Source: Octopus vulgaris (lineage: Eukaryota). Taken from it: a DNA stretch of 64,000 bases. Shown in pieces: positions 1 through 64,000 of this stretch (the first letter of the stretch is position 1; each line of letters starts with the position of its first letter). The notes beneath the pieces were generated by a model, which had not been told where the DNA came from, made no database searches, and was given only the letters and a program-made list of their open reading frames with translations. Both the position numbers and the translations under genes were made by a program. The DNA lies in contig OX597829.1 in NCBI GenBank assembly GCA_951406725.2, forward strand, positions 23,498,001 through 23,562,000, in the 5' to 3' direction.

Positions 1-948
1 TGAGTTCAATCCTCGGACCAGACTGTGTGTTGTGTCCTTGAGCAAGACATTTTATTTCGTGTTGCTTCAGTTCACTCTCTGTTAAAATTTTACTGACTCA
101 TTTCCTATTGTCTCATCTATCATTTACCCTTCTGTCCACTTTTTTATGCTACCTGTGAGTGGATTTGGTAGATGGAAACTGAAAGAAGTCCATCATGTAT
201 ATATATCTGTGTATGTGTCTTTGTGTCCATATTTGTCGCTCACCACTGCTTGACAACTGGTGTTGGCATGTTTATGTCACTGTAACTTTGTTGTCACTTT
301 GTCTTCCATCATCACCATCTATCACTTTACCTTTCTTCCATCATGATACCTGTGTAACAAGGAATGGCATCTGTTATGACCAATATTCAGCACCACTAAT
401 CATCATTCTCTTGTCCACTTCATGTATTCCCTACATTTACTACTCCCATTCTCATGCCCCTTTTTTTATCACTCTCCTTTATTACCATTCCATCATGTCA
501 TCCACATTGTTTTTGTATTCAACAACTTTACCAATAACCAACATGTAACTGCCTATCACTGTGTCTCTTCCATTACTCCCTCTCCTATTATCCTCTTGCT
601 TTCAGTACTGTTTTCACTTTTCATACTCCTATTTACTCTCTTCCTGCACCTGTTAGGTTATCACTTTTTTTTCTATTCACCACCTTAGTCACATTGGTAT
701 CACGGAGAAAATGAAGAGCAGAAAAGACTCTTTTGTTTTGCAGGGGACTGAAAAACCACACCAATGCTGGTGCCATGAATTTAAATTCATTTAATGAAAG
801 AACTTGAAAACAACATTGAAAATAAGAGGTGTCACTTGAGTCAAATGGTCCATTGGAATTTCATTGTAAGAAAAACAAAAATGGACGGGTAAGTGAGGGA
901 CATCACCATTTTCATGCCGGCTTTCAATAATTCATAAATTATTCTTAC

Positions 949-1019
949 CTCCCTTGAGTAATTACTGACATTATCGCTTCAGGAAATTCTAATTCACACA
1001 GTTTTGTCCAACTGGACAC
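949..1019 (-). CDS. GSTCD: GSTCD coding exon 3 (gene continues off the left edge)
   Basis: Acceptor TCTCCTTCTTCTAG|GTG, donor AG|GTAAGA; 71 nt encoding VSSWTKLCELEFPEAIMSVITQG+AG. Matches vertebrate GSTCD VSQWTRLCELTIP and is in frame with the previous exon. Confidence 0.9.
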
Positions 1020-1032
1020 CTAGAAGAAGGAG

Positions 1033-1063
<31 letters not shown>

Positions 1064-1641
1064 TAATAAAAAAGACAAAATCAACAACAAAAATGATGGT
1101 TTCAAATTTTGCCACAAGGGCAGCAATTTTTGGTGAGAAGAGGATGAGGTGATTACATCAACCCCAACATTCAACTGGTACTTATGTTATCAACCCTGAA
1201 AGGATGAAAGGCAAAGTCAACCAGAACATGCACGTACGCACAGCAAACATCAACAGACATAGCCTCGTGTTGATTGTGTCTCTGGCAGAAAGACTCCATC
1301 TTAATGAAGGTACATAAACCCTTCCTTTTTTTTTCTCTATTCAAATATTGGTGAAACTGGTTTCTCAACAAGATAATGTAATCCTAACACAGCCAATAAT
1401 ACTAACTATTATATTGTATATCAACAATAGCCACTAATACTAACTACTATATTGTACATTATATCATGTAGTCCTAGATACACTATGTCTGAATAAAAGA
1501 TGGAATGGTCACAACTGGGACATCTTGTAACTCTACTGGATTGTAACTCTACTGGCTCAGGGCTGACTTTGGGCTAAATTTACAGTATCTGACTCAGCAT
1601 TATAAATGTATATTATTGATCCATTTCTTTGTATTTTATAT

Positions 1642-1678
<37 letters not shown>

Positions 1679-1927
1679 CGTAAAGCAATGACCACAAAAA
1701 GACAATCCAGGAGAGACAAGTCTTAACAAATATTTATCATCATTATCATCATCATCATCATCATCGTTTAACATCTGCTTTCCATGCAAGCATGGGTTAT
1801 GTATATATGTATATACCCCTTTTTTATGTGTGTGTGTGTACATGTATGTATGTATGTATGTATGTATGTATGTATGTATGTGTATATATATATATGTGTG
1901 GGGGAAGGGGGGTATACACACTAACAT

Positions 1928-1964
<37 letters not shown>

Positions 1965-2064
1965 CTTTTAGAAGTGGTTGGCTGATTTATTTGTTAAAGC
2001 AATTGTTTTAAAAACTCGTAGCTCTTCTTACTGTAAAATAATTTAAGTGTGAATGAAGTTAAAT

Positions 2065-2842
2065 TCCCAACCACATGGTTCTTGGTTCAGTCCCACTGTG
2101 TGCTACCTTGGGCAAGTGTCTTCTACTATAACCTCAAGCTGACCAAAGTCTTGTGAGAGGATTTAGTAGACAGACACTAAAAGAATCCCATCACACACAC
2201 ACATACATATATATCTGTGTTTCCCCTGACCGCCACCATAACTGCTTAACAACTGGTGTTGGTTTGTTTACATCCTCGTAACTTAAAATATGTACCAGGT
2301 TTAAAAACAAAAGAACTGGAGGTCAATTTGTTCAACTGAAATTCTTCAAAGTGATGCTCCAGCATGGCCACAGTCAGATGACTGATACATGTAAAAGATA
2401 AAAGATTTTTCTTTTGCTTTTTGTTTTTTTTTTTTAAACATTTTCTACCTCTTCTTTAGATAATTGAAGTAGGACAAGCATAGATATGTATCTTGGCCAG
2501 GTGGTGCAGTACATAACGTACATAATACAATATATTAAAACCTGAACTTTTAAGTCCAGGTGATCAACAATCCTGTTGCTCATTTATGATAATCACAGTG
2601 TCTTGTTTGAACATGAATTAAATAAATATGTATTCACTTCACTAAAATACATCTTTTATCTAATTTGCCTGTTATCAGGCTGCTGCCATGACTGGGTAAC
2701 TGCCTTGAAAGGTCTTAGTCAGACGACTTGATCCCAAAAGTTATTTATTTTTATGAGTCTTGTACTTAACAAAGTGAAGCTGATTGCCTAGTGGTGGTGG
2801 AGGACAATCAGAAATAACAAAGATACACATACACATAGATAC

Positions 2843-2888
<46 letters not shown>

Positions 2889-2939
2889 CAACCCATGCTA
2901 GCATGGAAAGCGGACGTTAAACGATGATGATGATATACA

Positions 2940-2973
<34 letters not shown>

Positions 2974-2986
2974 CATATATATATAC

Positions 2987-3017
<31 letters not shown>

Positions 3018-3132
3018 CATATACACATATATATATACATATACATATATATACATATACATATATATACATATACATATATATACATATACATATATAT
3101 ACATATACATATATATATACATATACATATAC

Positions 3133-3185
<53 letters not shown>

Positions 3186-3355
3186 TATACACAAAGCACA
3201 AGCTTTTTTCAGTTTCCATCTATAAAATCCACTCACAAGAGTTTTGGTCACTTTGAAACAATAGTAGAAAGACACTTGCCGAAGATACCATGCCGTGGAA
3301 CTGAATTCAGAACTATATGGTTGGAAAGCAAACTTCTTACAACACAGCCATACCT
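2065..3355. mobile_element. Two SINE-A copies in inverted orientation (2065-2405 +, 2655-3355 -)
   Basis: Homology to 61059-61415; the second has an expanded internal (TA/CA)n containing an RTE tail. Confidence 0.8.
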
Positions 3356-3907
3356 ATTCCATTGTCACACACACACACATTTTGTTTCATCTATTAACCA
3401 TAGCCACTGTTGTCACACATCCAATGGAGCATACTACCCTCATTTCTTTCTAGCTTTTTACACATTCTTGCCCATGTCTTGCCACTATACAGCATTGCAC
3501 TTCATACACAAGTACCATCTAAGCTGACCCTCAATTTTGTTGCTGGCAGAGGTGCGTGTATGTGTGCATACAAAAAGGAAAGTCATCCAGCATTAAAAAA
3601 CCCCACAAAAATAATGAATGCACAAATAGAATTAACCTTTCCAGCAGAACAGAAATTCTTTTCTACTCTGGGTACAAGGCCCAAAATTTTAGGGGAGGAG
3701 GCTAGTTGATTAGATCAATGCCAGTACGCAACTGGTGCTTAATTTATCAACCCCAAAAGGATGAAAGGCAAAGTCGACTTCGGCGGAATTTGAACTCAGA
3801 ACATAAAGACAGACAAAATACCGTTAAGCATTTCGCCCAGCGTGCTAACGTTTCTGCCAGCTCACAGCCTAAGCAGAATAGAAATTCTGAATAAAAACTG
3901 ATAAGAG

Positions 3908-4090
3908 TACAAGTTTATACAGGTTATAAATGTACCCATTATAACATAAATTTATACAGGGTATAAATGTGCCCAGTATGACACCCAAGCTTATACAGGG
4001 TACAAATCTACCCAGAAAGACATACAAGTTTATATAGGATATGAATGTTACTGGTATGATGCACAAGTCTATATGGATGTTACAAATTTG
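3908..4090. repeat. ~38-bp minisatellite, about 4.5 diverged units
   Basis: Repeated ACAAGTTTATACAGGGTATAAATGTACCCAGTATGAC-like unit. Confidence 0.7.
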
Positions 4091-4783
4091 ATCAAAACAA
4101 CATTCATATATTGAAAGATTAAAAAACTTCCAGGTAAAAATTTAATTTAATTTGAAGCTTGGGCTAAGACTACGCACCTTCATTGGTCAGTTAAAGTTGA
4201 GACAGTGTCACGTGACAACTTGCTGGAGCCTAGCAGCAGGTATTCAAAGGGAAAAAAAATTTGACAAGGCAGTCAGTCACCCGCTGACACTCATTGACGC
4301 TACATTGAAGAGGTCATGGAACAGAAGAAAGAAGAAGAAAGGAGACATGCACCCAAAACCAGAGCTGAAGACACCTCCGAAAGGTGGGGGGGGGGGGGCT
4401 GCCACGTCAAAACGGTAGAGGAGTAGGCGCCAAAACCAGACATGGCTCCTCCTGATGATGTCTTGAGCTAACTAGATCCTATAAAGGAGCTGTTGTGGTA
4501 GCAGACCACGAAACACGGTTGTAATTCCTCAGTTATAATGATAAGAAAAAGCATGATATACAATGTAAAAAAAAAAAGATAGAAAACAGGAATAATAAAG
4601 GAAGAGAAAGAGGAAAAAGAAAGGAAGAGGTGGAAAGACAAGAAAAAGAGAGAGAATAAAGATTAGAGGAAGGGAAAATAAGAGATGTCTAGCAAATTTG
4701 TTAGTAAAAAGAGTAAGAAAATAGAGAATAACAACAGGAAATGTTTGCTTGGAAGTATATGAGACAAAGAGACAAACAGTCTG

Positions 4784-4784
<1 letters not shown>

Positions 4785-4819
<35 letters not shown>

Positions 4820-5310
4820 ATGAGTGTGCATATGTATGTATAGGTACGAATAGAGGAACTATTGATTCAACAAACCACAGCAGCATAGACAACCCATCTA
4901 CCAGAACAAAATCTCCAAATAAAGTGTGTGTGAGTGTATGTATGAATCTGTGTGTTTGTGCGTGTATCTGTGTGTGAGTGTGGATGTGTGTGAGTGTGTG
5001 TATGAGTCTATGTGTGAATGTGTGTGTGTATGTGTGTGAGTGTGTGCATGTACGTGTGTGTGTGTGCATGTGTGTATGTGCATGAGTGTATGTATGAATC
5101 TATGCGTGAGTGTGTATGTATGTGAGTATATGTATGAGTCTGTGTGAGTGTGTGTATCTTTGTGCTTGTGTGTGTATGTGTGAATGTGAGTGTATGTATG
5201 AGTCTATGTGTGAATGTGTGTGTGTATGTGTGTGAGTGTGTGCATATACGTGCGTGTGAGTGTGTGTATGTGTGGGTGCATATGTGTGTGTGTTAGTGCA
5301 CATACACATA
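4785..5310. repeat. (TG)n compound microsatellite
   Basis: Direct inspection. Confidence 0.95.
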
Positions 5311-5342
5311 TGTTTTCATTCATTGTGAATTACTATACTTAC

Positions 5343-5378
5343 TTCTGCGCAAGCTTTCAGACTTCCACCGCGAAAACC
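5343..5378 (-). CDS. GSTCD: GSTCD coding exon 2 (36-nt mini-exon)
   Basis: TACTGTTTTCAG|GGT...GAA|GTAAGT; encodes GFRGGSLKACAE, matching vertebrate GFKKTCLKACAE; phase 0 at both ends. Not in the ORF track. Confidence 0.9.
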
Positions 5379-5700
5379 CTGAAAACAGTAAAAGCAACAT
5401 TTGTTTAAATTAGATTATTTCAAAACCAAACCTAAAACAGTTTAAACAAAAATTAAATGTTTATAGATATCATAGTTGTTGAGAAAGCTACCAAAACCCT
5501 TAACCCTTTAGAACTCAGATTGCTCAATCAAATGTAATGCTTATTTATTCACATACTTTTTAATTAAGCATGGCTTTTCTCAAATCTTCAAGATTTCAAT
5601 GATGTGATTCTTTATTTTTAGAATGACATTTTAGGGTAGGTGTGCAATGCCAGGTCTGGCCAGTTTGCCATGAAACAAATACAATATTAGGGCAGGTTTG

Positions 5701-6040
5701 TGAAGGTGCATGGCTCAGTGGTTAGAGCGTCAAGCTTACGATTCTGAGGTTGTGAGTTCAATTCCCGGACCGGGCTGCGTGTTGTGTTCTTGAGCAAGAC
5801 ACTTTATCTCACGTTGCTCCAGTTAACTCAGCTGTAGAAATGAGTTGCGACATCACTGGTGCCAAGCTGTATCGGCCTTTGCCTTTCCCTTGGATAACAT
5901 TGATGGTGCGGAGAGGGGACACTGGTATGCATGGGTGACTGCTGGTCATCCATAAACCACCTTGCCCGAACTTGTACCTCAGGGGGTAACTCACTAGGTG
6001 CAATCCCATGGTCATTCATGACCGAAGGAGGTCTCCCCAT
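5701..6040 (+). mobile_element. tRNA-derived SINE family C (relatives at 1-80, 21360-21600, 36130-36375, 44485-44570)
   Basis: TGGCTCAGTGGTTAGAGCG...GAGTTCAATTCCC head followed by TTGTGTTCTTGAGCAAGACACTT. Confidence 0.8.
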
Positions 6041-6213
6041 ATTTGGGCTAGTTTAAATGCTAAAAGCCCAAGACAAAGGAGACAATAACACACAGACTCG
6101 TCAGTCCAAAGACCAGGAACCAATTCACATATCTGTTGTTCTAAGCATTCATGTCTCCTGTACGGCATCACATTAGGATTCTGGACATCCACACATGACC
6201 TTAGAGGTCCATA

Positions 6214-6622
6214 TACTCTTTACTCTTTTACTTGTTTCAGTCATTTGACTGTGGCCATGCTGGAGCACCGCCTTTAATCGAGCAACTCGACCCCGGCACT
6301 TATTCTTTTGTAAGCCCAGTACTTATTCTATCGGTCTCTTTTGCCGAACCGCTAAGTGACGGGGACGTAAACACACCAGCATCGGTTGTCAAGCAATGCT
6401 AGGGGGACAAACACAGACACACAAACAAACACACATACATATATATATATACATATATACGACAGGCTTCTTTCAGTTTCCGTCTACCAAATCCACTCAC
6501 AAGGCTTTGGTCGGCCCGAGGCTATAGCAGAAGACACTTGCCCAAGGTACCACGCAGTGGGACTGAACCCGGAACCATGTGGTTGGTTAGCAAGCTACTT
6601 ACCACACAGCCACTCCTGCGCC
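6214..6622 (-). mobile_element. SINE family A, full length (adjacent older copy 6715-7075)
   Basis: Near-identical reverse complement of 61059-61415. Confidence 0.9.
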
Positions 6623-7389
6623 TATAATTTTTTTTTTTGTTTTTTTTGTTAAAATTTATTTGCACTGAATTGCTTTCACTTCTTCAATAGACCAAATATC
6701 TTTTCTTTTTCACTCATTTTAGTCGTTAGACTGTGGCCATGCTGGGGCATCACCTTGAAGAGTTTATTCTTTTGTAAAGTCTGGTACTTATTGTATCAGT
6801 TTCTTTGCCGAGCCACCAAGTTATGAGGACGTAAACACATCAACACCAGCTGTCAAGTGGTGGTGGTGGAGGACAAACACAAATACACACACACACATAT
6901 ATAAATATATATATACGACAAGCTTCTTTCAGTTTCCATCTACCAAATCCACTCATGAAACTCTGGTCAGCCTGAGACTACAGCAGAAGACATTTGGCCA
7001 AGGTGCCATTCGGTGTGGCTTAATCTAGAACCATGTAGTTGGGAAGGAAGCTCTTTACCAAACAGCCATGTCTGCAACTTCACAGCCATGCCTTAACAAT
7101 TTTTTTTTTTTTTTATGCAATTCCTAATAATATTCAATTCTAAAAATATAATGGGATTTTTTTAAACATCAAATGGCTATGAGGGTCCATCTGAATAAAA
7201 CAGGAATCAAATGGATCCATGGGCAAAATATGGTTGAAAACCACTGCTTTACTGTATGGGTCAACTTGATTTATATATATAGGAGAGGATCTACTCTTTA
7301 AATAGGGAAAGGAGATGGATCAATTTATGGGAGGGTGATCCAAAGTTTATAGAGTGGACCAAGCGCTGGTGCCACATAAAAGCACTTTG

Positions 7390-7600
7390 TCCACTACTAC
7401 TGCTACTACTACTATCACTGCTGCTACTACTAGTACCACTACTACTACCACCATTACCACTACTACTGCTGCTGCTACCACTACTACCACTACTACTACT
7501 TCCACTACTACTATTACTACCACCACTACTACTACTGCTACTACTTAACAACAACAGCAGTAACAACAATAATAACAACAACAAAAACAACAAAAACCAC
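7390..7600. repeat. (CTA/CCA)n and (AAC)n trinucleotide tract
   Basis: Direct inspection. Confidence 0.95.
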
Positions 7601-7801
7601 TGCCACCACCAGACACCCAGCAGTTATATCTTTAGCCGTAGTGATCAGCTCAGGCCAGAGCTGACCTGGGGTTAAACAACAACATTACTGATAATGGTTT
7701 TTTCCCCAAAATTTAATTTTATGGAAAGATAAAAGATAAGAAAAACAATAACAATAGCAACCACAACAACAGCAACTATAACACAACAATAACCTACTTA
7801 C

Positions 7802-8164
7802 CAGCAAATCCTTGAAGTCTTCTTTCGGATACAGACTATGGGCCACCATTATAATCTGCCGGATGACATTACACAGTCCCGATCTGATGAGATTGCTGTT
7901 AGATGTGACCAGAACTGGTAAGGAGCAGACATTAACCAAAGAAGGGACTTCATTTTGTGTTATAAAATTAATGTTCAGAGAATGCAAGGCATGATGGGTG
8001 ATAGTTATCTGAAGTTCTTCGCATACTTCGTCGTCCACAAAGTTCAGAATGACCCCTTCTAAATGACAATAGTGAATGGCAAATATGACAGCACAGGAAT
8101 TTAAGGGTAGGGCAAAAGATTCTTTGTTTGCTTTCTGTCCAGAAAGATATATTTCAGTAGACAT
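7802..8164 (-). CDS. GSTCD: GSTCD coding exon 1 (glutathione S-transferase C-terminal domain-containing protein, N-terminus)
   Basis: PLNSCAVIFAIHYC...EVPSLVNVCSLPVLVTSNSNLIRSGLCNVIRQII...FKDLL resembles human PLHTSVTLFLLSYC...ELPPIVQNCCLPAVV...RAGLAVVLRHII...LLELL. Donor CTG|GTAAGT at 7801; acceptor TTCTATTTCAG| with exon start at 8219; in-frame TAA 9 nt before the ATG. Confidence 0.9.
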
Positions 8165-8704
8165 TGTGGATTACCATTGATATACATATGCGGAGACAAC
8201 AAAGAAACAAGAGTGAAATCTGAAATAGAAAAATAAAACAAAGCCATCATTACAATTTACTTCAGTTTTGCAATATCAGATTCAAATATTTACTTTCTTT
8301 AACCCTTTTGATAACAACCTCCACCTGAGACTACCCCTGGTTCTGTAATACAAACTTCCTGTTGCAAAGTAGATCTAAATTAAATCCTTCCACCAAAATT
8401 CCATGTTAATTTATGTTCCAAACGCCAACTTAAAAATTATAAAGATATTTTACTAAATCCTTCGTTATTTTCAAAATTAATTGAAATAATGATAGCATAT
8501 TTCAACAAGTCATATGACTTAGCTTCCAGGTCTTTACCTTGTGTCTGTTTTAACCCCTTTGATGCCAGCCCCACCTGCAACTGCCCTTGGTTCCATGATT
8601 CAAACATATTCCATCAAAATTCCATATTAATTTAGGTTTCAAACACCAGCTTAATAATTACAAAGATATTTTATTAAATTCTTCATTATTTTCAAAAGTG
8701 ATTG

Positions 8705-9900
8705 ACTTGAGAGATTGAAAGGTGTTATGGGGGTGTTGTTTGACCTCTCTCTCGACTATACCCCACACGTAATAGTGAGCCAGGAGTCCATACATCTGGA
8801 AGAACATAGTCATGACGACTGGCATGCAACCACACTTAGATTGTCTCAGCTTATGAGACGGCGCAGTCTTGTTAGAAGACACAGTGTTCCATTGCATAGT
8901 CTATCTAGGGCCTTGCAACTTTCTCCATCACCTCTGTGTAGGCAGCAGCATTGACTCTTAATCCTTTAGCCTTCAGATTACTGTTAAATGCGATGCTTAT
9001 TTATTCACAGTGTTTTGAATTCATCATCATTGTTTAACGTCTGCTTTCCATGCTAACATAAGTTGGACGATTTGATTGAGGTCTGGCGAACCAGATGGCT
9101 ACACCAGGCTCCAATCAGATCTGGCAGAGTTTCTACAGCTTGATGCCCTTTCTAACGCCAACCACTCCGAGAGTGTAGTGGGTGCTTTTACATGCCACCG
9201 GCACAAGGGCCAGTCAGGCACTACTGGAATTAATTATGCATAATCTTGTAGCTCCATGATTTCAATAATGTGACTGTTTACTTTAGGATGACATTGTAGA
9301 GTAGGTGTGTGAGAACCTGGATCTAATCAGTTTGAACATAAAACAAGTAGAATAGTCTGGGTGAACATGGCTAGTTTAAATGCTAAAGGGTTAAGTCCTG
9401 TGGAAAAAAAAAAGTGATGGGGAATGGCATCATCATTGCTGATGACTCACAAAACCATCATAGTTGCTGGGAACTTGATATGCATGACCTTATTCAGGTT
9501 GCTGCATAACCATGTCATTCTTTCAGTTTACCTTTTGACCCTAATCAAAGATTTTCTCATTGGAGTAAAACCAAAGCATTCCAGCCTCTTGGTGTTCTAA
9601 CTTGTTTAGCAAGTGATTTGCATGGATTTAATGATTCTTGTCACATTCGACAGATCCCTCCACATAACATACAACTTATACTGGATGTCCACATGTATAA
9701 CTCTTCTGTTGGTGCATTCTGAAACTGTGAATTCCTTTGCAGTGGCACTGATTGATTTTCCAGTGTTTTTATCAATTATTTCTTGGACTTTTTATACAAA
9801 GTTATGTGTTCTAATGGGATTAGGACCCTGTGCATGCATTTTGCATTTAGCTTCCACTTCCTTTTGAACTATGACAACAAAGAATTGACCAACTTTCAAA
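8705..9900 (-). mobile_element. Degraded maT-like transposase interrupted by a piggyBac-type MITE
   Basis: Remnants WFYSNEKIFD, MHIKFPATMMVL, PQDL|RVNAAAYTEVM (split at the TTAA) and YYVWGIVEREV. Confidence 0.75.
8962..9390. mobile_element. piggyBac-type MITE, second family, with nested RTE tail
   Basis: TTAA flanks, ...AATGCTAAAGGG-TTAA; other copies at 5504-6066 (split by a SINE) and ~11723-11830. Confidence 0.75.
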
Positions 9901-9938
9901 AAGCCAGCTATCTCTATATCAATAAGCAGCACTCTAAA

Positions 9939-10168
9939 GGCGGCGAGCTGGCAGAAACATTAGCACGCCAGGCGATATGTGTAGCCGTATTTCGTCTGTC
10001 AATACGTTCCAAGTTCAAATTCTGCCGAGGTTGACTTTGCCTTTCATCCTTTCGGGATCGATAAATTAAGTACCAGTTACGCACTGGGATCGATGTAATC
10101 GACTTAATCCCTTTGTCTGTCCTTGTTTGTCCCCTCTATGTTTAGCCCCTTGTGGGTAGTAAAGAAAT
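9939..10168 (+). mobile_element. tRNA-derived SINE family B with TSD
   Basis: GGCGGCGAGCTGGCAGAAAC head, GACTTTGCCTTTCATCCTTTCGGG.TCGATAAATTAAGTACCAG central block, flanking TAAGCAG(C/T)ACTCTAAA duplication; second copy 11271-11503. Confidence 0.85.
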
Positions 10169-10630
10169 ATATATTACTAAGCAGTACTCTAAAGGCAACT
10201 ACTACAGCAGGCCTTTTCAGTGGCTGAGTCAGCCTGATATCTGGTATTATTTACCTGGAAAGTAAGGTTAAAAATAAATAAGTTAGATGAAAGTTGGAGC
10301 TCTTTCCATGCTGAGTTAGTTTTTTAATTTGGAATTTCTGCCCTTCTAGACATGTAGGAGGGTCATGTCACTCAAAACATTCCCTTTTTATCATGGTTTC
10401 TATGACTGGATGTCCTTCCTAACATCAATAACTTGATTGGGTAGACTGGATTAATTATTTAGATGTAGCATCAACAGAACAAGTCTTGCTCTTGGAGACA
10501 TGGGGATCCTTTCAACTTTAGTTGTCCTCACTCCTTCATTAATCCTTTTAGAAATATTCTGGGTGCATTTTATTTGGCACCAACTCTGTTGACACTCCAT
10601 GAAGAGTCAAAAGAGTCAAAGCTACTTTAA

Positions 10631-10850
10631 CCCTTTCGTTACCAACCCGGCTAAAACCGCCTCTGGCTTTGTAGTACAAATGTCTTGTTTTCATAAGTTT
10701 TGAATTAAAATCTTCCACCAAACCTTACTTGCAATTTATGTTCCTAACATTAACTGAATGATAACTAAGTATTTTACTAAATTCTTTGTTATCTTTAAAG
10801 TAATTGAAAGAAACACAGAGCATCTCAAAATAAATACAGTAACGAAAGGG
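10631..10850. mobile_element. piggyBac-type MITE (220 bp)
   Basis: TTAA-CCCTTTCGTTAC...GTAACGAAAGGG-TTAA; diverged relatives at 8303-8520 and 8553-8705. Confidence 0.85.
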
Positions 10851-11839
10851 TTAAGGTGACCCTATTCATTCAAGGTAACATGACTGTCAAGGTGAGGAAG
10901 GGGGCGGTGAACAGAAGAAAAATTTGGGGTGGGGGAGAAGATTATGGAAAGAAATAATGAATAGAGTGAGGATACAGTAGTGGAGGGGGTAATGGTGGAG
11001 ATACAGTGCTTGAGTGAGGATGTGATGTAGGAAACAGGGTGGCGGTGCAGCAGATAAGGGAGATTGCAAGAAGAATGAAAAGGTGAGCAGTGGAAGTGTT
11101 AGTGACAGAGATGTCAGTGATACACAGAATCAAAAAGATAGACAGACAGACAAATGGATAAGTATGTAGATGAGAGGGCATCAAGGAGCTGAGTAATATA
11201 TGATAAGTGTAAGCGGGGGGGAAGCAAATGGTAGAATAGCAGGGATATATGACAATATATATACAGCTTCAGAGCAGCGAGCTGGCAGAATAGTTAGCAC
11301 ACCGAGTGAAATGCTTAGCAGTATTACATCTGCCATTCCAAGTTCAAATTCTGCCAAGGTCAACTTTGCCTCACATCCTTTTGGGGTCGATTAAATAAGT
11401 ACCAGTTACGCACTGGAGTCAATGTAATCAACTTAATCCCTTTGTCTATCCTTGTTTGTCCCCTCTGTGATTAACCCCCACTGTGGGCAATAAAGATATA
11501 AGTATATATACAGCTTCCAGTTTCCATTGCTTTTATCATTTTAGCATTTTGTACACAACATTTGTTTGTGTAGGTGGGTGATTCATTTCCAGTACTGCAT
11601 GTTGGCATTTGCTACAATCTTTTATCATCTTCTCTAAGAGGTTCACTATCCCAAGACCATTCTTCTTCACTTTGTCCCATGTCTTCTGAGGTTTCTCTCT
11701 CCCACAGGCTCCATCTTCTTAAACCCTTTAGCATTCAGATTATTCTATCAAATGTGATACTTTTTTCATCCATATTGTTTTTAATTAACCACATGTTACT
11801 TTGTAACTTCAAAATTTTGGTGATGATGATGATAATTAT

Positions 11840-12066
11840 CATATATACATATATATACATATACACATATCTATATATGCATATATACATACATATATAC
11901 ATACATATATACATATATACATACATATATACATATCTATATATGCATACATACATATCTATATATGCATATATACATACATATATACATACATATATAC
12001 ATACATATCTATATATGCATATATACATACATATATACATACATATATACATATATACATACATAT

Positions 12067-12155
<89 letters not shown>

Positions 12156-12170
12156 TATACAGATATATAT
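11840..12170. repeat. (TA)n/(TACA)n microsatellite (similar tracts at 2820-3185, 13065-13238, 13750-14080, 19757-19950, 24845-25190, 63810-64000)
   Basis: Direct inspection. Confidence 0.95.
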
Positions 12171-12289
12171 AACTGTCATCATCATCGTTTAACGTCCGTT
12201 TTCCATGCTAGCATGGGTTGATATATATATATATACACATACATACACACATATATATATACATATATATATACATACACATCATTATT

Positions 12290-13055
12290 ATCATCATCGT
12301 TTAACATCCACTTTCCATGATGGCATTGGTTGGACAATTTGACTGAGGACTGGCGACCTGGATGGCTGCACCAGGCTCCAATCTTGATCTGACAGAGTTT
12401 CTAGAGCTGGATGCCCTTCCTAACACCAACCACCCCGAGAGTGTGGTGGGTGCTTTTATGTGCCACCGGCATGAGGGCCAGTCAGGCAGCACTGGCAACA
12501 GCCATGCTCAAATGGTGTTTTTTACGTGCCACCTGCACAGGAGTCAGGTCTTCGCAAGCAGAGTTTAGTGTCCAATGAAAGAAAGGTATGCATAAATGGG
12601 ATAGTTACACCACTGGCATAGGCCATGGGTTATGGTCTCACTTGGCTTGTCAAGTTTTCCCATGCACAGCATATTTCCAAAAGTCTCAGTCACTATTCAT
12701 TGCCTCAGTGAGGTTTAATGTTTGAAGGTCGTGCTTCACCACCTCATCCCAGATCTTCCTGGGTCTACCTCTTCCACAGCTTCCCTCAACTGCTAGGGTG
12801 TGACACTTTTTCACACAGCTGTCCTCATCTACTCTCACCACATGACCATACCAGTGCAGTCATCTCTCTTGCACACCACATCTGTTGCTTCTTAGGTCCA
12901 ACTTTACTCTCAAGGCACTTACACTCTGTCATGTATACACATTGACATGACACATCCGGTGGAGCATGCTGGCTTCATTCCTTGCAAGCTTACACATGAC
13001 CTCAGCAATCACGGCCCATGTTTTACTGCCATGTAGCATGGCTGTTCGTACACAT
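12290..13055 (-). mobile_element. RTE LINE 3' fragment
   Basis: Colinear with 28368-29360. Confidence 0.85.
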
Positions 13056-13205
13056 GCATCATACTATATATATATATATACACATATATACACTATATAT
13101 ATATACACACATATATACACTATATATATATACACATATATACACTATATATATATACACATATATACACTATATATATATATATACACATATATAGAAA
13201 TATAT

Positions 13206-13238
<33 letters not shown>

Positions 13239-13240
<2 letters not shown>

Positions 13241-13750
13241 ATAAATCCTCAAGTATAATCCGCATTTTTTCCCCAAAATTTAAAGGTCATGATCCTTAGT
13301 GTGAACTATATATGAGGTAAAAAAGGAAAAACATTTTCTAAGTAATGTCCGAGTCTCTATTTGCTGTCCGGCAATGTTTATTCAGATGCATTTAGTGATG
13401 TCGGGGGTGAAAATACCTTAAACTAAACCTGAAACCAATGAAGTCCTAAAAGAGTCATCCATAACTTGCAGTAAGCAACATTTATTAAACGTTATTACTG
13501 TTATTTCTTTATTTTCTGCAAACAAAATGCACAAAAAAGCTACACGTTTTCAATATGTAATATGTACGATAAAAATAAAGGACGCTACCACATACATTTT
13601 TACAAACGAAGGACATTATATAGACCGTCTTGACTCAAGTTAGAGAAGGGGTGCATATTATACACAAGGTTTAGGTTTTCCAGAGGTACAGCCCCCTAAA
13701 AATCACCTCCATATTATACTCAAGGGTGGACTATACACGAGGATTTATCG
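13239..13750. mobile_element. Tc1/mariner (pogo-like) MITE
   Basis: Ends CCATAAATCCTCAAGTATAATCCGC and GTGGACTATACACGAGGATTTATCG are inverted matches; TA on both sides. Confidence 0.75.
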
Positions 13751-13811
13751 TACATATATACAAATATATATATACATATATATAAATACACACACACACA
13801 CATATATATGT

Positions 13812-13850
<39 letters not shown>

Positions 13851-14249
13851 CATATATATATATATCCATATATTTATGTATGCATATATATATATATATA
13901 TATATATATGACAATGATCATTTCCAGTAGCCCTTATCTATAATTATATTTTTATAATTATATACATAAGAAAAATATATATTTATATATACATATATAT
14001 AGATATCTGTACATACATACACATATATATATATTTATACACACACACACACATACATACACACACACACATATACACATATAGAAGAACAGAATGGAGT
14101 ATCTAGAGCAAGAACACACATGGAAATGAAAAGTGCCACTGGGGTTACTGGTGTGTGACAAAAGATTTCCGGACTATGAACAGACTTGAAAATAAAAAAA
14201 ATAACAGTAATAAACAAGTGAAGAAAAAAAAATATATATATATATAAGA

Positions 14250-14834
14250 CATGGGATGAGGCAGTCAAGCTTGACCTCAGAGCGTTGGGCCTCACCGAGG
14301 CAATGGCGAAGGACCGAGATCTCTGGAGATATGCTGTGACTGCAAAGACCCGGGCTGCTTCCTGCATCAGTTCCGCATAGCCCCTGCCCATTCAAAGTAC
14401 CCCGGATCCCAGATCGTCCTGCTGTGCTTGAGGAGACCTGTTGAGTCAAGTACATGAACACTCCAAACACCCCTCCCCGCTGGTGCTCCCCTATATTTCT
14501 GCACCCACCCACCCCCCACATAAAAAGCACCATCCGAACGTGGCCGATGCCAGCACCGCCCCGACTGGCTTCTGTGCAGGTGGCACATAAAAAGCACCAA
14601 CCGACCGTGGCCGTTGCCAGACCCCTCTGGCACCTGTGCAGGTGGCACGTAAAAAGCACCCACTACACTCGCGGAGTGGTTGGCGTTAGGAAGGGCATCC
14701 AGCTGTAGAAACACTGCCAGACCAGACTGGAGCCTGGGGCAGCCCCTGGCTCCCCAGACCCCGGTCGAAACCGTCCAACCCGTGCTAGCGCGGAAAATGG
14801 ACGTTAAACGATGATGATGATGATGATGATGATG
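14250..14834 (+). mobile_element. RTE LINE 3' fragment
   Basis: ORF end (TWDEAVKLDLRALGLTEAMAKDRDLWRYAV), 3'UTR repeats, (GAT)n tail. Confidence 0.85.
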
Positions 14835-15349
14835 ATTGTGTGTATTTATTTGGCAAAAAAATAATAAATGAATAAATAAAATGACTATCCCAAAATACAA
14901 GAAATGTGTGCATTTCTAACTTTAAAAGTCCTGCTCCGTTTAAAAAGAAACTATCATAAACAATAAAAATGTAAATATGTGAAGTATTTTTATTATAGAA
15001 ATAGATGTTAAATACTATTTCGAACCAATGATTGCAGGGCTTGAAATCAATTGATATTAGGACATGTATTATCTATTTTCGTATTCCATTCTGAAGGTAG
15101 GCCTATTTTTTAAAATATTCACTGCATTGCTTGTGTGTATTTTTATAGTAAGATTGGTGGTTTTTTTTGGAGTTTTCGCTTTGATTTTTAGCAAGTGGTA
15201 TCTTTACCCTTTTCTTCAATCATTGTATATTATACCTGTATAGGTAGAAGTCTTGCTAGCCACCTCATTATTACTGTTTAAAACAGTAATAATATTTCAC
15301 ATATATATGTATATATATATGTATGTGTATATCTATCTATATCTATCTA

Positions 15350-15393
<44 letters not shown>

Positions 15394-15617
15394 AGAAACT
15401 TCCTTAATAAGCTTACAGCCTGGCTACTCAAAATCTTATATAGATTTTATCCTTATATTTTATTTATATATCTATAAATGTTTATAATATATGTGTGCGT
15501 GTGTGTGTGTGTGTATCTATCTATCTATCTATATATATATATATATATATAGTACTGATCCATGAAAGAAATTTCAACAAAAAAGTACATGTATTGTAAC
15601 CTTTAAATAATATCCTG

Positions 15618-16450
15618 TACTGAGCCCTGTACTGTTACGTTTATTCATAATAAAGTACAATTTTACGTTGGAAGCACATCGTTACAGTTATCTAAAAGAA
15701 TTTCTATCCATTACTCGACATTTAGGGATAGGAATAAACGTAACAGTACAGGACTCAGTAAATTAATTTGGGATCTAAAAGACCACAATGAACAATTTTA
15801 TTTAGAATGGTTGATTCTCTCAATCTCAATACCTTATGACAAAGGCAAAGAATTTTGTCTTCTCTGTAATTCTGAACTATTTTTCATTATTTTTCTAAAA
15901 ATCCCCTAGTAAACATGGTTATAGAGCGTGCATACCGATGTAAACATTGGCAAAAACACACCTTTTGCTCATATAAGTAATCTCTATCATTATATATAAT
16001 TTAAACATTAATTTTCTTTTATATTTAACATTTACTAAAAAAAATATCCCTCCTCTTTCTATAGGCTACTTCTGACGTTATATCATATAACGTTTTTTTC
16101 AAACAATATTAATAGTGTTCAGTAAATCACTATATATATCCATCATTTTCTATTAAAATGTCTTATTGATGAGTTTCATTTCTTCACTTCCCTGAAGAGA
16201 AGATTACATTGTTTTACACCATTATTCCTTTGGAATAATATCAGTGATATCTTCAAAACATGTGTCAGAAGTAAAAGTGTTTGAATTATACCTGTGTTAA
16301 ACTCCATTTATTTATTTATATATTATAGAAAAAATTCCACGTAAACCTGAAGTTTCTACCTTTAAAAACAAGGAGTTACAACCTCTTTACTTGTGCAATT
16401 TTTTGCTAACCTGGTAACTATTTATATATTTTTTCCGTGTTAATTGTTAA
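15618..16450 (+). mobile_element. Penelope-like element 3' fragment (GIY-YIG endonuclease C-terminus plus 3'UTR) with 5' inversion
   Basis: Translation FYVGSTSLQLSKRISIHYSTF...TGLSKLIWDLK...W...PY...CLLC...RCKH; 28/29-bp inverted repeat 15618-15646 versus 15732-15760. Confidence 0.75.
16186..16272 (+). ncRNA. Decayed hammerhead motif downstream of a GIY-YIG ORF remnant
   Basis: ACTTCC-CTGAAGA-GAAGAT...ATCTTC-AAAA(for GAAA)-CATGTG-TC-AGAAGT. Confidence 0.55.
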
Positions 16451-16599
16451 CAAGGGAAAAATACACACATCTATTTAACATAAATATATATATATAATAT
16501 GAATATATATATATATATAAATATATAAATATATAAATGTGTGTGTATTTTCATTTATTTTATATTTATATTTATTTATAACTTAACATTATGTACTTT

Positions 16600-16728
16600 A
16601 TAATCTCTGACGAAGCCTAGAGATATACCCAAGTACTTCAGTTTCATCTGCCTCTTACTTCGCTCCACTTGAGTAATAAAGGTAGAATGAGGTATTTTTA
16701 CCTCTTGGCTGAAACAGCTGTAAGTTAT
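16600..16728 (+). ncRNA. Type I hammerhead ribozyme motif (Penelope-like element type)
   Basis: ATAATCT-CTGACGA-AGCCTAGAG...CTCTTGGCT-GAAA-CAGCTG-TA-AGTTAT: intact catalytic core, stem II, palindromic stem III, GUA cleavage triplet, stem I with one bulge. Confidence 0.8.
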
Positions 16729-16933
16729 TTTCCCAATTTATAGTCATGTTACTTTATAATAATTACTGATATCCTTATATATTACTATATTTTATATCTT
16801 ATATGTAAAGCATAATATGTATATGTGTGTATATTATTGTAATTATCAGTTTAGTAAATAAATAAATAAGTTAACATAATATAATGTCTAAAAGTTGATG
16901 AACCAACAATTGGTCCCCTCCATTTTCATATTG

Positions 16934-16972
<39 letters not shown>

Positions 16973-17074
16973 CAAGGCAAAATTAAAAAGGCAGAATGCT
17001 AAATTAAAGGAAAGTTTTAATGAAAATGGGTGTATGGAAAATTTTGAAAAATTAATAAAATATATATATATATT

Positions 17075-17116
17075 AATTCAAACCGGTTTTTGTCACAATG
17101 TGACTTTTCAAGAATT
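17075..17116 (-). ncRNA. Hammerhead-like variant (TTGAAAA core)
   Basis: Minus strand AATTC-TTGAAAA-GTCAC-ATT-GTGAC-AAAA-ACCGGT-TT-GAATT; all three helices present, core nucleotides altered. Confidence 0.4.
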
Positions 17117-17429
17117 GTAAGGTGGAAAGAAAAAAATTTTTTTGTTTATGTTTGAGGAGGGGAAAAAAAGAAAAAAATTACATTGTTTTTTGAAAAAAAT
17201 AATTATAAACATGTACAAAAATTAAAAAATAGGTATTCCAATACATTGTAAAGTCTTTGTGTATCTCGAATTTAATGATAGTTCATGAAAAAATTGCCTT
17301 GGAGGACTGAGATCCATGTGATTAAATCCATGTGATTAAATCCATGTGCTGTTTAATTTAATTAAGGATGTCTGTTAAGTGCTTAGTAAGTATATATATA
17401 TATAATATATAATATATATATATATAACA

Positions 17430-18148
17430 GTGTGCTCTTCAGAGGTTATGCGTAAGGCCCTTTGTTGCTAGTAGAGGTAGGAACTCTTTCAACTTTACCC
17501 AGCCTATTCATAGTCTCACAGCTACGATCTTGGAGCATCCATCTCCACTACCAACTTGGTCACCTAGATAACGGAAGCTATCTACTACTTCTAGCTACCC
17601 ACCTAGCAGTTGATGGAGTTCGTTTTCTGTACATTTTTGTTTGTGCATCTGCCACACACAAAAACTATTTTCTCTGTTAACCTTCTTCTGGTATTGCTGC
17701 ATCTCTTATGTGTCCATAGCTTACACCAGGTACATCCAATGGAGTTTCTACGTATGCCTTTTCTACAGATCGAACAAGGCCATCTACCTGAAGGGATTTG
17801 TGATTTGTCTGCCTTCCTACTTACTAAGACTTTGGTTTTTGCTAGGTTTACTCTAAGGCCCTTTGAGTCTAGATCTTGCTGCCATACTTCAAATTTCTGA
17901 TAGTGATTCAGCTATAAGAACAAGGTCATCGGCATATAGGAGCTTCCAGGGGCAACCTGTCTTCAATTCCTCTGTTAATACCTGGAGGACTATGATGAAC
18001 AAAAGGGGGCTGAGGACTGACCCTTGGTAAACCCCTATTTGTACCCTAAATTCTTTGCTGTACTCATTGCCAACCCTAACCTTACTGACAGCATCCCTGT
18101 ACATGGCTTGTACAGCTCTCACCAACCACTCATCTATCCCTAGTTTCT
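17430..18148 (-). mobile_element. Internal RTE LINE RT fragment
   Basis: GVYQGSVLSPLLFIIVLQ...LLYADDLVL followed by an intact Cys4-His-Cys3 segment and the FRYLG motif. Confidence 0.85.
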
Positions 18149-20520
18149 ACCAGTGGTAGAAAATCTAAAGTTCATACTCTTACTCTTTTTCCAGGAATAT
18201 ATGAGTTTTTTTCTTGGAGTGTTACCAATAATTGTAAACATGATTTGTGCATAAACTTACCAATCTCAATTCCTTCTCGCCCATTCTTTGAAGTTCCACA
18301 CCATGATCATATCCTCACTTTCATATTCTTTAAAATAGAGTATCATGTATTTCTGTCTTCTGATTCATTCCCCCATTAACTTTCGTTAAATTAATTTCTT
18401 TCCATTTTACCAATTTTTGTTCATTCAACTCGTGAACCCATCTTATATTGTTTGACACCTTCACTATTTCTTTTCATTCTGACTAATACCAAATCTTCAA
18501 TTTTTCTAGTCTTTCTTGTTTCTCATTCTACCTACTTTTCTTATCCAATGGTAGCATGTTTTCTTTATTCGGTGTACATATTTCATTCCTTGTTGATAAA
18601 TGTTTTTATATATTTTTTTCTTAGGTATATATTTTATTTATTCAACCTTCACTCTTATCTCCCTATGCCAATTTCATTCAGACATCTAATGAAAACTGGC
18701 ATCACAACAGCTGCACTTCCAGTTTGTGATACCATATCATTGTCTCAACTCCCTGAGTCTCATCAAATATCTTCCTGCAAGACAATGATAAGACTTAAGA
18801 AAAAAGATTTTGATTAACGAGCACTCTGAATTAACCATATCTACATTGGTCCATAGAATTTCCAAATCTGATGTAATACAATTAATCTATCGACAAGAGA
18901 TATAGACAATGATGAATTCCAACTTTTATCAAAAGAACTTAAATTCAAATCTACATCAACAGTCAACCACCAACAACTGGAAGAGGATATTCAAAAGTTT
19001 TTTTTTTTAGAAGTTATGGCTTGTTGAGTCTTTCACCAATAAAAAATAGTGAGATTGATGAATACCTGATAAAGAATAATTCAAAATTCACCCTGCCAAA
19101 AGGAAGAAATACTCAACTGGACCAACACATTAATATCCTTTCTAAATTCCCACTTTGGTAAAATATTAGTCAGACCAAGTATTAGTTTCAAATTTTGGCA
19201 CAAGGCCAGCAATTTTGGAGGAGTAGTAAATTGATTACATCAACCCCAGTACTCAACTGGTACTTAATTCATCAAGGATGAAAGGCAAGGTTGACATCAG
19301 CAGAATTTGAACTCAAAACCTCAAGACAGATGAAATGCCACTAAGTATTTTGCCTGGCATGCTAACGATTCTGCAACTAGTCAACTTATTTCAGGTTAAA
19401 TATTACCAAACCAGAGAAGTCTGTGCTTAAACACCTCCAAAACAGTAACACAATAGTTATAAAAGAAGCAGAAAAAGGGAATGTTATTGTCACAATAGAT
19501 GCTTAATATTACCAGGATTTAGCTGAAGATCAATTGAAGGATGCAACATTTTACTGTGAAATACCTTAAAATCTAAATTACAGCGTCATGAAGTTCAGTA
19601 AGTGGGTTTCAGAACACAACTCACTTTATCACCCACAATTTTGAACCTACAACACTACACCTCCCTTATCACCAATAACTCACACCACCCAACCCCACCC
19701 CACAATTTTGAACCTACATTCAGCATCTTTTATGGCTTACCAAAAATACATAAATGGTGTGTATGTGTATGTGTATGTGTGTGTATGTGTATGTGTGTGT
19801 ATGTATAAGTGTATGTATGTGTGTATGATATATGTGTGTATATGCGTGTATGTATGTGTGTATGTGTGTATGTATGTATGTGTGTATGTATGCATGCATG
19901 TATGTATGTATATACGTATGTATGCATGCATGTATGTATGTATGTATCTGTGTGTTCAGCAAAAGAGATCAATAGAATAAGTACCAGGCCATAAAAAAGT
20001 CCTGGGGTCGATTTGTTCAACTAAAAACAATTCAAAGCAGTGTACCAGCATGGCCACAGTCAAATGACTGAAACAAGTAAAAGAACTACAGAAAATTTAT
20101 TGCAGATAAACTTTAACAACAAAACCTTATGCAGACCCCAGTTGAAAATTACTAGTATGGAGCATGTTAAACAAAGCCCTACACCATCTTAGAGCAGCTC
20201 AAGAAGAGGAACACAAGAATGAGAACATTATACTATTTATAGTGAAACACACCTCATGGTACCACAATATCTTTAATGTTGCCGAATTAAACTTGCCTGT
20301 CATTGGTCAGAGTAGCAAACTAAAAGATATAGTTACTAACCAAAACTGATTCAAAGTAAAAGCAACCAAAAAATTTGAAATAATCTTCAGCAATGACAAA
20401 GTTTGACGTAAATAACAATGATACAAACATTCATAGTATCCAAATGAAATGACAATTGATATGGTACATGCCAGTTCATACTTATCAATACAAAAATAAG
20501 AAGAATATTTACAAATGCAA

Positions 20521-21125
20521 ATCATCATCATTGTTTAACGTCTGTTTTCCATGCTAGCATGGGCTGGACTGTTCAACCGGAGTCTGGGAAGCTAGGAGGC
20601 TGCACCAAGCTCCAGTCAGATCTGGCAGTGTTTCTACAGTAGGATGCCCTTCCTAAAGCCAACCACACCATGAGTGTAGTGGGTGCTTTTTACGTGCCAC
20701 CGGCACAAGTGCAACAGCCACGATAGGTTGGTGCTTTTTATATGCCACCGGCAGGGAAGCCAGTCAAGGCGGCGCTGGCATCAGCCACATTTGGATGGTG
20801 CTTTTTACGTGCCACCAGCACAGGTGCCAGAGGAGGCTGGAAACAGCCATGATTAGATGGTGCTTTTTACGTGCCAACGGCACGGAAGCCAGTCAAGGCA
20901 GCGCTGGCATTGGCTACATTCGGATGGTACTTTTTACATGCCACTGGCACAGGTATCACAACTACGATTTCCATTTGATTTTTGTATTGATGTTGATGTA
21001 CTTGACTCAATAGGTTTCCTCAAGCACAGCAGATCATCTTATGATCCAAGATAAGCACAGCAGGCTGTCCTACAATCCAAGGTATATGGATGGGCTGAGG
21101 CTGCTATGTGAAGCTGGTGCAGGAA
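20521..21125 (-). mobile_element. RTE LINE 3'UTR fragment
   Basis: Shared tail plus four internal 62-67 nt repeats. Confidence 0.8.
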
Positions 21126-21316
21126 ATATGAACTTATAAAAGAAGAAATCTAATCTAGTGCATCAGATGCTTGAATTGTTAAGAGATATATATTGGCCAG
21201 ACAGAAAACTCATTATCAAAATGCTCATGAGTACAATTTAGTACATGACAACAATTTAGGGAGCCTGGTGTTCACTAGATACCATTAAGCAACCATTGCG
21301 AAACATGTCAGAAAAT

Positions 21317-21970
21317 ACAGTTCTATATTTAAGAGATGAGGAATTATGTACATTATTTAGTGGAGGCGCGTGGCTTAGTGGTTAGGGTGTTAGACTCATG
21401 ATTGTAAGATTGTGGTTTCAATTCCTGGACTGGGCGATGCGTTGTGTTCTTGAGCAAAACACTTCATTTCACGTTGCTCCAGTCCACTCAGCTGGCAAAA
21501 ATGAGTGATCCCATCCAGGTGAGGAATTTCTACGCCACTGAAACCGGGAAACTGGCCCTTATGAGCCTGGCATGGCTTGAGAAGGAACATTTATTTATTT
21601 ACATTATTTACACTCAACAGATATTTGTCCTCATCTTGTTTGTTGTTAACACAGTGTTTCAGCTGATATACCCTCCAGCCTTTTTCAGGTGTCTTGGGGG
21701 AAATTTCGAGCCTGGGTTCTCTTTTCTAAGGTATTTGTCGATGTTATTATTATTATTGTTGTTATTGTTATTGTTCAGGTCACTGCATAGAATCGAACTC
21801 AGAATCTTGGGGTTAGTAGCCCGCACTCTTAACCACTATGCCATATGCCCTTGACACCTGAATTTCCCCAAGACACTTGAAGAAGGGTGTATATCAGGGT
21901 ATATCAGCCGAAACGTTGTATTAACAACAAACAAGGTGAGGACAAATATCCATCGAATGTAAATAATGCA
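21317..21970. mobile_element. Penelope/Poseidon-type inverted 3'-end insertion with 12-bp TSD
   Basis: TSD ATGTCAGAAAAT at 21305-21316 and 21971-21982; same pLTR sequence present in both orientations; contains a SINE. Confidence 0.75.
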
Positions 21971-22724
21971 ATGTCAGAAAATGTTTGTAATATTCCCATT
22001 TTACAAACTGTACAACTCAAGTGAAGTTGAGAAAAGAAATGAGAAAAGACTTTCATTGAAGAATCCAAACCCCTTCAAAATAGACAATAATAATAATGAT
22101 GTTAATTAGTTGATGACGGTTGTGGTAGTAGTAGTAGTAGTAATAATAAAATGCTAGAAATTTTAACAGTAATGTTATAGTCATTTAAGGCAGGAATACT
22201 GTTTACTGTATCAAGTGTTCTTCATCATCCAATCCTTTAGAGACAACTCTGACTAAAATGTCTCTATGAATAAGCTCTGTCAATGTCAACAGTGATGGCA
22301 CACTCACCAAACCACGATGTCTAAGACGCACACTGATTGGTTAAAATGGTTTTATGAATAAGACGCTGATAATGCCAACTATTTTGGTATGCTACCCAAG
22401 ACATGACAGCTAAATTGCATGATGTCAGTATGAACTATGTTGGCACACTCACAGAATTATGATGTCTAAGCCACACTGTGATTGGCTGAAATACAGTTTG
22501 TAAAATACAGCTTGCTTGAGCCTACTGAAAACTATTTAAAGAATAAATTCAAGCATTCCACTACAGTTGTACATAGCATACCCATCAGTTAATATTGCTA
22601 CTATATAAACCTGAAGATTGCAGAAAGTATGAAAGTACTTGTCTTATCACAATATGTAATATTGTAAAATTGGGAAAAATACAAAAATAATACATAAAAA
22701 CCAGGCTATGTTGGAATTTCATTC

Positions 22725-22759
<35 letters not shown>

Positions 22760-22762
<3 letters not shown>

Positions 22763-23160
22763 ATCCAAACAAGAAAGCACAAAAAAACACAACGCGAGGA
22801 CGTGGAACAAATATAGTATTATTGGAAAGAAGGAGGGTTTATTGTTTCGAGCAGAGCTCTTCGTCAGAAACATAGGAGAAGGAAAGATCCAGAGGAGGGA
22901 AGACAGAGGAAAAAAATCGCCAACGGTACACACGCGGTCACATTTTGAATGACCGGAAGGAAATGGGTGAAGAAAAGTTCTTTCAAAGACAGGAGAGTGC
23001 AAAGGAGGTATGTGTGTGTGAGTGTGGATATGTGCATGCGCGAAGGTCTGCGTGTACATGTGTGTGCATGTGTGCAATGATAACACGTGTGTGTGTATGT
23101 GTGTGTGGTTGTGGCTGTTAATCTTTGCATGTTGTAGGGCTTAATAGTGTTTAAGGTCAA
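22760..23160 (-). mobile_element. Penelope-like element 3' end
   Basis: Hammerhead motif at 22837-22872, ORF-end-like LTLNTIKPYNM remnant, abuts (TA)n. Confidence 0.5.
22837..22872 (-). ncRNA. Minimal hammerhead motif in a Penelope-like 3' end
   Basis: Minus strand GTTT-CTGACGA-A-GAGC-TCT-GCTC-GAAA-CAATA-AAC; stem III degenerate. Confidence 0.55.
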
Positions 23161-23317
23161 GGAAGAAGGAATTGGGAGTGGCTCCTTTTGTCTTTACCCC
23201 AGGTCAGTAGTAGGTACTGCTAGTTTGAAGTATGTGTGTGTGTGCGTGTATGTATATGTATCGTGTGTGTGTGTGTGTATGTATGTGTGTGTTCGTGTGT
23301 GTATGCGTAGAGTTTGG

Positions 23318-23350
<33 letters not shown>

Positions 23351-23354
23351 ATAA

Positions 23355-23722
23355 ATAAGCTTGCTTACAAACTACATGGTTCCAGGTTCAGTCCCACTGC
23401 ATGGCACCTTAGGCAAGTGTCTTCTACTACAGCCTCGGGCCAACCAAAGCCTTGTGAGTAGATTTGGTAGACAGAAACTGGAAGAAGCCTGTTGCATATG
23501 TATATATATATATATATGTATGTGTGTCTGTATTTGTCCCCACTAACATCACTTGACAACCGATGCTGGTATGTTTATGTCCCCGTAACTTAGCAGTTTG
23601 GCAAAACAGACCGATAGAATAAGTACTAGGCTCACAAAGAATAAGCTCTTGGGTTGATTTGCTCGACTAAAGGCGGGGCTCCAGTATCGCCCCAGTCAAA
23701 TGACTGAAACAAGTAAGAGAAA
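23355..23722 (+). mobile_element. SINE family A
   Basis: Homology to 61059-61415. Confidence 0.85.
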
Positions 23723-24014
23723 GACTATATATATATATGCATATATGGGTACAGGATGTCACCAACAGTAAACAACATGAAATACAAACACAAATGAAAT
23801 GCACAAATAACAAGAGAGAAAAAACAAGTAGATAGACAGCCAACAACTGACAAAGGGTCATTCTTTGTATTACTTGTCCCATTTATTTCTCTTTATTTGC
23901 ATATATATATATACACATACATACACACACACACATATATATATATACACACATATATATCTGTGTATATGTATACCTATATAAGTGTGTATGTAATCTG
24001 ATTTGTATCACATA

Positions 24015-24141
24015 ATCTCCGAAGAGACCTTAGGATATTTTTGTAAATGTCTCATTTATAACTACATATTGACCTACCATAAATGGCTAATATAAGTAAA
24101 ATGAGACATACTTATCTGCATGGCCGAAACAGCTGTAAGAT
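24015..24141 (+). ncRNA. Hammerhead ribozyme motif, mutated copy
   Basis: ATCT-CCGAAGA-GACC...GGCC-GAAA-CAGCTG-TA-AGAT; core U4 changed to C; internal 11-bp stem ATGTCTCATTT/AAATGAGACAT. Confidence 0.65.
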
Positions 24142-24394
24142 GTAGGCTATATTTATATTTATATTCTCTTATACATATTGTACTAATTGTATAACATTAC
24201 TCCTTTATGTACACTGTTTTGTTCTACATTATTATGTTTGACCTTAAAGTTTCTTATGTGGTGGTTTAATAAAGTATGTGATTGGGTATTATCTGGTAAT
24301 TGATATTTGATTTGGATGTATTTCTCCACTTTCTTATTTTGTATATATATATACATATATATGTGTGTGTGTATGTGTGTATATATATATGTTC

Positions 24395-24845
24395 AAAGAC
24401 CCGACAAATGAAGTGAGTTCATGGCTCGCAGGACGGCCTGCTGTGCTAACCTTGGATCGTAGAGTGACCCGCTGTTCTTGAGGAAACCTATTGAGTCAAG
24501 TAAATCAACATCAAAATAGAAATTGTAGTTAAGACACCCGTGCCGGTGACACGTAAAAAGCACCGTCTGAACTTGGCAGATGCTAGCGCCGCCTGACTGG
24601 CGTCCGTGTCGGTGACATATAAAAGCACCAACCGATCGTGGCCGTTTGCCAGCCTGCTCTGGCCCCTGTGGGTAAAAAGCACCCACTACACTCACGGAGT
24701 GGTTGGTGATAAGAAGGGCATCCAGCTGTAGAAACACTGCCAAATGAGACTAGAGCCTGGTGCAGCCTCCATGGCTTACCAGACCCCGGTCGAACCGCCC
24801 AACCCATGCTAGCATGGAAAACGGATGTTAAATGATGATGATGAT
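24395..24845 (+). mobile_element. RTE LINE 3'UTR fragment
   Basis: Ends AACCCATGCTAGCATGGAAAACGGATGTTAAATGATGATG. Confidence 0.8.
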
Positions 24846-25135
24846 ATATCTATATATATATATATGTATATATAAGTATATATATATATATATGTATATA
24901 TATGTATATACATATATATACATGCATATACATATATATATACATACATAAATATATACATACATATACATATATATATACATACATATATATATACATA
25001 CATATACATATACATACATATATATATACATACATATATATATACATACATATACATATATATATACATACATATATATATATATACATACATATACATA
25101 TACATACATATACATATACATACATATATATATAT

Positions 25136-25191
<56 letters not shown>

Positions 25192-25238
25192 CATCATCGT
25201 TTAACGTCCGCTTACACGATGATGATGATATATATACG

Positions 25239-25272
<34 letters not shown>

Positions 25273-25519
25273 AAGGAAACACATCAAGATTCATACCCCA
25301 TAATTATGCATACATAAGTATAGAATGAGATAGTATGTGTATATGTACACATGCATACACACACACGTGTGTGTGTGTGTATGTATGTGTGTGTATATAT
25401 ATATATATCACATAAACACATGTGTGTGTATATACACGTGCGCTTGAGCAGAGCCATCTACTCTGAGGTTTTTTTTTTTCATCTTCAAATCACATCCCAT
25501 CATTCAGAAACCCGAGGTG

Positions 25520-26030
25520 TACACATAGGTGTTATGTGGTTAGATGCACCGTCTATTCGTTGGGATGGTCACAGCTGGACCATCTTTCATCATAGATCGG
25601 TTAGATCAAGACTGAGCAACAACACACTAGATAATGTTCGAGATACTCTGTTTAAATAAAAGTTGGAATGGTCACAGCTGGAACATCTTTGATCATATCT
25701 GTCTGGATCAGGACTGACCTAAGGCTAAACAACTATAGCCATTAATACTAACTACTATTCTACACATTGGTTAATGTAGTCCTAGATACACTGTATCTGA
25801 ATAAAAACGATGGGATAATCGGAGCTGGGACATCTTCAATTATAAATTTGCCGGATCAGGACGGAACTGGGACTGTACAACTACTGTAGCAATTAATACT
25901 ATCTACTATACTACACATTCGTTAACGTAGTCCTATATAAATAAAAGATGGGATGATCGCAGCTGGAATGTCTTTGATTATAGACGTGCTGCTTCATGAC
26001 TGACCTGGCACTAAACAACAACACGTACTA
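25520..26030. repeat. Tandem array of a ~120-145 bp dispersed repeat (about 4 units; lone copies at 1370-1580 and 7620-7685)
   Basis: Recurrent GTAGTCCTAGATACAC...GATGGTCACAGCTGG...CTGACCT...CTAAACAAC. Confidence 0.7.
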
Positions 26031-26709
26031 AAAGATATCTAATACTACGTTAGCCGGATATGTTAAATTTGAGCAAAAAAAATCCAAATAATCAACCTTA
26101 TTATGAAAGAAAAAATGCTGAGTTCAAATAAAGCTAAAACATTATTTTTATTAGTTAATTCCAGAATATAAATAATTATCTTTTAAGCGGTTCTAAGACG
26201 AAAATTTATCAAATGTTACAGAACACGTGGTTTCGATTAAAGTTCTCCCAGTAATGTTATTGTTATGTTTCTTTCAACATATAAACTACCAATCAAATCT
26301 GAAGAATGCCTAATTAATACATCATTTGTGAGCAAAACTACGCTGAAAAGTCACTTCAACTGTGACCACAGAGACTTTATAGTCGTATTTATCACCACGT
26401 CACAGAACTTGTTCCCTATTGTTTGAAAATGAAACTATATGATAAGATTTTGCAGGTGTTTCTGGGAGAGCGGCCAACCTGGTGGAAGCTCTCAGGTTTA
26501 AGGATATTAGGAAGAGAAAAGATATCGTTTAAAAACAAAATAGCATTTGTTTACAATGTAAATCAAAGGGGAAAGATCAATAAAAAAAATTTAAGTTTCA
26601 AGAAAAATTTATTTTTATACGCGTTTAACGAATATCATTGAATGAATGATCTTTAAAATTATATCTACTGAAATAATCATTACAGAACAGTATATATATA
26701 TTAATGCAA

Positions 26710-26760
<51 letters not shown>

Positions 26761-27373
26761 CACTTGCATACAAAACAGTAACTTACATAAATGACGACCG
26801 GTTATATAGAACACGGTGCAGCCTGAAATAGTATGTTGTACTTACTAAGGACGGATTGTTGACTGCTAATCAGGTGCTACCAACGTGTCGGGCAATAACC
26901 CTTCCTTTAATAATTGTCTTCATAATTTAAGCACGAGTTGAACAGTTTTGAAAGGAGCGGGTTTAATAGTCGATACAATTGACCTGAGTACTACACCGGA
27001 TGGATGAAAGGCAAAGATTCACCTCGACGTAATTTGAAATCAGAACTTAAAGTGCCGGAAGAAATGCTGCAAGGCATTCAGTCCGATGCTTATGCGTGTT
27101 AATAATAATAACTTGAATTTACATTGCGGAAGTAATTGTTACAGCAATGTCATACAAATGCGTCTGTGTGCGCGCATTAATTTGTACAAAGTTATAAAAG
27201 GACCGGCAGTTTCTTGTATTGCATTTACCAAATAGTATTGATAAGTGCAATGCACGAAATTTTCAGTCCCCGAGTTCCTTCTGGAACTTTCAGTCGATTA
27301 AAAAAATAAATAAATACGTATATATATTCATATACTGAGTTCTTGTTCTTTTGTTTGTTCTACCCGACCTATA

Positions 27374-28292
27374 CAGGGTGTCCAGGAAAGATTTACCCAT
27401 GTTTAAAACTCTCCCTAAAGAATATCGATTCAGGTAATATTGTCTACATTTTATATAAAGATCTGCATATGTCTTTTGTTCATGTGTCTATTGTTTCGTT
27501 CGTCTATAACAGGTTTGTAAACAAACATGGCGTCGAAAGCAAAACGTGACCAGACTGTCGTTTTGAAAACAACTGGAGTGAGCAACAAAGACAACAAAAC
27601 AGTTGAGCGTGTGCCGTAAAACAGTGTTCAATGTCTGGAAACGATATATGGAATCCACCACTATCTCTAGCAAGCCAACTCCTGGTAGAAAACGATCAAT
27701 TCGTACACAACAAACTGTTAAAACTGAAGAAGCGAATGAACCGAAATCCCTGCAGGAGTCCAAGAAAAACTGCAAAAGCTCTTGATATTTCGAAATCGTC
27801 AATGCACTGGATTTTTAAAGCGGATGCTGGCATCAAGGTCAACAATGAAGTTTAGGTGAAAATATTGGATGAGAAAATGTCTTCCTGAGTCACAAAAATC
27901 TTTGGTGACCGTCACTCAAAATGGGGCCCTGGCCCACACATCCAATTTGATACAGAGGTGGTGCAAAGAGCAGATCAGCAGTTTGGGAGACAAGACAATA
28001 TGGCCTCCCTAAAGTTCAGACATCAGTCTCATGGACTTTGCAATCTGGTCCATTTTAGAGAGTAATGTTTCTGCTCACTCCTACCGTCTTCATGGGTCAA
28101 ATTGGATGAAGTGGTGGTACCACTAGTTGGCAGGTTATGATCAAGGTGAAAGGTGATGATTTTGAAACACAATTACTGCAATGGATTGACAATTTACATT
28201 AGAATGTGTGTGCCAAATTTTATTATCCTACTTTTAAGTTTATTTTGAATAATTAAGAAAGAACGATGGGTAAGTCTTTCTGGGACACCCTG
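27374..28292 (+). mobile_element. Tc1/mariner maT (DD37D) transposon, internally deleted
   Basis: 27-bp TIRs CAGGGTGTCCAGGAAAGATTTACCCAT (24/27 match), TA TSD at both ends, HTH remnants, Q(N)GALAHT...WPP*SSDISLMD with 37 residues between the catalytic positions. Confidence 0.9.
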
Positions 28293-28367
28293 TATACATA
28301 TAAACATATCATGTATTTATTTGTCTGTCTGTTTGTCTATCTATCTATATATATATATATATATATA

Positions 28368-30645
28368 TCATCATTGTTTAATGTCTGCTTTCCATGCTGG
28401 CATGGGTTGGATGATTTCACTGAGGACTGGCGAACCAGATGGCTGCACCAGGCTCCAATCTGATCTGGCAGAGTTTCTACATCTGGATGCCCTTCCTAAT
28501 ACCAACCACTCCGAGAGTATTGTGAGTGCTTTTACATGCAACTGGCACGAGGGCCAGTCCGGTGGTACTGGCAACGACCATGCTCAAATGGTGTTTTTAC
28601 ATGCTACCTGCACAGGAGCCAGTCTAGCAGCACTGGCAACGACCTCGCTCGAATGCTTTTTCACGTTCCACCGGCACAAGTGTCAGTAAGGAGACACTGG
28701 TAATGATCATACTCAAATGGTGCTTTTTACGTGCTACCGGCACAGAAGCCAGTCAGCTGCTCTGTCATCGATCATGCTCGGATGGTGCTATTAGTCATCG
28801 AATTTGATTACGATTTCGATGTCACTTGCCTTAATAGGTCTTCACAAGCAGAGCTTAGTGTCCAATGAAGGGAAGGTACGCATAATAAGTGGGCTGGGTA
28901 CACCCCTGGCATAGGCCACGAGGTTATGGTCTCACTTGGCTTGCCGGGTCTTCTCATGCACAGCATGTTTCCAAAGGTCTCTGTCACTAGTCATTGCCTC
29001 GGTGAGACCTAATGTTCGAAGGTCGTGCTTCACCACCTCATCCCAGGTCTTCCTGGCTCTACCTCTTCCACAGGTTCCCTCAACCGCTAGAGTATAGCAC
29101 TTTTTCACAGAAGCTATCCTCATCCGTTTTCGCCACATGACCATACAAGTGCAGTCGCTTCTCTTGCACACCACAGCTAATGCTTCTTAGGTCCAACTTT
29201 TCTCTCAAGGTATTTACACTCTGTTCGAGTATCCACACTGACATTACACATCCGGTGGAGAATACTGGCTTCATTCCTTGCAAGCTTACGCATGTTCTCA
29301 GCAATTACAGCCCATGTTTCACTGCCATGTAGCATGGCTGTTCATACACATGCGTCATACAGTCTACTTTTTACTCTGAGCAAGAGGCCCTTTGTCACCA
29401 GCAGAGGTAGGAGCTCTCTGAACTTTGCCCAGGCTATTCTTATTCTAGCAGCTACACTTTTAGCACATCCTCCCCTGCTACTGACTTGGTCACCTAGGTA
29501 ACGGAAGCTATCAACTACTTCTAATTTTTCTCTCTGGAATGTGGCAGTAGTTGTTCTCTGCACATTTTCAGTGTTTATTGCTCCTGAGCATCTGCCACAT
29601 ACAAAAACTATCTTCCCAGTTAGCCTTCCTTTGATATTGCTGCACCCCATGTGTCCATAGCTTACACTGGGTACATCTTATAGAATTTCTACCTACACCT
29701 TTTCTATAGATCAAGCAGGGCCATCTACCTGAAGGGATTTGTGATTTGCCTGCCTTCCTACTAATTAGGACTGGTTTTAGCTAGGTTGATTCTAAGGCTC
29801 TTCGATTCTAATCCTTGTTTCCACACCTGAAACTTCTCCTCTAGTGACTCACCAATTAGAGCAAGGTCATCAGCATAGAGGAGCTCCCAGGGGCATCCTG
29901 TCTTGAATTCCTCTGTTATTGCCTGGAGGACTATGATAAATAGGAGGAGGCTGTACTCGTTGCCAACCCTCACCTTACTGACAGCATCCCTGTAAATGAC
30001 TTGCACAGTCCTCACTAACCATTCATCTATCCCTAGTTATTTCATTGACCACCAGATAAGGGATCCATGTCAATGAAAGCCAGGTACAGAGGTTTATCTT
30101 TGACTAGGTATTTCTCCTGCAGCTGTCTTACCAGAAATATAGCATCAGTGGTGCTTATCCCTGGTGCAAACCCAAACTGCATCTCATTTAAACTGACTCT
30201 CTCCCTAATTAGTTAGGCTATGACCCTCTCCGTGACTTTCATTTCTTGATCCAACAACTTGATACCTCTGTAATTATTTGTATCTAAAGTGTCACCTTTA
30301 CTTTTGTAGCAGTTGACTATGGTGATGCTACACCAGTCATTGGATATGACTCCTTCGTGTATCACCTGGTTAACTATATGGGTGACTAGGCTATAGCCGA
30401 CACTGCCAGATATTTTGAGCATCTCTGCAGTTATTCCTGATGGGCCAGGGGCTTTCCCTGTCTTCATACTCTTAATTGCTTTATCTACCAAGGTACTGTC
30501 AACTCAGATAGCTGGTCCCTTTGTTAGGTTGACATTCGGCAGACTCTCTTTCTCCCACTCATTTTCTTTATTGAGCAACCTTTCATAGTGGCATCTCAAA
30601 ACCTCTCTCTTTGCAGCCTCGTTTAGTGCAAGTGAACCATCAGTA
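28368..30645 (-). mobile_element. 5'-truncated RTE-clade LINE (RT plus 3'UTR), degraded
   Basis: MKTGKAPGPSGITAEMLK, NYRGIKLL, ELLYADDLAL, LEVVDSFRYLG and ARIRIAWAKFREL motifs with frameshifts; ends in the shared ...CCATGC.AGCATGG...AAAC(GAT)n tail. Confidence 0.9.
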
Positions 30646-30996
30646 TTGCAGCCTCGTTTATATATATATATTGTTGCATATAAATATGCAATTAATTTAT
30701 TCTTTTATTATAAATATGCAATTAATGCAATCAAAACAGGTGTCAGACAAATATTATGAATAAACCAACTGTAAATAAACAAAGTTTGAATGTTCAAATT
30801 CTTCATTCTCCTTATTATCAGCATTGTACTTTACACTCTAGTAGCCAGGAAAAAACAGTAACACCGGATGGGAGTTAAATGAAATTTATCATAAAACACA
30901 CCATCTGAAGGAACCAGTCTTGGTATTTACATTGAGAAATTCAGTATTTGCCTGGATATTATATCCCTCCTCTTACTATATATGTGTATATATATA

Positions 30997-31046
<50 letters not shown>

Positions 31047-31784
31047 AAGGGGTCTAATGCTCTTAGCTTAGACTTTTTGGGGGGCAACCAGATCGAACCA
31101 TCTCAAGTGTAACTGCCCGAAATGGTCGTGACTTCTGGACCTTGACTGATGAAAGAAGGCCAAGAATGACCCATCTTTTTTTCCCTGTTCTTCTAATTGT
31201 TGTTTCTGTTGTCCACCTTGGTATCATCTATCTGTCTGAATGTTTTAATGCCCTCTATTGCATTTTTGTTCCAGTCTCTGTCCACAAAGCCACTGTGAGT
31301 TTGCCCTGTGGTGTTTATGATGCAAGTGGTTCATGTGTAATTGGAGAATGTTAGGAAGAAATGAAGGTTAACAACATCTACATAAGGGTTGGGTGCTGCT
31401 GATGGATAGAGTGGGAAGTAAATCATTGAAGGAAGAGAGTCAGGAAGGAAACCAGATACACCAGAAGTGATTAGAATGAGAAACAAGAGATCTGTTAACG
31501 TACGTGGCAATAGTGTGATCCAATAGGAGGTTACTAATCCAAGAGATGAGAAACAGGTGGAGCCCACAGTCAGGACGTTTTGATAGCTGTATAAAGATGT
31601 AATGTGCACCCAAAATAAATAAAAGAGAAAAAGACGGAGGAACACAGTTCAAAAACTGTAATACCTCTCAAAGGAGATGACAAAGCACTGAATTAAGTGG
31701 TGATGTATTATGTGGGAGAATAGCCATTCACCTGCTGAAGTGTGGGACAATGGATGTTAAAATTGTTATGTACATACACAAGCA

Positions 31785-32196
31785 CAAAGCTGGATTAAGA
31801 ACCATTGAGCCCTAAGCACTTAAAAGCTTTTGGTGCCCCAATATATGTGTAATTCAAAATATAAACAATAATAAACTATAAAATAATTTCTTTATTCTTC
31901 AAAATAAACCAAAACTAACCATAAGAGGGAAAATAATGTTTATTTTTGTATACTCCCACTTTATATTTGAAAAGTTTTCTCCTACTTTTTTTAATTGTCT
32001 TTAATCAGATTCTCACTATGACACCATGAACACTTCAAGATTATATTTCCAATCATATAAACCACTTCAGATATTATTTTAACAAGTTCAAAGTGATTTT
32101 CTTTGTGCTTTAGACCATTTACCATTTTTCTGGTGTTGTACTCCCCTTGATGTCCTAAACACATGCTTGTTTTCCTTAATGGTTAATCCAGCACTG
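31785..32196. mobile_element. hAT-superfamily MITE
   Basis: TIRs CAAAGCTGGATTAA / TTAATCCAGCACTG (12/14) and perfect 8-bp TSD CACAAGCA (31777-31784, 32197-32204). Confidence 0.85.
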
Positions 32197-33489
32197 CACA
32201 AGCATATATTACAAGATGTACACATGTATGCCTGCCTATTATCTAATGTACATCCTTGATGTCTTTGATGACCTCTCATCCCTCTAACAGCCATCCATAT
32301 CACTCACCCCTTTATCTCTTCCCTCGCATCACACCTCCCTATCACATACCTGTCTATTGTTCATACCACTATCACATATTTATCTCTTTTGTTCCTGCTC
32401 TCTGCAGCTATATCCCTATCACTCCTCTCTCTCTCTCTCTTTGTCAGTTGTATTGACAACATATCTGTGATGTCAGCATGACTAAGGACAACAGTAGTTC
32501 TCTCTTTTGTTCCCCATACATTGCACTCTCTCACTCTCACTATTGCCTTCATTGCTCCTCTCACCTATACCCACTACTCTTCTTGCCATTACTCCCTCCT
32601 CTTCTCAGCTCTTGCTGTACCATGTATCTAGTATGACTGAGGGTAGTAGTGGATCCCTTCTGTTTGTTGTATACTGCTTCTTGTTAGGATGTCACTGCAC
32701 CTGTTCTGACCCTAACTTTGCACTCCCTGATGCAGCATTCTTGGTATAGGACTCAACAACTTTCCATTCACCATGCCCCCACACTTGTCACCCAACTCCT
32801 TCAACCCTTATTGATGTGTGGGTGGCTACATCGGACAACTTCAACTCACCTCAATCTCCCTCACTACTGCTGTATGCCTGTCATCATCCCATGATGCTCT
32901 GTTTTCCAGTATGTTCTTTTTCTGTGTGCATGTGTGCTCATGTGTGTGTGTGTGTATCATCATCATCATTATCATCACCATTTAACATCCTCCTTCCATA
33001 CTGCCGTGGGTTAAACAGTTTTGACAGGATCTGATGGGTCAAAGGACTGCATTATACACCAGTGCCTACTTTGGCATAGCTTCTATAGCTGGATACCCTT
33101 CCTAACACCAACTGTTTTACAGTGTATACTGGGTGCTTTCTTTTTTCATGCCACCAGAACTGCCGAGGTCACCATGCAGCTTGCAGGACTACGAACCCCT
33201 TAGGGAGGTGAGAGTCACTTTTACACCAGGGGAGATAATATATTATGGTTTGAGATAGAAGGGAGTAGAAGTGCCAGTTCTTAGAGAGGATCTGCATGGC
33301 TACTTACATGTAGAAGAGGAGGAAAAAGAGAAAAGAAAAAAGGAGCTTTAAAGAGATATATAATGGCAACGAGGTGCCTCCTCTAAGCAGAAAGTAAGTA
33401 GAAATGGGTGGGTGGTTTACAAGATTGTATGGGAGCACAATCCATCTATCTATCTATATATACATACACACACCACATACATATATATC

Positions 33490-33652
33490 ACTACACTCAT
33501 GGAGTGGTTGGCGTTAGGAAGGGCATCCAGCTGTAGAAACACTGCCAGATCAGACTGGGGCCTGGTGCAGCCTCCTAGCTTCCCAGACCCCAGTCGAACC
33601 GTCCAACCCATGCTAGCATGGAGAACGGACGTTAAACGATGATGATGATGAT
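33490..33652 (+). mobile_element. RTE LINE extreme 3' fragment (related pieces at 9023-9228, 32960-33200, 41150-41330, 62790-62950)
   Basis: GAGTGGTTGGCGTTAGGAAGGGCATCCAGCTGTAGAAAC...GGACGTTAAACGATGATG. Confidence 0.8.
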
Positions 33653-33664
33653 GTATGTATATTA

Positions 33665-34630
33665 TCTTTTACTTGAAGGGTTTTTAATCAAACAAACTGA
33701 CCCTAGGTCGTTTCTTTTTTAAGCCTAGAACTTATTCTATTGGTCTCTTTTACCAAACCACTAAGTTATGGGGATGTACACACACCAACACTGGTTGTCA
33801 AGTAGTGATGGGGGACAAATACAGACACATGCATATTGCTATATACATATACATACACACATATATGTGTGTGTGTCTGTGTGTGGATTTGGCAGATGGA
33901 AACTGAAATAAGCCCATCATATATATATATATATATGATGAGCTTCTTTCAGTTTCCATCGAACTAAATCCACTCACAAGGCTTTGGTCAGCCTGAAGCA
34001 ATAGTAGAAGACACTTGCCCAAGGTGCCACGCAGTGGGACTGAACCCAGGACCATGTGGTTGGAAAGCCAGCTTCTTACCACACAGCTATACCAATGCCT
34101 ATTGTATCTATAAACAATGGGTGGTAAAATGTTAGTTTAACAGCTAGTTTAGATAGTTACCAAGTAGTGCTTAGAGAGATCATTTTGAAAACTTCAACTT
34201 CATTGAGGTTGGTAGTCCTGAGGTAGTGGAGTTGACTGGAAGAACAATTGAAATTGAGTTGGTATTGGAATAGTCTGACAAGCAAATGGTAACAGGAGTA
34301 AATAATGTATTTATATGAGAAGTCAAGTATTCAATCTATATGATATGCAACTTTTCATATAAATACATTCCTTATGCCTTGTTACTTTGTTGTCCCTCGT
34401 CTTTCTACTCTATAGACATATGTATATATGTCTATAGAGTAGAAAGACAAATGATATATATATACAGGTGCAGAAGTGGCTGTGTGGTAAGTAGTTTGCT
34501 TACCAACCACATGGTTCCAGGTTCAGTCCCACTGCATTGCATCTTGGGCAAGTGTCTTCTACTATAGCCTCGGGCCAACAAAAGCCTTGTGAGTGGATTT
34601 GCTAAACGGAAACTGAAAGAAGCCTGTCGT
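33665..34630. mobile_element. Head-to-head SINE-A pair (33665-34100 -, 34466-34630 +)
   Basis: Homology to 61059-61415; further copies at 35838-35995 (-) and 40622-40978 (-). Confidence 0.8.
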
Positions 34631-34637
34631 ATACATG

Positions 34638-34675
<38 letters not shown>

Positions 34676-34701
34676 CATGTATATATGTATGTTTGCATAT
34701 C

Positions 34702-34863
34702 TGTGTTCCCAAAATCTAACCAGTCCGTGCCAGTCATGAGGCCAAACATCCCTGAAAGTTTCATCCAAATCCATCCAGCAGTTCTTGAGATATCTTGTCC
34801 ACAGACAAACAAACAAACACAACCGAAAACAATACCTCCACCTTCACTAAGGTGGAGGTAATA
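34702..34863 (+). mobile_element. Helentron/DINE-like non-autonomous element 3' end
   Basis: AAAGTTTCATCCAAATCC core, (CAAA)n tract, terminal hairpin TACCTCCACCTT-CACT-AAGGTGGAGGTA. Confidence 0.65.
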
Positions 34864-37499
34864 ATCTATGGATAAAATTTATAAATATTTTAATGCATCG
34901 CTATGTGTGTTTCAACAGGTCACATGTTTCTTATGATCACAGTCTGTATTCCTGGGATGATTACAGTACAGTCCATAGTATCCATGGACATCAAGTGGAT
35001 TATATTCATTCCATCAGGTAATGCATTAAAATACTTATAAATTCCACCTATGGGTTGTTATTATTACTATCATAGATATATTTACTTCTTGAGCAAGAGA
35101 CATGCTCCTTTCCATCTCTCATAGTTTCTTTCTCCAGTTTATATCCCACTTGGTTGAAGGATCTTATCTTGCAGGCACTTGGCAACCTCACTGGTGCTGG
35201 TGCCTTGTAAAGTGTACCCAGTACATTCTGTTAAGTCCCTTTTTGTTTAAAGTTATCTGCGTAGATTTTCTATAAAAACTAAGAACCAGCACTAGAAGAT
35301 ACAACATCCTGTATACAGATATGTATATGTAAACAATGCGATTGATAATAGAAAAGTAGGTAAGGGATGTATATGCATATATCAAGAAATTTTGCTCCTT
35401 CTTCAGCACAATAGCCAATCCATTGACCATCCACAAGCACAGTTTAAATAGCAATCAATACTGTGTTAAGTGGTTAACATTAGGAAGGGCATCCAGCTGT
35501 AGTAACCATGTTAAAACAGATATAGAACCTGATGGAGCCCTTGGGCTTGTTTTCTTATCAAACCATCAAATCTATGCTAGCATGGGAAAAGGGATGTTAA
35601 ACGATTATGATCATGGTGATCATTTATATATATATATATATATATATATGTACATGGGTCATCTAAGAGTCCATAAGTAAGGGAAAAGATGCACTCATAT
35701 ATCTGTCAATAGAGTGGGTATATTATCTGATATATTGGCTAATTCTGAGGAGCATATGGTTATATAATCAGATTGTTACCTAACACTCCATTGTATTCCT
35801 TGAGCAAAACCAATTGGTAAAATCATGCAATATAATGGGCTTCTTTCAGTTTCCGTTTACCAAATCCACTCACAAGGCTTTGGTCGGCCCGAGGCTATAG
35901 TAGAAGACACTTGCCCAAGGTGCCACGCAGTGGGACTGAACCCGGAACCATATGGTTGGTAAGCAAGTTACTTACCACACAGCCACTTCTGCGCCTATTT
36001 ATGAACTTTATTTTATAGACCTATAGTTTTTATAACACTTGTAATATTTTATATTTCAGACTTACATTTTTGACAGCCTTGCTTGTATGCAAAGGATGTT
36101 TCTTTTCTTTTGTTAATAATTGTTGTTTGTTCCTTCTCGAGCCTTGCCTGGCTCATCAGGGCCAGTTTCCCAGACGTTATAGGTTCCTGAACTGGATGGG
36201 ACGCTGGTAAGCTGCAAGATGCAGGAGTGAAAGAGTCAGAAGTTTGCCGTTACCTTCTGCCGGAGCTACGTGGAGCTTAGGTGTTTCGCTCATAAACACA
36301 TACATCGCACAGTCTGAGATTCGAACCCGCGATCCCTTGACCGCTGCTTTAACCACTAGGCCATGTGCTTCCACTTCTGTTAATAATTACTGACCTATTT
36401 ATTTTTTGACCTCTTGCCAACTTGCCCAAATCAGCTTAAAGGGTTTAATCTGATTTTTTATGCAATTCCTGAAAAAAAAATTTTTTTGTAATCTTTACTT
36501 ATTGTAATTGATAAAAAAATATTTGATGCAAATTGGATTGATAAATTTATTTATTTATTATGGTTTAAGTGTATTTATTACAAGAATCAGTTAGGCTTCT
36601 TTCTCTAACATTTTACATAGATTAAAGTGTTTCTTACCTCTGAAGCATGCTCTCTGAGATTTCTAATGCAAACTTACACAAATGAATGGATGAAAAGCAA
36701 AATGCAAATTTTGAAAGAAGTATCTGTAAAACTAGTTATTAAACATCGAATGGCTATGGGGGTCCACCAGAGTAAAATGGTAATCAAAGGGGTCCATAGG
36801 CAAAAAATGATTGAGAACCCCTGGTCTAAAAATTTAAGCCACACCAAATGAAGGCTTCTTCCTATGTTATTCCCTCATACATTTTTTCACCAGACAATGT
36901 GTACCTTTGGGTTTAACTCATTGTATGGCTACTGTTGTTGTATGACAGCAACCTAAAACATGGGTTGTCTTTCAGTTCTTTTACAGACTGTGGAAGAGTG
37001 AAAAGCAAGAACTTTAATTTCAAATGCAGAAACACGAAAGACAATAATACAATTATGTATACCAGTTTGGTGTTTATATTCTACTATCATAATTTCAATG
37101 GCACAAATTTATGTGGACAAACTGCAGAACTGACATCAGTTCTGCAATTAATTATTGAGACTTAGGTTTGTCATCAGCCCCAAGACTCATGAAGCCAGAG
37201 TTTCACCTGGTTTCTGTGGTAAGTGAACAGGATGTTGGTCTGTTGCAGGGTTAACTGCCACGCAATTGCTGGAATAAATTTATAGTTGAGTGAACTGAAG
37301 TAACATGGAATGAAGTGTTCTGCTGAAGAACATGAACTATCTGGCTAAGAAAATAAAGCCATGACCCTTCACCAGTAAATTACTGGTGATTAACCCCTGA
37401 ACTTTAGGAAAGGGTTACATGAATGTGTGTACCAAATGGGAAAAATTATTTTTAAAAAATCTTTTTTTCTTAAGGGTAAATTAGTATCTTGCACATTAA

Positions 37500-37892
37500 T
37501 ATTTATAATCTCATTATTGAATAGTGCCTTAAAATGTTCACTTTCCTTTGCATCCAGTGTGAGCATAAATTCATCTGAGATTCCCACATTGTTGTTGCCA
37601 AAACTAATATACGAATATATAGAGATATAATTGGTGCACTCCTTCCATCCAGAGCTGGTTGAAGCATCAGTTTCTTCTGTGCTATCTAAAACATCATCAT
37701 TTACTTCCTCTGATGATAAAAGAAATTTTTAAAAAATATACTTCTTCATTGCTGTGTAATTCTTTCATTTCTGATATCAATAATGGCCACTTTACACCTA
37801 AGTGCATTAGAAAAGTAGGCGTGTAAGCATTAACTGATGATAGCTGTATCCATGTAAAATTTTTGAAACAATTGATGTCTGCCATTTAAGGG
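37500..37892 (-). mobile_element. piggyBac 5' end remnant
   Basis: TTAA-CCCTTAAATGGC terminus, then an acidic N-terminal peptide ...GWKEC...HFKALFNNEIINI typical of piggyBac transposase starts. Confidence 0.5.
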
Positions 37893-40800
37893 TTAATTCA
37901 GTAACACAATTCTTCTTTAGTTCTGATCAAACGCATTCTTTCCATGACAATCCAGTAATATTGCATCCAAGACCACATTCAAAGTAACCATTTAATTTTT
38001 TTAAGATAGGGTATAATTTGAAAATTGGCTGTTATTTCTAGCAGGCTGTGTAATCTCATATTGCATAGTCGCCTCCCTCTGTAGCGTATTATTTAGTTCC
38101 AGCTGACTTTAACTGAGCTCATCATTATTAAAGGCATTCCAACAATGACCATCTTGTCTGATTACCAGACATCGAGTATCTAGGATTATATTGTGGAATG
38201 CCATTTTTTTTTTTTCAGAATACAGGTTATAATTTGAAATTTGGCTGCTATTTATTTCTAGCTTCTCAACCAAACCCCTGTACAGACTCCCTTGCTGATC
38301 CATATATTTTTCCTGTAGACACCAACCCTAAAAAAAACCTTCAGATTCATGCTGAGCAATGACAACTGAATCAATGTGAACCATCAAACTTGTAAGCATC
38401 CCTCAGCAAATTTCATTCACTGGTGCTACTTTCTTTTCCTCATGTTAATGACATCCTCCTCTACTATAGGCACATGGTGCTGAAATTTTGGGGGAGGGAG
38501 CCAGTTGATTAGATCGACCCCGAAAGGATGGAAGGTAAAGTCGACCCCAGCAGAATCTGAAGAGGGGCTAAGTCAATTACATTGACCCCCAGAGCTCAAC
38601 TGGTACTTAATGCCACAAAGCATTTTGTCTGGTGTGTTAATGAATCTGCCAGCTCATCACCTTGATATAAAAATTCTAATTTTCGCTCAAGGCCAGCAAT
38701 TTCTTAGGAGTCAAATTACATTAACTCAGAACTTGACTGGTACTTTATTTTACCATTCCCAAAAGGATGAAAGGTAAAGATGATCTTGGTACAACTTGAA
38801 CTCTGAACATAAAAAACCAGAAGAAATGCTAATGATTCTGCCAACCCATCACCTTGATAAATTCCACTTGTAATCTCAAAATCATTTTCCATGAAATAGT
38901 AAAAAAACGTAAAATGTAGCAATAAGGTGAGGTTAGATTCAAGAATGCTGAGTCTTGCAGACAATGGCACAACTGCTGAGTACAGACTGAATGTATAAAA
39001 CCATGCCATCATCATATTATACCCACGTTCCATGCTAGTGTAGCAATATTGTTTTCTTCATTGCTATCTTCACTGTTTGAGAAAAATATTAAGAATGATC
39101 TCGTTTGAGATTACAAACATCTTTGGATAGTTTAACCTTGTTGTGTCCACTGATCCGATTGGTTAGCATCTAAGCGCGGTCTGTCTCTACTTATTTCACG
39201 CCAGTGTGTAAACTGACCAACCACGGATTTCGGATAGGACTTTTCATTTGAGCCATCTTAACTCTTTAAATAGGCTGATCATATCACCAATCACGTCGGG
39301 GTCACCAATTTTCCTATGGCGATTTTGTTTATTCTACCTTAAGCTTTCTCTTAGGTTATATTATTTTATTTGGCTTTTTTCTGAGTAAGGGAGAATATAA
39401 TGATTAATGTCACTTATACTTAAGAGTTATCATTATACCTAAAACCCTAACTACAGTATATAACGTCATAGAGACATATACACCTGAAACGCTATGAATA
39501 TTAATGACATGTATGTTGAATATTTTCCTCATGTCCTTTTAACCGCTATAAGAAAAGTCTAGCATGAATCGGACAGTTTGCAGGATCCAACAGGTCAAAG
39601 AGCCATGCCTTGTACTATTGTCTCAGTTTTGGTATGGTTTCTAAGGTTGGGTGATCTTAAGACCAACCATTCTGCTAAGTACTTTTCTCACAGCACCAGA
39701 CTAGTGAGGTAACCATTAGATTCCAACCAAGTGATGGTAGAAGAGGAGGTGATTCTTTTTTGTGTGGCATTGAGAGCTGAAAGTATGATAGAAGGGACAG
39801 GAACAGGTTTGTTGTTCAGAAGATACATGGTTCCAAACAATATATACAGGCAGGTAGATCCGGAGAGAGAGAGATAAAAGATAACGGTGACAGTGTCTCA
39901 ATGCACTAGATGATCAGAAACATGAGCGGGTAAAAGTTACATGAATATGTGGGAGAGTGAAAAACGGTCAGAAGTAGGGGTGGGGTAAATGGGGAAAAAA
40001 AAAGAGTGGCGATCAATGATAAATATGAGAAGTCAACTAGCAGAATAATAACACAGTAGATGGACTAGGGATTCGAGATATGGAGATAAGTTGGTTGGTT
40101 AAGGTTAGAGATGGACAGAGATAGGGTCAAGGTGGATGTGGTATAAGATAAATATGTTAATGACAGGTGTCTAAAGAAAGTGACTCAAAGGAAGAGTGTA
40201 ACAGTAGAGAAAAGGTTGAAATATGTAGTTCTGCTAATTACAGCCATAGTAGTCATTGCTCCTGCACACCTGACACATACGGTTTTGTCGGTCTGTATGT
40301 GATTCTTGAGTCCATAGTTTTCACTCAGGGTATAGAAGACACTTGCCCAAGATAATACCACATGGAGGAACTGAGTCTGATTATATATATATTTGATTAA
40401 TGAGAAAGTTTATTAATAACTACAACTGTTTTGACCCCTCATGGGTGAAATACAAATGTTGTTTAGTATCTCACCCTTGAGGGATCGAAACAATTGTAGT
40501 GATCAATAAACATTCTTGCATCTCTCTTATCAATAAAATACCCAACAAACACTGTGAAAGTGAACCTGCTTTACTAGTAAGCTACCAGGTGTATACCATA
40601 TGATTTATTATCTAATAACATATACTCTTTACTTGTTTCAGTCATTTGACTGTGGCCATGCTAGAGTACCGCATACAGTCGAGCAAATTGACCCCAGGAC
40701 TTATTCTTTGTAAGCCTAGTACTTATTCTATCAGTCTCTTTTGCCGAACCACTAAGTTACAGGGACGTAAACACACCAGCGATGTAGGGGGGGGGGGGAA

Positions 40801-41327
40801 CAAACACAGACACACACGATGGGGATCTTTCAGTTTCTGTCTACCAAATCCACTCACAAGGCCTTGATCGGCCCGTGGCTATAGAAGACACTTGCCTAAG
40901 GTGCCATGCAGTAGGACTGAACACAGAACCATGTAGTTTGTAAGCAAGCTACTTACCACACAGCCACTCCTATGCCTATATATATATATAGTTGAATCAA
41001 TCTCTTGCTAATTTGAGTCTCACCTGTTGGTACACAGGGTCTTTATACAAATTACAATTAGAACAAAACATTATTAATCTCTACTACGGTACTGAGTATT
41101 CTTTTCTTTCTGGCAGCCAACAACGAACAAATTATATACACGTGCTTGAGAAGACACGTGCCTGTACTGGTGACACCTAAAAGACATCCAGTACACTCTG
41201 TAGAATGACTGGTGTTAGGAATGGCATCCAGCTGTAGAAACCAGCTCAAAACAGACAACTGAAGCCCGCTGCAGCTCTCCAACTTACCAGCTTCAGTCAA
41301 ATCACCTAACCCATGCCAAATTGGAAA

Positions 41328-41362
<35 letters not shown>

Positions 41363-41551
41363 AGCAAAACCCTTGCCCAGTGGCAAGACATTTGTGGAAC
41401 ATGAATAACAAACCATAAAGAAATGTTGAGTAAAAGCAAAAATACAGAAAAAAAAAAAAAATCATAATTTATACACACATGCACTGTAAATATCAATTTC
41501 AAATCTAAATATAAAAAATATAATAAACAAAAGCATCACATTACAAATAGC

Positions 41552-41557
41552 TTTATT
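41552..41557 (-). terminator. Polyadenylation signal AATAAA
   Basis: Minus-strand AATAAA followed by TTTGTAATGTGATGCTTTTGTTTATTATATTTTTT (GU/U-rich element). Confidence 0.5.
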
Positions 41558-43049
41558 TGAAGTGCCAGTAGTAACTATAGCATTGGTTACTACAAGACAT
41601 AAAAAAAATCTCCAAATATTTTAATATTACAATCATAGTGAAATGACATTGTAAGTCACTGGCTACTGTTTTAAGAAGAAAAAAAAAGTGTACTTAAATG
41701 AATGTGCCATTAAACAATTCACAACAAATAAAGTCGATTAAAGTTATAATAGTAATAATAATAATAAATGATAATCAGGACTTGCCCAATATATTTTGTG
41801 TTGTTGTAGTTGTACATGGTGTTATAATTTTCATTTTATCTGCCATGTACTTATTAATATATGACATAGTGAGAAAAGAATATGTTGTGTGAAATGAACA
41901 AGACAAAATGAGCCATAAAATGCTTACATCATGATAGTGGACTGAAAGATTAGTCAGAAGACACAAAAAAAAAAAAAAAAAAAAACTACAACTCTTACTT
42001 AATATTTGCATTTTTTTCTCTTTTCTAAGTGGAAAATAAATATGAATTTATCATGAATGTTTATGAAATCTAAAAATTATGGAAAAAAATATACAAGAAA
42101 TAGTTTGTTTTTGTTTTTTGCAAATGTCTTTATTAGGTTATTATTTATCATCATTTGTTAATACTTTAGAATATATACACAATATTTTAAGCCTATTCTT
42201 ACACAATTTTGTAAGAAAAATAAAGCAGGGAGATAGAGGGCAAGTTTTATTGGAGAATGGCATTAGCACAAATTTTTATTTCAACATTTCAAATACTTTT
42301 TTTTTCTCACATACATGTATAGCTTAACTGATAAAAAAAAAAAAAAAAAAAAACTGATTGAAAAAAAAAGTAATTATGACAGTCTTAAGAAGCATAATCA
42401 ATAAATTGAAAAAATTCTCATATTTTCTATTTGGTAAAAATGAAATTTCTTTTATCTTTGGGAAGTTATGACAATAAATTTAAAATAAAACCCACAAAAT
42501 AGCACATTTTCATTTCACAACCATTAAATTTCTCACATCATAAATACTGTTTGGATTAATGAAAACAAATTATCTAAAATGAAGGCCTAGTGGTAATGAC
42601 AATATTTATAAGTAATTTTTCAATTATTACTTGAAATCTAATGTAAATTTTTTCTTTTTTCTTTTCAAACATCCATAATTGAAACTGTTATTAACTCTAA
42701 GACATTTGACTCCCATGTAATCTATAACATATATATTTATATGTATTAAAACTGTAACCAGGTTATCAAATTAAAAATCTTCAGAAGTCTCCCACTGCTG
42801 CTTGATAAAATAAAGTAGCTTCCCATTACATATAGGTAACAGAAACTTATTTATATAGTGATGCTAAATTGGTAATGTGTTTGAAGATAGTAACCAAAGA
42901 TGTAACTATACGAGTTAAAAATCTAATTTAAACTGTCAACTAACTAAGTATCATACTGAAATAAGAAGTTGGATCCATATGACTGACTAAAATTACTTGA
43001 CGCCTCAGCATGGCTAAAACTGGTAAAAAATGTGGATGTATAATCAGTT

Positions 43050-43258
43050 AGCCTGGAGCTTGGGTACAATCTTTTTGGTTGCATGATTTAGTGCTGCAAT
43101 TGCCACAGTTGTCCACTTTCATTGTGTTGAGGAAAAAGGCCCAAAGGATGAAGTTCAATTCCTGAGCTGTTTGAGGGTTTCACCATTCGTTTATGGCATG
43201 AACTTGCATGACTTAAGCTTTTGAGACAAGCATGACTACTGGCAGAATCAACCATGTA
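43050..43258 (-). pseudogene. Decayed fragment of the 5' end of 18S rRNA, probably with adjacent 5'ETS sequence (43259-~43380)
   Basis: Minus strand TACATGGTTGATTCTGCCAGTAGTCATGCTTGTCTCAAAAGCTTAAGTCATGC...GGTGAAACC...GTGGACAACTGTGGCAATT...CTAAATCATGC...AAGCTCC is colinear with the universal 18S start TACCTGGTTGATCCTGCCAGTAGTCATATGCTTGTCTCAAAG...GGATAACTGTGGTAATTCTAGAGCTAATACATGC. Confidence 0.9.
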
Positions 43259-43624
43259 TCAGAAAAGCATGTGGTGGCGGCAGCATGCAAAAAGTGGAAG
43301 GAAAAGACAAGGAATAGGAAGTGGAAGCAACAGAGGTGGTGGCAGTTCCTTTCTTTGATCCTGCCTACCACTGCTTTAATGACACAGCATTGGTGACATT
43401 ATATATCTACATAAAGAGAGAGGCAAGTGAACAGTAGAATTAAAATGACTGGGAGACAATATATTGCATTTGACACTGTGATACATTGCTTTTGAGCCTT
43501 ACTAGTGTTTATGTAATTTTTGAGCCAAACTGGTGTTTATGTAAATTTACTATATATATATATCCTACAAAGTGGTAGGTACCCAAGCATCGCTGCACTC
43601 TAATGACTAAAGAACATATATTTA

Positions 43625-43992
43625 GGCATTATTTACATTTGACGAATATTTGTCCTCATCATGTTTGTTTTTAACACAATGTTTCGGTTGATATACCCTC
43701 CAGCCTTCATCAGGTGTCTTGGGAATGGGTTCTCATTCCCAAGGTTTTTTTTTTCTTTTTCCCTTCATGATCTATGACAACTATATCTGGCCTATTGGCC
43801 TTAATTTCTCAAACCATTACACCATATAATAGATTAAGAAAGAGAACCCAGGTTTGAAATTTCCCCAAAACACCTGATGAAGGCTGGAGGGTATATCAGC
43901 CGAAACATGTTAAGAAACAAGATGAGGACAAATATCCACCAAATGTAAATAAAGTACATAACTCCTCATCTCTTAAATATAGAACTGTATTA
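43625..43992. mobile_element. Penelope/Poseidon-type inverted pLTR pair
   Basis: ACACCTGATGAAGGCTGGAGGGTATATCAGCCGAAAC at 43870-43906 and its reverse complement at ~43670-43720. Confidence 0.75.
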
Positions 43993-44911
43993 TATATTTA
44001 GGCAGTCATATGTACAAATATGTATGATTTCTCTCTACCCATATATATACATATATACACACACATACAAAAAGTGATAAACACTTGTACAACATGAATA
44101 ACACTCTCTGACCCTATCTGCTATGTACTGACTATTTAAACCTAAAGAAATACTTAAAGATAATATCATGAGAAAGACTGAAATCAACCTGAATCTAATA
44201 CAAATACTACTGTTAAGAGAGTTAATTTCACATGTCATTAGATGTTAAGTCTAAAACCATCTTATTCTTTGGCAAAATATCTTCAATCTGTATTAGCAGG
44301 ATTACTATAAAGAAATCTAACTTCAATAATCTTCTTCAATGTGGAACTACTCATCTAGTCATAAACATTGTTATTATTAATGCTACAAATTTCAAACATT
44401 TTATGGTAAGGCACTTCAAAAATAAAAGAAATATATGCATGTGTGCGTGTATATATATGTGTGTGTGTGTGTGTTTATACAAAGTGGAAGCTCACGACCT
44501 GTGGTTAGGGTAACTGGCTCATGATCATAAGGTCATGGGTTTGACTCCTGGCAGCGAGTAGTGTTCTTGACACACACACATATTACATATATATGATATG
44601 CTTTATATATGTATTATATTAAGAATCTATAATATATGTTTCATATATCAACTGCCACCTCAGGCACTGGCACCCTTAGCACTCATTAGGATGAAGAGGC
44701 TCAACAACTCACTACAGATTAACTACTTGGATAAGAGTTAATGCCGCCACTACCATCAATATATTATATATTCACAGTTTATTGGAACTGAAAATTAAAA
44801 TGTCTATTAAAGTGCTTTTTGTCTTTTAAAAAATTATATATTTGAAGATTTTCCCTATTGCTTCTTAAAGAAACTTTTGAGATATATGTCTTTTAATTTT
44901 TTAACTACTTG

Positions 44912-45522
44912 GATGATTATTTACATTTGATGGATATTTGTCCTCATCTTTTCAGCTGATATACCCCCCAGCTTTCATCAGGTGTCTTGGGGAAATTCGG
45001 ATGTTATTATTATTCAGGCCACTGTCTGGAATCAATCTCGGAATCTTGGGGTTAGTAGCCTGCGCTTTTAACCACTACGCCATATGTCTGTGGGCAACTA
45101 TGGAGTGAATTTTAGGGCTTATAAATCTAATATATTCCTATCCTTCTGTAATACTGGTTCCCATATGCTATTCATATCTGCACTCAGTCTGCTTAGGAGG
45201 TTGCTGTGTCCTAGCATATATGCAGCTTCTTTTATTTTTCGTATTTTCCATTGGTGTTCTCTATTATTTTAATTTCATCCCACAGAGGGAGGTGGTCTCC
45301 ATTTTTCCACACATGATCAGCTATACTTGATTTATCAATATCTCGTGTCACAGCTTTGCAATGTTCCTCTACCTTTATTTTGAGGGGGGTGGCATGTATC
45401 ACCTGACAAAAGCTGCAGGGTATACAGCCGAAATGTGTTAACAACAAACAAGATGAGGACAAATATCTGTCAAATGTAAATAATATACATAATTCCTCAT
45501 CTCTTAAATATAGAACTGTATT
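44912..45522. mobile_element. Penelope/Poseidon-type fragment with GIY-YIG remnant between inverted ends
   Basis: Minus-strand PLKIKVEEHCKAV...SSIADHVWKNGDHLPLWDEIKII and WKIRKIKEAAYM; flanked by inverted copies of the pLTR seen at 21.6 and 43.7 kb. Confidence 0.75.
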
Positions 45523-46013
45523 ATTTAGATGATATTGAGAAGATAAAAAATTAGAAAAATTATTTGAATATTACATAAGAAGCAAATGATCACGCCAATA
45601 TAAATAATATCGGAACTAGTTCTATGTTGAGGAAATCTAAACTAAAAAAAATAAGGAACATTTTATAATGTGAAAGTATAATGGAAGCAACAAGCATAGA
45701 GTGACAAAATGACAAAAGGAACTTCCATTTTTACCAGTAAAAAAATTTGTTTAATGGGTGGCTTGTAATAGAAATCAAATATTGAAAATATTTTAAAATT
45801 TCTGAAAACAAATATAACTAGACAAAGTTAATAAATCGAAGATATCAATCAATCAAACTAAAATAAGTTCTTGCCGAAATTTCTTTCCAAAAGTCATTTC
45901 TTTTATACTCAGACATACATATACTCACATAGATATATATATTCCCACACAGTGTTGCTCCAGCCACCTGGCTAAAACAAATATATATATATATATTTAT
46001 ACATGTGCATATG

Positions 46014-46060
<47 letters not shown>

Positions 46061-46609
46061 GTGTGTGTATACGTACACACATTCACACTGGCTAGATCTG
46101 GCCTCATACCTACCTGACAATGTCATTCAAATCATAAACAATCATCATAGCATATAATACACACACACACACATAATAGTAGCTCTTTTGGATGCGTATT
46201 CAATTTGACACACATACACACCCACCCCAGAAAAGAGGTACAATGAATTAATCTTCGGAATTTCAAACGCTTTCTAAGTTACCTTTTGAATTCATAGCCT
46301 AGATAAAAATATTAATAGAAATATAAACATTTTAAAAGCTTAAAGAACATAAGTAACAATGTTGCCACCTAAATTGTAAACCAGGACTGATAAGCCATTG
46401 TTCGTCTGAGGTGGTTTAAAACTATTCAACCAATTTATAAATGGTACAATATCAAAAACGTACACTTCCAAGTGCTTCTTCTGATGTACAATGTGTATGT
46501 GTGTATATATACATTATGTATGTGTTTATATATATTTATACACACATACACATTCATTTATGCATACACACACACACATACACATATATATACACACACA
46601 CAGACACAC

Positions 46610-46641
<32 letters not shown>

Positions 46642-46854
46642 ATAAAACACAAAGTCTTTCAAAGAATATTCATTATCATTTCAAAACTAACCAGCTATGG
46701 AATTGAAACAAAATCTTGTGCTCTGATAATGGATATTTTGAAGCTGTTACACCATTAGCGAAAAGGAAGAAAGGTCTCTCTCCTGTAAATATAAAGAATT
46801 TAAAGGAACTTTTAATAAGGTAAACTGAAAAAAATATTTTAAAATTATTAATAA

Positions 46855-47320
46855 TCCTTTCTACTAAAGGCACAAAGCCTGAAATTTGTGGGGAGGGGTA
46901 GTTGATTACACTGGCCTGCGCTTCACTAGTACTTTATTCACTGACCCTGAAAGGATGAAAGGCAAAGTTGACCGTGGTGGAATTTGAAGTCAAAATGTAG
47001 CAATGGGCAAAATACTGCTAAGCATTTCACCTGGCGTGCTAATGATTCTGCCTTGTTAATAATAATGATAAAATTAATGGTTTCAATTTTGGCACAAGGC
47101 TAGCAATTTAAGAGTGAATGGGATAGTTGACTACATCTACACTGAAAGGATGAAAGAAGTTGACCTTGGAACATAAACACTGAAGAAATGCCACAAAGCA
47201 TTCTGTCCAGTGTGTTAAGAATTCTGCCACTTCACTACTTTGTTTAATAATTCTTTCTACTAGAGGTACAAGGCCTGAAATTCTAGGTGGGGTTAAAACT
47301 AGTCGATTACATCAAGCTCC
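46855..47320 (-). mobile_element. Three head-to-tail SINE-B copies (others at 1095-1225, 3655-3865, 19185-19378, 26920-27095, 38455-38855)
   Basis: Repeated GAAAGGATGAAAGGCAAAGT(C/T)GACC block on the + strand. Confidence 0.75.
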
Positions 47321-47481
47321 TGTACTTTGCTACCATTTCACTGTCTTGTTAATAAATAAAATAAATCATCTCACAAACAACGATAAATAGAAAGGAAATA
47401 AATGTTAATTCGATATATTTCATAATAATAATGCATATTACTGATTGATGTATATTTGATAAGAAAAACCAAGCTTACCTT

Positions 47482-50400
47482 TTAAGACTGCATTTGAGAA
47501 AATAATTCAGCTGCAGTTGTTCCAGTGATAGTTTGACCAGATGTTTCGTATTGCACTGTTCCATCTCCCTGTTCAACGATAGCATGAGCAACTTCTTCTG
47601 GGTTAGCTGTATGCACAATAATAATGGTCTCTTGTCCACCCTCTGTTTGTAATGTAGTTATTGTCTGATTGTTAAGTTCGTGTGCTGCATCAGTGACAAC
47701 AGCAGTATAAGTTCCTTCAGCAACTGAACCATCAGTTACTGTAGCATATACTGCTTGAGATTGTACTAATTCGGTTACTTTTCTCATGTCATCAATCTCC
47801 TCATCATCCATACCATCATCTAACATTTCATCCTCATCATCATCATCATCTTCGTCTTTAATCAGTGGAGCCATTTCTCCAGCAGCTACGTGAACTTTTC
47901 CAATATGTTCAAGCAATAATTTCTTACGTTTAAAAGTCTCCTGGCACATATCACATTGATAAGGTGATAATTTCTTATGCACTAATTGAATATGAGACAT
48001 AAGGTTCGACTTATTATTGAAGCAGCGGCCACAATCAGTGCACTTGTGTGGTTTTTCTCCTGTATGTATAAGCATGTGCCGGTCAACATGGTACTTCTTT
48101 GTAAACCTTTTCTCACAGACAGAGCAAATGAAAATTTTTTGATTAGGAGATTTCCAACCTTCATGTACTCGTTTCGTATGCCCAATAAGAGCACCTAAAG
48201 TTTTGAATGCAGCTTTGCATACGTCACAGAGATACTGACGAGTGTGCAAATGCATACCTTTAATATGAGTGTTAAGATTTCCACGGAATGCTGATGAATA
48301 ATCACAATGAGGACATTTATAAGGCTTTCTTCCAGAATGAACAGTGCGCATGTGAGAGCTGATTCCTGTTCTTAAGACTACCTTTCCACAAATTGGACAA
48401 GCGCTTTGCATTCTGTTTTGCTGGTGAAGTTCTTGATGGCGCTTCATATTTTTCGTGACCTTACCACATTCAGAACAGGTCTCACCAGCTTCGTCCCCAC
48501 CTTGTGTTGAAACTTTCATGATACGCTCTCTCCATTTTGCATTACGCATTTCTTCATCATAATCTGCTTCATGGCGATGTTTACTCTTAATATGCTTTAC
48601 CAGACCAATGAAGGCCTTATCGCAAAATGGACATTTCAGAGCTTCTTCAGTGTTTCTTTTAACACTCTTGCGCTTCGGTTCATCTTCAAATAAACTGAAA
48701 TCTGACTCTTCCTTCTTTCGGCGACGTCTTCTATAAAGATCTCCATCATCTGCATCTATTTCATCAATTTCACCTTCTTGCCCAAGTGGTCCAAATTTCT
48801 TTTTTCTCAGTCGTGGATCTGTCTGTGTTTGTACAGATCGTCTACCAGGAGATTCAAAAACAGTTTCAACCTCAACAAACTGAGGTGTCTGTGGTGTCCT
48901 TGGAGATTTGTCTTGCATAGCAGCATTTTTTGCAGCCAAAAACTCATCCTCATCAATTTGATCAATGTTATAAATATCATCTTGTTTGTCATCAAGTCTC
49001 CGCCTGTGCACTCTAATAGGAGTGAGAACTGCTCCATCATCTCCACAGATAATTCTTGACAAAGATTCTTCTTCAAGCTCATAAATTTCCTCTCTATCAT
49101 CTCTGTCTTCAATAGTATTGTCATTTTTATCTTCAATATACCCTTCCATGTCCTCTACTTCCATTTCAAGAGGCTCCTGTTTCATGTCTCGCATGGATTC
49201 ATTACTACTTTTAATATGAGAATACGACATGGTTTTACTTCTAGGAGAAGTGATAACAGTTCCTATATATTCATCACTTTCGTCATCATCCTCGTCGTCT
49301 TCCTCAACTTCTTCAATCTCCTCTTCCTCCTCTTCATCTTCGTCAACATCATCATCTTCACTATCATCATAAATTGTACTTGTACCTACAGCAGTATCTT
49401 CAAAATACCTTGCTTTCTTTTTTGGCGAAGCCATAGAAACTTTAGATGGAAGATCAATTCTTGATAATTCACTAACAGCTTCATCACTTTCTTCTGAAGG
49501 CACCTCATCGTCATCAAATTCAGCCTTACGCTTCCTGACATACTTAATTCCAGAAGTGCTAGCAACTGGCTCACCATCTTTCTCACTCGCTGCCTTTGAT
49601 CGGCGACCTGAAGATTTCTCAGCTACTTCAATACTCTCAGCATCTTTCTTTGCAGATTTTGGTGTTTCCTTACTTTTTGGTCTACCACGACGTGGCAGAG
49701 TATCTTCAGCTTTCTTTGACACATTCGGTGATTCTTTTGCTGCGTCCTTGCCCTTTGAAGATAATTTTTCCTTTTTCTTAGTAGATGTTTCAGGAGAGGA
49801 CTTTTTCTGTGACTTTTCTTCCTGACCTTTCTTTATTCTGCCAGAACGGCGCCTACCTTCTTCTTCGTCCTCCTCCTCTTCTTCATTGCTAATCTTCTGA
49901 CGTTTAGCTCGTCCTTCTGGAGAATCAACATCGTAATTCTTTTCTAATGAATCTTTTCTTGGACGACCTCTCTTTTGACTTGAAGAAGGCGTGTCGTGTT
50001 TTTCAGTGGTTGCTTTTTCTGCTTTCTTAGGAGGATCATCTTTCCGAGGCCTACCTCGCTTTCGTTTTAAAGTAGATTCATTCTTAGATTCCCCTGCACT
50101 ATCAACACTTTGTTCAGCGTCTTCGGATAAATCAGTTTCTTTGGAAGACTTTCTCTTTGTTTGTTTGGTTTCTTTTGTAGCACTAGGCTCTGATTCATCA
50201 CCACTGGTTTCTTTGCTCCGAACACGTAAAGATCGGTTACTGGATTTTGGAGTTTCAAACTCACTATCTGTGCTTTTAGTGGCCTGAGATGCTGCTGGAG
50301 TAGTAGACTTAGGTGGCCTACCTCTACGTCTTGGAGTTGCTGCTTCTGTTTGTCCTTTGTTCCCAGTCAAATCTGGAGTTGCACACTCAATAATCTGTAC

Positions 50401-53400
50401 ATCGTCTTGCTGTTCAGTTACAGCTTGTTGACTGGCTGCTAATTGTTGTATACTAAGTGTTCCCTGATCTTGTAAAACTACTGCCTCTAGTTGTTGCTGT
50501 TGTGTCTGGCCATCCAATGCTTCTAGTGGCTGCTCTCCACTGTTAACTGTTTGCAATAGAGTCTCCCCACCAGCAACAACCTGAAGCTGCTGTTCTGAAA
50601 TACTAAATGTTTCTAGTTGGTTGCTAGGGGTACTAACAAGTGCCAGTTGATTCCCTGAAGTACTGACAACTGTCAACTGATTTCCAGAAGCTCCAACAAC
50701 TTCCAGTTGACCCATTTGAGTTCCAAAAACTTGTAATTGGTTCCCTGACGCACCAACAACTTCTACTTTATTTTCCGGGGTGCTCACAACTTCTATTTGA
50801 TTACTCGGAGTACTAACAATCTCTACCTGGTTACTTGGAGTACTGACAATCTCTACTTGGTTACTTGGAGTACTGACAATCTCTACTTGGTTACTTGGAG
50901 TACTCACAACCTCCACTTGACTTTCTAGAGTACCAACAACTGCTTGATTCGCTTGTGTAGTAACAGTCATTTCTGGAATGCTGACAACTCCTAAATGATG
51001 TCCTGCAGCACTGGTGGTGGAGGACTTTAACTGGTATTTTGGAGAGTCAAACTTCTGCATCTTTTGAGGTGGTTCAACTTGTTGCACTTCCTTGTTAGTT
51101 TCCCCTACTTGTTTTAAAATACTGGACATTGGTACTTGTACCTTCACTGTCTGCGTCTGGCCAGCTACAGCTGCATCTTCTTTTGGTTTATTAATAGATA
51201 TAGATTTTAATTCCCCGACAGTTTTTGTCATAGAACTTTGCTGATTAGTCTCCTTTGTTGTTTCTGCTTTCTTCCCAGCTGCTTCTTTCAAAGATTCTGC
51301 CTTCTTTACAGTTTCCTGAGACACCTCCACTTTCTTCGGTGATTCTGTCTTCTCAACATCTTTGGCAAATTCTGTCTTTTTCCCAGTATCTTTTGATACT
51401 TCTTTTCTTCCAACATCTTTTACTTTCTGAGCATCTTTTGGTGACTCCACCTTTTTCACAGGTTCTGCTCTCTTCCCAATATCTTTTTGTACCTCTGCCT
51501 TTTTTGCAGCATCCTTCGCACTTTCTACCTTTTTCCCAGCATCTTTAATAGGTTCAGCTCTTTTTGCAGCATCTTTTGGCGACTCTGTCTTTTTTCCAAG
51601 CTCTTTCGATGGTTCTACCTTCTTTGCAGCATCTTTTGGTGATTCCACTTTCTTTACAGCATCTTTTGGTGGCTCTACCCTTTTTCCAACATCCTTTGAA
51701 GGTTCCACTTTCTTTGCAGCATCTTTTGATGGTTCCACTTTCTTTGTAACATCTTTTGGTGGTTCCACTTTCTTTGTGGCATCTTTTGGTGGTTCTGCCT
51801 TCTTTGCAGCATCTTTTGGTGGCTCTACCTTCTTTGCAGCATCTTTCGGTGGTTCTGTCTTTTTTGCAGCATCTTTTGGTGGCTCTACCTTCTTTGCTGC
51901 ATCTTTTGGTGATTCTGCCTTCTTTGCAACATCTTTTGGAGGTTCCACCTTCTTTACTGCATCTTTTGGTGGCTCCACCTTCTTTGCTGCATCTTTTGGT
52001 GGCTCTACCTTCTTTGCTGCATCTTTTGGTGGCTCTACCTTCTTTGCTGCATCTTTTGGTGGCTCTACCTTCTTTGCTGCATCTTTTGGTGGTTCTACTT
52101 TCTTTGCAGCATCTTTTGGTGGTTCCACCTTCTTTGCAGCATCTTTTGGTGGTTCCACTTTCTTTGTGGCATCCTTTGATGGTTCTACTTTGTTGGCAGC
52201 ATCTCTTGACACTTCCATCTTCTTCACAGTATCTTTTAGTACTTCTACTTTTGGAGGCTCCACCTTCTTTGCAACCTCTTTTGGCATTTCTACCTTCCTT
52301 CCAACATCTTTTGGTGGTTCAACCCTCTTTGGAACATCTTTTGAAAGTTCTACCTTCTTTGCAACATCTTTTGGTGGTTCCACTTTCTTTGGAACATCTT
52401 TTGGTGGCTCTACCTTCTTTGCAACATCTTTTGGTGGTTCAACCTTCTTTGGAACGTCTTTTTGTGGTTCAACTTTCTTTGCATCTTTTGGCAATTCCAC
52501 CTTCTTCCCAACATCTTTTGGTGGCTCCACTTTTCTCGCAGCCTCATTTGATGATTCCATCTTCTTTGCAGCCTCTTTTGACAGTTCCACTTTCTTTGCA
52601 ACATCTTTGGAAAGGTCTATTTTCTTTGCAGTATCTTGCAAATGCTCTGCTTTCTTCCCAGCTTCCTGTGGTATTTCTGTTCTTCTAACACTCACAGGTG
52701 GTGTGCCTGATTCCTTACTAACCTTCTGTAATGATTCTGTCTGTTTCTGAACATCTTGCACATGTTCTGGTTTCTTCCCCACTTCTTGTGATACCATTGC
52801 TTTCTTTACAGTGTTCAACACTGCTTCTGTCCTTTTTGTTTCTGTTCCTAAAGATTTTTCCTTTTGTACAGTTTCTGGAGCTTTCCCTGGTTGCACTACC
52901 AATGATCTCATGCTTTTAAGCTGTTGTGATTGTGCAGTGGAGGATTGCTGTTGATCTTTAGATTTAACATCTGAGAATATTTTTGATTCTGGAGTTTGGC
53001 CTTTTGGCACACTTTCATGTAGTCTTGAGGTTTGCTGTTGTACCGTACTAGGTTGCGTGGAGGCTGGTTGAGTGACAGATAAGATTTTAGACTGTGGTTG
53101 TTGTAATGTAGATGCAGCTGACATCACCTGCTTCTGAATAATAGGTTCTTGTTGACTAACTAACTGCTGAACATTAACTGATTTTGCTGATTGCTGCTGA
53201 CCAACAAGTGTTTCAGTTACAGTTTTTGGTAATTGTTGCTGTGACGGAATAGAAACTAAAGTAGTGACAGCAGGCTGCGATGGCTTCAATGTTTGTTGTG
53301 ATGAAACTTGGGTCACTGCTGCCTGTGTTGTTTGAACTGGCTTTTGCACTTGCACAACAATAGGTTTTTGCGTCTGTGGTGAGACAACAGCCTTAACTGG

Positions 53401-56400
53401 CAGCTGTGTTACAGTTGTTTTACCTGGCTCTGACTGAGACAAAGTTGTTGACTTTACAGTTTGCTGTTGCACGGTTACAGACTTTGTGGTTTGCTGCTGT
53501 TGTTGCAAGGATGTTACTTTTAAAGGCGGTTGCTGTACCAAAGTCACAGATTTTGCAGGTTGCTGTACAAGAGTAACAGACTTGGCCGGTTGCTGTAGCA
53601 CCACTGCTGGCTTTTCAGATTGCTGTTGCACTGAAATTGTTTTAGTAGGCTGCTGTTGTTGAACAGCTGTTGATTTTACTGGTACTTGCTGCTGTATTGT
53701 AACTGATTTTACTGGCTGCTGTTGTGCTGAGACCAATTTGGCTGGTTGTTGTATTATAATTGACTTTGTAGCTTGTTGCACTGTACCTGGTTTAGAAAGC
53801 TGCTGCTGTACTGTAACTGGCTTAGAAGGCTGCTGTTGCTGTATAGTAACTGTTTTAGAAGGCTGCTGTTGTTGTACTGTAACTGGTTTAGAAGGCTGCT
53901 GCTGTTGTACTGTTACTGGTTTAGAAGGCTGCTGCTGTATAGTAACTGTTTTAGGGGACTGCTGCTGTTGTTGTTGTACAGTAATTGGTTTAGTGGATTG
54001 CTGCTGTTGCACTGTAACTGTTTTCGGAGACTGTTGTACAATAATTTGTTTTGTTACTGGTTGTGCAGTCGTAGTTTTAGCCGACAACTGTTGTGTAGAA
54101 GTCATTTGCACTTGTGTTGTTGGAGATTTTGCTATTTGCTTAGGCTGTTGCTGTTGTTGCAGTATGCTAGCTTGTGCTTGCACTCCTTCTTTTGGTTGTA
54201 AACGCTGAATGGGTTTTGGCTGTAAAACTTGGAGACCTGGTTTAACTTGTACCGACTGTGCTGGTTTTGATACTGGCGATTGGACTTGCCATGTAGTAAT
54301 CTGTTGGGGTTGAGTCTGTTTCTGTGGAGATGTGGTGGATGATTGTAGTACAATTTGTTTAGATTGTGGAAGTGTTATTGGCTGAGTAACTGTTTGCTTC
54401 AACTGCACAGGCGTGGTCTTTACAGACGATTGTACTTGAGCTTCTTGTGACGGCTGAAGTAAGGACTGCCCTGTTTTAGACATCGAAGCCATCTGTTGCA
54501 AAGAAACCTGTTGAGCTTGTGGCTGTTTTATTGTTATTGTCTGTGGACTTACAGTCGATGGTCTAGGTGCAGATATTAGTGATACTTTGGAAGGTACAAG
54601 TTTAGAAGGAGTAACTGCTGATTGGAGCTGAGAAGATTGTTTAGCCTGAGTATAAGTGATTGGCTGTGTTGTAACCAACTTAGAAACTGTACTTTGCTGT
54701 GATTGGTCCAATTTCGGCAAAGATGCACTTGTTACTGGTTGTTTAAGCAAAGTTTGCTGAGTTGTTTGTGCCTGTTTCAGTAATGAGGTTTGTGCCACCT
54801 GAGCTGGTTTTGGAGCAAATACAAATGTCTGTTTTGTTGGCAATTGAGATGTTACCTGCATCTGTTTAGAGGTGTTAATTGTAGATGGTGTAGAAGCGGA
54901 TGTAGACTGTCCAGCTTGTTTATTAATAAGCTGAACATGCTGAGAAGATACAACTGGATTTGAAGGAGATGTAGACTGAACCTGAACTTGCTTAGCTTGA
55001 GATACAGCTTGTGAGACTACAGTCTGCTTTGGCGGCAATGTTGCTGATAGTACAGATTGTTTTTGTTCAGCTGCTTGCCGAGATTTCTCAGTTTGCTGAC
55101 CAGCATCTCTAAATTTGGAAGCAGCCTGTGTATTAATGGATGTTGTGGTTGTTGATCCAAGAGTACTGGTCACAGTTGAAGTGGTTGTCAAAAGAGTAGA
55201 GCCAGATTTAGCTGTTAATAAATTGCCTGCTGACTGTTCTTCGGAACCAACAACATCAAATACATATTGTTGATTATTGTCTTTTTGCTCGGTTCCCTCA
55301 AGGTCTGCATCAGTAGAGGTTTTTATTGTCTCAGTAACAATAGATGCTGCACTACCAATATCAACCATTATTACCTCATGTCCCCCTTGGATATTGGTGA
55401 TAAGCAATTCATTACTAGAAGCTTTTGGGTCAACTGAAAGCATATCTCCTTCTTTTGCCACTGATTTTTGCATTGTCTCCAAATCTTTTTGCAAGGAAAT
55501 AGCTACTGGTGTTTCTTTAGACTTAATATCAGGAGAAAGAGACACCAAGCCTTTTAAATCTGCTGGTAACTGCTTAATTGGAAAATACTTTTCTGGTTGA
55601 TCTGAATCCGTTTTTGTCACATGCTGAACAACATAATAAGGTGATGACTCAGTAGGCACTTCATTGGTCTCATCATTATTTGAGTCAATATTCATTGCTG
55701 ATGAATCGATACTTACAGTTTCCTCCTTGATTATTTGTTCAGTTTCTATTTCCATTGGTATGGAATTCTGAACTTCAGTTTCACTCAAGTCAATGACAAA
55801 GAACTGTGCACCATCAGCAGATGCTTGCAATGTTGCTTTATTCAGGTCAACACCACTAGATTTTAGCATGTTATGGTCCAGTTGAAAATAAGTTTCTTGA
55901 ATGGCTGCTTCTAAAGCAGGATTTTTCTCTTCCATCTTTGAATCTTTTGAAGTTATTTGTATTGGTGTGCTATCAAGTGTACTACCATCTTCGCAAACAT
56001 AGGTGTTGTTTACAGATAAACTAACATTACCAGAAGTGGTCATAAACTCTGTATCTTTGCCAGTCAGAGAAGAGATTTGACTATTAGGATCTTGAACAAG
56101 AACAGCATGCTGTATCATTTGGTGTTTGATGGATGAGCCATCATCTTTATCTTGGTCTTTTTCTTTATCATTAGATTTAGTTTCAACAGCCATCACTTGA
56201 AGGGCTACATTATCTACAGGGATCAACTCTACATCCATACCACCAGACTGTCCTGTGAGTATGGATTTTGGTGTAGTGATACATGTTGCCTGACTACCAA
56301 GACTACTATCCAAACCTTTGATAAAAGCATAAGTAACTCCACCAAGTGTGGTACTAGTAACTTCAGTCGTTTCTATACCTTCTGACGTTGGCTGCACTTG

Positions 56401-56646
56401 GGGTAATGTAGTGAATAACTCTGGTGAGACAAGAACAGTTTGCGTTTGCTGAACACCAGCCGATGTAACTATGGCACCAGGAACAGAACTAAGAGAGGTC
56501 CCAGAAATGATATCCACATCAGTTACTGCATGAGATTCAGATGTGAGTGATCCAACATGGGTTGATGGAATTTGAATACTACCATCTTGAGTTTGAATTG
56601 TATCTGGATTTATTGACTGAGGAAGGTTGTTTCCAGATATTTCCAT
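47482..56646 (-). CDS. 3054-aa AT-hook / C2H2 zinc-finger protein with long low-complexity and tandem-repeat regions
   Basis: Uninterrupted 9165-nt ORF; AAAATGG start with an in-frame TAA at 56677-56679 upstream. Eight C2H2 fingers (47890-48633, TGEKP/SGRKP linkers), four RGRP AT-hooks (49675-50331), D/E tracts, Q/T/S/V-rich N-terminal half. Confidence 0.95.
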   Translation of the reverse strand: MEISGNNLPQSINPDTIQTQDGSIQIPSTHVGSLTSESHAVTDVDIISGTSLSSVPGAIVTSAGVQQTQTVLVSPELFTTLPQVQPTSEGIETTEVTSTTLGGVTYAFIKGLDSSLGSQATCITTPKSILTGQSGGMDVELIPVDNVALQVMAVETKSNDKEKDQDKDDGSSIKHQMIQHAVLVQDPNSQISSLTGKDTEFMTTSGNVSLSVNNTYVCEDGSTLDSTPIQITSKDSKMEEKNPALEAAIQETYFQLDHNMLKSSGVDLNKATLQASADGAQFFVIDLSETEVQNSIPMEIETEQIIKEETVSIDSSAMNIDSNNDETNEVPTESSPYYVVQHVTKTDSDQPEKYFPIKQLPADLKGLVSLSPDIKSKETPVAISLQKDLETMQKSVAKEGDMLSVDPKASSNELLITNIQGGHEVIMVDIGSAASIVTETIKTSTDADLEGTEQKDNNQQYVFDVVGSEEQSAGNLLTAKSGSTLLTTTSTVTSTLGSTTTTSINTQAASKFRDAGQQTEKSRQAAEQKQSVLSATLPPKQTVVSQAVSQAKQVQVQSTSPSNPVVSSQHVQLINKQAGQSTSASTPSTINTSKQMQVTSQLPTKQTFVFAPKPAQVAQTSLLKQAQTTQQTLLKQPVTSASLPKLDQSQQSTVSKLVTTQPITYTQAKQSSQLQSAVTPSKLVPSKVSLISAPRPSTVSPQTITIKQPQAQQVSLQQMASMSKTGQSLLQPSQEAQVQSSVKTTPVQLKQTVTQPITLPQSKQIVLQSSTTSPQKQTQPQQITTWQVQSPVSKPAQSVQVKPGLQVLQPKPIQRLQPKEGVQAQASILQQQQQPKQIAKSPTTQVQMTSTQQLSAKTTTAQPVTKQIIVQQSPKTVTVQQQQSTKPITVQQQQQQSPKTVTIQQQPSKPVTVQQQQPSKPVTVQQQQPSKTVTIQQQQPSKPVTVQQQLSKPGTVQQATKSIIIQQPAKLVSAQQQPVKSVTIQQQVPVKSTAVQQQQPTKTISVQQQSEKPAVVLQQPAKSVTLVQQPAKSVTLVQQPPLKVTSLQQQQQTTKSVTVQQQTVKSTTLSQSEPGKTTVTQLPVKAVVSPQTQKPIVVQVQKPVQTTQAAVTQVSSQQTLKPSQPAVTTLVSIPSQQQLPKTVTETLVGQQQSAKSVNVQQLVSQQEPIIQKQVMSAASTLQQPQSKILSVTQPASTQPSTVQQQTSRLHESVPKGQTPESKIFSDVKSKDQQQSSTAQSQQLKSMRSLVVQPGKAPETVQKEKSLGTETKRTEAVLNTVKKAMVSQEVGKKPEHVQDVQKQTESLQKVSKESGTPPVSVRRTEIPQEAGKKAEHLQDTAKKIDLSKDVAKKVELSKEAAKKMESSNEAARKVEPPKDVGKKVELPKDAKKVEPQKDVPKKVEPPKDVAKKVEPPKDVPKKVEPPKDVAKKVELSKDVPKRVEPPKDVGRKVEMPKEVAKKVEPPKVEVLKDTVKKMEVSRDAANKVEPSKDATKKVEPPKDAAKKVEPPKDAAKKVEPPKDAAKKVEPPKDAAKKVEPPKDAAKKVEPPKDAAKKVEPPKDAVKKVEPPKDVAKKAESPKDAAKKVEPPKDAAKKTEPPKDAAKKVEPPKDAAKKAEPPKDATKKVEPPKDVTKKVEPSKDAAKKVEPSKDVGKRVEPPKDAVKKVESPKDAAKKVEPSKELGKKTESPKDAAKRAEPIKDAGKKVESAKDAAKKAEVQKDIGKRAEPVKKVESPKDAQKVKDVGRKEVSKDTGKKTEFAKDVEKTESPKKVEVSQETVKKAESLKEAAGKKAETTKETNQQSSMTKTVGELKSISINKPKEDAAVAGQTQTVKVQVPMSSILKQVGETNKEVQQVEPPQKMQKFDSPKYQLKSSTTSAAGHHLGVVSIPEMTVTTQANQAVVGTLESQVEVVSTPSNQVEIVSTPSNQVEIVSTPSNQVEIVSTPSNQIEVVSTPENKVEVVGASGNQLQVFGTQMGQLEVVGASGNQLTVVSTSGNQLALVSTPSNQLETFSISEQQLQVVAGGETLLQTVNSGEQPLEALDGQTQQQQLEAVVLQDQGTLSIQQLAASQQAVTEQQDDVQIIECATPDLTGNKGQTEAATPRRRGRPPKSTTPAASQATKSTDSEFETPKSSNRSLRVRSKETSGDESEPSATKETKQTKRKSSKETDLSEDAEQSVDSAGESKNESTLKRKRGRPRKDDPPKKAEKATTEKHDTPSSSQKRGRPRKDSLEKNYDVDSPEGRAKRQKISNEEEEEDEEEGRRRSGRIKKGQEEKSQKKSSPETSTKKKEKLSSKGKDAAKESPNVSKKAEDTLPRRGRPKSKETPKSAKKDAESIEVAEKSSGRRSKAASEKDGEPVASTSGIKYVRKRKAEFDDDEVPSEESDEAVSELSRIDLPSKVSMASPKKKARYFEDTAVGTSTIYDDSEDDDVDEDEEEEEEIEEVEEDDEDDDESDEYIGTVITSPRSKTMSYSHIKSSNESMRDMKQEPLEMEVEDMEGYIEDKNDNTIEDRDDREEIYELEEESLSRIICGDDGAVLTPIRVHRRRLDDKQDDIYNIDQIDEDEFLAAKNAAMQDKSPRTPQTPQFVEVETVFESPGRRSVQTQTDPRLRKKKFGPLGQEGEIDEIDADDGDLYRRRRRKKEESDFSLFEDEPKRKSVKRNTEEALKCPFCDKAFIGLVKHIKSKHRHEADYDEEMRNAKWRERIMKVSTQGGDEAGETCSECGKVTKNMKRHQELHQQNRMQSACPICGKVVLRTGISSHMRTVHSGRKPYKCPHCDYSSAFRGNLNTHIKGMHLHTRQYLCDVCKAAFKTLGALIGHTKRVHEGWKSPNQKIFICSVCEKRFTKKYHVDRHMLIHTGEKPHKCTDCGRCFNNKSNLMSHIQLVHKKLSPYQCDMCQETFKRKKLLLEHIGKVHVAAGEMAPLIKDEDDDDDEDEMLDDGMDDEEIDDMRKVTELVQSQAVYATVTDGSVAEGTYTAVVTDAAHELNNQTITTLQTEGGQETIIIVHTANPEEVAHAIVEQGDGTVQYETSGQTITGTTAAELFSQMQS
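50540..50950 (-). repeat. Coding 30-bp repeat, ~12 units of QVEIVSTPSN
   Basis: Repeated ctctacttggttacttggagtactgacaat on the + strand. Confidence 0.9.
51290..52660 (-). repeat. Coding 30-bp minisatellite, ~40 units of KKVEPPKDAA
   Basis: Visible in protein and DNA (+ strand atcttttggtggctctaccttctttgcagc); homogeneous centre, diverged edges. Confidence 0.95.
53450..54060 (-). repeat. Coding Q-rich repeat, units of (P)SKPVTVQQQQ
   Basis: Roughly 15-20 variable-length K-x-V-T-V/I-Qn units in the translation. Confidence 0.85.
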
Positions 56647-59600
56647 TTTATAAAAAATATTTTCAAAGAGAATCCGTTATTTTTTATGGCCAGCTTTCCC
56701 TGTTAAGTCACTATTTTCCATGTATAGCAATTGCTTAACTCTCAATACTACATATTACAGAAGGCGTTTAACGCTATTTCTTGCTGATTGTTATTATTTG
56801 ATATTTCAAATCATTAGTTTTGAATTAATTCACCTGTTAAAAAGAGAGATAAATGTAAGCAAAGGACGCAAACCAAAACATATATATACACATACACACA
56901 TATAAATTTTTATATATCCCACTATCACAAAATAATCGAAATTTATCACCACTGTCAACTATATAAGAAACATTATGACTTGACGTGCAAGTTGTTGGTG
57001 GGGTGGGGGGTAAGGGGGCCTTTTACCACCTTTCATATTTGAAGACCACCGTCAAATTTAAGAGATCTTGTAAATTATCCACACAACTTTGTTCCGATAA
57101 CTTTTATAATTTTTTAGACAGAAAATTAAAGAACCTGAATTACTGGATTATTATTTGACTATGATCAAACAGCGATTACATTTATCGAGAGAACTTTGTG
57201 AATTACGTTAACATTTTAAACAAACTTCTAATAAGCAACCAGTTAAATCGGTCTTGCTTCCTCTTCACTTCATCTAAAGCTTTAAAAAAAATCCTCAATT
57301 TATCATATAGGAATTTGTCTTCAGAAATTTTATCATAATTTTCGGTAATGTTTAATAACGATTGCAACTTCAATACCTATATTTAAAACCAACACATTTC
57401 TTCCAAAGGTGATATTATTTATTGTTATATTTCGGAATGGTCATATTGCCAGTTTAGCCATTATTTAGATATTATTATTATTAATTTGATATTCTCACAG
57501 CACATACAACCACAATATGTACGTTTCCACTGTAGAACCACACATTCCGGGTAAAAAAAAAAAAAAATACCCGTACACACGATGAAAAATACGATAGATG
57601 GGCTATGGTAATCTTTTTCAAAATGAGATTACAAAGAGTCAATTTCGCGAGCAGCAAGCAGAAGAATTTAAAATTCACAGATCTCCTAACCTAATTTTTT
57701 TTTATATATAATTATCACAAGTTGATTTGCTATTTAACATAGAAATCGCCATACGTGTTTATATAAGCCGGATATTTTATGAAACGAACGTCCATTTATA
57801 AACAACATTTCCCAAAAATCAGTTATGTCCCCTATAAAGTTTTCGATGCGAAAACAGTTTACTCAATTAAAAATAATTGGTTCAATAAAAACATATTGGA
57901 CCTTGTAATAAATTAACAAGCTTTATCTTACAAGACTATTAAATACTACTATGTAACTATATAAGCAAAATGACTGTTAACCACGTGTACAAATATAAGG
58001 AACGGAATAATATAACTGAAAAAAAATAAAGGGGGAAACAATCTTTGGAGTTAAGTACGTTCTTACGGGGAATACATTGAGAATAACGAAAATATATAAA
58101 GGAGCTACTAAATATTAGTTTTAGGTTATTTTCTACATGTATGAGGAGACTTGACCTTGATAAAAGATAAAATTCTAATCGAAAGGAAGGTCACCGATCC
58201 AGTATTTATAAAATGGCTTTTATGTTGAAATATATTGAGACGAAGAAAAGATAAGTTAGGAAAAAAAGAGAGGTAAATCAGTTAGAAAGGAATAATCGAC
58301 CAAAGGGTATGTATCAAAAGCACACATTTCTTTAGCTGTAATAGCAAAATCATATATAAATTTAAGAAAGAGGCTATCTAATAATCTATAAATGCAATTG
58401 TTAAAGTTTAAAAAAAATACAATTGAATTTTTTATCTAAACAACTCTAATAGGAAACAAATTAGATCATACTCACAAATGTAAACAGTAAGTAGTGATAT
58501 TGCATTTAACAGAGTAACTGGACTTAATCTTTTAAAGTCTTTGTTTTTCTCAATAATAATAATAATAAAAAGATTCACTATATTATCCTTGTTCTGTGAT
58601 GAAGAAGTTATTTAACAATTAGCATATAGGTAGGTGGGCCCCCACCAATTCTTGGCGGGAAGAGGTACTAAGACTAATTTCTAACAGGATATACATATAT
58701 GACAACTTCCGTTAATGTTTTTGAGCACCAACAACTTTCTCGTCCATAAAGATGATAGAAAATTGAAGAAATAGATGACAGCCAGCAAACACGTAGACGA
58801 GACAGCTAAGACTGAATTTAATATAGTTTGAAGCTGTTCACAAACATTATTATGATCATGGGTAGGTGCAGATGTGGTGGCGGCGGCAGCAGCGTACCAC
58901 CACCACAGACAGGTCTGGGCTGAGCAAAAACGTGGAATTTTAAGAGCCTCGTGATAAAGACACATAATCAGAATATTTTAAATAAGTTCCTTATAGTGTG
59001 AAAATCGTTACAACACATCATAAACAGATCTTCGATGAAAATAGAATCAGTTTCCTGGAATATAATTTATATAAAGATACAATCTGATAAATTATTATAT
59101 TGGGGAAAAAAAATCTCCGATTTCAAACGAGTTAAGACGAATAGCTTTATATTATTTAATTTTTTATTTTATTTAATTTCACATATTTCTGATTTGATAC
59201 AGCGATGAAAAAAAAAAGCCCAACTTAGAATAAATTTTTGTATAATGTTCGTGAGCAAAAATTACTAAAGTGAAAAGAAGACAAAGAACATTATAAATCC
59301 CATTAGATGACTAATGGGATTTATAAAATGAAATATTTTTACAAAATCACTCCTGCTACATGACTTCGAGTACCTGGAGAAGGAGAAATACGCTGACATT
59401 TGCCTGAAACACCAGCTACATTATGAAAGAAGACTGCGCACTTAATTCTGTTATGGCGAAATTTTCTTATATTTCTATAGACAGACTTTTAATTACTGTA
59501 ATTGGTCGTTCAAAAGTAACATAAAAGCATATTATACAAATGATTTTACTATTTTCAACTCTGGTTACGCATCCATATGTATAAGATCAACGAAACGAAA

Positions 59601-60223
59601 AACAAAAAAAAAAGAAACAAGCAATATCGGTCAACTGAAGTCTAATATATATAAGATAGCTAGATATATTAATAGCAAAGTGAAATTAGGTGAAGACGAC
59701 ATTATTATGAGGAGTAGACGGGCATAAAGAATATAGCAATTAAGTACAGCTTACGTACATCCCAATCAAAACACACTCGCACACACACACATGCACGTAC
59801 ATATTAAAAGGCACACACGCAGCACAAAATGAATAGGAGAGAGAGAGAGACATCAAAATATCGTAAGATAATTGGTAGCCGCCATTTTAATTCACGTTTA
59901 GTGTTTCGTCAAGAGGACAGAAACAAGAGACAGAATAGCAACTCCGGCATTGATCGAAGCCGCTTTACAGGCAAAGTAGAGCAGCAAATACATCTTCCAA
60001 TATAGCAAAATGAAGTTGAAGGATTAAGGATTAAAGTTCAGTAAGAAAACCCATGTCACCCAGCAAGTAAGACCGGCAAAAACTAACGCAAAAATTGTCG
60101 CCCCTGTACAGGGGCAGTAACCGCGTGACTTTCGCCATTTTGAAAATCTAAATTCAATCTTAGTTATCGCCCGTTATAGAGCTTCAAATATCCTCCAAAG
60201 AAGGGTAAATCGTCGCAACTTAC

Positions 60224-60345
60224 CTTTAGCAGAACCCTGAAAAATGCCACGATGAGCTTAAACACAAACCCAAGTAGATGACAATGAAAGGATTTGCGAG
60301 TCCAGTCAGTCAAACAATAAAGACGCCATTTGCATCATCACTGAT
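60224..60345 (-). other. Probable non-coding first exon of the zinc-finger gene
   Basis: Perfect donor AAG|GTAAGT at 60223; AAATGGCG (YY1-type) motif near the 5' end; CpG-rich context; 7-codon uORF MASLLFD (60306-60329). TSS position is estimated. Confidence 0.6.
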
Positions 60346-60440
60346 TCTGGTATAGGCGAAATATTACCCATGATGCACTTACAAGTTTTCGTACAGTTTC
60401 GGTAACTTCCGTAAGCTGGTTGCTAAGCCCCCGGCATGGA
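60320..60440 (-). promoter_or_regulatory. Housekeeping-type promoter of the zinc-finger gene
   Basis: Cluster of CGCCATTT (YY1), TACCCATGATGCA (ZNF143/Staf-like), ACTTCCG (ETS) and GTTGCTAAG (RFX half-site) motifs; further GCCATTTT motifs at ~59880 and ~60135; CpG retained, unlike the flanks. Confidence 0.65.
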
Positions 60441-61058
60441 AAAACGAAGAGACCAGCTTGAAATAATAATCAGCAGTAATAATAGCGGCTCACGTAGAAG
60501 GTAGAAGCTGCAGCGGGTAGTGGCTGCTGCTGAGGTGGATTATTATTTAGCGTGACACTCACATACACAGACACACACTCACACTCACTAATAAGGTGAT
60601 ACTCTTTATTGAAAGAGTAAAGCTAGCATTAAACACGAGGGAGACAGGCATTTAGTAATTAATAAACCATCGGTACTCGTATATGACCATACTTTTTGTA
60701 TATATCTTCTAAATTGAAAGTAATAATATAACATCGGAAGTTGACCCTCTGGTCTGATGCAAGAGTAGTTCTCAATACCTTCTGTAATCAATCGTCTAGA
60801 GTCACATAGTATATATAGGTTGCTTTTACTTTTGGTTCGAACATTAAAAAAGTACTAATAATTACTGACTTGTTAGAGGTACTGCTGATAAACTTTCTTA
60901 TATACACCATCTCTCTCTCCCTCTATATATATAGAGAGAGGGAGAGAGACAGACAGACACACGTAAATGTGTATGTATATAACTGCATATCGTCTGTACA
61001 TATATATATACACGGACATATATGTCTAGGAATGTGTGTGTATATATATATATATATA

Positions 61059-61415
61059 GGCGCAGGAGTGGCTGTGTGGTAAGTAGCTTGCTTACCAACC
61101 ACATGGTTCCGGGTTCAGTCCCACTGCGTGGCACCTTGGGCAAGTGTCTTCTACTATAGCCTCGGGCCGACCAAAGCTTTGTGAGTGGATTTGGTTGACG
61201 GAAACTGAAAGAAGCCCGTCGTATATATATATGCGTGTGTGTCTGTGTTTGTCCCCCTAGCATTGCTTGACAACCGATGCTGGTGTGTTTATGTGCCCGT
61301 TACTTAGCGGTCCGGCAAAAGAGACCGATAAAATAAGTCCCGGGGTCGAGTTGCTCGATTAAAGGCGGTGCTCCAGCATGGCCGCAGTCAAATGACTGAA
61401 ACAAGTAAAAGAGTA
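61059..61415 (+). mobile_element. Full-length tRNA-derived SINE, family A (young copy)
   Basis: A/B boxes TGGCTGTGTGG and GGTTCAGTCCC, CORE-like CCTTGGGCAAGT, internal microsatellite, (AAAGAGT) tail; many copies in the window. Confidence 0.9.
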
Positions 61416-63524
61416 ATATATATATATATATGTCATTGTTTGGCTAAAACAAAGGAAACAAAGAAGATAAATATATTTGTGCATATGTCTAAATATACAT
61501 GTAGGTGAAATATATATAATTCCAAGATGCATCTATAAGATGTTCCGAGCTACATCCTCAGTGACGTGATATTCCTGGAGATCTTAGAGGGTTTTGGTTT
61601 CGTTATCAGACGCTCTCACTGTGCAAACCTGTCAAGGTTTTCAAGTCCCAGCAAAAACAAGACTACAGGTCTACCCTCTTTATCCAAAGCCATTTAGAGG
61701 CTTTCTCTGTAGCTTCAGTGATGGAACATAAGACCCCCACCTACTCTTTGCTGCACTATTGATTCCAAGTGGGAGCTTTGCAGAGTGATCACTACAAATC
61801 CTGGCAGCCTAACTCCAGGCTTTTGTGCAGTGATCACCTTGGCTTTGGCTTCTGCTCTCCTCTGCCATCTCCTAGAGCAAGCGTTCTCTTATATGCCTCA
61901 TTTTTGGTGGGTGGGTGGGGGTGCTTTCAATATCTGAATACTGACACAGGTTGCATATTCCTTCTGTAGATTGCACATCCTCATTAGTAGAGACAGCATC
62001 TCCTTCAGTGAGGCAGAAATTGCATAGATCCAATGAAACGGTTTGTTGGAGCTTGCATCTAGCGCATACCAACCTCCCACAATTCAGGGTTGGGATTTTT
62101 TAACATAGAGGTTACACTTACATTGCTAACTTGATCGTAGACACTAGCCTGGAATGTATCCAGGTCCTCAAGGCAGTGATGATGGACCAAGAAGTGTGGT
62201 GGGTAGACTTTGTTGCTACAGTTTGTGTTGGAAGCCAGCCATAACAATAACAATAATGAGCCTCTTTCTTGTGTTCTTCCCACAGCACAGTTGATTCTTA
62301 CATGATTATTTCTTTACTAGGATCTGAGAAGGTGATTATGTCTGAGCAGAACATCATTGGCTGTCTGGGGTAGGTAGAATTATTGGTATGTCAGTGAATA
62401 CCAGCTTCGAGAAAACAATATTTTTTTTCTCTTTGGAGTGAATGCCTGCTATGATTTCTGTAACTACCTGGTCATATAACAAGTGGTAGCAAGAAGTTGG
62501 AGAATCCTGGTGAGAAAGGACCAACATGGGTCATGAGAAGAGTGAAGAGTGAGTCTAATGAAGCTAAGTGTAGGTACCAGGAGTTATACAGAGCAGAGGC
62601 CATTCTTAGCCAGGGTAGAAAATGCTGAGGGAGAACACAGTGTGCCTGTGTGTTAAATGTATTAATGACCAACTTCATACTGGCCAGATGAGGAGGTTTT
62701 GGAAGGGGATGCAGTCTAAAATGTCTGCATCTCATCTGCAGCAGCAGCACTATGCCAGATGTGTATCTCACTGTAGCTTTGTATCACCATCATCATTTTA
62801 TGTTTTCCATAGATGGATTGACGTGGACCGCATCTGGTGCCAAAGTCGGTTAGGCTTGGTTTCTACAGCTGGATGCCCTTCCTAGCACTGACCACTTTAC
62901 AGTGTGTACTGGGTGCTTCACACATGGCACCAGCGCCAGTGCTTTTTATATGAAAGTCAGTATTTCATGGAAGCTAAAGAGATAAGCTATGTTGAGGATA
63001 TGCAATAACCTGAAGAAAACATCACTAATATTGAGGCTACTATTGTAGCTAGAGTATGTGCTTCCTGAGGTGACCCTTCCATTTGCTGCCCCCAGACCCC
63101 CCAAAAAACATATATTGCCTACAGCAATAGCTTACAACAGGATGAAAAGAGCTGCCCCTACTGCTATGCTAGTGACTGAGGCCTAGCATTTGTAGGGATT
63201 TTGAGGGTTTTTGTTGTGTATTGTTCATGCCAAAAGTAAGATTACAACATTGTTTCCTTGATATGTGTTCTAATTGCATCTTTGTCATGTTGAAGGAGAC
63301 AAGATTGACTTTAATAAAGAGTAGATAAACCACAGAAGTTTCAGTAGTTATGACAAGAGTTTACCCTCTTCTTATGAGTATTCTCATATTTTTTTGATAA
63401 ACACAATCACATACAACATATGTATACACATACACTCACACACATACATACATATATATTTATATCAAAATGGAAGACAAACACGCAAAACATTTGGTGT
63501 TATTCAAGAATATTTACTTTGTAA

Positions 63525-63790
63525 TTTATATATATAAAACTGAGAATGTGCGCGTCACTAAATTTTGAGAACTGCCCAACCAGTTTCATTCAAAATTTAC
63601 ACATGCCTTACTTAGGGTCTATGCAGTGTCATGGGCCAAAAAGTTTTCAACTTCTTTCCTAATGTGAGCCCAGAGCAATTTCATACACTATTTCAGTATT
63701 ACGTTTCAAAAGTGAAACAATAACATCTCTAATGTAAAGTGAGATACTTTCAGTTTAATACTTTCACTATTAATACTGAAACTATTATCT
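63525..63790 (+). mobile_element. Possible non-autonomous Helitron 5' part
   Basis: TATATATAAAACTGAGAATGT start and CAAAATTTACACATG motif recalled from invertebrate Helitron-type repeats. Confidence 0.35.
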
Positions 63791-64000
63791 CACATGTATA
63801 CATGCATACAAAGACAAACATATATGTATATATATATATATATATATATAAATGCATGTATATACATCTGCACATATATATGTTTATATATATATATATA
63901 TATGTATATATATAGATATGTACAGATATTACGCATACATGCATATGTGTACATGTAAATGTATATATGTGTGTATATATATATGTATATATATATATAT

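What the first reader, a model, noticed from the sequence alone, without database searches (positions are those of the whole stretch)
43050..43406. Fossil 5'ETS-18S rRNA fragment in sense orientation inside the probable 3'UTR of the zinc-finger gene
Seen: ~210 nt colinear with the start of 18S rRNA, beginning at the mature 5' end (43258). It is preceded by a more GC-rich stretch that may be 5'ETS and shows CpG-decay-type changes (CCCTCAAACAGCTCA where 18S has CCGCGAAYGGCTCA). It lies 148 nt downstream of the best candidate acceptor. Inference: an rDNA/pre-rRNA insertion was captured into the mRNA and may even have supplied the acceptor. It covers the region bound by U3 and U14 snoRNAs in pre-rRNA, so residual pairing or nucleolar localisation is conceivable. 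It could also cause loss of this mRNA in rRNA-depleted libraries.
Basis: partly seen in the sequence, partly recalled or inferred. Interest (0 to 1): 0.75.

Follow-up and report, generated by a model that had tools for sequence, protein, structure and literature searches.

The report
Decayed 18S rRNA fragment near gene
A roughly 180-base, heavily mutated copy of the start of the 18S ribosomal RNA gene lies just downstream of an octopus zinc-finger gene and is likely an ordinary, functionless rDNA relic that may be carried along passively in that gene's 3' untranslated region.

Summary
The fragment is real. On the minus strand, 43258 matches position 1 of Rfam's eukaryotic SSU rRNA model (E 3e-12). 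An 18S profile aligns 43255-43076 (E 5e-20), so about 180 nt are firm, not 210. It sits in a GC-rich island, about 42996-43397. The gene has the same orientation and is 99.8% identical to Octopus sinensis XP_036367449.1.

The copy looks decayed. It differs at 25 of 80 near-invariant columns, against at most 8 in 61 reference 18S sequences. Helix 8 keeps 2 of 7 inner pairs, against 5-6. The U14 site A equivalent has 3 substitutions and 1 insertion. No cephalopod 18S was available, so some differences may be lineage-specific.

The 5'ETS identity could not be tested. The candidate acceptor at 43407 ranks 4th of 176 and lies at or outside the island's edge. A 2.2-kb repeat-free stretch favours a 3'UTR exon, but no read evidence was obtained.

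Verdict: a dispersed rDNA pseudogene fragment, a known kind, probably a neutral passenger. The snoRNA and nucleolar idea is not supported.

The parts
43076..43258 (-). Decayed 5' end of 18S rRNA (helix 1 to helix 8), starting at the mature 5' end
   Evidence: Rfam RF01960 E 3.3e-12; nhmmer E 5.3e-20; decay counts
42996..43075 (-). GC-rich tail of the island; possibly the 18S variable region that follows helix 8, not alignable to non-cephalopod references
   Evidence: GC change-point at 42996; no profile hit; cephalopod primer site matches only at chance level, 115 of 1659 controls
43259..43397 (-). GC-rich stretch directly upstream of the 18S start; 5'ETS by position only (inferred)
   Evidence: 45% GC and change-point at 43397; long imperfect hairpin, z -1.94, 6 of 200 shuffles as stable; no similarity to 84 non-host ETS ends
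43407..43440 (-). Candidate 3' splice site (pyrimidine tract and TAG) for an intron 47478-43407
   Evidence: Sequence; rank 4 of 176 in a crude score; use not shown
47473..47481 (-). Consensus 5' splice donor (AAG|GTAAGC), 3 nt after the stop codon
   Evidence: Sequence; use not shown
47482..56646 (-). Uninterrupted 3054-aa ORF of a C2H2 zinc-finger protein; host gene
   Evidence: ORF; Pfam zf-C2H2; 2785 of 2790 aligned residues identical to O. sinensis XP_036367449.1; orthologue-like hits across molluscs
41540..43406 (-). Probable terminal 3'UTR exon (inferred); AT-rich outside the island, AATAAA at 41557 and ATTAAA at 41625; end point approximate
   Evidence: Repeat-free run 41359-43550 (2192 bp) is the longest of 116 runs apart from the two that overlap the ORF; signals
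42328..42349 (-). Rival acceptor (long T run, then ATCAG); if used, the 18S fragment is intronic
   Evidence: Top score of 176; use not shown

Best explanation
The stretch is a decayed copy of the first ~180 bases of 18S rRNA, likely part of a ~400-bp piece of rDNA or pre-rRNA that inserted once downstream of the zinc-finger gene, and it is likely drifting without function while being carried passively in the gene's 3'UTR or last intron. SHOWN: 18S homology, sense orientation, position, a GC-rich island of about 400 bp, and loss of conserved columns and helix pairs relative to non-cephalopod references. INFERRED: (1) the upstream ~140 nt are 5'ETS, which would make the source rDNA or unprocessed pre-rRNA rather than mature 18S; (2) capture at a DNA break rather than by LINE retroposition, because no target-site duplication of 7 nt or more and no poly(A) tail were found, though age could erase both; (3) neutral decay since; (4) inclusion in the mature mRNA through a 47479-to-43406 splice or an unspliced long 3'UTR, about 60%.
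For: Homology. Decay: 25 of 80 near-invariant columns differ once the columns fixed by my search pattern are removed, against a median of 0 and a maximum of 8 among 61 references. There is a 2-nt deletion where 0 of 61 references have a gap, and the helix-1 C4-G20 pair, present in 61 of 61, is broken. Helix 8 inner stem keeps 2 of 7 pairs against 5-6 in all 61 (its 5' strand was fixed by the search pattern, but the losses are on the free 3' strand). Identity to the best reference is 63%, below the lowest reference-to-reference value of 69%. No folding stability above shuffles: z 0.00 for the 18S part and 0.31 for the whole. Single copy in the window and no further rDNA. No TSD or tail. Dispersed degraded rDNA pieces, mostly under 500 bp, are described genome-wide in human (PMC5381670, abstract and part 1 of section 24).
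Against: All references are non-cephalopod, so part of the divergence may be lineage-specific 18S evolution rather than decay, and the true distance to the host rDNA is unknown. The first 57 columns are better preserved (6 of 41 conserved columns differ; longest exact run 18 nt) and include the U3 site. The fragment lies in the longest repeat-free stretch outside the ORF region, which suggests constraint on the surrounding sequence. The upstream hairpin is borderline stable (6 of 200 shuffles). No orthologous locus could be compared, so neutrality is inferred, not measured.
Confidence: 0.82

Rival explanations
1. Exapted element: the fragment sits in the mature 3'UTR, and its helix-1/U3 site or upstream hairpin binds U3 snoRNP or ribosome-assembly proteins, retaining or localising the zinc-finger mRNA or tuning its stability.
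For: Sense orientation and start at the mature 5' end; 21 of the first 23 nt match the reference consensus; repeat-free context; borderline hairpin.
Against: U14 site A equivalent has 3 substitutions and 1 insertion; helix 8 is broken; the helix-1 closing pair is broken. In yeast, U14 needed more than 232 nt of 18S, and U3 binding site A lies beyond position 281 of the 5'ETS (PMC4803056 passages). U3-18S pairing needs Imp3 in vitro (PMC3854528 passages). No excess folding stability. The 5' block is also the most conserved part of 18S among the references, so it would look best preserved against non-host references anyway.
Confidence: 0.05
2. One copy of an 18S/ETS-headed repeat family (an rRNA-derived SINE-like element) spread through octopus genomes.
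For: The window is rich in interspersed repeats. rRNA-derived SINEs exist in other animals (SINE28 in mammals, SINE18 in mosquitoes; both recalled, and my one search for SINE18 listed 0 papers).
Against: One copy in 64 kb; no tail, no TSD, no 3' segment shared with the window's repeats. The genome was not held, so copy number is untested.
Confidence: 0.08
3. The insertion created the splice acceptor at 43407 and thereby defined the terminal exon (exonisation).
For: The island's edge (43397) lies within about 10 nt of the candidate exon start, a close coincidence; the repeat-free run begins at 43550.
Against: The tract and AG fall on the outer side of the best change-point; three other acceptors score higher; use of the site is not shown; composition cannot place an old edge to the base.
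Confidence: 0.05

Closest known systems
Dispersed degraded rDNA fragments / rRNA pseudogenes (Robicheau et al. 2017, PMC5381670; abstract and part 1 of section 24 read)
   Same: Short (<500 bp), degraded piece of the 45S unit away from the rDNA array, with substitutions and indels.
   Different: Found in an octopus, in sense orientation in the 3' region of a protein-coding gene; copy number and age unknown.
Eukaryotic SSU rRNA, Rfam RF01960 (5' end, helices 1-8)
   Same: Colinear from model position 1 to about 175.
   Different: About a tenth of the gene; below gathering score; broken helices and indels in conserved columns; no neighbouring rDNA in the window.
rRNA-derived SINEs (SINE28, SINE18; recalled, not retrieved)
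   Same: rRNA sequence outside the rDNA array.
   Different: No tail, TSD or second copy found here; genome-wide copy number untested.
rRNA-like sequences in mRNA UTRs (PMC3763539, PMC4911919; search listing and start of abstract only)
   Same: rRNA-related sequence in or near an mRNA untranslated region.
   Different: Those papers concern complementarity to rRNA; this piece is in sense orientation, so it would not pair with 18S, and it is one long insertion.

Membership tests
Dispersed rDNA pseudogene fragment | Significant homology to part of the 45S unit | tested here: met
Dispersed rDNA pseudogene fragment | Outside an rDNA array and truncated | tested here: met
   Only one 18S hit in 64 kb with a near-full-length profile; no rRNA family at gathering score in the window
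Dispersed rDNA pseudogene fragment | Loss of conserved columns and helix pairs | tested here: met
   25 of 80 columns against at most 8; helix 8 with 2 of 7 pairs. References are non-cephalopod.
Dispersed rDNA pseudogene fragment | Neutral-rate divergence from host rDNA and between species | not testable with these tools
   No host genome, no cephalopod 18S found, no reads laid
Pre-rRNA/rDNA 5'ETS-18S junction | Upstream sequence homologous to the host 5'ETS | tested here: inconclusive
   GC island continues about 140 nt upstream; no match to 84 non-host ETS ends, which differ widely among themselves
rRNA-derived SINE | Many copies with shared boundaries | not testable with these tools
   1 copy in the window; genome not held
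rRNA-derived SINE | LINE-type 3' tail and target-site duplication | tested here: not met
   No shared 7-mer or longer between the flanks searched, and no poly(A) tail; age could erase both
U14 snoRNA target (site A, 18S 83-95) | Intact 13-nt site | tested here: not met
   3 substitutions and 1 insertion. The 61 references were selected on this motif, so their invariance is by construction; the Rfam consensus and L059 show the site independently.
U3 snoRNA target (18S helix 1 plus 5'ETS sites) | Intact 18S nt 1-23 | tested here: inconclusive
   2 of 23 changed: C4A and C13T; octopus U3 not available
U3 snoRNA target (18S helix 1 plus 5'ETS sites) | Upstream 5'ETS hinge-binding sites present | not testable with these tools
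   Only about 140 nt of putative ETS; positions of the sites in octopus unknown
3'UTR exon of the zinc-finger mRNA | Spliced or continuous mRNA reads covering the fragment | not tested
   No reads could be laid; indirect support only, rival acceptors

The most novel reading that the evidence does not exclude
An rDNA piece spanning the 5'ETS-18S junction inserted at the 3' end of a chromatin-type zinc-finger gene, brought or fixed the acceptor of its terminal exon, and has been kept in octopods as a pre-rRNA mimic whose helix-1 site recruits U3 snoRNP factors and holds the mRNA near the nucleolus.
Probability: 0.04. Interest if true: 0.75.

Novelty: new member of a known kind. Interest (0 to 1): 0.14.

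Why it matters
If the best reading holds, it matters little: large animal genomes carry many degraded rDNA pieces, and this is one more. Its practical use is as a warning that reads from this transcript region could be filtered as rRNA, or slightly depleted by rRNA probes. It would matter if octopod orthologues showed the fragment to be conserved in the mature mRNA, because an mRNA that mimics the pre-rRNA processing junction would be an unusual route to exaptation. Nothing measured here points that way.

Tried and rejected
Host genome search: no genome held.

Sequencing runs: no RNA holder listed on record. 20 of 23 rows hold 0.67-0.86 of the sampled words of 42000-47900; 14 of these are only guessed to be RNA. 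The exon-only model would give about 0.30, and the fragment is about 0.06 of the words. No read-level result was obtained.

Looking for a cephalopod 18S: a window-derived pattern found 0 in metagenome contigs and 0 in viral contigs. In prokaryote genomes it gave 58 loci, taken as chance matches from their titles and not analysed. A broader pattern gave 101 loci; the best is 63% identical to the fragment. Of 103 loci (these plus L059, L060), 86 had a usable 18S 5' end and 61 were distinct; the rest were dropped.

Other searches: phages, no match. Rfam miRNA and snoRNA hits near the region are below gathering score and reflect an inverted repeat or chance. Extension of 18S homology beyond 43076 was not significant. 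The 17-nt likeness between the putative ETS and 58888-58872 has E 0.096 and was rejected. The first two protein searches gave only generic zinc-finger hits or nothing, and the exact window protein is not in the collection.

Papers: the O. vulgaris isoform annotation of PMC9699675 (218-MB GTF in supplement 1) could not be read; it may settle the UTR structure. Ten paper searches listed no paper on this locus or on octopus rDNA pseudogenes; the library lacks most subscription papers. Three look-ups of earlier findings returned nothing.

Full report
1. Observation. The minus strand from 43258 reads as the start of 18S rRNA. Rfam RF01960 matches from model position 1 at 47.9 bits, E 3.3e-12, when 261 nt are scanned. 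The match is below the gathering score of 50 and was not listed in the whole-window or 1.5-kb scans. I fetched 101 metagenome loci bearing animal-type 18S motifs and two mis-deposited eukaryotic rDNA records. Of these 103 loci, 86 had a usable 5' end and 61 were distinct. A profile of the 61 aligns 43255-43076 at E 5.3e-20, the only significant hit in the window. A near-full-length profile from 27 sequences finds only the same piece. About 183 nt are therefore firm.

2. Extent of the insertion. GC is 41-46% in 43000-43399 and 18-29% in 41400-42999. The best two-break model is 42996-43397, with the upper edge between 43373 and 43399 among the ten best fits. So the foreign piece is likely about 400 bp: about 140 nt upstream of the 18S start, 183 nt of alignable 18S, and about 80 nt that may be variable-region sequence. 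The upstream part is where 5'ETS would be. It folds into a long imperfect hairpin of borderline stability (6 of 200 shuffles as stable) and matches none of 84 non-host ETS ends above chance. ETS identity stays an inference from position and composition. No flanking duplication of 7 nt or more and no poly(A) tail were found.

3. State of the copy. After removing the 33 columns fixed by my search pattern, the fragment differs at 25 of 80 columns that are at least 95% conserved; the references differ at a median of 0 and a maximum of 8. It has a 2-nt deletion where none of 61 has a gap. The C4-G20 pair of helix 1 is broken, and the inner stem of helix 8 keeps 2 of 7 pairs against 5-6. It folds no better than shuffles. 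CpG decay is suggestive only: 1 CpG against 2-7; one of two shared CpG sites changed in the decay direction; TpG+CpA excess matched by 14 of 241 control windows. The main limit is that no cephalopod 18S was available. Some changes may be octopus-specific, and the age cannot be estimated.

4. Host gene. A 3054-aa single ORF (56646-47482, minus strand) ends in C2H2 fingers. It is identical at 2785 of 2790 aligned residues to O. sinensis XP_036367449.1, named 'protein piccolo isoform X9' by its source, which lacks 264 residues of the repeat region. Related proteins occur across molluscs (77 hits), and a 1645-aa relative from a cluster that includes a Sepia pharaonis protein ends in the same residues. 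A consensus donor follows the stop by 3 nt. The fragment is in sense orientation, 4.2 kb downstream of the stop.

5. UTR or intron. For a terminal exon: 41359-43550 is free of in-window repeats and microsatellites, the longest such run of 116 apart from the two that overlap the ORF. By contrast, 23% of 43407-47478 is repeat. AATAAA at 41557 precedes the return of repeats at 41358. Against: 43407 ranks only 4th of 176 acceptor candidates in a crude score, behind 42328, 41666 and 42354, although T-rich UTRs readily produce such false sites. A 1.9-kb terminal exon would also be long against the 350-380 nt median reported for O. vulgaris (PMC9699675, part 1 of section 5). No reads could be laid; the run listing is given under Tried and rejected. 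I put inclusion in mature mRNA at about 60%. The acceptor's tract and AG lie just outside the island's best edge, so 'the insertion supplied the acceptor' is unsupported, though the closeness (about 10 nt) keeps it open.

6. snoRNA idea. In yeast, U14 site A is 18S 83-95, and U14 associated with an 18S-289 RNA but not with 18S-232 (PMC4803056 and PMC5829643, passages). The equivalent 13 nt here carry 3 substitutions and 1 insertion. The references were selected on that motif, but the Rfam consensus and record L059 show the site independently. U3 pairs with helix 1 (18S 1-23), and this needs Imp3 in vitro (PMC3854528, passages). Here 21 of 23 nt are kept, so pairing is not excluded by sequence, but octopus U3 and U14 were not available. 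[quoted passage not shown] Overall the function reading has no positive evidence.

7. Mechanism, committed. A piece of rDNA or pre-rRNA spanning the ETS-18S junction likely inserted once, most simply as filler at a DNA break (inferred). It has likely decayed since (shown against non-host references; neutrality inferred) and is likely transcribed as a passenger of the zinc-finger gene, in the 3'UTR or last intron (inferred). Confidence 0.82. Rivals: mobile rRNA-headed repeat 0.08, exapted RNA element 0.05, exonisation by the insertion 0.05.

8. Known context and verdict. Short degraded rDNA pieces dispersed through a genome are described for human (PMC5381670, abstract and part 1 of section 24). 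This is a new member of that kind. Ten paper searches listed nothing on this locus, within a library that lacks most subscription papers. The unreadable isoform annotation of PMC9699675 may bear on the UTR question. Interest 0.14; the bold case (conserved pre-rRNA mimic in an mRNA) has probability about 0.04 and would deserve 0.75.

Noticed in passing
window 43679-43723 and 43864-43908: Two inverted copies of a local repeat (45-nt arms, 96% complementary, 140 nt apart) lie about 270 nt upstream of the candidate acceptor, with more copies at 44916-44997 and 45434-45527. They would form long dsRNA in the pre-mRNA, a likely ADAR substrate in an octopus. They explain the sub-threshold Rfam miRNA hits.
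   Followed up: partly
window 47482-56646 (-): One 9.2-kb uninterrupted ORF. The octopus protein (3054 aa) is about twice the length of the 1645-aa relative P0121 and of named non-cephalopod mollusc relatives (about 870-1510 aa), with long Q-rich and KKVEPPKDAA-type repeat tracts and several RGRP (AT-hook-like, recalled motif) stretches. The 'piccolo' name looks like a low-complexity artefact.
   Followed up: partly
window protein residues 1371-1634 against P0209: The O. sinensis annotated isoform lacks 264 residues of the tandem-repeat tract: a repeat-length difference, an assembly collapse or an in-frame internal splice.
   Followed up: no
window 47478 (-): Consensus splice donor only 3 nt after the stop codon, the arrangement that would let a 3'UTR intron escape nonsense-mediated decay (established 50-nt rule, recalled).
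   Followed up: partly
window 42328-42366 (-): Two adjacent T runs each ending in ATCAG, the strongest acceptor-like sites of the region; on the plus strand they read as A runs that could be old poly(A) tails or cause internal oligo-dT priming of antisense RNA.
   Followed up: partly
L059 (NZ_CP082873.1) and L060 (NZ_CP050525.1): Two records deposited as bacterial plasmids hold eukaryotic rDNA: L060 is 18S from end to end; L059 holds 5S and the 18S start. Likely contamination in the plasmid collection.
   Followed up: partly

What the first reader, a model, noticed from the sequence alone, without database searches (positions are those of the whole stretch)
47482..56646. 3054-aa single-exon chromatin protein: three repeat arrays, four AT-hooks and eight C2H2 fingers
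Seen: about 2650 aa of largely low-complexity sequence (Q/T/S/V-rich, K/E/P-rich, acidic) precede only 8 C2H2 fingers, the first three atypically spaced, with 4 RGRP AT-hooks between. This differs from the long TGEKP poly-finger arrays typical of the cephalopod C2H2 expansion, and I do not recognise it as a named gene. Inference: a large scaffold that reads AT-rich DNA (this genome is full of (TA)n tracts) through AT-hooks and specific sites through fingers, with a large disordered, condensate-prone body that grew by coding minisatellite expansion.
Basis: partly seen in the sequence, partly recalled or inferred. Interest (0 to 1): 0.8.

Follow-up and report, generated by a model that had tools for sequence, protein, structure and literature searches.

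The report
Giant version of ultraconserved mollusc zinc-finger
This real, spliced 3,054-amino-acid gene is an extra-long copy of an unnamed zinc-finger gene whose fingers are almost unchanged from chitons to clams and snails; it likely switches genes on at a fixed DNA motif, is predicted to be paired up by the hub protein LC8, and its ~1,400 extra repetitive residues are likely mostly a tolerated spacer.

Summary
The ORF (56646-47482, minus strand, 3054 aa), four RGRP hooks, eight C2H2 fingers (first three short) and three coding arrays are confirmed. The gene is not single-exon: it has one 9.36-kb coding exon between a spliced 5'UTR intron and a donor 3 nt after the stop. Contigs of three RNA-like runs cover the low-complexity body, so it is not spliced out. 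It is not an orphan or part of the cephalopod finger expansion. It is the orthologue of an unnamed, largely single-copy molluscan family: 27 of 61 hits carry a species name, all molluscs; fingers 3-8 are a median 95% identical; named relatives are 874-1510 aa with up to nine hooks. The nearest, unnamed relative (1645 aa) lacks about 1400 aa, including all three arrays. New here: an [ST]V-x-TQTD motif just before finger 1 in 64 of 64 family sequences fits the LC8/DYNLL1 motif, and a complex model seats it in the LC8 groove (0.74 vs best control 0.01). Best reading: a sequence-specific transcription factor, likely LC8-dimerised, whose disordered body grew by in-frame repeats in one lineage. The (TA)n-reading scaffold idea is unsupported.

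The parts
60224..60454 (-). Non-coding first exon (as far as the longest contig reaches), in a CpG-rich promoter-like region; holds a 21-codon uORF
   Evidence: X5 record 21, X8 record 29; CpG profile
56834..60223 (-). 3390-nt GT-AG intron in the 5'UTR
   Evidence: joint in X5, X8, X15, absent in X17; splice contexts
47479..56833 (-). 9355-nt exon 2 holding the whole coding sequence
47482..56646 (-). CDS, 3054 aa
55072..56646 (-). aa 1-525: acidic T/S/V-rich N-terminus shared with nearest relative P0159 (51% identity); ends in FRDAGQQTE, kept only in these two
52657..55071 (-). aa 526-1330: Q/T/S/V/P-rich basic region, mostly absent in P0159; includes the 33-nt (PSKPVTVQQQQ)n array at 53773-54033
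51494..52656 (-). 30-nt array coding (KKVEPPKDAA)n, about 40 units including degenerate ones; absent in P0159
50593..50939 (-). 30-nt array coding (STPSNQVEIV)n, about 11 units; absent in P0159
50314..50325 (-). AT-hook-like core 1 (PRRRGRPPK)
   Evidence: kept in P0159
50047..50058 (-). AT-hook-like core 2 (KRKRGRPRK)
49960..49971 (-). AT-hook-like core 3 (QKRGRPRK)
49678..49689 (-). AT-hook-like core 4 (PRRGRPK)
49267..49368 (-). Acidic D/E tract
48814..48843 (-). RRSVQTQTDP (aa 2602-2611): predicted LC8/DYNLL1-binding motif, followed by a basic RLRKKKF stretch
   Evidence: 64 of 64 family sequences; complex model; motif rules PMC6607443
48337..48633 (-). Short fingers ZF1-3 (x9, x9, x11), with a conserved 19-residue helix (aa 2696-2714, 48561-48505) after ZF1
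47890..48315 (-). Canonically spaced fingers ZF4-8, likely the DNA-reading unit; 17 of 20 helix positions (-1, 2, 3, 6) invariant in 56 sequences
47614..47658 (-). Conserved tail motif TTLQTEGGQETIIIV in an acidic tail (possible activation or cofactor site; inferred)
   Evidence: [QE]ETIIIV in the window, P0159 and all 26 near-complete named relatives
47473..47478 (-). Splice donor GTAAGC 3 nt after the stop; downstream 3'UTR exon not located

Best explanation
It is a transcribed, spliced gene for the longest known copy of an unnamed molluscan AT-hook plus eight-C2H2 protein, which likely acts as a sequence-specific transcription factor, is predicted to be dimerised by LC8 through a TQT motif beside finger 1, and carries about 1400 extra repetitive residues that are likely mostly a tolerated spacer. 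Shown: the gene structure, the family, the near-invariant fingers, the conserved motif and the size and place of the insert. Inferred: fingers 4-8 read one DNA motif that has barely changed across Mollusca; the hooks add minor-groove grip on nearby A/T-rich DNA; one LC8 dimer clamps two chains just upstream of the short fingers 1-3 and their helix, giving a two-headed DNA binder; the acidic tail with the ETIIIV motif recruits cofactors. The host is likely an octopus (inferred from the repeat landscape, recalled, and from the tree position). Odds by step: orthology 0.95, sequence-specific DNA binding 0.8, LC8 binding 0.65, activator rather than repressor 0.55, insert mainly spacer 0.6.
For: Family: 30 of 31 hits at 53-83% identity to the pre-finger/ZF1-2 region among 1.84 billion representatives; 61 hits among 178 candidates, 27 named, all molluscs. 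Fingers 3-8: 88-100% identity, median 95%, 134 of 170 columns invariant in the 56 of 64 sequences comparable without gaps; helix positions -1/2/3/6 of ZF4-8 invariant at 17 of 20. The quick tree of 53 rows groups gastropods, scallops, oysters, mussels and heterodonts as expected; window plus P0159 at support 100. LC8: [ST]V.TQTD in 64 of 64, a second TQT in 47 of 64. It has the TQT anchor, an H-bonding residue at -4, Asp at +2 and no pre-anchor proline, the features favoured in PMC6607443 (passages). Complex model with an LC8 from locus L005: score 0.74, best of 3 controls 0.01; runs agree in at least 80% of contacts; partner pLDDT at least 56; aa 2601-2609 lie in the groove in both copies. 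Tool calibration: mark reached by 51 of 78 solved complexes and 2 of 108 mismatches (eukaryotes: 39 of 65 novel pairs, 2 of 126 unrelated). Insert: aa ~525-2103 has no counterpart in P0159. Listed variants between runs are 13 non-synonymous to 5 synonymous inside it and 1 to 5 outside (p = 0.050).
Against: No DNA-binding, expression-effect or interaction data exist here. LC8-peptide complexes are solved many times, so the model's pass may be from memory; peptides and disordered chains are outside its calibration; many TQT peptides do not bind (PMC6607443), and 2-client models give confident scores to some non-binders (PMC12057147). The LC8 used is a stand-in, not the host's. The window lacks the second upstream TQT (it reads TPQT), and -3 is Val rather than the favoured Lys/Arg. 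Against a pure spacer: among 22 KKVEPPKDAA units, 13 of 20 possible synonymous but only 16 of 70 non-synonymous changes are seen (p = 0.0008; transitions only p = 0.024, transversions only p = 0.074), which suggests selection on the peptide. The timing of the insert rests on one unnamed relative. 34 of 61 hits are unnamed, so non-molluscs are not excluded.
Confidence: 0.6

Rival explanations
1. An architectural or insulator-type protein: LC8-dimerised heads bound at two distant sites bridge chromatin loops or promoter pairs, and the long disordered body sets their reach.
For: Dimerisation motif next to a deeply conserved finger array; acidic regions flanking the fingers; single-finger dimerisation modules are common in fly architectural proteins (abstract of bioRxiv 10.1101/2025.09.04.674178). 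CTCF is among the top PDB matches, but only at 24-28% identity, like other finger proteins.
Against: No CTCF-specific similarity; nothing here tests looping. The LC8 site sits about 60 aa from finger 1, so the long N-terminal body lies outside the bridge.
Confidence: 0.17
2. One reading: an HMGA/D1-like scaffold that coats AT-rich or (TA)n repeats and forms condensates through its expanded disordered body.
For: Four RGRP cores kept in P0159; about 2650 aa with very few aromatic residues; synonymous excess among KKVEPPKDAA units; ZBTB24, a hook plus eight-finger protein, is reported at satellite repeats (search listing).
Against: Hooks are older than this lineage and usually more numerous elsewhere (median 5.5). 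Satellite binders tend to evolve fast (recalled), whereas these fingers are nearly invariant. AT-hooks prefer A-tract minor grooves over alternating TA (recalled).
Confidence: 0.13
3. The family is the fast-diverged molluscan branch of a known bilaterian zinc-finger gene, so its function is already known under another name.
For: 34 of 61 hits are unnamed; one long-branch unnamed row (P0128) is unplaced; the deep search used only the pre-finger/ZF1-2 region; the finger search was swamped by poly-finger proteins.
Against: The exhaustive phmmer shows a gap from 53% identity down to one 28% hit at E 8.5e-4. Non-molluscan spiralians are in the database (a Lingula protein appears), yet none is among 27 named hits. 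Atlas, PDB-sequence and fold searches gave only generic C2H2 matches.
Confidence: 0.15
4. A young, transposon-silencing member of the cephalopod C2H2 expansion, or a chance ORF or assembly artefact.
For: The genome is repeat-rich; contigs break at the perfect repeats (50857-50875, 51779-52144, 52378-52411), so array copy number is not independently confirmed.
Against: Single-copy-like family across four molluscan groups; 19 runs of 7 studies hold over 90% of the sampled words; spliced contigs; no frameshift or stop among listed differences in the ORF.
Confidence: 0.03

Closest known systems
Unnamed molluscan orthologues (e.g. Haliotis rufescens 'neurofilament heavy polypeptide-like', Mizuhopecten 'titin-like', Pomacea 'kinX', Biomphalaria 'ZBTB17', Liolophura 'titin-like')
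   Same: Same order of parts (acidic low-complexity body, RGRP hooks, TQT motif, eight fingers with three short ones, ETIIIV tail); finger block 80-98% identical, mostly 88-93%.
   Different: 874-1510 aa rather than 3054; usually more hooks; most have a second TQT; they lack the Q-rich, KKVEPPKDAA and STPSNQVEIV arrays. Their automatic names disagree with each other and none points to a study of this gene.
ZBTB24
   Same: AT-hook plus eight tandem C2H2 fingers; the last four give specificity; mostly an activator (PMC6895263, passages).
   Different: ZBTB24 dimerises through a BTB domain, which Pfam does not find here; finger similarity is generic (24-25%). It works like ZBTB24 but is not a ZBTB protein.
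ASCIZ/ATMIN
   Same: Zinc-finger transcription factor with a long disordered region whose TQT motifs bind LC8 as a parallel duplex (PMC5963919, passages).
   Different: ASCIZ has 7-11 motifs; this family has one or two, placed just before the fingers. No sequence-level relationship was found.
Cephalopod C2H2 expansion (PMC12513265)
   Same: C2H2 fingers, probably in a coleoid genome.
   Different: Not an expanded paralogue: conserved in gastropods, bivalves and chitons, with one TGEKP linker. It would be a 'non-expanded' gene in that paper, whose main text never mentions AT-hooks.
Titin PEVK / neurofilament-H KSP tails (recalled)
   Same: 10-residue K/E/P/V/A polyampholyte repeats, predicted disordered.
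   Different: Compositional likeness only; here the repeat sits inside a finger protein.

Membership tests
C2H2 zinc-finger transcription factors | Tandem C-x2-C-x12-H-x3/4-H fingers | tested here: met
   ZF4-8 canonical; PF00096 66.3 bits over a cutoff of 25.2
C2H2 zinc-finger transcription factors | Sequence-specific DNA binding | not testable with these tools
   Only indirect: invariant helix positions
Unnamed molluscan hook-TQT-8-finger family | Near-identical 248-aa finger block with short fingers 1-3 | tested here: met
Unnamed molluscan hook-TQT-8-finger family | [ST]V.TQTD before finger 1 and ETIIIV tail | tested here: met
Unnamed molluscan hook-TQT-8-finger family | Restricted to Mollusca | tested here: inconclusive
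   27 of 27 named hits are molluscs; 34 of 61 unnamed
AT-hook proteins | RGRP core flanked by basic residues or proline | tested here: met
   4 copies, 0.006 expected
AT-hook proteins | Pfam PF02178 match | tested here: inconclusive
   Not reported for the window protein or P0159; reported for the scallop orthologue P0130, 25.1 bits over 17.4
LC8/DYNLL1 clients | TQT anchor in a disordered stretch, H-bonding -4, D/E/P at +2, no pre-anchor proline | tested here: met
   RRSVQTQTDP against the rules in PMC6607443; low pLDDT there
LC8/DYNLL1 clients | Measured binding | not testable with these tools
   Model only: 0.74 vs best control 0.01
ZBTB family (ZBTB24, ZBTB17) | N-terminal BTB/POZ domain | tested here: not met
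   No BTB family among 14 Pfam hits at E up to 1, nor in three orthologues
Cephalopod C2H2 expansion | Coleoid-restricted, duplicated, long TGEKP arrays | tested here: not met
   Orthologues in chiton, gastropods and bivalves; one TGEKP linker
Retrogene (intronless copy) | Coding introns present in all relatives and lost only here | tested here: not met
   Bivalve-like DNA contigs L001 and L002 also carry hooks plus fingers in one exon

The most novel reading that the evidence does not exclude
A phylum-defining molluscan regulator: an LC8-dimerised, AT-hook-anchored finger protein found only in Mollusca that has read the same DNA motif since chitons, bivalves, snails and cephalopods split, acting as a promoter-wide or loop-forming factor, and whose octopus-lineage repeat arrays are selected modules that changed its spacing or multivalency.
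Probability: 0.18. Interest if true: 0.75.

Novelty: new variant of a known kind. Interest (0 to 1): 0.45.

Why it matters
C2H2 genes are usually either bilaterian-wide or fast and lineage-specific (PMC10547256, passages). A nearly invariant family that seems confined to one phylum, and is hidden under conflicting automatic names, is a good candidate for a core molluscan regulator. It can be tested now in oyster, abalone or squid embryos. The conserved LC8 motif gives a concrete route to dimerisation without a BTB or ZAD domain. The family is also a natural series for asking how much disordered sequence a transcription factor tolerates (874 to 3054 aa around a fixed DNA-binding core). The long copy alone is a moderate curiosity.

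Tried and rejected
Finger-block homolog search: the 120 listed of 442 hits were poly-finger proteins at 26-40% identity; uninformative. No protein of 1679-5345 aa shares the pre-finger region (0 of 83 candidates), so no long orthologue could be compared; this does not show that other octopods lack the insert. The cluster-member look-up could not be made and no whole genome is held, which leaves 34 of 61 hits unnamed and host copy number and synteny untested. No run was on record as RNA; RNA status of X5, X8 and X15 rests on their spliced joint. Retrogene idea: truncated gene calls stopping at Lys-Val or similar inside the fingers suggest introns in some molluscs, but L001 and L002 have the block in one exon, so a giant exon is not special here; rejected. 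Bicistronic or nested link to the downstream gene at 8219-948: that gene has its own CpG-rich region and donor near 26845; disfavoured, not excluded, because the 3'UTR exon was not located. Atlas, PDB sequence, Foldseek and VIA on ZF1-3 (best Z 4.8, none at 5 or more) gave only generic matches; this shows no new fold. AF2 models had pTM 0.23 and 0.39, so finger packing is not determined. FoldIndex called 86% of the finger block disordered, so it is not used as evidence. A predicted DNA motif from the recalled finger code was judged too weak to report. Homodimerisation of ZF1-3 was not modelled. Earlier findings: nothing in three look-ups. Literature: 0 papers hold mollusc + C2H2 + AT-hook + zinc finger; listings showed no title or abstract on this gene. 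Subscription journals were not searched, and the Dryad and supplementary data of PMC12513265, not seen, may list the gene.

Full report
Observation. The minus strand holds one open frame from ATG 56646 to TAA 47482, 3054 aa. RGRP occurs at aa 2108, 2197, 2226 and 2320, against 0.006 expected from composition. Eight C2H2 fingers span aa 2672-2919; the first three have 9, 9 and 11 residues between the second Cys and first His, the other five have 12. Pfam finds only finger families above cut-off, no BTB, and does not report AT_hook. TRF finds the three arrays, together 1732 nt or about 577 aa.

Gene structure. Nineteen public runs from 7 studies hold over 90% of the sampled words; none is on record as RNA. 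Four were laid on 46660-60900. X5, X8 and X15 each have a contig joining 56833 to 60224 across a 3390-nt GT-AG intron; X17 does not and covers the intron, so it behaves as DNA. In X5 one 4654-nt contig carries this joint and runs on through the Q-rich region to 52411. Further contigs cover 52144-52378, 50875-51779 and the 3' part of the frame. They break only at perfect repeats, and none of the 15 listed joints (169 not shown) lies in the ORF. X15 and X8 contigs stop matching at the donor 3 nt after the stop and carry 546 and 163 more letters; X5 is uninformative there. The gene therefore has a non-coding first exon, a 9355-nt coding exon and at least one 3'UTR exon, which was not located. A junction this close to the stop should escape nonsense-mediated decay (recalled 50-55-nt rule). 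Array copy number is not independently confirmed.

Family. A finger query was swamped by poly-finger proteins. The pre-finger region with fingers 1-2 gave 31 hits among 1.84 billion representatives, 30 at 53-83% identity and one at 28%. The same region of an abalone hit gave 61 proteins among 178 candidates; 27 carry a species name and all are molluscs: gastropods, bivalves and a chiton, 26 species, one land snail twice. No cephalopod is named. Their labels are automatic and conflicting (titin-like, kinX, ZBTB17-like, mel-28-like). The 248-aa finger block is 80-98% identical, mostly 88-93%. For fingers 3-8, 56 of 64 sequences (window included; 8 truncated or gapped ones dropped) compare without gaps: median 95%, 134 of 170 columns invariant, and 17 of 20 helix positions -1/2/3/6 in fingers 4-8 invariant. 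A quick tree of 53 rows (11 short rows left out; careful search unfinished; deep nodes weak) recovers the expected molluscan groups and joins the window with unnamed P0159 at 100. The 26 near-complete named relatives are 874-1510 aa with 0-9 RGRP, median 5.5, and all keep the ETIIIV tail.

What is special here. P0159 (1645 aa) aligns with aa 1 to about 525 (51%) and aa 2104-3054 (76%), keeps all four hooks, and lacks about 1400 aa between, including all three arrays. No protein of 1679-5345 aa with this region was found. Selection on the insert is mixed. Of 24 listed variants in the ORF (6 further rows in the stretch not shown), 13 of 18 in the insert are non-synonymous against 1 of 6 outside (p = 0.050). 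Yet among 22 KKVEPPKDAA units, 13 of 20 possible synonymous and 16 of 70 non-synonymous changes occur (p = 0.0008; transitions alone 0.024); for the STPSNQVEIV array the excess (p = 0.02) vanishes when split by mutation type. The insert looks loosely constrained, with frame and composition kept. The large exon is not unique: two bivalve-like DNA contigs carry hooks and fingers in one exon, although truncated gene calls point to finger-block introns in other molluscs.

LC8 motif. About 55-70 residues before finger 1, all 64 of 64 family sequences examined (fragments P0139-P0152 left out) have [ST]V-x-TQTD inside otherwise variable sequence, and 47 have a second TQT about 20-30 residues upstream; the window and P0159 do not. 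LC8 binds an 8-10-residue disordered motif anchored by TQT, favouring an H-bonding -4 and D/E/P at +2 and disfavouring pre-anchor proline, and many TQT peptides still fail to bind (PMC6607443, passages). It holds two client chains in parallel, as in ASCIZ (PMC5963919, passages). A model of two LC8 (locus L005, PF01221) with two copies of aa 2585-2624 scored 0.74 against a best control of 0.01; runs agreed in at least 80% of contacts, partner pLDDT was at least 56, and aa 2601-2609 lay along LC8 residues 62-68 with Gln2608 touching the other subunit. The tool's mark was reached by 51 of 78 solved complexes and 2 of 108 mismatches; peptides are outside that calibration and similar complexes are solved, so this shows likeness, not binding. 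Two-client models also score some non-binders well (PMC12057147, passages). Conservation is the stronger argument.

Structure. AF2 gives confident fingers and a 19-residue helix after finger 1 (aa 2696-2714, pLDDT about 85) but low pTM. Sequence, Atlas and fold searches gave only generic C2H2 or helix matches.

Mechanism. Most likely a sequence-specific transcription factor: fingers 4-8 read a conserved motif, hooks add minor-groove contacts, LC8 clamps two chains beside the short fingers, and the acidic tail recruits cofactors. All four steps are inferred. The insert is likely mainly a spacer. Rivals are an architectural bridging role (0.17), a satellite or condensate scaffold (0.13), a hidden known bilaterian orthologue (0.15) and artefact or young expansion gene (0.03).

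Comparison and novelty. It works like ZBTB24 (hook plus eight fingers; PMC6895263, passages) but lacks BTB, and like ASCIZ in using LC8 but with one or two sites. It is not part of the coleoid expansion described in PMC12513265 (first part and passages; no mention of AT-hooks; its data files were not seen). PMC10547256 (passages) stresses fast, lineage-specific finger evolution, the opposite of this family. bioRxiv 10.1101/2025.09.04.674178 was seen as abstract and outline only. Searches showed no paper on this gene. Verdict: a real gene, a new variant of a known kind; interest 0.45, carried more by the unrecognised ultraconserved family and its LC8 site than by the length.

Noticed in passing
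window 948-8219 and about 25500-27500 (- strand): A separate downstream gene: CpG-rich region with a GTAAGT donor near 26845, then coding exons at 8219-7802 (ATG 8164), 5378-5343 and 1019 to about 948. It resembles GSTCD from recall only; Pfam gave no hit above cut-off.
   Followed up: partly
window 48220: A-to-G on the mRNA strand (synonymous, Val2809) seen only in RNA-like run X8; either a SNP or an A-to-I edit.
   Followed up: no
window 60454-60224 and 56833-56647: The ~0.4-kb 5'UTR holds several upstream ATGs, including a 21-codon uORF in exon 1 and a 14-codon uORF ending 30 nt before the main ATG, which may limit translation.
   Followed up: no
window about 55110-55080 (aa 513-523): KFRDAGQQTE is kept only in the window protein and P0159 at the edge of the insert; it may be a second, non-canonical LC8 site replacing the lost upstream TQT.
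   Followed up: partly
window 46840-47320: Intron 2 begins with very high-copy transcribed repeat elements (summed depth in the tens of thousands).
   Followed up: no
window 28900-30500; 27500-28100; 9500-9850: Broken reverse-transcriptase/LINE-like and mariner-like remnants, labels recalled from the translated fragments.
   Followed up: no
P0127 and P0167: Two family members in one land snail, the only duplication among named hits; would fit a land-snail genome duplication (recalled).
   Followed up: no
L003-L010: Animal- or fungal-type dynein light chain genes lie on contigs of six bacterial genome records, most likely eukaryotic contamination.
   Followed up: no
runs X15 and X17 on window 47482-56646: X17 (label organism A) shares many variants with X15 (organism B) that X5 and X8 (organism A) lack, suggesting two close taxa under mixed labels.
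   Followed up: no
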